A stretch of 64,000 nt of DNA from Sphagnum compactum (GCA_965153455.1 OZ234494.1:6758001-6822000); one strand, 5' to 3'; positions 1 to 64,000 are shown, counted from the stretch's first letter. Program-made: numbers and translations. Notes: a model not told the origin generated them from the sequence alone.

Positions 1-359
1 ACAAGATTATAAATAATGATATGGTTTAGGGTTTCCACTTTATATAGTCAACTAAGGTTTTTGCAGCCCTTTCATTTTTTGGACTACCCAATTTTTGAAC
101 TTTGGTCCTTTGATATATTATAAAAAACCTTTTTTTTATTATGTTCTTTAACATTTTTTATTCACCCATATTTGTACATCTTTTTATCAATATAGTATTT
201 TCCTCTAGTCACATTTGTTTGATGAGTATATGATTACTTATATATGTCTTCTTTTTCATAGTCTTCTTAGTACTTTAGATGTAAGAATCAAAACTTAAAT
301 AGGCTCATATGAATATGTAACATTAATTTGTTTAGGGTTTACAAAGATCGAAATGAACA

Positions 360-1290
360 TTGTGCAATACCTACATCCTTTCTATTATAATTTCCATAAG
401 GCCATTTCAAATATGCAATACCCACATGTAGGTCTCGTAAATAGTTGCTGGTTTTTTTAATCCATTGTAATACCTGCATATAGTTCTTGTAAATATTTGC
501 TGGTTTTTTTAACATCCATAATACTCACATATAGGTCTAATAGTTGATTTTTTTAACATCCATTACAACACCCCCATATAGGTCCATAAATAGTTGCTAA
601 TTTTTAACATATTTTGCCATACTTGCATATAGGTTTCCATTGTAATATTTATGGAACTCATATGAGAGAATAATTTAGTTTAAGTATCAACAAATAATGT
701 CATAATTAAAGAATTACTAAAAATTTATTTTAAATAATGTAAATGATTGATTATCATATTTAAACAATCATTTATTTCTTAATAATTAACTGATTATTTG
801 GTTGAACTTTAATTATTCTGATAATTAAAATTTAGATCTAAAAGTGAAATCAATAATTTAATATTTAATTTATTATCTTAATTATATTTTTTATGTTAAT
901 AAGTTATTCAAATCATTATTTTAGATAACTATTCATGATAATTAATTGTCATAAAATTAATTTAGGTATATAATGAGACATATTTTGGGTACCCAAACCA
1001 CTTATTTTGAAGTGACCTTACATGTGGGTATTGCATTTAGGGTTGATTATTCACCTAAGGTTGTCTAAATCACCTATGGATTATTTCAAAATGAACTTGC
1101 ATGAAGGTATTGCATATAAGCTTTGGTTTTCATTGAAAGGCCATCCAAACTATATACTAGATATTTTGAAATGACCCTACATGTGGGTATTGCATTTAGG
1201 GTTGGGTTTACACCTCAGGTTACCTAAATTACCTAAAGGTTATATCAAAACAAACTTGAATATGGGTATTGCATTTAGGAAAACGTAAAA
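360..1290. repeat. Foldback-like arrangement: degenerate ~55-bp tandem units, an AT-rich spacer, then inverted copies of the unit core
   Basis: ATGCAATACCCACATGTAGG (413-432) is the exact reverse complement of CCTACATGTGGGTATTGCAT (1176-1195). Related units recur at ~415-640 (+) and ~1015-1280 (-). Confidence 0.6.
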
Positions 1291-2539
1291 AAAAAGGTAT
1301 ATGTTTTACCATTTGGTAATATTTCCAAGTTAAGTTTTTTCATTTTTAAAAAATATATATAAAATGACATTGCATTGTTTTACATATGTTTAAGCCTTAA
1401 AAATTTCACCCAAAATGCACCTTAGATTTATTTTAATTATTGTAGACTTATAAAAAAATGTTAATTAATTTATATGTCCTAAACTCTAAACCTAAACCAT
1501 AATTCTAACATTAAGTAATAAATTTTACATTAAACCCTAACCCCTTGTATCATCAATGTGATCAATTTTGCATTATGTTCATTTTTATATATGTTAAATC
1601 ATACTATAAGTGAATAAATAATTTTGAAAACATGAATTTAATGATGTATTGGCAGGGAATCAAATATTTAAAAAATATTTTTATGTTTCATGGTGAATGA
1701 ATTATCACAATATGATATGGGTATTGCATTTAAACAAAAGTGGTTAAGAAATATTGAACTTTAATAATTATGAAACATATGCAAACAAAGGAGATTCATA
1801 ATTATGTTATAGATCTAAACAAATGATAAAATCAAAAACCAATACAATGAACAAAGTCTAGAGTATAAACCTTAAGCTTTGATATATATGAACCAAATTC
1901 CTAAACATTAAATCATACGGCATAACCCTAAAAATCCAAATTATATTTTTCCATAAGCCTTATTACAACCCTAACTATACAAAGTATACAAATTATATAA
2001 TGCAAAACAAAAATATTAAAAAAAAGCATAGGAAAAAAATTTAAAAGCAAATTTAAAAGTTTTTAAACTACAAAAATTTACTAATTGAAAAAAAAACCTT
2101 AATCTTAAAAAACAATCAAATAATTTTGTAAAAAACCAAAAGAAAAGATATGTCTCTTACCTTTGTGTGATCTTTCTAAACTAATTTTTTTCGCTCTCTT
2201 TGAAAAAGATATAAAATGAAATTTTATTACTTCTAAACCCTAAAATTTAGCCTAGTTTAGGTTAATTACTATAGATTTGTGAAAAACTTGTTACTTAATT
2301 TACGTGTCCCAACTTTAAACCTAAACCATAATCCGATAGAACATACTTATAATAATTACATAAAAAGATGTACTGTAATGTCCATTCCATAAATAAATTA
2401 GGTAAACAAAATTTAGTAAAATATGAATTAGCTAAACCAAATTGGCTACAATTATGACATTTTTTTCATTATAAATTGTTTGTAATACCTACATATGGGG
2501 ACCTATGTTCATCATCCATGAATTAGGGCGAACCTTGAT

Positions 2540-3280
2540 AAATTGATAGGTAGGATTGGGGGCTAGGGGGTGGGAAAAGTGAATAGGTAATTGGTTAGAT
2601 ATTTGGTTATGTAAAAAACATAGGTAGGTAGGTGAACATAATGGTAGGTAGGAAGGTGGGTGAATAGGTAGGTAAGTAGGTATATAAATAGGTAGTTGGG
2701 TTAGTAGGCAAGTTAATAAGTAGAAAGGAAGTTCAAGGAGCAAGGTAGATAGGTTACTAGAGTAGGTAGGTAAGTAGGTATATAGGTAGGTAGTTGGGTT
2801 AGTAGGCAAGTTAGTAAGTAGAAAGGAAGTTCAAGGAACAAGGAAGATAGGTTACTAAAGTAGGTAAGCATGTAGATATGCATGTAGGTAGGCAAGTTAG
2901 TAGGTAGGAAGAAAGTTACACTAGTAAGGTAACTAAGTAGATAGACAAGTTAGTACGTAAGAAACAAGTTACCTTATCAAGGTGACTAGGTTTGTAGAGT
3001 ATTTATGTCAATAGGGTGGTTGTGTATACAGGGTTGCTAAATAATAATGTAATTAGGTCAATAGGGTAGATAGTTAGTACAATGATTAAGTCAATAAGGT
3101 ATGTAGTTAACAAGGTAGCTAGGTTAGTAAGGTAAGTAGTTAGTATAGTAGTTAGGTCAGTAAGATAACTAGTTATTAAGGTAGCTATGTTAGTAAGGGA
3201 TAATTAGTAAGGTACCAAGGTTGATACAATATTTATGTCAGTTGGGTGAGCAGGGTAGCTATGTGTGAGCTAAGGTCCAG
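2540..3280. repeat. TAGG/TAAG-rich, C-poor low-complexity satellite with an internal 98-bp tandem duplication
   Basis: Many GTAGGTAG/GTTAGTA motifs. The block GGTAAGTAGGTATATA...GAAAGGAAGTTCAAGG...GATAGGTTACTA starts at both 2671 and 2769. Confidence 0.85.
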
Positions 3281-3384
3281 AAAAAAACAACAAAGAATAA
3301 ACCAAAAAAAAAGAAGTACAGTGGTCAGCAATGAAAAGAAATGGATTGTGATGAACCCCATCTGATGCCGAATGAAAAAACGCA

Positions 3385-3445
3385 GCCCATCCAGTGGACA
3401 GAACGGCCAACTGGTGCATTGGTGGCTGCTGGTTCACTCTGGCCC
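3385..3445. mobile_element. Orphan end (TIR) of the MITE family seen intact at 56390-56774
   Basis: CATCCAGTGGA...GTGCATTGGTGGCTGCTGGTTCACTCTGGCC closely matches CATCCAGTGGA...GTGCACTGGTGGGTGCTGGTTCACTATGGCC at 56731-56774. Confidence 0.7.
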
Positions 3446-5393
3446 TCAATCAGGTTCAGGGTAACGAGACTTGCAGGATCAAACTTTTGGTTCCATGACC
3501 TGGTGTCAAAAATTTTCAACTGTGGGGAGGGTTAGGTACATAAGCATTTGACAATTTTACATGGCTCAAGGGGAAGGGATGAACTGCAGCCCAAGGAAAT
3601 CACATTTATCGCCCCACACAACCAATCCAGATTCTACAGTTATCACATTCTGTGCACGTTGCAATCTTGAAAAAAGTCCTTCCTTGTGTTGACGTATGTA
3701 GACAAATTAATCTGTTGGTTCTGCATGTGTTATGATGTGGGCCACGTGTTTCTTGGCATCTTGACTTTGACCTCTATTTCAAAGTTCTCCAGTTCTCTTT
3801 CTTTGGTAGGTAGTGGATGATGACAAGGAAGGTTGAAAAAGTTTGTGAAAAGCCCAAGAGAACAAGGAAATAGAAAATGGAGTAATGAGAAGTTGAAAAG
3901 AGAACACGGAGATGGAAACTAGAGTTGGTAAAAGTGAAGAGAATAATAAGGAGAAGCCACACATAAAAGGACTCTTCAGACCCAAAAATGGAGTTACAAA
4001 AAGTCAAAGAGATAAAAGGACAAGTTTAAGCTATGGAAGAAAATAATCATCATCATTAGATTCTGAAAGTCAAAGACAACAAAGACAAGTTAGGCTACTC
4101 CTTGCTTGCATCCACATATCTAGCTAAGAAATAAAGAAGCAGCTCATGGCCTTTTATGGCTTTTGCTCTACATGGCAGTTCAAAAACAATATCATGAGAA
4201 ACAGCTGCAAACATCCCACTTATTGCACTTGCTCTGGGTAGCTGACCCTATTTATTGCAATTGAAAAATTCTCTTGATACAAAAATATTTCTTGCTGAAG
4301 TTTGGTACATAGCACCTATGCTATTATTGGAGAGTAAAAAAATTAATTGAATGTGCAAATACAATACAGACGTGAAAATCTCTGATTTACAATAAGTAGA
4401 TATAATCTCAGATCACCATTTCTCATTTACCCCATGAATGCACACTTCATTGCATGGAAAAACGATCTAAGGCACTCAATCAGTGCATGCCCAGACCTTA
4501 CCATTGCTCACATTGTACCCAAGATTACTATTTCACAAGACCCTAATTATACTCAAGATTACTATTTCACACCTTTTACCCAATGATTTTTTCTTCAATT
4601 TTTTGATGTAATACATGCGTACCAAGATGTGTTGCACACATCTTGGCTTCATCCCCATATTGTGCAAAGAGAGCAAAGGATAGCACCCTTAGCTCTCTAG
4701 GTCTCATGACTTTGTGAGGTATGACTTTATGAGGTTTAAGTTGTTACCGTGTCTTATTTTGTCATGGCAGACCTACAGCCCACACTGTTGACTTCCACTC
4801 CACACATAAAAGTCATGTGAACAGTAACAAGGACTTTCAGTACATCATGTACTACATCCATGACAAATAGCATATCATCAAGTGCCACATTAAACCAAAG
4901 GAATGGACTGCCAGGAGAGAAAAACAGTGTAAGAATGTGAACAAAAAATCATAGCATCAACCTAAATCTTACACTTAAACAAAATTTCAGATGCACAACT
5001 AACAGTCAGAGATCAGGCCAATGACCTGTTGGACCTGAAAACCCAAACTCAACTTTCAAAGTTGTAAACTTTGACTCTGGCATCTGTGGTGAGATTACTC
5101 AACATCAAATACTGCTACAAATGATTTGAAACAATGCGAATTTAAAGTTTTAAGTACTCAGCCTCAATGCAAAATTTGACAAGGACACTTTCTGTGGTGT
5201 GTTGGCTATATACTGGAACCCTGCATAGATGCCTCAAATCAGAAGGAGACCTTATCCATGCTATCCCAGAACCTTTGCTCAGGTCCCTGGAAGGCCTCAC
5301 TTCACAAATACAATAAATTCGACCTACAGCAAACCAAGCATATGAATGCTAGAAAGAACTGAAGGAACAACATGCCAAGACACAAATGGGATC

Positions 5394-7676
5394 CTAAAAG
5401 CCGAAGAGTCCAATCTCACTGGCCCGTTCCTTATCAAAGGTTTCAAAGTATTGGTAGATGATGGTGACAGCTAATAGAATTCCTGTGCCTGATCCAATTG
5501 CGCCCATGAAATCAGCCACCACTGTCAGAGCTCCAATACACATTCCCCCAAACGCAGCAGCAGTTGGAATATACCGGTTCAACTCCTTCTGCAAGTTGGA
5601 CTCACGATGCCCTGGCATCACCATCTGTTGCTCCTGTTTGTGCACAAACAATAGATGGTGTCAATTGTCACTTGTAATGAAGCTATAAACTACACTTCAC
5701 ATCCCAAAAACTGGACAGTCAACAGACCAACTAGCAGGTGTATGATCTGTCTCAATTTCCTGGGTTCATGTCTGTTTGATGACATAGTGGACAACTTGTT
5801 CAGGTTCATACTAACTCTTTAAAGTTCCATACCTTGAGCTGCCTAGCAACATCACGTGCTGATGATCCCGAGACTTCGATCCATGTCTTGGAGAAGAGTG
5901 CACAAGCCGTGAGCATGAATGTCAAATAGAAGAGAGCATGGAAGGGGTTGGCAGCAATATCTCCAAAACTGCACATTAACGAACCACGCTTGGAGAACCA
6001 GTCCACAAATGTTCCTTACGTACGTTCACTGTGGTTGAAGAGGTCAACCAGAAAGTAGTCATAACTCCAAAGAGCTGAGATGGCAAAAGCAAGTAATTCA
6101 ATTGCAGAGCTGAATATTACCTCGTAGGAGCTGTAATGTAGTACACCAGGCCACCAACAGGAATGAGCTGACCACTTTGTGAATACTCTGATTCCTTCCA
6201 CTTGCCAAGAAGGTTCACAACGAAGTTTGTACTGTATCTCTTGTATAACAACTGCAACCATTTTCCAATGTGCATGGTGTAAGCCACAAGAAAGCTTGAA
6301 AGGAGCACTTGCTCAATAAATAGGTGTTTTCTCCTTTTGGAACTCTACTAAATTGCTTATCACAACTCTCTATTTGAGGATATAAAATCACTGGTTAGGA
6401 ACCTGTGAGATGAAGTAGAGGTTGGTCACGAGAGCACTCTGAAGGATAATAGGCATGTTGGAGGTATAGAACAGCTTGATAGGGTATGATCCCTGTTGCC
6501 CACGAGCGCTTTTTGATCGAACAGGAAGAACCACTCGGAAGCCTTGAAAGTAGATAACGATCAAAAACACCAGCACAGTGGCCAACAGGTTGGTCACATT
6601 TGGCAGGTTTTGTCGGTAAAATGCCTCTTTCAATGCTCGAACCTTGTCAGTCCTTGTAATTAGAAGATGAAAAAGAGCAATGACAGCACCCTCAAATTCT
6701 GCTCCTCGCCCACTGTTGATGGTGGTCGGGCTGAAAGCCTTCCAGATGATGTTCTCACTGTCAAAACAACATTTGATTTGTCAACACAACATATACATTG
6801 TTATTATCTGAATTTCAATCTAAATGCACAATAGAACCTCCTATGCAGATGGGCTCTTTTAAAGCTTACCAAATATTGGTGGCAATGAAAAGTGAAATGC
6901 CAGAGCCAAGGCCATAACCCTTCTGTAACAACTCATCCAAACATATGACTATGATTCCAGCAAAGAAAAGCTGCACAATTATGAGAATGGCATTGCCAGC
7001 TCCCAAATCACGCACATTTCCATACATGCCCGACAAAACATATGCCACTGCCTCCCCAATTGTGATCAACACACCTAGCAACTTCTGTGCACCATTCCTG
7101 CCCACAATCCATCACCAGTCCCAATCAGAACTGTGCACCATTCCTGCCAACAATCCATCACCAGTCCTGATCAGAACTATGGTGTACCCATGGACATGTT
7201 TGATTGAAGGGTCATCATGCAGGCCAAACAAGGAATGTGCTACCTATCTGCCCTCAACTATTTGTCTGTGGGAAGGAGGGGAGCTGCCTGAGATCCTTGA
7301 GAAGGCTATGAGGTGGGTAGAGAGATACTTACAAAAGGGCGCGGTCCTCCCTGACACTGTTGTCAACCTCAATGAGCTTAGAACCAGCAAGGAGCTGCAT
7401 GACAAGCCCTGATGTAACAATCGGAGTAATGCCAAGCTCCATAACCGTGCCTCGATTGGATGCAAGAATCATACGCATCCAGTAGAAAGGATCGGATCCA
7501 GTGGCCGAGTGAATACCATAGAGTGGCAGCTGACTGCAAACCAAAAAGATGAAAAGGGAAACTATAGTATACATCACTTTCTCTCTGAACGGGACCTTCC
7601 TGTCTGCTGTTTGAACCTCTGGCAAAAATGATAGAAACGGCCTGACAAGGTGTAGAACCCTGAAACCGCCTGCCAT
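5394..7676 (-). CDS. SEC61A: Protein transport protein Sec61 subunit alpha (SecY family), ~477 aa, 6 coding exons
   Basis: Exons 7676-7333, 7097-6870, 6757-6403, 6251-6121, 5968-5833 and 5633-5394. All introns are GT-AG and the phases join (1434 nt). Hallmark sequences: [71 protein letters not shown]. Confidence 0.97.
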
Positions 7677-7832
7677 CTTGAAGCCTTTTTTGTGTCCCGC
7701 TCAACTGTGTGTATTGGTAATCGTCGGCAGAAACCCCGTTGTCGAGCCCTGCCCTAAACCAAAGGAGCTAGCGTCCACCCGACAAAAGAACAGATCGTCG
7801 TTGATACACAGCCTCTTCCTTGCTTGCGGTAC

Positions 7833-7855
7833 AATATATATATATATATATATAT
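7833..7855. repeat. (TA)n microsatellite in the probable SEC61A 5' UTR intron
   Basis: Run of TA dinucleotides. A minus-strand acceptor (cacacag|) lies at ~7705, just upstream of the ATG. Confidence 0.85.
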
Positions 7856-9462
7856 ACGCGACGCTGTTCTCCAAATTGGAGTAGTTGTCCTTATTCCAGC
7901 GATGCCGGCAGAAACCTCGTCCTCTCCACACACTGCACACAGAGTACAACAAAAAAGTTAATTCTCTCTTTCTCTCTCTCGATAGGTACACATTCCGAAC
8001 TCGGTTCCTTAAGCCAAACGGACACAGAAAAAAAAATGGTCTCACATTCTAGACGCTATGTACAGCCAAGACGAGAAGCAATTACAAAAAGACAAGCTTC
8101 AAGGTGAAATGCGGCTACCACAAAAACTCCTCACAAGCTCTCTCGAGTAAGCACCAAACTCAACGATCCAGACATCAAAACTTGCACAAGAGCTAGTAGA
8201 TCTCGTTTCTCATCTCCCAGAATTCCGATAAACATACCGAAATGCAAGAAAAGTAGGAAAACCGAGACCGCATCTGAAGGTTTATGCATCAACCAAGACC
8301 ATCTCTGCGCGACACATGCTGAGCGATTTCTCTTCGTTTCTTCTTCTTCCTCTCGTGTCCTGACTCCTGACCAGTTCCCCACAACAGGCTTGGGGAACTT
8401 ATGGGAACATGTTCTCACATTCCAAACACTCTTTGACGCTTTGTTGCAAATGTTCTCCATACAGGATTACCGGAGTTTGCGAACTTCGTTGAGTTCTCAT
8501 TCAGAAGTTCTCAGAGTTCCCCGTTGAGTCAACACGTTCCAGACTCGATCTACTTTGTTGCCATTTTATTCTTCATTGGTGGGTTGACTGCAGTATACCT
8601 TCAGCAGAGTGGATGGATGAATGGTGGCGCAAGGAATGAAATACAGCTGCCTGTCCTTTTTGGGATGAGAAAAAATCATCTGTACATGACGAACATCCAA
8701 CACCGTGTTGCCATATTCGTTCCCCAGCTTTCGACGTGTTGTCACATGCATTCTCCAGTCCGCATCACCGGAGTTCGCTACGTCCCTAGAATTCTCACCG
8801 GGATGTTTCTAGAGTTCTCTGTTTCGTTCCCAAGTTCGACAGTCGACCTACCTTGTTCCCATGCTCCTAAACTATTGGTGAGTTGACCGGAGAAGAGTTA
8901 TCAACGCGAATGGATGACACACAGGCTGATCCTCGTTTTGGATGACAAACCATCTGTAAATGAGGATCATCCAAGACGGGTGCTGTGAGATTGGATCCAT
9001 GAACCATCGGACATGTGCAGTGCCGTTCTGTGAGATAGGAGACAGTGAGCAAAATGAACCTTACTCTCACAAGCTTGTTGCAACCTGTATGAGGATCTAA
9101 CATTGATTTTTCTGATCAGCTCTATGTCTTTGTTGAATGAGAGCTAAGCTGACATCATGACTGACTCTTCCAGTTGCCTCTGGACGTGTTGTAGCAGCAG
9201 ATTGGTTCTAGGTTGTCAGGAAAAGGTTGAATGTTTTTGGAACTCCATTTTCAGACATTCATACAAGCCGCAAGAAATTTATGGAACACACAAACAGCAC
9301 AAATCTGTGTATGTCCATGTTTGTCACTGGGATGATGTGTTACAAAATTGAAATGAAGACTTGCTCAAATTGCAGTCTCAAGTTTGCTCGTAAACTTTCT
9401 GGCAAAAAGAAACATTAATGTAGACATAAAATTGCTGAAAACCTAGAAATAAATTTACTGCA

Positions 9463-12400
9463 TTAGCGTGCAAATTGAGCAGCGGCAGCATCCAAGGACT
9501 CTCTTGGTACAAGGGTCAAAAACTCATCCACCTTCTCCCGTGCAGCCTGTGAACAAGACAGTCAATGTCTAAAGAATGTCAGTGTTAGAAAACAAAAACC
9601 TTAAGTTTTAGATCCTTAACCCAATGATCAGAACTGTTGCGCATAGCACTGCAGTCCCACAAACAGACTACCATTTCGTTAGACGTATAATGGGACTAAG
9701 GATCACTCCTGTTAACCACACACAGCACTAGAGAATTTTTCAAAAGTTTCTGTAGAAATTGAGCTTGCCTTAACAGATTGAACACTGAATTTGAGGAACT
9801 CCATCCTGCACAGTATAAGTTGCATTAGCCCTACCATAGTATTGCAGTAAGAACCAACTTTGATGATTACTAACTAAATCTTCTGGCATCCAACACACCA
9901 TACTTGAACAGAATATGAAAATCATGTCTTCAGACAGTGACTGGGGAATCTGTCATGTGTTGCAATATAATCGTAACTTCCAATGGGTGATGATATACAT
10001 TCTCTGACAGTGAACCAATTCCTTTAGCTTCATCTAGTTAGAAGACAAACTAACAGAAAGAAAGTGTAAAAAATGATTACTGTTGTGCAGCGGTAGGCTT
10101 CCCATAACTTTCAAAGTACTTGCTGTAATCTGCCTGCATGTTGAAAACAAAGAGTTAATTGGTGAGTAGTCATGTGGGTTCCACTTACAGACAGAGAGAT
10201 TTGTGAGAATCTGAGGACTTTATGCAAATATTCATTCATTATATTCTGTTGTGAGAAAACTTTGTTGTGTTTGTGCATCAAAGTAACAAGAGGGCAGGAA
10301 CCTGATCAAGATATTCAAAGATGCTGTAGGCTAGGGCAGAGGCTCTCTCTGCTTCATGACCATCCAGCCAGGCTGCAGCACTGCATCAATATCTCTATCA
10401 GAAAATATACTTTTGGCTGAAGCCCTCACAACCCCCCTCTTTTGTACTGTGCAAAATGACAAAAAAGAATACTAACAGCTAAGCATGAAAAATAACCTAA
10501 GGAAATTGTCCCTGATCTCCACAGGTGTTCCAGCTCTTTCAAGTTGAGTTCGAACCATTTCAACATCTGTTCAATGCAAACAAGAAGAATATGTAGAAAT
10601 ATCAGAACCAGTTGCAAAATCTTCCAATCAGAAAATACTTTAAAAGAACCATCCTCACTGAGCAGTTGAATACTATGTCAGCAGTTAGTGAGCTCAATCG
10701 CACCAGATGGGGAAGCTTCTAAGGATTTGAGTTGCTGCTGAAGTCGAAGAATAGACACCAGGTACAAAAAGAGAGGCTTTGAAGGTCTGCCTGTTGGAAA
10801 TCTTAGCTGTGCATTGAACCCACCATGAAGAGCACTGTTAGGTTTTCAGCAAAAGATTGCTTTGATATTCTAATAGACAACTAGCAACCCCAATCTGAGA
10901 ACAACCACTGACATGAATCTGGCATTATTGCTTGTCAAGACTCAATTACAAAACATGGATGAAATTCACTTACAAATGCAAGGCCAACTGCAAGGACGGT
11001 GATTCCAACACTGATCAACAAGCGCCGTGTCACAATTGCATCAGTTGTAGGCTCTGCAGCCTGTTCTCCAAAGATCCTGCCCTCTGTGGGTGCTCCTTTG
11101 GAGAAAAACAGCTCTGCCTCTGATAAACCCCACTTGTTGGGCTGTTGCTCGGGTGTACCTGTTATTGAGTCCCAATCATAAAAGTTCAATAAAATTGGAA
11201 GAACTCAATATCGTTGGAACCACTTGTGGAAGATGTGCATGAAGAACATCCTGTATTCTGGTGTTTGCAGAATGAAGGTCAAGTTTCAATCTAACCAGTG
11301 GTATTGCCAGGTCCTGAAAATATTGTCTCTCGGTAACCTGTTCCATCAATACGTTTCTCAGGAGTCATAGGTTTCAGTTTGGAGAGGTCTGTGGCATCAC
11401 GGCTGCCTCTCCGAGCTGCCAATTCTTTCCGCAAAGCTTCTGCCTCTGCCTCTGCAGCTGCCAACTGGTAGGTGCATCATGGTTGAATGATCATACTGCC
11501 AACCCTCTCTCTCTCCTCTCTCTGTCTCTCTCTCTGCCTCTCTTGAAACAAAGATGATTACAATGGCTCAGTTATAAACCAACTTTAGAAGAAAGTACCT
11601 TTGCAGTTAAGTCCTCCTTCTCATCAGGAGATGTGGCCACCGGACCCTGCAAGAGCAACAAGTTTTGTCTGTGAGCTTCCAGCTTACATAAGAAAAGGAC
11701 CTCTCAGATAAGACAGTAAATCTGTGCATATCCTCAGCATACAAGTTTATGGGAGCTCATATCTGGTTTCAGAAAATGAGAGAATTTGGCCATGCATTTC
11801 TTGCTAGCTAGTTGGTCTCAATCTTGATCTCTTGGATCTCAAGCAAACCAGCAGGGATTCACTCGACTCAAGCTCACTGTACAGGGTTTTAACATATCAA
11901 CTCCTTTTCTGGTGGTTTAGCAGTCTAGTCAGATTTAGGTATCAAGGTTTTTGTCTCTATATTTGTCATTCCTTTCATTCTCCCTAGACTTCCAGACAAT
12001 TCTCCAATCTCGTTTTACTTCTTCAAACTAACAGTAGATACCAAGATTCTCTGATACAAAGGATGATGTGTACTGACTCGCAACTGCTGATTATTATATT
12101 CCTCCACATTACAGGTCCCAGAATTGTGCTCAATTCAGATTCCTCGCAAATCCATTTCTGATGCGAGGCATGCCAGAGAAGCAGACTCCATAGAAAGAAC
12201 GGCAGACCTCAGAAAGCTTAACAATATATCATAGCTAAAAAATGCACATCACCTTCACGTCGCCAAAACCAATTCCTCCACCTCAATACGCTTCAGATTA
12301 GAGGGAGAGGACTTTTTGCAGGCGTTGGTTTTGCGGAAGAATCTTGGAAATCGAAACGGAAATAAAAAAAACACTTACGGCAGAAGTGGAGTCAGAACTA

Positions 12401-12675
12401 CTCTCATCCGAGACGGTTGCTCGAGAAAGCTGCTGCTGCTGCCGCAAGTGACGCAAGTACTTTCCGAATCCAGAAAACTTGCTTATGCCGCCTCGACTCC
12501 TGGCAACAACGAAGGTGCACGCCACAAAGCAGCACTCCCTATTCTTCACATTGCTTGAAAATCTAGAACCGCTAGTGGTGAAGGAAGCGGAAAAGCCACC
12601 GCCGTTGCTGTTACTGCTACTGGGAAGTGGCACTAGAGGAGGAACACGAATCGCTGCAATTCCACTCCTGGCCAT
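9463..12675 (-). CDS. Predicted chloroplast-targeted single-pass membrane protein of unknown function, ~374 aa, 10 exons
   Basis: Exons 12675-12379, 11646-11599, 11464-11296, 11158-10974, 10806-10704, 10566-10497, 10380-10302, 10133-10081, 9805-9769 and 9546-9463 join in phase (1125 nt, ends AAAAQFAR*). Ser/Arg-rich transit-peptide-like N-terminus, a coiled stretch (LAAAEAEAEALRKELAARR), one hydrophobic helix (RRLLISVGITVLAVGLAF) and a helical C-terminal domain. The last intron needs a GC donor. Confidence 0.82.
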
Positions 12676-12848
12676 CGCTGTTGGATCTTCTGCACCAGCA
12701 AAGGAACACTTCGTCCCCTGCACCAGCGCGCGACACTACTGCGATGGCATTGCACGAAGGGGGTTTTTCTTTTTTGTTTCCCTTGCGGGCAACGAATGCT
12801 GAGCGGAAGGAAAAAAGCGCTTGCGAAAAATAGTGGCTCCGCGTTGAG

Positions 12849-12856
12849 CCACGTGG
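12849..12856. promoter_or_regulatory. G-box (CCACGTGG) upstream of the predicted plastid-protein gene
   Basis: Perfect palindromic G-box ~175 bp upstream of the ATG at 12675. G-boxes are common in light-regulated plant promoters, but function here is inferred. Confidence 0.4.
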
Positions 12857-13059
12857 TGGTTAAGATGAGCGGAGACGAAAGGGTATTACCCGTGCACTTC
12901 TGTACATACCCGTCGGTTCTATAATGCTTCTGGGGATACCTTAAAAGTATTTTAATTACATATTCTATGATCACAATTAAAAATCATGTTTTAATACTTT
13001 ATTCAGGTTCTTTTTTAAAAATTAAAAAAAAATTAGATGTACACTAATAAGTACTCTCA

Positions 13060-13560
13060 GTTCCTGTCAAGTTCCCAATATGTTCTCTAGGTTCCCAATG
13101 TGTTCCCCAAGGGTGTTCCCAATATGGTTTGGACTCTTTTGTGAAGAGAAATTTCATGCAGCCAATGGGAAGGCCCCAAGCATGCAACTCAAGGTGCCTT
13201 GCATTTTTTCCTTTTAAGTTTGGGGGCAGTTTGGGGAAGGTTTTTTTTCACTTTTCCCTGGTTCCCACTATGTTCCCTTTAAGTTCTCACTGGGTTCCCA
13301 TCAGGTTCCCAATGTTTTCCTCAACATATTCTCCATAGCACCTCACTTTTATTGCAAACGCTTTGGCAAATGTTGTCTTCCTTTCAGGTATATAGGTGGG
13401 CCAAATGGGAGAAACCCTATACTTCAAAAATAGAACCTTCTATGTTGGGGAGCCTCAATAGTTTCAATGTTTCCGAGTGATGGGCCAATCAAATTGGCTC
13501 CATGCAAAGAAAATAATTTGAACTTGAGATGCACCTCATCTAATTAATAGGAGAGGTCAA
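13060..13560 (+). repeat. Dispersed repeat family (GTTCCC-rich), copy 1
   Basis: Shares AATTTCATGCAGCCAATGGGAAGG, GTTCCCAATGTG, GATGGGCCAAT and CTAATTAATA in the same order with the copy at ~18024-18430. Confidence 0.7.
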
Positions 13561-13758
13561 TAAATCATCATGCCTACTTCATTTCATATGTGCCAATTAA
13601 TTTGTTGCTTTATCTGGCTTTCTTTTGGCAAGTTAGGTTTAATTAATATTTCAAAATAAGATGATTGTGATTTTTTCATGGGTTTTTCTTGTGATCTTTC
13701 ATTTTTTATCCTGGACCCCCTCGTCTCAGTGATCACCTTCAAACAAAGAAATCTTCTA

Positions 13759-16386
13759 CAGTGCATGACACCTAAAGGCGACCTGGAAAAAAGTTTGGCG
13801 GCCAAATTTGGGCCAAAAATTTCAGCATAAATCCGAGGAGTTTTTTGAATTTGGGTTAGGGGATGTAGGATTAGGGTTATGGAGTGGCGCGGCCTCTGCT
13901 CCTTCTGGCGGGCCCGTGCATAGGCATGCACAAGCCCATACTATTTCGTCTTCACCCACATCTAATTCGCAGACAGTATTGGCAACCATGGGGAGACTTA
14001 ACAAACGAAAGCAGCAGCTCAAGAGACTGGCTGAGGCTAGGCAGGCACGTCGCGACAAGGATGAGTCTGGACGCGAGGAGGAGGAGGAGGTGACTGTGTT
14101 TGACGGCGAGATAATCGTTGTTGTTGACGTTGACGTGCTTAGCGAGGACGCTGTTTGGCATGAGGAAGAGCTTGAGTTTGAGGAGGTGGAAGAGCCTTGC
14201 GAGGACGAAGCGGAGCAGGCGCAGGGACGGTTGGAGGAGTTGCGAGTCCAGCTGAAGAGCAAGCGGCCTACTCATTACGTGGGGAACTCGGAACGCTCAA
14301 AGCGCCGGCGTCACCAGAAGTAGAGGAAGGCAGCTGTTGGGACCAAGAAGCTGACCTCGTTCTTTGCGCCTGTCGCCAACGGTGACAGTAGCAACGAAGA
14401 CGACGAGCAGCAGGACACTAATGACGATAGTAGTGAAGACGAAGAGGAGGCGACCTTGAACGCCGCATGGAAGGATTCGTAGCGCCTTACGGACGCAATC
14501 GCTTTTCTTGAGCAGCAAAGACAGAAAGCTGTTCAAAAGGGTGAAAGTGTCGTGCATTCGTTACGGCGATATGCTGTCCTAGCTTACCTTCGCCTTGTTA
14601 AGAATGGAAAGAAGCGGCAGTCGGCCAGCGCAATGACGGCAACAGTCATAAACGGCAAAGGTGCGTACTGCGCGAAGGCAATCCGAAATTGGGCTAACGC
14701 CTTTCTGCGTTCGGGTGCCATTCCCGTGTCAGAACGTGGAAAACATAAAAAATTAAGATGTTTCCTTCGGGATGAGGACGTACGAGAGAATATCGACACC
14801 TACCTTCGAGAAAACAAGTTTGAGGTGCGCATCCACATTTTGACAAAGTACATCAACGAGGAGGTCTTGCCAGACCTTGATGATGGGCTCTCTGTGAAAT
14901 TGTCCGAACACATTGTTATTCGGTGGATGAAAATTTTCGGACACAATTACCGAAAAGCCACCAAAGGAGTGTACACGGACGGGCATGAACGAGACGATGT
15001 TGTTACTTACCGTGGACAATTCCTCGCAAAAATGGCTGAGCACGAAAAGCGGATGCCAATGTTCACCGATGATTGTTCGGACGTCATCTGGCCCAACCTA
15101 CAAAATGGGGAGAAACCGCTAATTTTCGTCACACATGACAAATCCATATTCCACGCATTTGATGGCCAGGGAAGGCAATGGCTTCCAGCTGGCGAGCAGC
15201 CTTTGCGCAAAAAGGGAGCTGGTCTGGCTATGCATGTCAGCGACTTTCTCGCTGATGTCTGCGGACGTCTAACACTTGCGGACGGCAATGTAGCCACGAA
15301 CGACGAATGTGCGAAAGAGGCCTGTGAGACCATGAAGCTTGGCAAGAATTACGACAGTTGGTGGACAATCGAGGATCTTGCCAAGCAGGTTGTTGAGAAG
15401 CGGTACCCATTTTCGAACGTCGTTTACCGAATGTTCAAGCGCTTTTCGCATTTGATAATGCCACAAGCCACGCTGCGTTCACGGCCGACGCACTACGGGC
15501 AAAGCAAATGAACGTGGGCCGCGGCGGCAAGCAACCACAGATGTGGCCTACGACTTACGGCAACGGGATTGTTCAAGAAATATGCTTTCCACCCGCACAT
15601 CCACCACTTCTATATGGGGAGCCCAAGGGCCTCAAGAGCGTTCTCGAGGAGCGTGGTCTTTGGCAACCTGGGCTCCGACTTGAATGCAAGGATCAAAAAA
15701 ACAATCCGTGCAAAGATGGAAAGGCCTATTGCGCGCGCAATGTTATGGCAAGTCAACCAGACTTCAAAGCCCAGCGCTGCCTGTTGGAGGAGTTGCTTGC
15801 AGAACGCGGTCACTTGTCCAATTTTTTACCCAAAATTTCACTGCGAGTTCAACTACATCGAGAACTTCTGGGCAGCAGTGAAGCGGCGCACACGGGACAA
15901 TTGCGACTATACTTTTCCGGGGTTGTGCAACGCAATCCCGCGCGCTCTTGCAGATGTTCCAATTGTGGAAATCCGTCGATACGTGCGACGTGCGATTAGG
16001 TATATGGATGCATACCGGACTGGGCTTATTGGGAAAGGAGCCGAAGTTGTCGTTAAAAAATCCCGCTCCCATCAACGAATTCCGCGCACCATGTTGGAGA
16101 ACATTGACTAAGCCATAGCAGGGTTAGGGGTTATTTAGCCCTAACCCTTAAGCTCCCTATAAATCCTTGTGGCCAAATATGGGCCGCCCCAGCCAAATTT
16201 GGACAAAAGTCATCAATTTCGACCAGCAATATCTCTGCCAAAAAAAAAGATTTTGACAAACGGGTTGTGTAACTTTGTTCAACATGTGAAGTACTGCATA
16301 AATACGTCGAGTTTTTGGGGTTACACGTTGTGTGGGAAGAATATTTAAGCTCGACATTTGGGGTCACCTTTAGGTGTCATGCACTG
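13759..16386 (+). mobile_element. Full-length IS630/Tc1/mariner-superfamily DNA transposon (2628 bp), 25-bp TIRs, TA target-site duplication
   Basis: Left TIR CAGTGCATGACACCTAAAGGCGACC (13759-13783) and right TIR GGTCACCTTTAGGTGTCATGCACTG (16362-16386) differ by 1 mismatch. TA flanks both ends (13757-58, 16387-88). A DDE transposase remnant lies inside. Confidence 0.93.
13988..16111 (+). pseudogene. Inactivated DDE transposase (~707 aa when repaired)
   Basis: ATG at 13988 and TAA at 16109-16111 are in frame. Interruptions: TAG at 14321 and 14480, a -1 frameshift at ~15400 and a +1 frameshift at ~15817. The repaired product contains GVYTDGHERDDV, FVTHDKS (D1), LFAFDNATSH (D2) and [16 protein letters not shown] (E). 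Confidence 0.9.
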
Positions 16387-16864
16387 TAGGAGTTTCAAAA
16401 GTGCAAAATGTCATCAATTTTTGAGTCAAATGATCACATGGGGGTTTGCCATCCAATGTTTTCTTTGTCAATTTTGTGATGTACCCATATTGGTGATCAT
16501 CCAAGCAAAGATATAGCCAAATTGGGCTATAAATGGCATAATAATTTTAAAAAAAGAACCCTTCTATATTTTTGGCTACCCATTGGAACCAAATGTCAAA
16601 ATCTGATTATTGTTATTATTATTATTATCATTTTGAATTTTCCTGCGTTATCTTTTTTAAAATTATTGTGATACGTGGCTGGTACCCACCAAGTATGAAA
16701 TCTATAAGGTCCCAAACTCTATGGTCAAGAACTTACAAACCCATTGGACGTGTTTGAGGTCTTGTGCAGGTCTTGGTGCGGGGTCTTGGATATCTGTTCA
16801 TCCTGCCATCCCATGCTTTCATCTGTTTTCAGATGTTTTTTTTACAATGTTGCAAACCAGGTTA

Positions 16865-17520
16865 AGCCTCCCCATCCTTGGCTCTTAGTCTAACACATTA
16901 CATTTGTGGTTAGTTGTTAAATGTTGTGTGGATCCATTTTTCCCATTGTGCCCATGGTGGGGAGAGGATTGTATCACATGATGTTGTTTGGAATGTTTTT
17001 GCGTCCATTGCACAAGACTCTAGGTTTCACGTCTTATGGGAGCAAACCCAAGTTCTTTCACTATCTTAATTTCAATTTTCTCATTGATGGTTGACATTGT
17101 TTTGTCGGTTGATGCCATTCACTAATTGATCAATGTCCTCATTGTCAATTTCACTCGAGTAGTCTTGGTATCACAAACGGCTCTTTCTCATGGGGTGGTG
17201 GTGATTGTGACGGTTTAGGTGAAAAAAAGATTTTATTGTGATTGTTACCTGATGAACATATTTCTTCTTCATGCCATAGAGGTTTTTGGGTGTTTTCATT
17301 GATAATTTGACAACTTTTTTCATTAGTGTTAACATGATGACGTGACCAACAAAGGGCACTGAAGGTTCTTCTTTATCAATGTTACATTCTTTTATAGATA
17401 GAGAGTGTCCATAGCTTTACAAGAAAGCACAAGTCGCCTCCATCTCGAGGTGAGTTATTATTGTAGACGAGGGTTCTTCTAAATTTGAAGTTTTATCAAG
17501 CTTACCTCCCCTTTCTTTAG
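16865..17520 (+). mobile_element. Decayed 3' portion of an RLE-type (CRE-like) non-LTR retrotransposon
   Basis: Piecewise translation gives HCAHGGERIVSHDVV (CCHC-type Zn knuckle), VFASIAQDSRFHV, VDIVLSVD..LI.V.I (PD-(D/E)xK-like) and AIEVFGCFH. Many stops and frameshifts. Confidence 0.65.
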
Positions 17521-18023
17521 TTGACATGTTTCATGCAACTAGTGAAAGTTTTGATATTTAACGGTTCCTTACTTCCGTGTGGGACGCCTCTTTTGGGTTG
17601 TCTACTTGCATAGACTTTGGTTGTTGCCCTTTGTTTCTTTTTCTTGCCCTTTCTTGGGTGCTTTCTTTTTATGAAGTTTGACAAGTTTTCATCACTTTCA
17701 AACTTGTGCTGAGTATTCTGCAATCTTTTACAATATAATTATCCTCAATATACACTAATAGCAAAATTTCATGGGTTTATTTTATGTTGTGTTGTAATCA
17801 TCATGCAATATCCTCAATATATCGGGCCTAAGCAAAATAATGGTATCCTATATAATATGTTGTTATGTATTATGCAATATTTTGCAATGTAATTATCCTC
17901 AATATACCCTAAGCACAATAATTTTTGATGGGTTTCTTTGCATTGTAACAATTTTATGTCCCCAAATTTCTGCCCTTGCCATTAGCCCAAGCCAAAAATG
18001 GTGACAAACAGTTTTGAAAACAA

Positions 18024-18430
18024 AAATTTCATGCAGCCAATGGGAAGGCTCGCATGCACTCATGATGGGCCCTACCTATTGTTTTGGGTGGGGGAAATTA
18101 TTTTTGGTTTTTTTGTTCCCAATGTGTTTTTAACATGTTCTCATCATATTCCCTTAAAGTTCTTGAGTTTCGAAGTTGTTCTTTAAGGCATTCCCAATAG
18201 CACCACAATTTTATCCCATATGGTTTGCCCAAAGTTCAACTCTCATGTGTATAAACTGAAGAGGTAGGTTGTTAAATAATACATTTGTTTTTGTTTTGCA
18301 ATTGGGGGTCCAAAGAGGTGCTTCCATTGGGGAGTGTTTGATGTCTCAAAAAATTTATTGATGGGCCAATGAATATGGCTCTTTCAAAAAAATAAAATAA
18401 AATGTGAGCGCACACATAAACTAATTAATA
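18024..18430 (+). repeat. Dispersed repeat family, copy 2 (related to 13060-13560)
   Basis: Same ordered motifs as copy 1. It sits between ~80-bp TGCAAT..ATCCT(C/A)AATAT..AGCA units at 17719-17950 and ~18513. Confidence 0.65.
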
Positions 18431-21400
18431 TGAATCATACTATACTTAGAATGCAACAACGCAACAAAGCTGACAAATTATTTACGATAACTATATTGCG
18501 AATTTTTGTTATTGCAATATAGTTATCCTAAATATACCATTAGCAAAATAAAATTTGATGGGTATCTTTGTATTTTGTAATAACTATTGAAACAAAATGT
18601 GAAAATGATTCAAATGCCCAAAAAGATGGACCATGAATGGAACAAGTAGGATGCAAAAAAAGGTCCTATAGATAAGATATGTGAAAGATGAGTAGTTATT
18701 TAAGGGCTTTGTAGAAAATAAATTTATATAATAATAATTTTTGGTTGTTTGTCATATCTATCTCTTCCATGTTTAACTCTATCATTTCCGAGCCTAACTA
18801 TCTCACTCTTTTCCCCTATCCACTACCATGGACATGAAAATACTAATGTTATCTATATCAAAATCCAATTTGAGATAAATAATGATGATCATAAAATGGA
18901 AAAAAAAGGTAGAGGGGGGTGATGAGGAGGAATTTTGCTCAATTTGAAACCTTGGGCAAAGAGCATTGCACTTGTTTGGTTAATAAATAAAAGGAATTCT
19001 TTAGACTGAGAATTCATAAAAACGAAAAGAAATGAATTAAAGAAACCAACACAAAATTGATGACAAAAGAAATTTGGTACAATCTCACTGAACAATTCAT
19101 CTCGTATATGAATCAATCTGTTGCAAACGGTTAACTCCAAAAATCGAAGGGTCCAGATTTGTTTATTGGGGAGGGTCGGCAAATCGTGCCAACCCTGTAT
19201 GGGTTCCAAAAATAGTGCCGGCCATATGTCTTGATAGTCCATACGGCACGAATCTTTAAGACTCGCGTGGTACAATTAACCAACCGACCCTTTTAATCTT
19301 TCCCTCCTTCTCCGCACTATATATATACTTTTCTTCACTACTCAGTGGCACCAGAGAGTATGGGTTATATGACAACAACACGACAACGCATCGTCTACAA
19401 CACAGAGTCCCGGAGTTCTTCACTGAGAAGTCCCCAGTTGTGAGAGAATTGCGTGCTGGAAAAGATTGACAGTGGTGACGGGGATTTGGAGCTATGCAAC
19501 CCAAGTCGATGCTGCATGTGTTCATCATTTGGAAGCTCCATTTGTTAGTAATCAAGAGCCGATGAAGCAGTTCAGTCCTCTGTACAATTGTTAAAAGGGA
19601 AAGAGGGACCTAAATCATCAAGTTTTTCAAGTTTGGGGAGAAAACAAGAAACTTGTCATTGACTTGTTGTAAGTTCGGTTTCATTTGAATTCATCCAGTT
19701 TGTTGCAGGGAAACAATTTGAAAGATCTATGTTCCTTTGGACAGACAAAGAACAGCCTTCAGGTTTTAACCAGCAAAATTTTGGGCTCGGAAAACCACAG
19801 AGGTGCAGGTTGGTGCAGGCTACAAGGAGGCAGCAGCAATCACATGAATTGGATGTCACCAGAACCACAAGAGCCAGGGATTGAGTATGCAAAATAGCTA
19901 AGGGGGAGGAGGAGCCATGCTGCACAAACATGCCATTGGTATTGATACCCAAAATGGGATGAGACACTTTAAGACTCTGATTGGAGAAAAAATCTAAAGA
20001 GCCAAAGATGGATTGTCTCAACATAGAGGTTGCAATGGTGATGGAGCACTTGCAAGTGATCCAAATGGTGGAGGCTGACCCAGTCACAATCTTGGAACGA
20101 AATAATGCAGACAAGAAAGTCATGCCAGTGGCCACTATCTCTACCTCTAAAGCTCCAGACAAGAACCTTTTTGTCCATGCAAGGTTTTGTTTGTGGACCA
20201 CCTCTGTGAAGAATCTGCTCTGTGATTCAAACAGTTGGAACCTCCTACCATTCCTTTGACAATCCTACAGCAAGACAAACAGATGGCATAAAAGCAGTGA
20301 TTCTGGTGTGGTTGCCAAGAGTTGCAACTTCTTGCAACACTTTTCACTCAATTTTCTTGTATTCCAGCAACATTGCAACACAAATTGTTAATATCTACTA
20401 TCATGGCAATAGTTCATTGATTTGAGCACATGAGATCACTGTTTAACTATGCATGTGTATTCACAGGTGTTCTCACTAAGCAAAGCCTCTATGCTCAATT
20501 TGAGACCATTGAAGAATTGATACCTCAACCTGCATTGAGGTATCATGTTGAGGCAAATTCTCCAATGATTCTCCATTCTCATTGAGTCAGGACCATAAGG
20601 GAGTGCTGATACTGGTCCAAAAAGGAAAGTTCAAATTCCTCATGTCTTCAATTCTGCATGGGGTGGTCAATTGAACATAGAGAGTGTCAAGTGTACCAAT
20701 TATGTACTGGCTGACAAACATGAGCTGCACAGAGTGAGCTTACTTGCACATCCTCCGCTGTTTGAAGGTTCAAATGTGTACCTTCAAGATGCAGACTCAC
20801 TGAATGAAAGCCATTTCATGAGCAAAAAAAAGTGAAAATGATTAAACAAAAAAGGCATGAAAGTATCATCCATGGACTGCCCAATGAAGCAGTTTGATTC
20901 TCCCGGTTAGATATTCCACATATACAATTTTTTTCTCACCTTGCTCAGCTGAACATTGTATCTTTTGATCTGACTCATAAGACCACCTCTAACAAGTTAA
21001 ATGGAGTACACAATCACTGTTCTGGACAGCCAACATGGACATGGACCAAAATAATTACAATGGGACATTGTGACTCTCTTGTTTTTTGGAAAAACAGTGT
21101 GCAAAATTTTTAAGCAGCACTGTGAACCCCTATCTGCAGAAATTGACTGTCTTGGATGTGGACAAGGAGAGATTTCATGAATACTGTCATTGAAGGGAAA
21201 CACCATACCTACTTCATGTACTCCCAAGTTGTGAAAGGGGAGGAGCTGCTAAAGAGACCACAACCATCATGTTGTGCTTCCAAAATCATGTGTCATCAAG
21301 ATGAGGAGAAGTGGCAGTTGAAAATCCACCGAGTGCAGTTGTGGATATGGAATAGATCATCCCTTCCAAAATGTAGGTTGCAAGGAGTCTGACTGCAACC

Positions 21401-21517
21401 CATATACCTCCAGATTCTGCATTTGTTGATGGACAAGAAAATAAAATTCTGCTCCTTTGCAGAAGAAAAAGGGTTGCCATGAGAAGAGCATCTAAGTGCA
21501 CCCGGAAAAAATTCCTT

Positions 21518-22843
21518 TTAGGGAAGCAACAGGCTAGGTGCAAATAAGTATCCAGTGCTGCTCGGAGCACAGCTTTGTGAGCATAGATGGAAGTCAGGCA
21601 ACCAGTGCCATGATTTCTTGGTCACATTATATGCTAAGAATCTCACACTCCATTTGACAAAAAGAATGACATCGTCCTCACATCCCTCAGGATAAGGGTT
21701 AGGTCTTTGAGCGGTGCCAGGGCTTGCAGGGCTTTTAGATCTACCATGGTTGCAGAGAGTTGCTTCGAGCAAAATGTCCACGACACTCCATCTCAGTGTT
21801 TCTTGATCAAGCTCCCAGATGCCTATGTTGCTGGATTTGTCATGCTGATTGTGGAGGTAAGCGCCTACCAGGAAGAGATGACCCGGTCGGCCTGCGAGGC
21901 TCGGACCTCGAATCTCGGCCGGCAAGGCTACCCTAGAACGGCTCCATTCTTCGCTTTCGACATGGAATGCATGAAGCTGGTAAGGTCGGGAGGTCAAGCA
22001 ATACATAACCCCTTCGCAAACAACAGAACAGCACACAGATCTGATGGCAAAACCGACCAAAGTGCGGAAATGGCTGGTCAGAAACGACGTGAAGGGGTCC
22101 AAGAAGTTCACTAGCGTTTCGTGGGAGCTCCAAGATTGAGAAACGGAGTCGAACACAAAGGCGATCAGCACTTTCTGTTCTCGTTTACCGCCGGCCTCGT
22201 GTTTGGTAACCTCGCCAACGATGACGAGCTTGTAAGTTCCTGCGTACCTGTCCACGACAATGCCTGCAACCGAGACCAAGCTGGTGGCGGGATCCAGATC
22301 CGGAGGCAACGCCACATCTCTCCAAAACCGCGACAAAGGGTTACATACCACAAGTCGGGTGGGCGTGAACCCTTTGTTGAGGGATCTCCATCCGGCTCCA
22401 AGGCAAATCAATCCATCAGCGGCTGCAAGAGGAGATTTGTTATCCAGAGCAAAAGGCAAGAACCCAAGCGGCAGGCTATGCCATTTGCAGAGATGGCAAT
22501 CATAAGCTAATCCCACGGGTCCAGGATCGTTTCCGAAAGTGAGGAACCACTTCTGGGGTACCACATCAGACTCAGACTCACACAAACGAATAAAGCTCGA
22601 TGTCCGCAGCTTAATTTTCCATCTCTTGCAAACACATTGCATTCTCAGCAAACTCTGCAGCGGCAGCCTTGCAAGCACACGATCCAGCACATCTTCCGGT
22701 AGCGACTCCCACACCCCCACCTCATCCATAACGTTCTGCTGCTCGGCATGCCCATCTGTTCCTCCTCCCCCTCCTCCTCCTATCTTGGTCGCACTTCCAT
22801 CATCACTCACAATACCCAGACGCGTAATCCACATCGCAGCCAT
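21518..22843 (-). CDS. Intronless F-box protein with a C-terminal beta-propeller (kelch/FBA-like) domain, 441 aa
   Basis: F-box motif WESLPEDVLDRVLARLPLQSLLRMQCVCKRWK, followed by AAADGLICL, VVCNPLSRFWR, YKLVIVG and a C-terminal FAPSL, as in plant F-box/kelch-like proteins. Confidence 0.92.
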   Translation of the reverse strand: MAAMWITRLGIVSDDGSATKIGGGGGGGTDGHAEQQNVMDEVGVWESLPEDVLDRVLARLPLQSLLRMQCVCKRWKIKLRTSSFIRLCESESDVVPQKWFLTFGNDPGPVGLAYDCHLCKWHSLPLGFLPFALDNKSPLAAADGLICLGAGWRSLNKGFTPTRLVVCNPLSRFWRDVALPPDLDPATSLVSVAGIVVDRYAGTYKLVIVGEVTKHEAGGKREQKVLIAFVFDSVSQSWSSHETLVNFLDPFTSFLTSHFRTLVGFAIRSVCCSVVCEGVMYCLTSRPYQLHAFHVESEEWSRSRVALPAEIRGPSLAGRPGHLFLVGAYLHNQHDKSSNIGIWELDQETLRWSVVDILLEATLCNHGRSKSPASPGTAQRPNPYPEGCEDDVILFVKWSVRFLAYNVTKKSWHWLPDFHLCSQSCAPSSTGYLFAPSLLLP

Positions 22844-23148
22844 TGCAACACAACTACTTTTTGTCTATCTCTGTTCCCCCCCCCCCCTTCTCTACACAAC
22901 CCAACTTCGTCAAAAGGGCACACGAACAAAAAAAAAAAACAAAGAAAACCAAAACTGTAGCAACAGCAGCAGAGCACATACAAGAGATACCAAACGGGAG
23001 GAGAAGCAACGGTATGCGCTCCAAAGCAAAACTCTGAATGCACAGCACAGCGAGACGACAAACGGGGCATGCGCGCACCACAACAGAAAGCGCTACGACA
23101 GAAAACACCAACTTTCTCACCAAACACAAATACGTAAAAGAGCGGACG

Positions 23149-23232
23149 TGCCAGTCACGGGAATCGAACCTGGAACTGCGAGTTCGTCAGCATTAAAGCG
23201 CCAGCTGTCTGACCGAAAGACCCCCACCGGGG
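23149..23232 (-). other. Degenerate tRNA-like sequence (tRNA pseudogene or tRNA-derived SINE head)
   Basis: Minus strand has a B-box/T-loop GGTTCGATTCCC, a D-like stem GTCT/AGAC around GG, a GAACT/AGTTC arm, partial acceptor pairing (CCGGT/ACTGG) and TTTT ~10 nt downstream. T and anticodon stems are imperfect. Confidence 0.5.
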
Positions 23233-23271
23233 TTAAAAGAACAAATGACTACAAAGCGGCATACGGCCGGG

Positions 23272-23720
23272 AGGGGGCAAACCTAAAGAGCCCTGGGGGG
23301 GGGGGGCGTACCTAAAAGCGGAGGCATGTATGCCCCTATAATTAGCGGGGGGAGGCCCATTGAAGCTCTTGGAGAGCCACAATCTAAGGCCCACTTTGGA
23401 AAGGGGCTCCTTGGAAAGGGGCCCTCTAATGATAGGGGTGGCCGGAGAGATTAGTGTTCGCTAGATTGAGGAACTCCCCTGGTTGAAGTACAAAGCCAAG
23501 GGGGCAAAACCTAAAGGAGGGGTGGGGGGAGGAGGACCAGCCGAGAGTACCTAAAAGCTAAAAGCATAAGCAAGTATGCCGCTATAATTTGAGGGGAGAG
23601 GCCCTTGAAGGTCTTGGAGAGCCACAATCTAAGGTCCTCTTTGGAAAGGGGCCCTCTAATGATAGGGGTGCTTGGAGAGAGATTAGTGTTCGCTAATTTA
23701 GGAGCTGCTCTGGTTGAATG
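23272..23720. repeat. ~230-bp G-rich tandem duplication upstream of the F-box gene
   Basis: Both copies (~23272-23490 and ~23499-23720) contain GGGGGCAAA(A)CCTAAAG, TCTTGGAGAGCCACAATCTAAGG, TTGGAAAGGGGCCCTCTAATGATAGGGGTG and GATTAGTGTTCGCTA. Confidence 0.9.
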
Positions 23721-24679
23721 GGCTGAGTACTAATCCCGAAGGGAGAGGTAATTAGGGTTAAGGGTTGAATATTGGGTTGGTGAATCACAAAAGGGTTTTA
23801 ATTTTTTCAAAACAGAAAAAATTGCAAAAATATCATAAAAAGGTTGTGGGGTTGCCAAGATGTAAAGAATGGACAATCACATATTATCTCCATGCCGTCC
23901 ATAGAAGGAAAACCTTGATTCACACAAGCCACAAGTGCTTTTGACATAGATCATTGGATCATGGTTATAACGGCCATCCATTTTGTAACCCTAACCCCCT
24001 TGTTCAAACTTGTGTTTGCTAAACCTTCCTTCCCCCTTTAAAACCCATTTTTGTTGTCAACGTGCAAGCCTACAAGGTTACAAGCTTCAAGCTACAAGTC
24101 TTCAAGCTTCAAAGAGTTAGAGTCAGTGCACATTTCAACAAGCTTTCAAAGTGACCCCTATTCCTTAATGCATTTAGATTCATTGGCAATTACAGCTTGT
24201 TGGTAGGTGAGGTGATGGGGTTTTGATTCAAGGTTTTGGTTTTGTAGTTTTCTTGTAGCTTGTAAGTTCTTTAGAACTTGTAATCACAAGTCGTTGTTCA
24301 ATCTTGAATCTCAATGTTTAGTGACTCACTATTTTTTCAACACTCACCTTGTTGTTTGATCTCAAACTTCAATGCTCATGGTTGTTTGCATGTGTAATGT
24401 CGATTCTTGAGTCATTGAATCATGTTGCTCAAGCCTTAGTGAATTTATTTGTGTAGTCCCAAATTTTGCATCCCTTGTCATTCGATGTTCATCAATTGTT
24501 CACTTTCATCACTCAACACCAGCTCAATGGTTAGTTGCATATTCATTTTCAAATTTTAGAGTTTGAATTTGAATATGTTTTTTTTAATCAAGTATTCACT
24601 TTTAGACATGGGTCTTTTTTTGACACTCAAAAGTTAATAATTTAAATTTTTTGTGTGCATTTTGTGTATTGTTGAGTTC

Positions 24680-24830
24680 TTGGTTCAAATTTTTTTTTTA
24701 ACATTACGAGCACACATGACACCAAACTCTTGGTTTGGATTTGTTATATGAAGTTGTAGCTACACACGACACCAAACTTTTGGTTCAAATTTGTTATATG
24801 AAGTTGTAGGCACACACAACATGAATGAGT
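24680..24830. repeat. ~50-bp tandem minisatellite (2-3 units)
   Basis: GACACCAAACT(C/T)TTGGTT...ATTTGTTATATGAAGTTGTAG is repeated. Confidence 0.75.
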
Positions 24831-26149
24831 TGTGACCTAACACCTTAAAGGTTAGGCTCCTCAAACTTTTAGTTCAAACTTTAAATTTTTTTTGTGAAGT
24901 TACATCAAGGTTATGCCTTTCACTTATTGAACTTCAAATTTCTAATAATGACCTAAAACCTTGAAGGTTAAAGCTTTTCAATTTTTTGCTTCAAAGTTCT
25001 TGTGTGAGGTTGTAGGCACATAATGCACATGGGTGTAATCACAATCCAATGAACCAAAAAAGGTGTTACTGTAAAGAAAAATTGTCAAAATTGAAAAAAT
25101 ATTTAGGTTTTATTATTTAGAACCATGGCAATCATGGTAAGTTGTTACTTTTTCATTCATATGAATAACAAAAAATTCAAACCAAAAATCCATTTGATAA
25201 AATTTTAAATTCAAATTTCAATTTAAGACCTTTGAAAATGAACACCTATTGTGTTAAAATCAATTTTGCAAAAGACTATCAAAAGGATTCATATCATTTA
25301 ACAAAATTGATGGAAAAAAAAGTAAAAAGATAAAAAGCTATTAAGCACATTCAAAAAACATTCAAACCTTAAAATAGGTGGAATTCTAAAACTTTAAAAA
25401 TTCAAAGGACTTTCCAAATTTGATTTTGAATTTTAGACCTTCCAAAGTCCTTTACATTTATGAATGGGGTATGACGTACATGATGTGTTAAGAAAGTTGT
25501 AATTTATTATACAAGAAAACATAAAAAAATTTTAAATGAGTTTTTGGATATGATTTGAAATTTTTATCATATTTAAAGATGAAACATTAAATTTATAAAT
25601 AATTAACACACATTTATTCAAAAATTATCTTAAGAAAATTATTGTGTATTTGGACATATAAATATTTTTTATAGCAATTTTTTTTTAATGTTGAAAAATT
25701 CATTTGTATGAAAAATTATTTTTGAACAAAATGACATGTAGTCCTTTTCTAAAGTAACGGAATTGACTCATTGTATCTCATTTGTAACCATACTTTGAAA
25801 TGTTAAAAAATCACAAGATATAATGAGTTATAACTTGCAATGAGTTACAATGAGTTTTCACGTAGTTGTAAATCTTAATCAATTATGGTTTCACAATTAC
25901 ATGTTCCAAATAATTTCAAATTTAAATATTTTTTTGTTAATCAAGTCATGGGAGAAACCCTTGCACTTGATGTGTCTATTTCTTTTGATTTACTTAAATC
26001 CAATCATATGGGTGAATAAAAGGACCAATTACAAAACCCAAAATTAACTATTGTTCCATTTCATAATTCTAACACAATTCCTGAAATGTTTGAACCTTTT
26101 GAAAACTTAAACCCTATTTTTGTTGAAGATGTGTGCTTCTAATCCCAAA

Positions 26150-29100
26150 AAACAAAATAAAACTTTTGATATTAATGTAAATGAGAAGTTTCAAGATGTT
26201 TGAGTTTTGAAGACACCATTGGCATAACCTATTTTTAATGAAGTCGGCTTGGTTACTTTTATCAAATATCAATTTTGTTTTAAATTGAAAAAAAGGAAAA
26301 GATTTTAATGGTTAAATGGGATTCCATCAAAAAAACATGTAAGTAAAAAGGAAAACTTTTGATGGTAAATGGTTTATGGATTCAAAATGTGGGCATGCAA
26401 AAAATGAAGTTGCTAATATTTAATTATTGACAACAATTGTCTTCCAACATCTTATTGTGACAGATGCAAACATTAGACACCATTTCCTAATGAATGGAAT
26501 TCATCCATAATGTTCATCCATAATTTTTAGTTAAGTTTGAATTAACTCATAGTGAACTCATAATTAACTGACAATTAACTCCTAGGTGATTCCTAATCAA
26601 ATCCCAATTAACTTTCAGTTATGTTTCACTTAACTCATAGTTGACTTTGAATTATGAATGTTCTCAAAAAACTTCTTTACTCGATGCACACATAAAAAAC
26701 CTCCTTGGAAGCTTCCTTAAGCCAGGTCCCCAAAGGGGTATAAATAAAAGTAAAACCTTTCATTTCCTTTAGATTGTTTAACATTAGTCTTAGGCATGAT
26801 CTTACACCATAGCCTTGCCATGTTCTTTTCCTGTTCATGTTTACATATGTTAACATAATAAAAATTTGTTTTCACATTTGTCTTGCACAACTTGTGTTCT
26901 TGTTTTTAATTTTTATGTTCTTATTTTTTATTTACATAATCTTGTCTTGTTCCTTGTTTGAAAGATAGACTTAATCTTTCCTTTATCCTTTGTTCTTATG
27001 GTTTTTCGTGTCCATGACATTTAGTTTTAGTCAAGTAACAGAAGACAAGTAAAAACTTTTTCAATTTGTTATTGTTCTCAATTTTTTGAATAAAAGCAAT
27101 TTAATGATAGATTATGAGAATTTTCAACCTTTGTTTAAGTTTTTAAATTTTTGATATATCCCTAAAACACATTGGTTTGATGGGGCTAGTTCAAAAATGG
27201 CAAAGACACATAGTCATGAAATGAAAAAAAAAACTAAAGTTGTTGTTTAGAATGCCAAGTTTGGTATTTTTTACTTTTGATAAGGTCACATCCATGGATC
27301 ATGCAAGTTGAGCAAATGTGTAAGGTTATGTTGTGCAAGATTGTTGTCAAATACCTTCGTTGTTGAATGTCCAACAAGTGCTTTCTAGATCTAAAGCTAA
27401 TAATTTAACTTTATTAATCATGAATTCATTGATGACACATGGGGGTTTGAAGGAATAGGAACTTATTTCAAGGTTAGTTTGTCTCGGTGCTAATGGGGTC
27501 AACACTTTCCAAGGCCTTAGATTTAAAGTTATAGTTTAAAGTTAATGTCAATATGTTCCCTTTGTCATTAGTGTGCATTGTATGGTTCATTGGACAAACT
27601 TGGGAGTGTAAACCTTTTCAAACCTATCTTTGGTTTTTGCATTGAGAGTTTTTTGCAATGTATCCATGCTTATTTCAACCATAGCCCCAAGAGATATTTG
27701 GAATTTGTTGAATTGGTAGAAAATCATGGAAACAAAAGGCAATAAAATATTGTGGAACATGAAAACTAAATAGATATTCATGATCAATCTTGTCAAATAT
27801 GTTGTTTGAATATCACATTCTTTTCATGAAGATGATGTTAGATGCACCCAAGATAGCTTTTGCCAAATCTAACTTGTGTTTGTTAACTAATGTTGAAACA
27901 TTTATGGGGTTGGATGTTATTATGCCACTACTAAAGATAATACATTTTTTGATCAAATTTGCACAATTGCAATGACATGTTTGTGTGTGATTTTATTGCA
28001 ATAGTTAAGATTTGTGAAGGGGATGTATATTGGATGTATTGTGACATCCATTCGTTTTTTTAAGGCAATATGTTTATGAATTTCCACGTCTTGATCAATT
28101 ATGTTCAGGAGAGCATAAATCTCCATTAGATTATTAATTTGAATATACAATCAAATCATTTAGCATTTGAGTTTGTTGGACAACATATTTTGGCCACATT
28201 TGTAATCTTTTTTTGTAAACCCATTTCATTGCATGTAGATGCCCTTATTGTAGAAAAAATCTTTGAGTAAGGTAGATCGGCCCATCACTGATCGCTTGCC
28301 TATGACCAAACACTTATTTATATCTTCATCATATGTGCTTCATTTTGAATGATTTAAAATGATATGGGAGTGTTACCTCAAGCTCTAGAAATCATCTTTG
28401 AAGTGCAAAGAGAAAAGAGTAATATAAAAAATAACAAGAAGAAAAATAAGCTTTCCAACGTACAAAATGCGTTTTTTTCTTTTTCATTCTCTTTGGACCC
28501 CTCCTACTTTCAAACCTCATAACTTTCTTATTTCTTATTCATTTTAAATGATTTAACATGTTATAGGAGCGCCACCTAAAGTTCTACAAATCATCTTGGA
28601 ACTTTAATAGCAACATAATAGCATACAAGGAATTTTTTGGGTGTTTGGGAACTGGCTTTTGTAGTGTTTGGTGGTTTGTTTTTTTGAGTTTTTGATCCCC
28701 TTTACTTTGGGGGGTTGTAACTTTTTCATATCTAAACTATTTTTTATGATTATTAGTGCATCAAATGCGCCAAGAAAAAGGCTCAAGTTTTGTTTGGACA
28801 CCAGAAACAATGGAGCTTTCCTTTTCGATTTGGCCTACCCTAAACGTTTAAGCGTTTAGTCACCGGTCGATCTACCCTACTTCAAGTTGGTTGAATTTAT
28901 TGTCATACAAGTTATTGGTTTATTGAAAAATGAATGTTGTTTGTCTAGGTTCACCTTCAAGAAGACTAAACTACAAAACAAATTGATTCCACATTTGGAG
29001 CTAGTCATTCATATGTTCAACCATAAGTTTTCACCTTGCAAGACTTTCCTTTTGGAACAACAATTCCAAATTGGAAAAATAATAGAACTCGATATGAAGT
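26150..29100 (+). mobile_element. Decayed hAT-superfamily transposase, interrupted by nested insertions
   Basis: Piecewise translation gives IPKTHWFDGAS, (F)DKVTSMD, LVCLGANGVNTFQG, SVHCMVHWTNL and a C-terminal dimerisation-like segment VIGLLKNECCLSRFTFKKTKLQNKL..HLELVI. Numerous stops and frameshifts. Confidence 0.72.
28270..28877. mobile_element. Non-autonomous TIR element (MITE-like, 608 bp) with TA duplication, inserted in the hAT remnant
   Basis: Ends are TA|AGGTAGATCGGCC and GGTCGATCTACCC|TA. Removing the element and one TA restores the reading ATC TTT GAG TAC TTC AAG TTG GTT GAA (IFEYFKLVE). Confidence 0.8.
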
Positions 29101-30273
29101 TTGAAGGTTGCTCAAGTTTCACATTTTTCTCCTTTGCATCTTATATCATGATTATTTGAACTTGAACCTTTTTTTTTTTTTTTGGCGATTTGGTTGGATA
29201 TTGAAATGTTTGCAAAGTTGGAAGTTGGATATTTGGTTTACTTGTTGCAACTTGTTTCACTTCTTTATTGGCCCACCAAAATTTTGAGTTGTTGAGTTCC
29301 TTAACCTTGTTACAAAAGTTTGTTAAGTTTTTTTATGAAGCTCCTATTTAATGGTTCATTGTTATGAATCTACGACATCATTTTGAGAATGACTTGTGGG
29401 CCATGGATGGTAGGAATTGGCAATGGGCATACAACATTTAGTTGATTATTTTTAATGGTTGCTACAACTTGAGTTTTGATGGTATCAAGACAAATGAACC
29501 TCCTTTTGTTTTCATGATTCATGGTTTTGGTATAAGGTGCACCTTCAACCAATCCCCTTTTGCACCTTTTGGAATTATGATTTGTGTTTCATGATGAACA
29601 TGCAAAGTTAATATTTTTCTTTTTGCATGTTAGGTTTTATGCTACAATGGGTAGGGCCTTGATGGGTTATGGTTCAATTCCCCCATATAGATTTGTCACC
29701 ACAAATTGAAAATAAAAAACCCTTTGTTTACATAAGATGTGATAAAATTTTAAAGCTTGTAAATCTAAAACTTATTTAAAAAATTCTCCTTTTGCAAATT
29801 AGGATCAACCAAATGAATTCCCAAATTGCTGAAAAAATTTACATTTATCCTTGCCATGTAACCAATTCAAAAAAAAAAAAACCCATTGCTCTAAGGGGTT
29901 AGATGGATAATAATTTTTGCTAAGTTTTTTGCACTTGAACCCATCCAACAAAAGTACAAGGCAAATGAGAACACAAGTAAACACAACCTAAAGAGAAAAC
30001 AAAAGCAAACAATCAACAAAAATAAGGTAAAGACCTTATGCAAAGAGGACTCGTGACTACAAAATGACAATCAACGATAACAAAAAAAGACCTAAGATGA
30101 AAGAATTGTCATTTGACACAAATCAACTAACGATGGAGGTGCACGAGCTATGATGTGTGAGGAGGCTTGATTTGAACGGTCTTCATTCCAGAGATCCTCC
30201 AAAGCCTTGTTGATATTGTCAAAAGCCCTAGGGCCTATGACTCCAGCTTTTTGATCTAAAAGCCCTGCTACCC

Positions 30274-30464
30274 TATCAAATTCTAATATATTTTGATAGA
30301 TAAATTTTGATATAAATTTTGATATAAATTTGAAAATAAATTTTGATACATAAGCTTAACAAAATATATCAAATTTGATACATAAGCTTAAATAAATAAA
30401 TAAGCTTATTTGATACATAAGCTTATTTATTTATTTATCTATCAAAATATATTAGAATTTGATA
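30274..30464. repeat. AT-rich hairpin with perfect 32-bp arms and internal short duplications
   Basis: TATCAAATTCTAATATATTTTGATAGATAAAT (30274-30305) is the reverse complement of 30433-30464. TTTGATACATAAGCTTA occurs three times inside. Confidence 0.9.
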
Positions 30465-33400
30465 TGTAGCTTTACCTTTCAAGAGAATATGTATTAAACC
30501 AGTTTTGTCCTCCAATTCTGACTTTTATGAAAAGCCTTCAGTTTCAATTCTGAGAAATGAATTGGAATTGTCTCGGTTTTGATTCCGATTCCACACATTA
30601 ATTAAAAAAAACTTGGAATTGTCTTCATTTTGGTTCCCAATTCCAAACAAAAATAAAACTGGAATAGATATTCTTTGCACCATTTCCGTGATGCTCTGCA
30701 AAAGTTTTCATGAGAACCTCACAAGTACTTTGTTCAACTTGTGATGTTTGTCATGCTTGGGGGGAGGGGAGGGGGGGGGGGGGTAGAGAGGCATTCTATT
30801 GCAATTGCCATGATTATCTAGTACTAGATATGCATATAATTAAACTAAACTGGGTATGTAGGCGGTCTTTCTACTAGCTTGAAAATTGGCCTTTGTTATG
30901 TATCCAAAGGGCCAACAAGAGAATTGACCCAAAAAATTTCTTGAAGCTAAGAATTATGCGTTTTGCATATCAAACTTGAAAGTGTAAAATTATTAAATAG
31001 TCAGATTGATCTTCACACAACCTTAACAATGTGGGTGCCCACTAGGTATATTTTTGGGCATTCAGTGTTCTAATCCAATGGGGGGGGGGGGTGGGGGGAG
31101 GGGAGAAAAGGGAGAGGAACCAATGGACTCCAAACATGTTGCACTCCAAAAAGATTAGGAGGACCCACAAGGCCACTTTTGAAGCTTTTATTTGGCCCCT
31201 TTAGTTGGCTTTTGTGCCCTTTCGCAATTAAAGGGCCCATTCCATTCCCAAGCATGATTGGTTTTTGATTCACTTTTCAAGAGCTTTTATGAATCATCAA
31301 TTTGCATTTAAATTGACATTCGGAAGACCACAAAATAAAGCTAAGAATATATGGCTGCTTGTCCCACTTAGGAAAACACTTGTAAAAAGTTCTTCAATTA
31401 TAGGACATAAAAAAAACTGGTTCCGTAAATATTTTAAATTTTTGAATTGAATGAGGGGAAAGTAGTTGTCCCTTGTTGATCTTGTTAACTTGATTTGACA
31501 AAATGGTGGTCTCTATGGTTTGGGTGAGAGTTAAAAGGCATGGAATCGTTTTGACAATGCTACAATTTTCACATGTCCAATGTGTGAGTTTTGTTACGCA
31601 TATATTGTTTTTTTTCATGCATTTGTGAAGGTTTTATTGGTTTTGTCCATAGGAAATAGATTGTGCATTGGTGTAGGATATGGGGATAAAATTGTGGCTT
31701 GAACTTGACCCAATGTGCAAGTGACATTTTGATTATTATTATGTGTGCATATGATGAATGGGCATATTTAATGAAAGGGTTCTAGATCCAATAAGGGAAG
31801 TTTTTAGTTTGAAATTTGTCATGCCATAAAAGATAGAGTCATCAAGGGATGAACTACTTGTTCAAATGGAAAGGTAGTGAAGAAGCATGAGGCTTTATTC
31901 GGAAGCCAAAACTCATATATGTAGATTTTAATGACAACAAACATGTATTTTTTCTCAACAAATTGGTATGCCTATTTTGTTATCATCATATTAACAGAGC
32001 TAGGGTAGATAGGTTGATATCCAAACACTTAAAATTAAGAGGGTATAATGCATTGTTTTCAAGCATTTTGCTCTATGAATATACCCATTTTCCTTTTTTT
32101 CTTCTTTGTTGTTTAATTGTTTTGAAAGTTCCAAGAGATATTGTAAACCTTCACTTGATGCACCCATAGCCATGAAAATCATTATAAAAACACAAAGAAT
32201 GAAAAACATATGAATAAATGTTTGATTATTGACTTTTGTTTCATAATGGGCATGTCAAACCTTAATGTACACTCTATTTTACCAAACATGTTTATTTCAC
32301 AATGTGTTCATAAATCATAACTATTTCCAAAAAATAAGATGATTTAGTCATGTGCATTATTGCCATTATGGAAGTTATGGAAAATAGGTCATGTTCAAAG
32401 GCATGCAAAACATAACCATATTTCGTGAAAATTGAAATGCCTTATTTTCATCCATGTAAAGAATGACTATGAAATTTTCATCCAAGTAAACAAAAGGTTA
32501 TAGAATCATCGGGCAAATGAGAGCCCAAAGTGGTAGCTTGTGTTAATTAGTAGGTCATTAATGAATAGGTTGTAACTCATGACCTAACAACGAATTAAAG
32601 CATTAAGATTCTCATGAAGGATGGTTATGGTATTATGTAGATGAAAGTTTTATGATGAGGAGTTCACATTTTTCCTTGCATGACATGAAGATTCACATCA
32701 TTTGATGGTAAGGCCTTTAGATTGAATTGTGTGGTATCAAGGTACCTTTCGAGTATGTTGTGTTGAATGTTGTAGGTACATGAACATGAAAGCTTTCATT
32801 CTAAGCTTGCCAAAGTCCTTGTTAAGTGTCTTCCCTTGGTACACATTAATCAAACTAATGTGGCCTGTGCCATTGTCCCAAGTGTTACCACGTCCTCAAC
32901 TAAATTTTCCTTCCAAAACCTGGTTTTTTGAAATTTATTTGAATTTTCAATGGCAGAAATCACTTAAAAATCAATATCTCCCACATTTTGAATCCAAATC
33001 TTACCAAATAAATTTCATTAAATCCTCCTCATCAAGATCTTTCCAAGAACACCAAAGGCACATTCCAATTCCTTCAAAATTTTCAGCTATGATTTAATTT
33101 AATTTTCAGTGAAAAAATCGTTCAATATTCAAGAACTTTTGCACCGCAAGTCCAAACGTCATGGAACCAAGCCCATGCACACCCCCTTGAGAGCTTTCCA
33201 AATACACCAAGAACATGATCTGAAGCATCCTAGTTCGGTGGATCTCGTAACTACAAAACGAAACAAAGTACCATTATGAAAGAAATTACCTTTCTTCATA
33301 GATAGATTTAACACTAAAACTTTTGCCCATAAACATCTTGTCACATGTTTCAAATTAGTTAGGTTTATGCACCAATTTGAAAACTAGAAAAAAAATTTAA

Positions 33401-35793
33401 CCTTATAAATTATTAGTGTACTACTTTGTATGCTTAGAGGAAATTAAAAAATGGAAAAATTATGTAGATGTTGCACAAGTTATTAAAACAATTGAAAAAC
33501 ATATTAGTTAATTTTGTGACACATTTTGTTTGTTTATTGGTTTTCTATGAATTAAAGGAGCAGTAAGATTACTGAATCCAATGTCTATGTGGTTTTCTTA
33601 CCCTAGAATCCAAATTTCACAAAATAAGTTTTTCTAATGAAATTTATTGTAACTTGTTGTTAGACTATGTTAGGCATTGGCCCAATATCTTATGTAAGCC
33701 ATGTGATGACCAATGTTGAAAATAAATTGTTTTTGAAAATGGATGCATGTTGGAAATAGATTAAATTTTGAAAATGTGCATGTGTTTTTTTGTCACATTT
33801 AAAAAATGATTGAAAATGATCAAATGTTCATACCATCATGGTTCATTGTTTTTTAAATTGTAAATTACAACTTTGTTTTATATACCATTTACATCATACC
33901 CCCTTGCTAATTGGTTAAGGAATTTTGAAATTCATACATTTTGAAATCTCAAATGTACTTTTAAAATATTCAAATTACACATTTTAAAAAAAGTATTGAG
34001 GGACTTTTTTAGTGTGGCTTGTAATTACATATCATTTAATGTTTTTGGGTCATCAACAAGTTTGTATTTAAATAATTTAACGGGCCATTAATTAAATGGA
34101 CATCATTTAATGTAGTTTCACAATTTCAAAAGCATTTAATCCAAACCAAAACCTAAAATTGAATTACATGAATATTTAATTTGAATTACCTAACATTCAT
34201 ATTGATCATTTATCACAACTTACCATGATTTTCAAATGGAAATACATAAACTTATTTAAAATTGTATGGACTTTTCATTGTGACATGACTACCTTTTGAC
34301 TCATGTGATTGTGTTTATGATAAATTACCTATTGTCTATCATTTCAAAACTTCAAATTTATTTGCAATGTATTTGGCTCATTTGTCCACTCTTTTCATGG
34401 GTGGGCATTTTAAACACTTTTCCAAGGCATGAAAAATAAAATTTTAAAGTTATTAAAAACATTACACCTATTTGTGTTACATTAGGTTTTTCCTTATAAG
34501 TTGGGGTGATAGGTTGAAAATGTTTTTACGGTATCAATAGAACAACCATTTTGGGTGGTTTTTAGACATTAGACCACTTTGTAACACATTTGGTTTCAAT
34601 TGCCAAAAAATCCTGGTGTCACGATTCTAATTATATGTAAAGCACTAGTCTTGACACATATCATATATGTTGTTGCTTCAATGTTATTGACCTTTTTTGT
34701 TCATCATTTTAATCAAAATTGTTTACATCCAATGCACATTACCTAGTATGTTTAAGATGGTTGTATGTTTGTGAATTATTTGGACATTGATCCCTTGTAC
34801 ATAAGGTGTGAATTGGAATTTGGCATTAGTTATGTGACACAATCCATATTAATATAATGATGTTAGAATGTCATTGTTTTGATTCAATTAATTTGGAACA
34901 GAAAAAATGTGTTGTAATTTTCCATGGCATTTTCAAGCAAATAAAAACATATTCAATCCTAATCAACCACTCAATAGAGAGGACATTTAATCCCTTGAAT
35001 ATCAAAATGAACATTGATTACTTGCCAATATAGCTAAACCTTTTATCACTTTTCTGCTTCCAAATTTTGCTTATTTGCAAGTGATAATTCAATTCCAAAC
35101 AAGACCAAATTTATACCAGCAAGTCTTGACATTTGTGTGATCATGTTTTACAAAAGCTATTTGCTTTCATTGGGCCGATACTAAATTGCACACATGACTC
35201 AACACAAATAGAATAAAATTAATTCCAAAAGTTGGTTGAATGAAATTTAATTTGGTTGCAACATGTTGAAGGAACATATAGCACAATATGAAGGAAGGGT
35301 TTCAAACTAGAAGACCATGCTTTTGATTGATAATTTATGGAAAAGTTGAATAAACCAAAAATGTATTCCTCTCTCACTTTAGAATTGGGCAAAGCCATTA
35401 ATTTGTCCATATGCCTCTGTACATACTAATCGATTGCACAAGCATTGCTTCACTAGGATTCCTTTCACCATACACAGATGTGACCTCAAAGACTGCCTAT
35501 TTGTTTGAACTTGTGTTTGAAGAAAGTTGCACATGGGGACAAAATTGCCACCCATAGCCATAGATTTTGTTTTTCACTCTTTTGTGCCAGCACCAATTAT
35601 GTGAACTTTATAACGTTCCTTTGAGGGTGGTCAATGGTTCTACTTTTGAACACAAAGTTTTTAGCATAATATACAGTTACGCATCCTCAGCTCGAAAGCT
35701 GACATACTATATATCCATGAGAATTGAGATTGCAGAGAGAAATCTCCACAACAACAATTTGAAACGTAAACTGACAACAATGAGTGCAGCTGC

Positions 35794-35912
35794 AAACTTA
35801 TGATAGTCGCTCACAAAGTGTCGGAGCACATCATCACCTTCACTTAGAGTAGCAGTGACAAGCTGCCATTGAGTACTAACTACCAACTGACTTCATCGGC
35901 TCCCAAAAGTGT
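35794..35912 (-). repeat. Dispersed copy of the repeat found in the PDC introns
   Basis: The reverse complement TTTGGGAGCCGATGAAGTCAGTTGG...CAGCTTGTCACTGCTA...GAAGGTGATG...ACTTTGTGAGCGACTATCATAAG aligns with ~59057-59173. Confidence 0.75.
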
Positions 35913-38396
35913 TTGTAGGTAATGATGAGCTGACAAGAATACTCCACATATTTGCTAACTGCAATATTCCAATGCTGTTTTTTGTTGTCTGTGGAAGCTC
36001 TCAATCACATTAGTTTACATTACTTGCTCCAATTTTCAAGCCTTAAACTAAACCCATGATACAAAATATCTGCAAAAAAATTTGGACAGTGCATCAAATG
36101 TGTGCACCATGCATCAGGTGATACACAGTGTGCTCTAGCATTATACATCACAGTTCTGAAGAACAAACAGGTACACGATCAATCATACCTCAGGTAAATC
36201 CAACCAGCTTCATATATCTCCAAATCAATCCCCATGGGTTTCAGCACTCTTGATTTGCCTGTTACTAGGATTGGTATTATAGCTAAGAGTTGTGAAGCCA
36301 ATTTCCCACTTGCATAATGTAGGCTCTGCTGCACAAGTGAGTTTTGAAAATTATACAAACTGAGAAGGGGATTTATCGGATCGCAGAGGCTTCTCAGATA
36401 GTACAATGATATGGCTGTGAAGGTCCCTGGGATCCACAAAGAGCCAACCATTTCATTAAAAAGCTCTGAAAGATGCAGACAGCTAGAATTTTTTTCACCG
36501 TTCTTCACAGCCACAAATTAGCAGAATGAAAAGAAAAACAAATATAAATTATTGCATCACATATTGCAACCATGCACTCATTTTTCTTCACTTGGCTCTT
36601 ATTGCATATTTCAATTGTGGCAACCAACATATACACGCTCTACAGCATATCCTAAAAGACACCCTTTTCGACAAGTAGAAATCTTCAACACTTTTCAAGT
36701 TGCCAGTCACCCGTAGCAGATTGCCTGGTCCTAGAGGAACCATAAAACTGTGCCCATTACCCCTCAAGAAGACAAAAGGGGAGATTCCTTAAAATCTTTC
36801 AAATACAGTACAAGGATTCCTTTCACAGCCAACAAAAACAGAAACAATTTATGCAAGCAGACAATTCCACCACAATATCAAATTGCATTGAGATCATTCA
36901 GATGGTGAAGCATTACCAAGCTTATCAGTTGCAAACAAGAGGGGCAATTACTGCTCCCTGGAAGTTTACAGCCCTGCAAAAGCTTAGAGGCTATGGCAGA
37001 GCTATGCTGATCATATATCGGAATGATCTGAAGTAGTTGAAATATCAATGAATGCATATATTGAAGGCTACTTTCAAGACTAACTCAAATGTTTGTTGGA
37101 CATCCCTGGCACATAACAACAGATTGGACAACAGATTTCAATTTTATGAACTCCCTTTGACAACTATTTTCCTTAACAATCTGAATGGGAATAGGGTTTA
37201 GAAGCTAATTAACACTAACCAAATCTGTCAGCTCATAGTTGACAAGCAAGCAAAATGATAGCATTAAATGACTTAGTTGCCTATAATTTATGTAGAGTTT
37301 TCCTACACAATTAGGAGCTGTTCAATACATCAATATAATTTGGAAAAATCACCAATGAACTTCATGATCAAAGGATGAGAAAATTTGACCTTGTCCTAAT
37401 TGGATTAATCTAAAAGTATGTTGGCTAATGGCCATACAGGATTAAGCCTTTTGGTTCGCTTAAATTAGGTTTAGTTGTGGGAAGACAACATAGGCTTGTT
37501 TCCAAAATGGAACTACCCCTCTTGCTTTTCAAACTTGCCAAACAGAAACATCAAGCCAGTGTCCAAGTAGTTGGGACTCATGGTTTGCCTTCTTGCAAAG
37601 GGTTGCAGATTCAATTCATCACTACCAGGCCATGCTCAATGTTACCTAAGAAACTTAGCCTAGTTATTATATGGCTTACAATTGGTTGTGGGAAATCATG
37701 AAATGATGTGGATACCTAGGGTTCTAACCCAGGGAAGGGTGACATAGGAGTGTTGCTCTGATTCAATCATGTGGTGTGCCTAAAGGGTCAAACCCAGGGA
37801 AGGTCCTGGGTCAAGTGAAAGGCATTGCTCCAATTCTAGGGGTTAAGAAAAACGACCACATTTGACAAGGAGTAAGTAACCCTAAGTTTTCAATTTGGGA
37901 AGGGGTTGAGTGAATTAACAGGCAGCATCCAGAAAAACACACCTTCAAGATCTCTCATAGATGGGAAGAGCTTGAAACCTTACAAAATGTAAGAATATCA
38001 AGGCACCCCACATCTGCTTGGAAATTGAAACTTTATGCTTTTAGGATCAAAACATTGGATTGCAAAACATGAAAACAAAAATGATTTCAGAATTTCAAGA
38101 ACAATTGCAAAATTACAAATGGAAGAAGAGATCAAACCTGACATAGTATAGGAAGAAGGCCAATTGCAACCCATGTCTGCTTGGCAATTTGTAATTCAAG
38201 TTTGTCATTGATGAAACATCAAAGAAAAAGGAATTCAGAACTTTATGATGGACAAATGGGAAATCCATGATGTGGGTAGTAACAACTTGCACACGATAAG
38301 GTTGCAGTACTGGAGATATCCAAAATCTATGACAAACTTCATAATGAATTGAATGTCATGTGGCAGGTTGCAAAAAGAATGAGACCTGCACAGAGA

Positions 38397-38400
<4 letters not shown>

Positions 38401-38436
<36 letters not shown>
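38401..38436. repeat. (GA)n microsatellite upstream of the second F-box gene
   Basis: Uninterrupted GA run. Confidence 0.9.
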
Positions 38437-38439
<3 letters not shown>

Positions 38440-38649
38440 ACAAATTTGCTTCATCACATGGTGATGCATTTTCCTTCACCATCTGAAATCTTGAACTCCA
38501 TATTTGTGAGCAAATAGTTGAGATTTACAATGTCAAAATGCTTATTGTCTATGAGAAATAAGTGTCAGGAGTTGTACCTTTCCTAGTATCCAAATTTCTG
38601 AAGACATCAATGTAACCACCAGCCAGAGATCTGAAGAGTTGCAAAAGCC

Positions 38650-39777
38650 ATGAACATTAGTGAAACAGCATGGAATCAAGTGCTGGAAGGTATCTTGCTG
38701 GAGAACCTACCAGTTCCTGTGATCTGTTTGATGAGATGTGTGTGCAAGAAATGGAACTCCTTGATTTGCAGTAGAGCAAGGGTAGTAAATCCTAGTAAGG
38801 TCAAGGAGAGACCTTACCTGGTGTTTCCATTTGTTGAGCAAAGTAGTGCTACGCTTGCAACTTACAGTCCAAGTTTGAGCAAGTGGTATCATCTTCCTCT
38901 CTGCAACTTGAGGCCAAGCTTGCCTCAGCTTCATCTTTGGAAGCCATGGGGTGACATAGACCTGATTGCAGCAGATGGGGGGTTGCTTTGCTTCATGATA
39001 GGATTCACAACTCCTGAGAAAGATGTGAAATTTGTAGTCTTGAACCCTTTAGCCAACACATGGAGACAGCTTCCACCTTTCCCCCAAAACAGACGTTCAA
39101 AGCCCCCATCAGTTTGCGGAATGCATATGGATAGAAGCTCAAGATCTTACAAGCTGATTTTGGCTGGGCATCTTCTGATGTTTGGAGAAGAAGGGCACAT
39201 GAGAACATATTTGTATGATTCATCAACTCAAGCATGGAAGCTTGGTGGGGATTTGCCCCATGAGGTCTATGGTGTTCAAAAGCAATGTACCTTCTGGGAT
39301 GGAAGCTTTCATTTTGTGGAATGTTGCACAAACCAAGTGCGAGCATATGACGAATTGCATAAGGTGTGGAAGAATGTTCTTCCCATCTTGCCTCCCATTT
39401 TTCGCAGCCCGACTCTTGTGGAGAGGTATGGGCACATTCTGATTGTGGGTACCATTGCCAATTCTGGGAGCCTGGAGATTATGGAACTCAACAAAAGCAG
39501 AACAAAGTGGAGAGAGATTGAGAACATGCACCTGCAGGGTGCTGTGATTGAATGCTTCTTCCACAGAGATGGACCAGATCCAAGAAATACACCGTTAATC
39601 TGTGCTGGTCAAGGAGACCTCATTTTTGTCTCAAAGTCAGGATCTAACTCTGTCATGCTGTTGGATGTTTCTCAAGGAACTTGGACCTTTCTGCCCTGTA
39701 GACCCTGCAGCAGTATGAACACTTTAGATGTGAAAGCCACGTTTACATTCAATCCTACATTTGCTGCCGAAGTCTGA
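38650..39777 (+). CDS. Intronless F-box protein with a kelch/FBA-like C-terminal domain, 375 aa
   Basis: LENLPVPVICLMRCVCKKWNSLI (F-box), IAADGGLLCF, VLNPLANTWRQLPP, YKLILAG, YDSSTQAW and C-terminal FNPTF. Confidence 0.9.
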   Translation: MNISETAWNQVLEGILLENLPVPVICLMRCVCKKWNSLICSRARVVNPSKVKERPYLVFPFVEQSSATLATYSPSLSKWYHLPLCNLRPSLPQLHLWKPWGDIDLIAADGGLLCFMIGFTTPEKDVKFVVLNPLANTWRQLPPFPQNRRSKPPSVCGMHMDRSSRSYKLILAGHLLMFGEEGHMRTYLYDSSTQAWKLGGDLPHEVYGVQKQCTFWDGSFHFVECCTNQVRAYDELHKVWKNVLPILPPIFRSPTLVERYGHILIVGTIANSGSLEIMELNKSRTKWREIENMHLQGAVIECFFHRDGPDPRNTPLICAGQGDLIFVSKSGSNSVMLLDVSQGTWTFLPCRPCSSMNTLDVKATFTFNPTFAAEV

Positions 39778-41152
39778 AATATTCTTTTTCCAAACATGAG
39801 CCTGCTATATCCATCCAGCTCTTGTGCACATTTGGAAAGTGAAAGCCTTTTGTCTCCAGACATTGTTGTGGATCTGGAGGACAGACCTGAGAGCAAAATT
39901 CAAAGAATCGAAAGCCTAAACAGGAAGGCCTTTGATCTGTACATTGAAATGGGAAGGAAAAAAAATAATTTCTACAAACGGCTTGCTTGTTATCCATTTT
40001 GGATGCGTGAGCTGTGTGCACCTGGTGGTTTACGCCTCAGGCCTTGACACCAGATGATTCCTGAATTGTGAAGAGGAAGAAGAATAAATTCTCGAGCTTG
40101 CAGTTGCCTTAACTGATTTCCAATGTCACTGAACTCCAAGGAACTGGTGCTTGCCTGTCCAAGAATATTAGCTCTCCTGCAGTGCACTGAAGTCAGACTA
40201 GAATTGTGACATGTAAACATCTGAGCTTGGAGAAACTGCTTGATCACCCAATTTTCACTTGGGAGACAGAACATCTCTGAGGGTTTGAACACAGATAAAG
40301 GGGCAGATCTAGTACAGCTATGGCAAGGTGCAAAGGGAAGTTACAATCTGGAGTTTGAGAAGCTTGGGACTCATCTTTTACTGACACTACAGGTGAGAAA
40401 TTGAGCAGTAAAGAACTGATTTGAGATCAGAGCAGTCTGATCTCAACTGTGTGAAGCATTGGAAATGCCAAGTAAAGATGAGTCCCGAAGGCTTTCGGTT
40501 GCCCTCACTAACAGGTCCATTTTCATTCTACACTGTCACATGAACAGGTGAAGATGTCAGGGACAGCAGAAACTCATCAAGAGGAGAGGAAACTCTTGTT
40601 GCACACACAATGGCCACAAACAAGGAGAGAAGATCAACGGCTCATCTTTGAAACTGTGATGAAGTTGGAATTTGATTCATAAACAAATGATTGTTGGGCT
40701 TTAATGGCCACCAAGTTCTTGGTACAGATGTACAGAAGGTTTATATATACAAAAGAAGTCCCAGGGCAATTCTGGACACCAGTAATGAATCCTTCGCACA
40801 AATGAGGCTACAATGCAGGTATTTTGAATGGGAGCATGATTTGACAACCTTCCAGATGAGAATCCTCATGTGCATGAAGGAGTAGCCTAATTGGAATGTA
40901 AAATTTTTCTTTCTCACCACTGCTGCAAACAATGGACGAGAAAATTGTTTGAATCCCTTGCTGTTGCCAAATGAATATTTTGCACTGCTCAGTCAGTTGC
41001 TCACTGTAAAATTAGTCCTTGTCTCCTTGATGAGAGACTTAAGAGTCCTAATGATTGAAGGGAATTTTTAAAAAATGTGTGGACAATGCTCACTATTCTA
41101 GGCATTAAAATAGGCACAATAATAGTACTGGTTGCTGTAGAATAATCAGCAC

Positions 41153-44100
41153 TCACAGAAAGACCACTGAGTGTTTGATGGCTCCAACTCTGAAGACGTG
41201 TGCACCTGCATCCAGCATGTGACTGCCATCCTCCTTCACTCTACTGAGATGTCTGCAAGGATCAATGCTGAAGACCAGTTCACGCTGTGCCCCTGGACTC
41301 AGGTACACACTTTGGAAATCCAGCAGCTGCTTTAATGGAGCACCATTGACTCCTGCTCGAGGAGGCGACGAGAATAGAAGCACTTGGTGATTCCCACCCC
41401 TGTCGCCCAAGTTTTGCACTATAACGCTGACTGTAAACATGGAGTTCTTACAGGTTCCTGTCCTCCAAGAGAAAGTAGCAACCATTCCCACCCAAGCTTT
41501 AGCCTTATCATGCCTGATTTCTAGCCATGGACTTCAGGAGAATAAGTGCAGATTTTTCCTGTTCACAGCACTGTATGCTTTTTGTTTCTGAACTTTTCCC
41601 ACAATGATGACTTTTAGGTTTTACAAAGACCTGTTCCTATGCAGAATCTCTACAACCAGTATGTTCCTATCCCAAGATCAACATAAAATATCACCTCAAA
41701 TATGGGCAATCAGGTTTGGACATTTCTGCCCTCATAACCCTTAAGAACAGAGGTAAAATCTTATGAACATTGTGGTGGCAAATTGGGGACCATGCCAGAG
41801 TGCTCCATTCTTCACTGAAATGGCAATTGGTCCCAAATGACAAAGATGGAACTTGAGTGAATCCATACCTCTGTCCTTCTCAGAGCACAGAAGCTTGCCA
41901 CTTGAGCCCCCATCAGAACCACACATTTGCTCCTGCAAGGTGGGTACAGTCACAGCAGATGGCGCTGACGCAAATTGGTGTGCAAAGGTTGTGTAGCTTA
42001 AGCCATACCCAAATGGATAGATCATTGGTCCAGTGTGGAACCGATAGGTTCGGCCTGGGTAACCTGAAGAATTGTCTGGCCGCATTCGCATATCTGCCAT
42101 GTCAATGTGTGTGTACTTCTCTGGATACCATGAAACTGGTAGCCTACCTCCTGCACATGTAGATTCACCATGCAAAATCATAAGAATCACTTCGCAATCT
42201 CAAAATGGGTCGTGCTAACAAGCTGTGAACATTCTGCATTCAAAAGGTACACATGTACACTGATGAAATTCTCCACAAAGCTGTAAACCCTAATGCAGGA
42301 GGTTTCCAGACATGACAGTAAAATCCTCCACATTGCTGCTGCAATCTATAATGAGAGACACTTTCATACCTGGATTATGGTCGCCAAAGATGATCTCAGT
42401 TATTGCTTGGCCTCCGGCTTGCCCAGGATAGCCCACCCACAGAATACTTTGAATGCGGCTGTCCGCCTTTGCAAAGGATATGTCTACAGGTCCTCCAGAC
42501 ATGACCACAAGAACCACAGGGCGACCAGGTAGGACACTCCCCGCGACAGCTGAGATCAAATCCTGTTGGTGACCAGGTAGGAGTAAGGTCTTTCTGTCGT
42601 GAGATTCTGCTTCCTGTTCCTGGGTGAGCCCAACTACGAGAACGACAGCATCTGCTCTCGATGCCACTTCTGTGGCATGCGGAATGTGATCAACATCCGC
42701 ACAAGCAGTATCTAGACATCCTGGTGCATAATGAACCTTGTCGTAGTCTCCAATTCCTAACAGTACCAGTCCCTGGAGAGGCGTGATGTACTTACAAGGA
42801 ACGCCTGCATTTAGGAATTAGGGTTTAGGAATCAACACTGGGATAAGAAGTTACATTCCCATTTTGATCCGGGAGATCCACGCAAATTCTTACAGCACCA
42901 GCTGAGGGGAGCTTGAAACAGATGGCATACCTGCGTAGTTCCCAAGCATTACGTGCGACGCATTTGCATTGGGACCAATTACTGCCAACGTCGTCTGTCC
43001 CCCGCGACACAAGGGAAGGGTTTGGTTTCTATTCTTCAAAAGAACAATACCCTGCCTTGCAGCTTCCACAGCAAGCTCCTGATGCGCATCAGAACAAACG
43101 TCCCCTGGACCCAATGACCCATATGTCTGATTTGTCGGTCCGTCAAACATCCCGAGTCGCATGCGCACCGAGAACAGATTGTAAAGCGCTGCGTCTATGC
43201 GCGACGAATTCACTTTGCCCACGCCGATTGCCGATTGAGTGTAGGTTGAAAGGTACGACCCACAATTGAGATCCAAACCTGCGTTCAGTGCGTCAGCCAC
43301 AGCATCCTCAGCGGTGAAAGCGTAATCAATCGATTCGTGCATGACCTTCACTGCATCACAGTCAGAAACAATGTACCTGCAGGCCCAACGAGCTCGCCCA
43401 CACACATATCAGGTTTCGTCACAAGCAGCATTTGCAAGTTCACTGTAGATCCATGCGATATATATGATACCTACGATATGGAACGAACATACCCACCAGC
43501 TCTTTGAATGGTCTTTGAACCTCTCTAGGAAAATTCACAACAAGGCTGCAAATGTGACAATCTGTGAATCATGCATGTTGTACGCGTACCCATCTAGACC
43601 CCAAGTATTCCGAACAGTTTCTGTGAGGAAGTTGTAATCAGCACACGTCGGGACCCCATTCACTCGATTGTAGGAGCACATCAGGCTGCTGGATCTGCCG
43701 TCTTCAACGCAACTCCTGAAAGGCGGATTGTACGTGTCTTCCAGATCTTGTATGGTGACCTGCAGCAGCTTATATCAAAGCAACCCAAACATCATTCAAC
43801 GCCGCCGTAGAACGTTCAACAAACAAGCCAAGAATTTCCTTGAGCTGCAAAGCAACGTCTGGTACATCCTGCAGCTGATCCAGCGAGTTGTGGCCCATGG
43901 GTCCGACTCCGATCGAGCACCCAATGTCGTGTACAAAAATCTAGAATCATGTCCTGAGCTCGCAGCTTTGTTTCTTAAGAAAGAAGCTAGAGAATTATAC
44001 ATCATTTCTCTACAAAGCTCAAACAAGATCCACAGCTGCGAGTTTCTTCGAGTACATGAGCAGCGACTAAGTACTGCTGCGTGGAGGAGAAGCTGCAGCA

Positions 44101-45066
44101 TCATCATGCAACATTACCTTAGCATTCAAATGAAACCGGTCTCTTCCCTTCCAGTTATCCAGATCGTAGGCTGTGAAATGCTTGCAACAGGCTGAAACCT
44201 TCATCCTCCTAGGACCTCCTGCCGGCGCGGCACCGCCGTCCGCAACAATCACCTGCTGGTGGTTCAGGGATGGTGAAGAAGAAGAAGTTGCAGTCGACCG
44301 CGCTGCCGCATCATAGCTGCTGCTGCTGCTGCTGCTGGACTGCAGATCTCCCTCTTGCATGCCTCTGATGAAGTGCGTTGCGTAGGAGCTTGTGAGAGCT
44401 GGATCTTCTCCAGCGGTTTCTTGTACCCTCCCCCATCTAGGATCTCTCACTATGTTGATCACCGGAGACCAGTACGTCAATCCACCTCTTCCGACGTTGA
44501 AGAAAGCCCGTGCTTCCGTTGACACAGCCTGCACATTGTTATTGCAGACACACGAGATGACAATCCTGATTCCTCTCATGATGCGCGGTCTCAAAGATGA
44601 TGCAAGGGCTGAGAGCTTGAGCAGTACTGCATGATTTTACCTGGCCGATCCGGTTCCACAGGGTTCTGTTGAAGGAAGCCGCCGTCAAGATAGGCAGAGG
44701 GAAGCTGGTGGCCTGCGGAACAGGACCTCCGAAAGACACATGCGCCACGCCATGCAAACCTTCTTGCCACCAAGTATAGCTGGGGATCCCAAGTCTGGGA
44801 ACAGCCGCTGCGTTGTTGACGAGCTGTTTGATCTTCTCTGGCATCGTCAGTCGCGAGACTAAATCTCTCACGCGAACTTCGTCAGGAAGGGATGTGTCAC
44901 AGAACGTCATTGCTCGCAGACTTGGATCTTGCTCGAAATCGCAACCGTATAACAACTTCTGCATGTGCAGCAGTTCCGGCGATGGATTCACCAGCTGCAG
45001 CAGACCCATTGCGCTCAGGAGTCCGATGACCATGCAGACTGCCTGCCGCCATTTGGTCGATCCCAT
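41153..45066 (-). CDS. BXL: Beta-D-xylosidase/alpha-L-arabinofuranosidase, glycoside hydrolase family 3 (BXL family), ~824 aa, 7 exons
   Basis: Exons 45066(or 45111)-44641, 44528-44118, 43759-43590, 43376-42931, 42804-42370, 42150-41869 and 41457-41153, all in phase. Signal-like hydrophobic segment, [25 protein letters not shown], catalytic [16 protein letters not shown] and a C-terminal Fn3-like domain. Confidence 0.95.
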
Positions 45067-45756
45067 TTGCTTCTGGTCGACGTTCCGTTGCAGCTGCAGC
45101 GAGCTATTCATGAGGAACCAACCGATTCTGCAGCAGGCTACCTACGTATCGCACCTTTCTACAATGCGGCAGAGAGAGACGCACTGCACACAATTACGCT
45201 GTTCCTGGTAACAACGTCTCCTCCTTGTTGAATCTAGTTCCAGAGTGCTGATCGCCATGCAGGTCTCGAGTCATTGACGCACGCAAAAAGTGACACGCTC
45301 TTGAATTAGTTCGATAGCAGATAGCTGGAGAAGTTTTATGACCAGGACTTCCTGCTGCAGGCGAGAGTCTATGTTCTGATTGCGTTGAACGACAAGGTGA
45401 TCATCAGCAGCTGCGTCTTCAAATCTTTTCGATCCTCCACGGTTTTTTCTATCCCACGGTAAGCTTCTTTTTTTCCTACGAGAGACAGAGACAAAGAGAG
45501 ACCGAGAGAGAGAGAGAGCGATCGGGAGATCTACAGATCTACAGACAGTTATGTCAAGCCGCCAGCAAAATTGCGCTAGCTTCTAGTTCAATACTAATGC
45601 CAAGGGAATATCGGTGCAGCACACAAGAATTGCGAGTCCAAGAATGGAACACTTTGAGAAATTTGCGAGTACTCTACCTGATTTTCCTCTACTTGCCACA
45701 GAGTTTGACAAAAGAATCGAGAGAGATTCGACATGATCACAGACAGCAGCGCTCAT

Positions 45757-45791
45757 GAGGAGGAGGAGGAGGAGGAGGAGGAGGAGGAGGA
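45757..45791. repeat. (GAG)n trinucleotide microsatellite
   Basis: About 11 GAG units upstream of the first BXL gene. Confidence 0.9.
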
Positions 45792-47349
45792 TAGGACTCC
45801 TGCAAGGTTTTGGAGATCACAAAAAAACTGCAGGATTGTCAGAAGCGTCAGTGGCGCCATGATCATCCGTGCAGTTTTTCTATCAGAAAACACCGCAGTA
45901 CAGATTACGGAGAAAACACCACAGCGCGAGCGAGTCTCCAGCGGCAATCTCGAAGCGGGAGCACTGAATTTTCCTTCTCAAACAACGCAACGCCACAAAA
46001 TTACCGTTTGCCTTCTCCGTCTCCTCCTCGCTGCCCTGCCCTCTGCCACTGCACACGTAGTCGAGACCAGAGCGGGGGCGGGTATTTGAAATCGCACCGA
46101 AGCCCCCCCCCCCCCCCCCCCCCCAATTACTTCCATTGTTATTTTGGAAGTGTTTTTGGGTGCTCAGGTGCTCTATACTCATTAGATTTGTTTCAAACTT
46201 ATCCAAATGTTTACATAATATATCAAAAAGACATTGTATAAATAAATCCAATATTTTCAATATTGACTTAACTTCCCACTTAAAGGCATATGAAATTCAG
46301 CAATGATAACACATTCTAGGGGTCCTACTAACATGCTTACACCCCATATTACTCAATTCTTCAAAGGAATTGCAAAACGTGAACTTCCAGTGTTTTAAGT
46401 TCCATTTGCATAGCCTATTCTTGACAAAGAGAATGCATAGTAGCATGCTGCAAAACAGAAGGAAAAGAGAGAGAACATATAGTGAGCCTCCATCTCATCA
46501 CAACATATAAAACATCACAATGTTGTTGCATAGGCTCAGATTCTGCAAAAGCTCCATCATTCACAATAGGTTCATCTCATCCAATGGTGAGATAAACAAC
46601 AGATCCACAATACAGACATAGCAACCACATGGACCTATCTACTGACAAAACCAGCTAGGAACATGCTTCTCTCATGTGCACCAACAAAGTCTCAGACGTC
46701 AATGGATCCCAAGATTACAAAGCAAAGCAGTCTTTTAAAATCTCCTTGCTTGTTTTGTGAGCCAACAAGCAGGCACTGCCTGTGATGAAGGATAAGACTA
46801 GGACAAAGTCACAATTAATCACATCTGTGCATGAATGAGCATGCCTTGGGTGGAATTTCCTGCAAATACTTTGTAAGCACTACTTGCACACCACCTTTGA
46901 GAGTACGAGTCATTCACAAAGAGGTAGGTGTCAAGGTCAAGAATCCTCTTTGAGATTTGCTGACATAGCTTCACATATTCAACCACAAGCCAGAGCAAAA
47001 ATTCCACCACCACCTTTGATGGCTCTCTCTCAACCGTCCCTCCTTGAAACTGCAATGCAACTGATTTTCTGTCATGTTTTTCCAGAAGCAATGGGAAAAC
47101 TCACTCATGATGTTGGATTGCACTCAAGAGACATAGCTAATCGAACACATCATTCAACAACACAACATGAACATGTATGCAAACCCAACATGTATTCTCT
47201 CTCTCTCTCTCCATCAAAATCATTCGAGAACAAAATGTGGCCAGGAATGCTTGCCTCGTGTCCTTTGTCTTTCTTGTCTTCATGTCTTCCACTGTCAACA
47301 ATGATGGCCAAAGGGTTGGGGCACAAATTCAACTGGATATCCAGCAATG

Positions 47350-47445
47350 ACTCCATTGATGCAAATTCTTGACTGCCCACTTCCAACTGCATGGCCATCA
47401 TCAATTGCTCCATTGATGCAAATTCTTGACTTCCAACTTCCAACT
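47350..47445. repeat. 58-bp-period tandem duplication
   Basis: CTCCATTGATGCAAATTCTTGACT...ACTTCCAACT occurs twice. Confidence 0.8.
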
Positions 47446-48080
47446 TCTCTTTCACAAATGCTTGATGAGAGACCAGACCAGGCACTCTTGGAAAAAAGGT
47501 AACCAGTTGGCTTCTCTTGCGTTTCTTCTCTTTCTGATCTGTGCATTGTTGTTGAAAGCAGCCTCAGGATAATGTTTCTTCCTCAAGAAACAGAATCTAG
47601 GTACCAATTTTTTTTTCTAAAACTGATGTCAGATTGAAGTAATGTCAGTCAGTCAGTCACCATTCAGTGAACCTCTCTGGAGATTTAAAGGTCCAGACTG
47701 GTAAGTCATTTCTCCAAATGTCATGAAGCCTGGGTGCAAAGAGTTTGATTTGAGGAAGAAAAACAATCATGGTTGCAATATTTTCTGCACAGCAACATTA
47801 GACAATTGGGAACCTACCAAAAAAGCTGCAAGCCTCAGTCACATAAAAGTATGGTGGTGATGGACCCAGCTGCAGAACTGTATCAAAAACTTGCATTTTT
47901 GTTTCTATTACCCATTGCTGACCAGCTACCACTCTGTACATTATGAAGCGCGATATCATGACTGCTCATGGTGAGAATGTGCTGTCTCCTGCAAACAGTC
48001 AAATTTCAAGTCAGATTTTGAACCCTACTTTCCACACAGTCCCTCTGGAACAAACTCTTACTGCTGACTTGCTTACCAAA

Positions 48081-51000
48081 TTAGATTTGATCTCTACAGA
48101 AAAGCTCAGAACAGAAAGACCCAGATATAATAGCTTGTCTAGGGAAAATGTGACTTACGACGACAATAGGGTGGTGGGCTGTCCCAGCTATGATGGTATG
48201 GGTCCCAATATCAAGAGTCCGCAATCCATCCACCTTCACAGTCCCCAAATCAGTACAAAAATGCACCAGAAAGATGACTTCCCTGTCAGAGCGTGAATTC
48301 AAATGAATTCTTTGGAGTCCCAACAACTGCTTCAGTGGAATGCCATTGGAGCCTGATAATGGGGACTTTGAATATAACAGCACAGAGTGATCACCATCTA
48401 TTGGGCCTTCATTTTTCACCCGCACCTTCAGTTTGAAATTTAAATCCTCACAAGCATCTGTTGAAAGAATCAATGTTTAGTTTCCTAGTAGTAGGAGTTC
48501 AGCAGATAGTGATTTTGAAAGGGTGAAATAAGTTCTGACCACAGGACTGGATAGAATCTAAAAGTCTAGCTCAGTAATTAGAGGAGATATTTTTGGTCCA
48601 ATCAAAGGTATCTGGACCTTTGTCCTCACCTAAAATGACAACTTAATTGGCATTTTATATTCATAGGCATTGAAATTAGGATTACCTGACTCCTTGTCAG
48701 CTAATCTTCATAACATGAATCAAGTAACTCTCCCCAAAATTGAAGATCTATACAAAGTCAGTAACAAAACTTCATTCTCTGACCTGTATCTTCTGTTAAG
48801 CATTCCATTGCCATCAATGAGTTGGATGCATCCTTATGACAGAGCTGCTGATGTAATGTTGGTGCAGTTATGGTAGAGGGTGCTTCCACAATCACATGTG
48901 AGAAATGAGAATAGCTCAGCCCATAACCAAATTCCCAAATTGGTGATCCTGTGAAAAAACGGTGAGTCCGACCTGGGTAACCAAGAGACAGATCTGGGCG
49001 CATCTGCATGTTTGACATGTCCATTTGTGTGTAATTCTCGTGGTACCATGAAAGAGCTAATCGCCCCGCTGCAACAACATGACACCAATCAAAACCCTCT
49101 ATCCAAACATTCCTTTCAATAATGGGCAATTTCCTTCAAACAAATCTCAATCCATGACCACATCCTTGGGCTTGACACAGAAGAAACTAATTTACCTGGA
49201 TTCACATCACCAAAGATCACTTCTGCTATTGCTTGCCCACCAGCCTGTCCAGGATAACCTGCCCATAAAATACTTCCAACTCGATCATCCTCTTTCATAA
49301 ATGAGACATCAACAGGCCCACCTGACAATATCACGACCACAATTGGCCGCCCACTAACAGCATCGACCACAGTTCCTGTTGCATGCCAGGAAGGAGTAGA
49401 CTTTCACGGTCCCGTCCTTCTGATTCTTGAGCCTGGCTTAATCCAACAAACAGGACAACTGCATCTGCTTCTGAAGCAGCAGTTGCAGCTGATTGAATTA
49501 GGCTCCTATCTTCACAAGATGCATCAGCACATCCAGGTGCATAAATTACATTCTCCCCATCACCCCCAAAAAGTGCTGTTATTCCATCCAAGGGACTGAT
49601 AAATTTACAGGGAATGCCTGCAGAATCCAAAGAATGATAGTAATGAGTAGATATCTTTATGATTGTTGTCTAGATGAGTCTACCATTGTCATTGTTCACA
49701 CACACCAAAAGACTAAGCTGTGGCAAAAACTTGGAAGAAAAAGAATTTGAAATAATAAACTAATCAACCAAAGGTACAGGACATGTGACATTTCAAAATC
49801 CACTATTTGAGCACAATATGCTTTACCATTCCTACCTTCATGTGCCTTGGGAGAGCAAAAATCACTAATAGTTGCAGTTATACCAGCTACACAAATTACT
49901 CTAAGTTGACAAGATCCCAACTTTGGGGAAGCAGTAGTAGAGCCCAATAATACCTTCATAATTACCAAGCATCTCCTGAGTTGAGTTCCCATGAGGACCA
50001 ATGACAGCCAGCTTGAACCTTTTTATTTTCTTCCATGGAAGTGTACTTCTGTCATTTTTCAAAAGAACAATGCTTTGTCGAGCTGCTTCAAGAGCGAGAT
50101 TTTGGTGATCAGTGGTGCAAACATCTGATGGTCCCAGTGAGCCAAATGGAAGGGTCCCAGGGTCTCCATCAAACATCCCCAATCGCATCCGCACAGCAAA
50201 CAGGTTGCGCAGATGCATGTTTATGAGTTCCTCCCAAATTAATCCCTTGTCTAGTGCAGCCTGAGCATGATTTAAAACTGTTGTTCCACAATTAAGGTCC
50301 ATACCTGAAATATTCATCTCAAGCATCAGTTTGGTTTGATGGTGACTATCCCTAAGTATGTGTTACCTACCTTCTCGAGTCCAAATTCGAAGTGATCAAA
50401 GATCACACATACACCAGAACCCAACTACAGAATCAAAGTGTCAAATTTAAGCAAAACCATGAGTACCTGCCAACATAACATAAGAGACTGCATCCTCTGG
50501 AGTAGGTGCATAATAGATGAAATCATGAATCAGTGCCACTGCGTCACAATCCGACATTATGTACCTACACCCAAATACCCATCTCTGTGAACCAAAGCAA
50601 TCACATTATGAGAAAAATGTAATGCATAGAACCTGACACCCAATTGCATCTCAACATTCCATAAAAGGTGATCCATCTTGAACTCTTTGCCTTAAACCCT
50701 AAATCCCAAACCATAAGACCACAAACAATTGAGGTGATGGCATACCCGTTAAAGCCCCAACTATTGCGGACAGTGAGAGTGAGGAGCTCGTAGTGAGTGC
50801 ACATAGGAATTCCATTGAGACGATTGTAGGAACACATGAGGCTACTGGACTGCCCCTGTATCACACAGCTTTTGAAAGGTGGGTTATATGTGTCCTCCAA
50901 ATCTTGCAGTGTCACCTGACCACATAAAAATTGAGACCAGTTCCAGATATAGTCCATTAGCTGGAAGCACAATAGAGGCTTCCAGACCATTCTGCTTCCT

Positions 51001-52810
51001 CATCAAAAGGGATCCACTCCCAAAACAGTTTCCTTAAACAGGATTATTTCAAGCTCTAGAACTGTGCCATGGAAACCAAACCAGACACATACAATTTGTA
51101 CTTAACCTTGACTTCATAAATTGCACACTACCTGAAGGAACTTATATTGTGCACGGGCATTGCATTTCGTCTCTCACATAGATAATTATGTGGACATGAT
51201 ATGTCCATAGAGCACAACAAATGGTGTACATTTGGCCATACATTCAAGAAGGCAGAAGACTCAGAAGGAAAATCAGCCACAGAAACACACAAACTGGAGG
51301 CCTGTGCACTGGGTTTTAAACAGATCACAGCTCAAGGAGCAAACTGCTGTTGATTAGGGAAAGTGTCTGCTGAGGAGCCAAGAGAATGGAACTCACCTTT
51401 GCATCAAAATGGTTGCGGTCATAGCCTTTCCAGTTGTCTAAATCATGAGCCGTAAAATGCTTACAGCATGCAGAAATCTTTAACCGTTTGGGGCCCCCAA
51501 TACTAAGGGTCTGGGAACCATCATAATGTCCCTCTTGCAGACCTTTGACAAAGTAGACCGCATATGTACTGGTGAGCTTTGGATCCTCCCCTGGTGTTTC
51601 TTGTGTCCTTCCCCATCGAGGATCCCTGACTATGTTTATGTTTGGTGACCAATAGGTCAATCCTGACCTTCCTTGATTGTATATTGCTCGCCCTTCTGTT
51701 GATACTACCTGCAAGACAGAGCAAGGAAGGAAAAGAAACAGGAAAATGGAAGTAAGAGGGAGCTTTCTTGGCCACCTTACTGATACCAGAAATGCAAATG
51801 CAGAGAGAGAGCGCATTCGAAAATCAAGCATAAGAGCATCTCTAGCAGTGCTCAATATGTGACCTTGCAAACATATATCTCACATCCAAGTATAGTTATT
51901 TCGTTTTCTAACCCCACCAACAAAACTAAAACTAGGACTGCAAATAGTTGGGAGACTACTAATAGCAAACCACTTGGACCAAACATTATGATTGGCCAAT
52001 CAGAAACAGGGAGCTGCAATCATATCATATTTATTACACTCTTCTCTGGCAGGTTAAAATTGTTGGGCCAAGACCATTTTGCGTAGCCAAACCAGCATGT
52101 TTTGACTTTTCTTCATCCAATTTTAAATTGTCGGGTTGCATACTGAGCACTGTTGGAGTTACTCTAAGATTTGCTAAAAGATGCAAAAGAATGCTGCATC
52201 GCAGAAGACGGCAAAGAAGAAAATGCAAAAGGTGATAGCAAGATGAATTGGAGAACACAAACAAATGTTGGAGCGAGATGATACGTATGAAGAGAAAACA
52301 ACTGGGAAGAAGATAAAGGATTCTTGCCTGACCGATGCTGTTCCAGAGCGCAGTGTTGAAAGATCCCGCCGTCAGAATTGGCTGCGGGAAGCTGGTGGCA
52401 GCCGGTACTTCCCCTCCGAAATTCACAGACGGACTGATCGCAACACCATGCAAACCCTCGCCCCACCACTCGTAAGCCGGTATTCCAAGCCTGGATACAT
52501 TGGCCGCCGTATTCACTAGCTGCGTGATCTTCTCTCGCACAGTTAACCTAGATATCAAATCCTCCACGCGCTCCTCATCCGTCAACGACCGATCACAGAA
52601 GGGCAAAGCCGAAATTGCCGTATCCCCTTTCGGATCGCAAGCATATGACTGCTTAATTGCATCACCACTAGTATAACTCGTGCTCTTCACCAAAACAAAA
52701 TCCAAAACCAAAACCACAAGAAGCAAACCACGAAAACGAACAAGACGACGACGCGTCCACGACAACAATAACGACGACGACGACGACGACGTACGGCATT
52801 TCACACCCAT
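48081..52810 (-). pseudogene. BXL: Second GH3 beta-xylosidase paralog (8 exons) with a frameshift in exon 6; disrupted allele, pseudogene or sequencing error
   Basis: Exons 52810-52328 (GC donor), 51708-51397, 50915-50746, 50564-50467, 50304-49954, 49617-49196, 49068-48784 and 48457-48081. Motifs [24 protein letters not shown] and YIMSDCDAV are intact. Exon 6 is 422 nt (out of phase), and the frame switches at ~49371 (QQEL / VVDAVSGRP). Confidence 0.85.
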
Positions 52811-55800
52811 TGCTGGAACAACTTTCCTTCAAATAAAACCAAAATTGTTGATCGCATTTTCTTCAGAGCCCAAAGAATAGAGCAATTTTGGAGCAGGTTA
52901 CCCTTTCTCTTCCCCTTCTTCTCACCCTTCTCCTCCCCTTCCATTTACGTCAATGGCGCAACGGAGGATGCAAAACGAGAAGAGACAAACAAGCTAACAA
53001 ACTCAAAAACAAAAAAACAAAATTAGTTTGATTCTTAGCAATCGGCAACAGCACCCACATCCCATTTGCAACGTCACTAGGTATGTGTGGGGCAAAGGTC
53101 TAAACTTTTGTGAATCTAATATTACATATTACTACACATATTTTCATCAAGAGCACATACAATTACATTAGAGGCCCATAATCATCTTTGATTTCACTTC
53201 TTATTTGTCTTCCTCATTAAATGTTTGATCATATCTTTATGACACTTTTTTATGTTCAAATAATCTTTGAGCTTGAAATGTGTTCCAAGCTTAATGGCTT
53301 TTGGGTGTCACATTTGTAGAGAAACATTAGGCACTTCCAAAGCCAAAGTTTATAAAGAAACACAAGCATTTCTCAAAATTCTCTAGCTATCATTAAGCCA
53401 TGGGAGTTGTCAAGGTGATTGATAATCTCTATGGCCAATGAAATTACCAGTGTTGGGCAGTTCTTCGGAAACTTGGGTAATAATCGATGATTTTGGTTTC
53501 GATTATAATACATATCTTACCTTGACCTTTATTCAAATACTCGAACTCAAACCTTACCTTAAGACCCGCCCTTATCTCGAATTGATTTTCAACCCTGGAA
53601 CTGGATGATCGTATGTTCAATAAAATTTGATGACCTTGCACCAACGAATGTTTTCCAAAATTCTAAGGTTCACTTTTTTTTCCTAGCCCTAAGATTTAGG
53701 GTTTTGCAGATAGGCCTCAGCGACGGGAATGAAGAAGATGGGATCACGCACACGATGGCGAGGCTGGCATGGTGAGGCTGGCAGAGCTTGTCTCTGGGGG
53801 TGGGGGAGGGGGGAGTGATGGAAAGAGGGAGAGAAAGAGGGGGGGGGGCCACTATTTGGCTTCCCAACAATTGTGTAGCATTTTGATTAGATACTAGAGA
53901 GGTTTAGCAGTAGGAGTGGAATTTCTCTCTCTTTTTTTTCCTTTTCTCTTCCTTCATTGTTTACAGATCAGAGCGCAACATACTTCTCTTTTTTTCTTTT
54001 ATTTTCGATGTTTGTGCACTCTCAGGTCTCTCTCTCTTTGCTTCAAGGACGAGACAAGATCTGGTCCACATCGAAAAAATTGTCTAAAGTGAAGCTCGAG
54101 TCGAGTCTCTGGACTGTCTCTCGTTTTTTTCTCGTCTTCGTCGTTCACAGAGAGCGCAAGACACTTTTGCTCGTTTTTTTTTTTGGGTGTGCTTTTTGTG
54201 CTCTCATCTGAGGTCTTCCCTCCCACTCTTGCTTGAGGACAAGATCTGATCCACATAGATAATGATCTCGATTTGACCAGCAACGATTGCTTCTTGTCAA
54301 TTTTTGTCACCGCCATTCTCTATTTCTGAAGTTTAATCAGCAGGTTGACATACTATGGTTGGCTTGACTTGGAGATTGAAGTTACAGTTGCTGTAAGTTC
54401 TGATCCATTGGCAATCCAGACACTAGAGAGGTGCTCCTCTGGAGTCTCTTCCAAATCGTTGCATTCTTTTTTCACTCTGGCTACTTTTTCGACTGTGGGT
54501 GCGGCTTCATTGGCCATTTCATATCTGCCGGACCATACATTGTTCACCTACATGCGTACTACTAGTTCGAGGTAATGACATTGTCCTCGCTACCTGCTTG
54601 CAACTTTGATAAATTGGCAGTTGTGTGATCTTTGTTTTTTTGTTAGGTACTTGTATACAACCAGGCAAGGGTTTGGTGAGAAGCTACTGACTCGAGTACA
54701 ATCATGAAGAAATTAATAAGATGTAGATTTTGAAATATTGATCTTCTCTGGCAATTTGGGGGCAATTTGGGATGTGGCTTCCATTTGGACAGCTTTGTTT
54801 TTTCCCCCTTTTTCTTATTCTTCTAAAACACGACGAAGGAATAGGGCTTGTAAGCACGGTGTATGGAATTGTGCTGGGAGAAGTCTCAGTGTACATCAAA
54901 CCCTAATCTCAATTTTCTTTTATCAGATCAGAAAATCAATCATCAAATTATTTTTTGGATTATTTTGGTGCCTTTTGCTTGCGGCACTTCAATGTTTGCA
55001 TGCCATTTGATCAGGTCCATTTTGGTGGCATAGTGAGTCTAATGATTTGGCATCCTTGCATAATTGGAACATTGAGGAGTTTTGTGATATGTCATAATGT
55101 TTAGGTCATATGTTTGTTTAGCAAAATTGAAGGTTTTTGTGATGGTCTATCTAATGTCAAATGCCAAAAAACACAAATTCTAAACAAATAAAACTCAAAC
55201 TCAAAAATTCACGTCATTTTCTTGTGAGTTTTTGAAGTTTGAACTTCTCCTTTTGGAGAAATTTGAAATTTCGCCAGTAAAAAGAAAATTGGGGCAGGAC
55301 GGCTGGTCATCTGATGGTGCCACTTTTCAGGCCAGAGTGAACCAGCACCATTGCAATGCCAGCCTTTTTATTTGCTGCCTATATATATATAGCCAAAATA
55401 GCTATATAAAAAATTATAAGTGCTAAAATCAAGTGCTTTTTGAAATTTTCAATCACCAGAATTTGATCGAATCTTAAGAGAAATAATCACTAGATTTCTT
55501 TACATGGTTCATGTATGTAGCCCAAAATGTAGAAGGATACGATTAGAAATCTACTTTCAAAAATTTAGCTTGTAGCCAATTTTGGCTAAATCTGTATGTG
55601 TTCATCACCACTTTGGCTACGTCACAAAATTGACCCCAAATAATAATAATAATAATAAAACACTGACCAGCACCCACATTGCTTGAGTCAGGCCTTTCAG
55701 TGCCCATATTTCAACGTAGGAAAATGATAAATTTGGATACTGTAGTACCTGAACGACCCCCTATCCTCGCTTTCAGTGGTATCCACAAAGTAAAGACATT

Positions 55801-56389
55801 TTTATTAAATCTCAGCATGAAATGCTGAAACTCAGCATTTAATGCACAAGGATCGAGACTAATTATAATAGTTGTAGGAGCAGTAAAAATATATGTAGCA
55901 GCAGTGGAGGCTTCTCAGGAGAAAGGAAAGACAGGATGAAACTCAGTTTACCACCAAAATGGATGGTTTTCTGAGTTTCATCCCCCTTGAATGCTAATGT
56001 ACTTTTTTGCAAGGTTTTTTTTAATCTCACCTTCTGTATGACCAAACTCAGGGTTCTGGTGCTCTGTTTTTCTTACTTTATGGATAACTCTATTATCTGC
56101 TAAAAATTTCAGAATTAAAAAACCAAGTGCGGAAGTTAGGAGTTAACATTTTAATTAATTGTTTGGTAGCTAGTTGCTGAATCTGATTAGGGAGTACAAT
56201 AATCGTATGTAAGTTATATACATATATAAATAATAACTCTGATAAATTTGGAACTCAGGGACCTTGACTTATTTAGTCTTAGGATGAGATATTTAGCATG
56301 ATTAGAATCAACCTAAAAATATTTAATTAATTTTTAAAAATGGGGAATTTTATCATGGGTTTTTATCTTGCTGGTTCACCCAAGGCAAG

Positions 56390-56774
56390 GGCCACAGTGA
56401 ACCAGCACCCACCAGTGCACTGTGAAGGATGGATGATAAGTGGTAAAGAAACAGTATTGTGTTGGGTTTCAGTTCCCTAGTTAACCATGGCGGTTTAGCT
56501 CGGTTGCTTTTTTTCACTACCCATTTACTAAACAACCCACAAGTAGGTTGTTAGTAGGTAGGTAGTAAAAAACAGCCCTTACCTATGTATAAATCATCTA
56601 CTTACTTAATAGTTATCTATTTTCCTACCTATCTACCTATATATGAGAACTCTTTCCTGCAGGACTGGTTATCAAGGTGAAACTAAATATTACCTCAGGT
56701 GAGGTTCATCCACAACTGAGTAATAATGGACATCCAGTGGATGGTGCACTGGTGGGTGCTGGTTCACTATGGCC
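56390..56774. mobile_element. MITE (385 bp) with 31-bp TIRs
   Basis: GGCCACAGTGAACCAGCACCCACCAGTGCAC (56390-56420) and GTGCACTGGTGGGTGCTGGTTCACTATGGCC (56744-56774) differ by 1 mismatch. The interior is non-coding and contains TAGGTAGG motifs. No clear TSD. Confidence 0.85.
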
Positions 56775-57611
56775 GAACTTGATCAAAAAATCATTTGTTG
56801 GTAGGCAAGGATATTGTGCTTAGATTCATTATAGAGTACAGTAGCTTAATGGATTTTGACCCCTAGGTAATAATTAATAGGTCTATTTTGATATGAGGAT
56901 TTTTGAAAGATGATATTTTTGGCTTGTGTTGAAACTTGAGATTATATATAGTAAAGGACGTTGTGAAGCTTCCCCTTAATCCGTCCCGTCATCCAACCGG
57001 ATGGACATTTCATCCATCCCGTCATCCGTCTATTTAAGCCTTTGATAAATATATTTGGTCCAGATTCGACGTGATCGGGTTCTTTGGCACAATCCGGATA
57101 ATGTACAAGAAACAACAAGACGAAGAACAAGAACGAAGCCTTTGAGATTAGTTATAGAGTTATAAATATCTTGAAGGGGTTTTGGTTTCTTTAAGAGGAT
57201 TTTTTTTGAAGATTATATTTTTGCATGGTGAAATATTTTGAGTTTCCTTAATTCTTCTTTTGGCCTTAAGATAGTTTTTAATTAATGTAAATGGCAAGAC
57301 TGCAGTGTGACACACCCCCCTTGTTCAATCAAGGTGGATTGTGGGCAGTGTTGTGCAGTAGTTATTATGGAGTTTTTCAAAACTTGCAGTTGTGAAGTGC
57401 AAGTGAATGAACAAGTTCACTCCTGTCGCTAATGAACAAGATGGACGGACGGGCATATCCCCCGTCTACGTAACTCGCGCATACCATGCACATGCACTCC
57501 TGGGGCCTGCAGCGTCACCAGCTGCCGCCATCCTCGCTTGCAACCCCAGCCTGCTGCTAGCAAACCCTTCATCTTCTTCATCACCGTAGTCTCTACATTG
57601 CATGCAACCGT

Positions 57612-57619
57612 GATATAAG
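57612..57619 (+). promoter_or_regulatory. Candidate TATA box for PDC
   Basis: GATATAAG ~300 bp upstream of the ATG, with a probable 5' UTR intron acceptor (ttttcttgcag) at ~57789. Confidence 0.35.
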
Positions 57620-57913
57620 CTTCTCTCCTTGAAGAATCAGAATCACAGAAACACTGTTAACTCCAACTGTTCCACCATGTACAGAAAGTTACATACATAG
57701 AGTTAGGAAAAAAAAAAAAAACACTGAACAAACTTCCAATCGCATTAGAGAATTTTAGCTATTTTTTTGTACTTCTTCTTTTCTTGCAGAATTAGATCGT
57801 TGAATAGAAAAGAAAGGAGTCTCGATTTCGAAGTTGGATTTGCGACCTGGGGGCGAGCCCCCCCTCCCCCCCCTCATACACCCACCCATCACTTGGAAAG
57901 AATTAGAGTTTCA

Positions 57914-60900
57914 ATGGGATCTACGCAGCAGCAAAGGAATGTGGAACCTGGTCCAGTTCCACTTCTTCCCATTAAGGACTGGACTCTTGGACGTTACATG
58001 GCGCGAAGGTTGGTTGAAATCGGCGTCAACGATGTCTTCACTGTTCCAGGTGACTTCAACTTGCTTCTACTGGACCAGTTGCTAGCAGACCCGGAGCTTG
58101 AACTTCGCGGATGCTGTAACGAGCTGAATGCAGGTTATGCCGCCGATGGCTATGCAAGGTGAGTGAATTCTTCTGCTACCTGAAAAATATCCATGGTTTC
58201 TTCAAAAGATTTTTAGTGCCCGAAATAAATAAAAAACAAAAGTTCCTAGTGTCCAGATTTTAATGATAAGTTAGACTAGGAGGTAGTAGCTAAGAATATA
58301 GAAGGATGCTTTTCTTCTTCTTCTTTTTTTCAAATTCATATATGATGAATCATGATATGGAAGCACAATTGGATTACCAACACTTTGGCTAGCTATATAC
58401 CAAAATTGGGGACAAAATTGTATGTGCAAGGTGCCGTGGAGTGGGTGCATGTGCGGTTACATTTACAGTGGGAGGATTTAGTGTCATCAATGCCATTGCT
58501 GGTGCTTACAGTGAAAGTCTGCCAGTGATCTGCCTAGTTGGTGGCCCCAATTCCAATGACTATGGCACCAACCATATCTTGCATCACACCATTGGAGAGA
58601 CAGACTTCAGCCAAGAATTTCGTTGTTTCAAAGAAGTCACCTGTGCTCAGGTAAAGCCAAATGATGCTACATTAGAGATTCACTGGAAAACAAAAACACA
58701 AAAAACACTGGTCATGAAACATCTATGGAAATGCAAATGGAAACTCAGCAGGACACAGATGTTGTACAATGGTTTGCCCAAAATTCCGGGTGGATTATCG
58801 TATATACTTATTACTTACGTTATACACCCACTGTCAGGAGCTGATGAAGTTCAGTTGGGCAGTCATGGTCCAGCTCATCACTGCTAGATTTGTGATGAAC
58901 AAGGTGATGGTCTGATACTTTGTGAGTGACTCTCACATTAAGGTTTTATGACTGCTCTCATTCTTGTCATGTTACCTCTCAAATTGTTGTTGTACATTGG
59001 TTTGCCTGAAATTCTGGGTGGATTATTGTATACTTATTTCCTCTGTTACACCCACCTTTGGGAGCTGATGAAATCAGTTGGGTCATCATGGCCCAGCTTG
59101 TCACTGCTAGATTTGTGATGCTAGGTTTGTGATGAAGGTGATGGTCTGATACTTTGTGAGCAACTCTCATAAGGTTTTTACGATTGCAGTCGTTCTTGTC
59201 ATGTTACCTTTCAAATTATTGTTGTCGTCATTTTCTCTGCAATGTCATAGACTTGAGTCTGAGTCGTAACAAATTGTGAAACTCCATTTGCAGGTTGTTA
59301 TTCAACATTTGGATGATGCACAGGAGCTGATTGACAGAGCCATCTCGTCAGCCATCTTTGAGAGCAAGCCAGTTTATATTAGTGTTTGTTGCAATCTCCC
59401 AAACCTGCCACACCCATCCTTCAGCACTGACCCCATTCCATTTGCGGTGACCCAGGGCCCTGACTTCAAAAGGTCTGTTCTGCAACCAAGGGTAATAACC
59501 AAAGGCATCTGAATGGGCTTGAATAAAATCTCTGTAACAAGGTGATGAACAAGGTGATGGTCTGATACTTTGTGAGTAACAGTCGAACACGCTGCTGCTG
59601 CTGCTCTGTGGTTTTGAAGGTCTTATCAAGTCTTGCTTAACCTTACATGATGATGAGCATATATGTACAGGAACTATGGGATTGGTAACTTGAAGAGCAA
59701 CAAAGACAGTCTGGAAGCAGCAGTGGAGGCAGCTTCGAGATTTATGAATGCAGCTGTGAAACCAGTTCTTGTTGCTGGGTCTAAAATGAGGGTAGCAAAA
59801 GCAGGTCAGGTTTTTGAGGTGCTTGCGGATACATGTGGGTATGCAGTTGCTATAATGCCAGATGCCAAAGGCCAGGTTCGTGAAACACACCCACAATTCA
59901 TTGGAACATACTGGGGATGTGTCAGCTCTCCATGCACAGCAGAAATTGTGGAGTCCTCTGATTGCTATCTTTTCGCTGGACCAGTGTTCAACGATTACAG
60001 GTACTGTGTTTTTCATTGTTACTCTCAAGCTTGATCTCTTTTATTGTTCTTGTTCCAGTTGTGGACTCTTCTTTATGTTTACAGGCCTGTTGTTCCTCCC
60101 AAGTTTTCCAGAGTTGTACCTGGAATTCAAAGGGTTGACTTGAAGCATTTTTTTGCTGTGACAACAAATATAATTATAACTTTTTCCTTTCAAATTTCAG
60201 CTCAGTTGGTTATTCACTCTTGTGGCGGAAAGAGAAATCCATAACTGTGCAACCAGATCGAGTAACAGTTGGGGAGACTGCATCATTTGGATGCGTTCTG
60301 ATGAAGGACTTTTTCAAGGCATTGGTGAAGAAGGTAGAAAGGAACACAACATCATTTGACAACTTTCTACGAATGTATGTTCCACCTGGCAACCCCCTCA
60401 AGCAGAGAGAAGGCGAACCCATTAAAGTCCTGACTCTCTACAAGCACATTCAGGTTCTTCTTACCTTTGCTTTTTGTAGACCCGAAAATACATACTTTGG
60501 GCGAATCATTATTCTTGCAAACTTGATAATTTCTCCAGGGTCTGAAATAACCTTTGCACAATCACTTCTGACAGTGTGCAATCATTGTTGCTGAAGTTTA
60601 TTCAAGTTGACAGCTTGAGCTTGGTTTTTTTTGCAGGCAATGTTGACACCTGAGAATGTGGTTATTGCGGAAACAGGAGACTCATGGTTCAATTGTCAGA
60701 AACTACACTTACCTGAGGGATGTGGGTATGAGTTCCAGATGCAGTATGGATCAATTGGGTGGGCAGTCGGTGCCACCCTGGGCTATGCTCAAGCTGCTGG
60801 CAAGGGCAAACGCGTGATTGCTTCTATTGGTGATGGAAGCTTTCAGGTAAAAACCAGGCTTTGCAAATCATCAACAAATGCCTAAGTGTGAAATCTCCTG

Positions 60901-61684
60901 TGAAAATAAATTTGCACATTCAAACTTCTCTCTGTTGTTTTTCCTTCTTATTCAATAATGCTCCCAAGCTAGCTTTGAGTTGCAAAAGTCAGTTTGTCCA
61001 AAGAAGAGATCATTTTTGAAATGCATTCATTTGAATATATATCAAATAGACCCTAAACCCTAAACCAAAACTCATGCATAAATTTGGGTATGTATCATCT
61101 TTTGATGGAGTTACTGGAACTCTCAAATGTGTTCCTTGGTGGGTATAATAATATGGATCCCAGGTATCAGCACAAGAGGTTTCAACGATGATCAGATATG
61201 GGCAACATTCCATCATTTTTCTGCTCAACAATGGGGGTTATACTATTGAGGTTGAGATTCATGATGGTCCATACAACATCATCAAGGACTGGAATTACAC
61301 AGGAGTGGTTGAGGCTTTTCAGAATGGTGAAGGCAAACTGTTGACTTACAAGGTAAAACCACAAGAGTACCTGTCAAGAATTGCACTAAAGAACTAGAAA
61401 CAGCAGAAACATCACATTAAAAATCTCTCACTCATGAATCTCCTCTAGAGAACAAACATCTCTCCATTTTGCAGCTTTTGGCTTTAACTGGAAGTTTTTG
61501 GTGATTCTTTTGGCAGGTGAGGACAGAGGAGGATTTGATAGAGGCTATATCTGCAGCAGAAAGAGAGAAAGACAGTTTATGTTTTATTGAGGTTTTCCTC
61601 TACAAGCATGACACTAGCAAGGAGCTCCTTGAGTGGGGATCACGTGTAGCTGCAGCCAATAGCCGGCCACCCAACCCCCAATAA
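57914..61684 (+). CDS. PDC: Pyruvate decarboxylase (ThDP-dependent), ~597 aa, 8 exons
   Basis: Exons 57914-58158, 58431-58650, 59294-59472, 59671-60000, 60201-60453, 60637-60846, 61164-61352 and 61517-61684 join in phase (1794 nt). [30 protein letters not shown], the ThDP motif GDGSFQ...[12 protein letters not shown] and the C-terminus ANSRPPNPQ. Confidence 0.97.
58761..59225 (+). repeat. ~230-bp tandem duplication in PDC intron 2, with a partial third copy at ~59541-59580 in intron 3
   Basis: Two copies of TTGTACA(A/T)TGGTTTGCC...GGGTGGATTAT...GGAGCTGATGAA...CACTGCTAGATTTGTGATG...AAGGTGATGGTCTGATACTTTGTGAG...TTCTTGTCATGTTACCT. Confidence 0.9.
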
Positions 61685-62999
61685 ATTCCTCTTCTATGTC
61701 TGCACCCTCTGTACAGCAGAAGTTCAAACCAGGAGACATTACATATGCAGCTCATCATTTCTCACATACTGCAACTTCCAGATTTTTTGAGTAAGAACTT
61801 GCTGAGGTTGTTGGGCAAGCCTAACAAACAAGAAGTCCGGTGAACCTGTCAGGACTTTGTGCTTGCCTCTGAGATCCATGAATATCTCTGTCTCGTTTGT
61901 CTATCCTAAAGTCCCACAATATTCATGTCACTCCTAAGGAGGGTATTGTGCAACTAAAACTCAGTTCTTTTCTTCGTACAATTTGTATATCTGAGTGGGA
62001 ACATAGGCTCTCTGTTGTTGATCCCATTTGCCCATTTGGGTTGGAACCTGATTTTGCAGAGCAGGTCCATCCATTTCTCTATAGAACTGGAACATGCAAA
62101 GGTGATCCTCCTTTTTTTGATATTTGCAATGAGCAATGTAAGGTATCAAGTGCAAGCAATTGACATCAACTGCAGCTTTACAGGCATAATAGTCTAACTT
62201 TGTGGGTGAATTTTTGTCCTGGCTCCTGGAAACGCACAATGGTGCTTGTCATGTATTTATTGCAAAATATCATTTTGTGTACTTGTTAATTGTTGTTGAA
62301 TCGCATTTGATTTATGTTATTTGTGTGCATGTTTTTATGTGTGTGATTTTGTGAGTTTCAATGTTGTTGGGCACCGATTAGTACCACATAAAATTATATG
62401 CTTCCATTTGAATTTGAATGATCTATAAATCTGGTTCTCTAATAGAAAGAGTTTCTAGTTCCACACATAAATAGAGCACTATTTGAAGGTTGTACTTCAT
62501 CCGTCGACTATTTTATTACTAGTACTAAAGAGAATCTCCATGGGATACCTTAAGTGGCTCTACTTCACTAATTTTTAGACCCTCTTGACAATCATGTTAT
62601 GAAAAATGTTGTTTGAGAAAAACATTCACCAACAACCATGCAACAATAAGCATTATCACCTTGAAAATCACAATCACCATGGAGAGTTTGCCCTTCGAGA
62701 CTGCCATCTTGTGAAGCTCTACAAGCTTTCTTCATTTCAAGATTCATGTGCAGGGAGGAGGGTCATCACACATGGCTAAGCTTTGGAAACAACAACTATT
62801 CATTCAACTTGAAGAGAACCTTGAAGATGATAATGAGGAGGAGGGAGTTGTGGAACAATTTGCAAACTTTGGAAAACAAGAGGTGAAGGCATTGTAGCAA
62901 CCAAGTGGGATTCTCAAAGGACTAGCCAAGAAAAAGGGAGCAAGGGCATGAGTGAATGTTTCTAGATGACTTAGTTCCTTTGCTAATGTACAATGAATT

Positions 63000-63910
63000 T
63001 TTTTACAAACATTAATATAGAATTTGTCACAATCATTTCATCACAATCTTGCAAGCTGTTTGTGAATATGACTTTTTTGGATTTGTTTTTAATCCAAGAG
63101 TGCATAGTTACAACTTGCATGCTTTCTTATGGGACAAAGGTTGACGTCGTAAAATATTGCCAACTTGTAGATAGTATGGCAATTTTTCGACCAAGGTGCC
63201 TAAAAGACCCCATGAAAGGTGAGAGCTCAATATTAATGCAAAGATGAACTTTCTAGGCATGTTTCCTCAATTGTATGCATTATAAATGGAAGATCTAGCC
63301 AAGTAGGTGGCAAAGGAAATTTCAAGACAAAGATTTAAAAATGTCCATAATTTTAAAAGAAATTGTGGACTAATCACTTTGAATAACATGGCACGCATTT
63401 TTTAAGTTCAAAATGGAAACAATGAATTAATGTTCTACATCAATCACCCATGATTGCAAACTTGCTAAATGGGGCATGTAGTGATTTGAGGTTTGAAATG
63501 AATTGCAACGTTTACCTTTCATATTATCTCTTGGTGGATGGTATCTATTTTATGTGGTCTTATTTTGTGTAAACCCTACATGAACCTCAAGATGAAAATA
63601 AAAAACATTTTGTAAATATTTTTAAAGTTCAAGAAAAGATGTAAAGAAATGTTTTTTGTGTCTTGCAATCCAAATTTGTTATCATTCAAAACCCATGCAA
63701 GTCATGGCAAATGGATGCAATTTATGAATTTGTGATTTGTTATGTGATTCTATATGACATGATTATTGAAAATGAGTGGGAGCAAAATGTGAAGCTTGCA
63801 TTAGTTGATGGATCAAAGAGGTTTGACCTTCCAAGCATAATATATGGAAAGCATTGAAGAATTAAAAAATTCACAAAATTCACTACAATTTGAGAGGTGA
63901 TTTGGTGAAA
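63000..63910 (+). mobile_element. Decayed PIF/Harbinger-type transposase (plant transposon protein family)
   Basis: Piecewise translation gives WHAFF..GNNEL, SPMIANLLNG, YYLLVDGIY, TLHEPQDE, RKDVKKCF.VLQSKFVIIQNP and ILYDMIIENE. Many stops and frameshifts. Confidence 0.8.
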
Positions 63911-64000
63911 CATTTAAAGGCCATGAAAGGCCTCAACATTGATTGAAATAAAATTATTGCAATTTCTTGTTTCCCACTTTCAATGTTGCTTGCATTGTTT

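What the first reader, a model, noticed from the sequence alone, without database searches (positions are those of the whole stretch)
13759..16386. Atypical DD(~134)E IS630/Tc1/mariner transposon in a plant genome; possible horizontal acquisition
Seen: intact TIRs and TA TSD. The repaired transposase has D (15137), D (15454) and E (15860), with 134 residues between D2 and E, including a Cys-containing insert ([19 protein letters not shown]). It also has a long acidic/basic N-terminus and a GVYTDGHER motif. Established: canonical spacings are DD34E (Tc1), DD34D (mariner) and DD39D (plant mariner). From recall, not a search: DGHER plus PKFHCExNxIE transposases occur mainly in fungi and some other non-plant eukaryotes. 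The element is intronless and GC/CpG-rich, unlike the eroded AT-rich TEs nearby. Inference: a young, poorly described family, possibly acquired horizontally. This is the best candidate for a novel system in the window.
Basis: partly seen in the sequence, partly recalled or inferred. Interest (0 to 1): 0.75.

Follow-up and report, generated by a model that had tools for sequence, protein, structure and literature searches.

The report
Dead long-spacer mariner-type transposon in moss
This is a real but broken copy of a cut-and-paste jumping gene in a moss. It belongs to a large, mostly fungal group of transposons whose cutting enzyme carries an extra 100-residue piece, and it probably entered mosses from another kingdom, although no direct donor was found.

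Summary
The structure is confirmed: 2,628 bp, 25-bp inverted ends, TA on both sides. The seven long copies found in this genome share one intronless 707-codon frame with D384/D490/E625 (DD134E). All seven are broken, and one polyA RNA run put no reads on the frame, so 'young' overstates it.

The long spacing is not peculiar to this copy. It marks a large clade: 2,402 clusters at 50% identity, spacing 111-202 in 134 of 136 complete triads. Members occur in fungi, oomycetes and a giant virus. Environmental members are TA-flanked elements of 2.5-3.2 kb.

The fold is Mos1/Sleeping Beauty-like, with about 100 extra residues after the second Asp: a weakly SAP-like helix pair and an optional four-cysteine module. 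It fails the Sailor (DD78-111E) motifs, and I found no paper naming it. Repbase and Dfam were not searchable.

The moss family groups with Rhizophagus, Albugo and soil elements (99.9/97) at only 52-59% identity. Horizontal origin is likely but no donor is shown, and fungus-like Tc1 elements in moss are already known. This scan had not noted the clade before.

The parts
13757..13758 (.). left TA target-site copy
   Evidence: 32 of 33 distinct flanks of family ends in this genome end in TA
13759..13783 (+). left terminal inverted repeat, 25 bp, begins CAGTG
13988..16111 (+). broken, intronless transposase gene (707 codons in the majority of seven copies)
13988..14482 (+). acidic/basic N-terminal arm; stops at 14321 and 14480 in this copy; largely low-confidence in the model of an intact relative
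14483..14965 (+). helical region, probably two helix-turn-helix units that bind the inverted ends (inferred from the model and its match to full-length Mos1)
14966..14992 (+). GVYxDGHER linker motif; sits where structural alignments to the Mos1 and Metnase catalytic domains begin, the place of mariner's WVPHEL linker (Mos1 motif and numbering recalled)
   Evidence: DGHE in 111 of 136 complete triads
15137..15139 (+). first catalytic Asp (THDES motif; HDKS in this copy)
15454..15456 (+). second catalytic Asp (FAFDNATSH); in the model of an intact relative it directly follows a core beta strand
15472..15810 (+). insertion of about 100 residues between the second Asp motif and the helix before the last core strand; includes KGLKxxLEERG (15625-15657) and QPDF (15754-15765); only weak SAP-like matches
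15682..15738 (+). optional four-cysteine module, C-x7-C-x5-CC in the majority (third Cys changed to Tyr in this copy); zinc binding is inferred, not shown
15860..15862 (+). catalytic Glu in PKFHCExNYIE; aligns with Sleeping Beauty's PDLNPIE
16362..16386 (-). right terminal inverted repeat, 25 bp
16387..16388 (.). right TA target-site copy; a contig of organism C joins 13758 to 16390 with one base between, the length expected of an empty site with a single TA

Best explanation
This is a dead copy of an autonomous cut-and-paste DNA transposon of the IS630-Tc1-mariner (ITm) type, from a large lineage with a long second-Asp-to-Glu spacer (about DD110-200E). When active, the 707-residue transposase bound the 25-bp inverted ends through its helical N-terminal region (inferred). 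It cut both ends with a two-metal D384/D490/E625 RNase H-fold site (fold modelled; chemistry from established ITm knowledge) and inserted at TA, duplicating it (TA flanks shown; one empty site seen). The extra 100 residues form a small folded subdomain outside the catalytic core. I think it is most likely a helix-loop-helix DNA-contacting module, with an optional Cys4 zinc knuckle in its loop that stabilises it but is not needed for catalysis (inferred). One founder entered an ancestor of several related mosses, most likely horizontally from a fungus or a fungus-associated soil eukaryote. It made at least 7 long copies and at least 9 internally deleted copies here, was methylated at CG and CHG, and decayed.
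For: Ends and target. One shared frame and triad in 7 copies, which diverge star-like (pairwise 90.6-93.3% among the five full ones), mostly by C>T at CG/CHG. The model of an intact relative (pLDDT 85.5) matches Metnase, Mos1 and Sleeping Beauty catalytic domains at Z 16.6-18.1 (192 of 201 residues at 2.5 A for Metnase); the next best match is Z 11.1. Clade size and spacing. 17 of 17 non-moss loci that I picked for visible inverted ends have TA outside both ends. The Cys module is lost all-or-none (73 of 82 have 3 or more Cys; 8 of 82 lack the segment), and 29 of 187 lack it. Origin: the moss family joins Rhizophagus irregularis P0291, Albugo P0294 and soil elements at SH-aLRT 99.9 / UFBoot 97, apart from other Rhizophagus and Glomus members. 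A search of this genome with a sister-group protein returned 15 matches, all at the same 7 loci, so no older paralogous family showed up. The two plant-labelled database hits do not group with the moss family.
Against: There is no close donor: the moss stem is 0.40 substitutions per site, sister-group identity is 52-59% in the catalytic region, and those relatives are 33-40% GC against 53%. The sister group changed with sampling (an unnamed trio at 0.967), and the tree has no outgroup. Decayed copies in other land plants would be largely invisible to protein searches, so other bryophytes are untested. The SAP likeness is weak (Z 2.2-3.0), with no sequence support. A second near-invariant Asp (QxDF, 97%) lies 32 residues before the Glu, and a profile alignment places it next to Sleeping Beauty's second-Asp motif. 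Zinc binding and activity were not tested.
Confidence: 0.75

Rival explanations
1. Vertical inheritance: the lineage has been in green plants since before mosses split off and was lost or overlooked elsewhere; the burst seen here is a late reactivation.
For: Long moss stem and no donor above 59% identity. The family is shared by at least four organisms (A-D). Unchecked notes report other GC/CpG-rich young DNA transposons in this genome, so composition alone does not mark a foreigner.
Against: No older paralogues in this genome. No plant protein in the moss clade among 23, 88 and the 120 listed (of 768) hits. 52-59% identity to fungal and oomycete elements is high for a transposon separated since the plant-fungus split (inference).
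Confidence: 0.17
2. The clade is already classified: it is a divergent part of Sailor, or a Repbase/Dfam Mariner subgroup under another name, so this is only a new member.
For: It shares with Sailor the GH...P.HCELNPIE end and a helix-loop-helix insert after the second Asp. UniRef labels members 'Tc1-like transposase DDE domain-containing protein'. Rhizophagus and Aphanomyces genomes are well annotated for repeats, so database entries are plausible (inference).
Against: Sailor is defined as DD78-111E, TATA target, GT/CC ends, YLDET and IMDNA motifs. This clade has DD111-202E, TA, CAGTG/TGGT ends, THDES and FxFDN. The Sailor entries from Rhizophagus are a different family, and THDE, HDES, KFHCE, PKFHCE and LEERG occur 0 times in the held supplement (gaps in its alignment can split motifs).
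Confidence: 0.4
3. The true second catalytic Asp is the one in QxDF, giving a near-standard DD32E with a long D1-D2 region instead.
For: That Asp is 97% conserved, and the profile aligns it beside Sleeping Beauty's HDNDPKH motif.
Against: In the model the FxFDN Asp (464 in P0006) directly follows core strand 457-463, as in the RNase H fold, while the QxDF Asp (561) lies in a helix. FxFDNxxxH matches the ITm D-N-x-x-x-H motif, with His 99% conserved.
Confidence: 0.06
4. Assembly contamination: fungal DNA joined into a plant scaffold.
For: Composition unlike the flanks; fungal best hits.
Against: Copies lie on at least 9 different contigs, each with its own TA flank. They show CG/CHG decay. The family is present across its full length in three other organisms whose contigs also cover the flanks.
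Confidence: 0.01

Closest known systems
Sailor (DD82E) superfamily of ITm transposons (Shi et al. 2021, PMC8533490; parts 1-4 and 6 of 6 of the main text read, supplement searched and 2 of 251 parts read; the held supplement is cut and lacks Table S6)
   Same: ITm-type element with a lengthened D-to-E spacer; HCELNPIE-like motif around the Glu; helix-loop-helix insert after the second Asp; patchy range over fungi, stramenopiles and animals
   Different: Spacing 111-202 versus 78-111; TA versus mainly TATA target; CAGTG/TGGT versus GT/CC ends; THDES and FxFDN versus YLDET and IMDNA; DGHER linker, GGKQ and KGxKxxLxERG motifs and a Cys4 module not seen in the Sailor rows read; about 700 aa versus 323-676 aa
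PpTc1 and PpTc2 of Physcomitrium patens (PMC4054914 and PMC7466625, passages read)
   Same: Moss host, CAGT...ACTG ends, TA target, relatives closer to fungal than to plant elements, proposed fungus-to-moss transfer
   Different: PpTc1/2 are 1.6-1.7 kb, 338 aa, DD34E, with intact expressed copies; this is 2.6 kb, 707 aa, DD134E and all copies found are dead
Mos1, Sleeping Beauty and Metnase catalytic domains (PDB 3hos, 4mdb, 5cr4, 3k9j)
   Same: Same core fold (Z 16.6-18.1) and Glu motif
   Different: 13-16% identity; about 100 extra residues after the second Asp and a long acidic N-terminal arm
IS630 family (NCBIfam NF033545) and Pfam DDE_3 (PF13358)
   Same: Best and nearly only family hits
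   Different: All below the curated cut-offs (12.6-42.7 bits versus 100; 19.5-27.2 versus 28.6); no prokaryote member found beyond one 3-kb contig in an archaeal bin

Membership tests
IS630-Tc1-mariner (ITm) group | Terminal inverted repeats and TA target-site duplication | tested here: met
   25-bp ends; 32 of 33 distinct flanks end in TA; one empty site with a single TA
IS630-Tc1-mariner (ITm) group | DDE/D catalytic domain of Mos1/Tc1 fold | tested here: met
   Top fold matches Metnase, Mos1, Sleeping Beauty at Z 16.6-18.1 for a model of intact relative P0006
IS630-Tc1-mariner (ITm) group | N-terminal paired (two HTH) DNA-binding domain | tested here: inconclusive
   Two helical bundles are modelled and align to full-length Mos1 only loosely (rmsd 16.6 over 309 residues); no HTH family hit
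Tc1 (DD34E), mariner (DD34D), plant mariner (DD39D) | 34-41 residues between second Asp and Glu/Asp | tested here: not met
   134 in the majority; 111-202 in 134 of 136 complete triads
Sailor (DD82E) | Spacing DD78-111E | tested here: not met
   DD134E here; the clade touches 111 only at its low end
Sailor (DD82E) | Mainly TATA target and GT/CC first bases | tested here: not met
   TATA in 6 of 33 flanks; ends begin CAGTG
Sailor (DD82E) | YLDET and IMDNA motifs at the two Asp residues | tested here: not met
   THDES and FAFDNA against the definition read
Sailor (DD82E) | HCELNPIEL motif at the Glu | tested here: met
   PKFHCELNYIE
Sailor (DD82E) | Falls inside the Sailor clade in a DDE tree | not tested
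   No Sailor sequence was available to the tree scripts
HvSm (Dupeyron et al. 2020, PMC7325037, section 9 read) | DD34E motif | tested here: not met
Repbase/Dfam Mariner subgroups (names Sagan, ISRm11, m44, Mogwai, Gizmo recalled, from no call) | Similarity to the deposited consensus elements | not testable with these tools
   No Repbase or Dfam here; a paper search for four of six such terms returned 0
SAP domain (for the insertion) | Helix-extended loop-helix fold and SAP sequence profile | tested here: inconclusive
   3 of 10 structure rows are titled SAP domains, all at Z 2.2-3.0; no Pfam SAP hit for 5 stretches; no solved-structure hit

The most novel reading that the evidence does not exclude
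This element represents an unnamed ITm lineage of superfamily rank, beside Sailor, with thousands of members across fungi, oomycetes, animals and a giant virus. It is defined by a DGHER linker, a roughly DD110-200E catalytic domain and an inserted SAP-like DNA-binding subdomain with an optional Cys4 zinc knuckle. It crossed from a fungal or soil-eukaryote host into a moss lineage as a single founder.
Probability: 0.45. Interest if true: 0.68.

Novelty: new variant of a known kind. Interest (0 to 1): 0.5.

Why it matters
ITm transposons are classified by their D-to-E spacing, and the longest spacing I saw in print is 111 (Sailor). This clade runs to about 200 and is large, so current schemes may miss a major branch that Pfam and NCBIfam score below threshold. 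A folded subdomain inside the catalytic domain is unusual for Tc1/mariner enzymes. It comes in natural with-and-without versions of the Cys4 module, which makes its role directly testable, and intact environmental members are candidate new TA-targeting tools. The moss copy itself is dead and about 5 kb from the nearest gene I identified; as a fungus-to-moss transfer it would add to a known pattern.

Tried and rejected
Pfam on the window's four fragments gave nothing significant (best DDE_3 E 0.062).

Vectors and prokaryote sources: viral contigs gave 0 of 48 pattern matches confirmed. Prokaryote genomes gave 1 of 26, a 3,072-bp contig that is almost all element, in an archaeal bin; I treat it as probable bin contamination.

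Plant-labelled hits: the 'Salix' protein nests among Agaricomycete sequences (100/100), and the 'Thalictrum' protein lies on a 1.4-kb contig away from the moss clade. Both are probably fungal contamination (inference).

Cluster look-ups for 20 proteins gave no organism names.

Activity: no intact moss-type frame among 7 own copies or 12 metagenome loci (7 distinct after removing near-identical ones). No polyA reads on the frame in one run, of which about 12% was read.

pN/pS of copies against their majority was 0.46-0.72. I do not read this as selection, because the count ignores the strong C>T bias.

Shared insertion sites: no 80-bp own-genome flank matched any of 11 metagenome loci.

The first IQ-TREE run (71 sequences) timed out without supports. 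The first FastTree run gave a different sister group.

The insertion alone has no clear structural match (Foldseek best E 4.0; VIA best Z 3.0), which does not show that the fold is new.

SRA rows with a small share that I did not lay (organisms E and F, moss metagenomes) are not used as evidence.

Paper searches found no description of this clade. One search was swamped by an unrelated abbreviation and is uninformative. Passages of 10.1101/2025.06.16.659975, PMC11544213, PMC10045372, PMC5751038 and 10.1101/2021.09.26.461848 did not mention such a spacing; their supplements were not read and may hold members.

Full report
1. The observation. The element spans 13759-16386 (2,628 bp). It has 25-bp inverted ends matching at 24 of 25 bases and TA directly outside both. 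The frame from ATG 13988 to the stop at 16109-16111 is broken by stops at 14321 and 14480, a lost base near 15400 and an extra base near 15820. GC is 0.51 and CpG o/e 1.04, against 0.37-0.42 and 0.38-0.40 in the flanks. The window carries plant-type genes: two F-box/kelch genes, GH3 glycosidase exons and a TPP enzyme. The run search lists 'moss metagenome' among holders. The genus Sphagnum comes only from earlier unchecked notes.

2. The family in this genome. A DNA search gave 8 matches at 7 loci: five run from end to end (2,574-2,649 bp), one is split by about 880 bp, and one lacks a right end in the stretch fetched. An exact 20-base end pattern gave 25 matches against 0 for the control, which include 9 internally deleted copies of 450-954 bp. 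These are lower bounds. 32 of 33 distinct flanks end in TA and 6 of 33 in TATA. The majority of the seven long copies is a single intronless 707-codon frame with D384, D490 and E625: 105 residues between the Asps and 134 between the second Asp and the Glu. Each copy is 3.5-5.1% from that majority and has its own stops or frameshifts; 7 of 7 are broken. Most changes are C>T at CG and CHG, and other changes amount to only 0.6-1.5%. This fits one burst followed by methylation and decay (inference).

3. Other organisms. Four runs were laid on 12600-17600. Contigs of organisms B, C and D cover 30 of 30 bins, and their depth is higher at the element's ends than in its middle (several-fold in B and C), as expected from many deleted derivatives. 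One contig of organism C joins 13758 to 16390 with one base between. That is the length of an empty site with a single TA, though the flanks are partly repetitive and orthology is not proven. The polyA run of organism A (about 12% read) put no reads on 13936-16440. Twelve metagenome loci (7 distinct) are 91-93% identical to the majority, all broken. They carry about twice the C>T load but the same 0.6-1.3% of other changes, and their own majority differs at only one non-C>T position among 2,624. So several mosses carry descendants of essentially one founder. Whether it spread before or after they split is unresolved.

4. The wider clade. Named relatives are Glomeromycota (Rhizophagus, Glomus, Cetraspora, Paraglomus), Agaricomycetes, Pezizales and two oomycetes (Albugo, Aphanomyces). 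A profile of 21 relatives found 2,402 clusters at E up to 1e-30 among 1.84 billion representatives. Of 173 aligned sequences (the moss majority included), 136 have D, D and E in the three columns. Their spacing is 76-202, median 134.5, with 134 of 136 at 111 or more, and DGHE is present in 111 of 136. Of 69 non-moss loci I picked 17 with visible inverted ends. All 17 have TA outside both ends, are 2.5-3.2 kb long and begin CAGTG (3), TGGT (13) or a mixed form (1); several carry open frames of 700-800 codons. A structure search of viral proteins gave one full-length match, in Sylvanvirus (E 5e-41, 27% identity). Atlas look-alike clusters are mostly Basidiomycota, then Arthropoda and others (leads only).

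5. Fold and mechanism. A model of intact relative P0006 (119-sequence alignment, pLDDT 85.5) matches Metnase, Mos1 and Sleeping Beauty at Z 16.6-18.1, well above integrases at 11.1 or less. The first Asp lies in strand 361-373, the second (464) directly follows strand 457-463, and the Glu (594) opens helix 593-607. The PKFHCELNxIE motif aligns with Sleeping Beauty's PSQSPDLNPIE. The same alignment places the near-invariant QxDF Asp beside Sleeping Beauty's second-Asp motif, but in the model that Asp is in a helix, so I keep DD134E. The extra residues fold confidently on their own (pLDDT 83.5), with no clear match. Three of the 10 weak rows are titled SAP domains (Z 2.2-3.0), and sequence tests were negative. 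Between two helices sits a Cys module: 68 of 82 parsed rows have four or more Cys and 8 of 82 lack the segment altogether; 29 of 187 lack it in the larger set. All-or-none loss suggests a metal-binding knuckle that is not needed for catalysis (inference). Cut-and-paste chemistry, end binding and dimer assembly follow from established knowledge of Mos1 and Tc1 and were not tested.

6. Origin. In an LG+G4 tree of 32 sequences (picked from the 71; 350 columns), the moss family groups with Rhizophagus irregularis P0291, Albugo P0294, P0288 and L038/L040/L043 at SH-aLRT 99.9 / UFBoot 97, while other Rhizophagus and Glomus members fall elsewhere. A 98-sequence FastTree agrees (0.98). An earlier tree without those sequences gave another sister group. 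The tree is unrooted, the moss stem is 0.40, identity to the sister group is 52-59%, the sister loci are 33-40% GC, and the sister members I could parse lack the Cys module. No older paralogue turned up in this genome. I put horizontal entry into the moss lineage at about 0.8, with the donor unsampled. Composition adds little: unchecked notes describe other GC/CpG-rich young pogo and hAT elements in this genome.

7. What is known. Sailor (PMC8533490) is the nearest named group but fails on spacing, target, ends and both Asp motifs. Its Rhizophagus members are a different family. HvSm is DD34E. Fungus-like Tc1 elements in Physcomitrium and their proposed transfer are described (PMC4054914, PMC7466625; passages). 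[quoted passage not shown] Nine paper searches found no description of this clade. Repbase, Dfam and subscription journals could not be searched, so it may be classified there.

8. Verdict. A real, dead ITm-type transposon copy. Its interest lies in the clade it exposes, a large long-spacer lineage with an inserted subdomain that seems to be unnamed, more than in this copy or in the transfer, which has precedent and lacks a donor. New variant of a known kind; interest 0.5.

Noticed in passing
window 21518-22864 (-) and 38635-39777 (+): Two long open frames encoding F-box/kelch-type proteins.
   Followed up: partly
window about 41700-45150 (-) and 49900-52830 (-): Two tandem, intron-split glycoside hydrolase family 3 genes; one exon confirmed by Pfam, the rest read by eye. 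Their exons are CpG-rich (o/e 0.71-0.81).
   Followed up: partly
window about 58390-60600 (+): Exons of a thiamine-pyrophosphate enzyme, pyruvate decarboxylase-like by eye.
   Followed up: partly
window 13000-13600 and 16440-16610: Very high-copy host repeats on both sides of the element (summed contig depth up to about 31,000 in other organisms); the left one has short GTTCCCA-rich direct repeats.
   Followed up: no
window 13866-13880 and 16120-16148: Telomere-like TAGGGTTAGGG motifs in both subterminal regions; the right one forms a short inverted repeat just after the stop codon.
   Followed up: no
G000:C2:14860911-14861793 (between L006 and L008): About 880 bp interrupt one long copy; not identified.
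   Followed up: no
P0006 residues 300-675, Atlas search: Look-alike clusters include C21orf140-like proteins (PF27940, score 0.92). Human C21ORF140/FAM243A is called a putative DDE endonuclease in PMC11377751 (one passage). A link to this clade or to Sailor is an untested lead.
   Followed up: partly
BFVD entry A0A3G5AK55: An 805-aa member of the clade is annotated in the giant virus Sylvanvirus sp.; a possible vector class, but only 27% identical to the query.
   Followed up: no
L034-L082 moss-type loci versus own-genome copies: Same load of ordinary substitutions but about twice the C>T load in the metagenome copies, hinting at host differences in methylation or deamination.
   Followed up: partly
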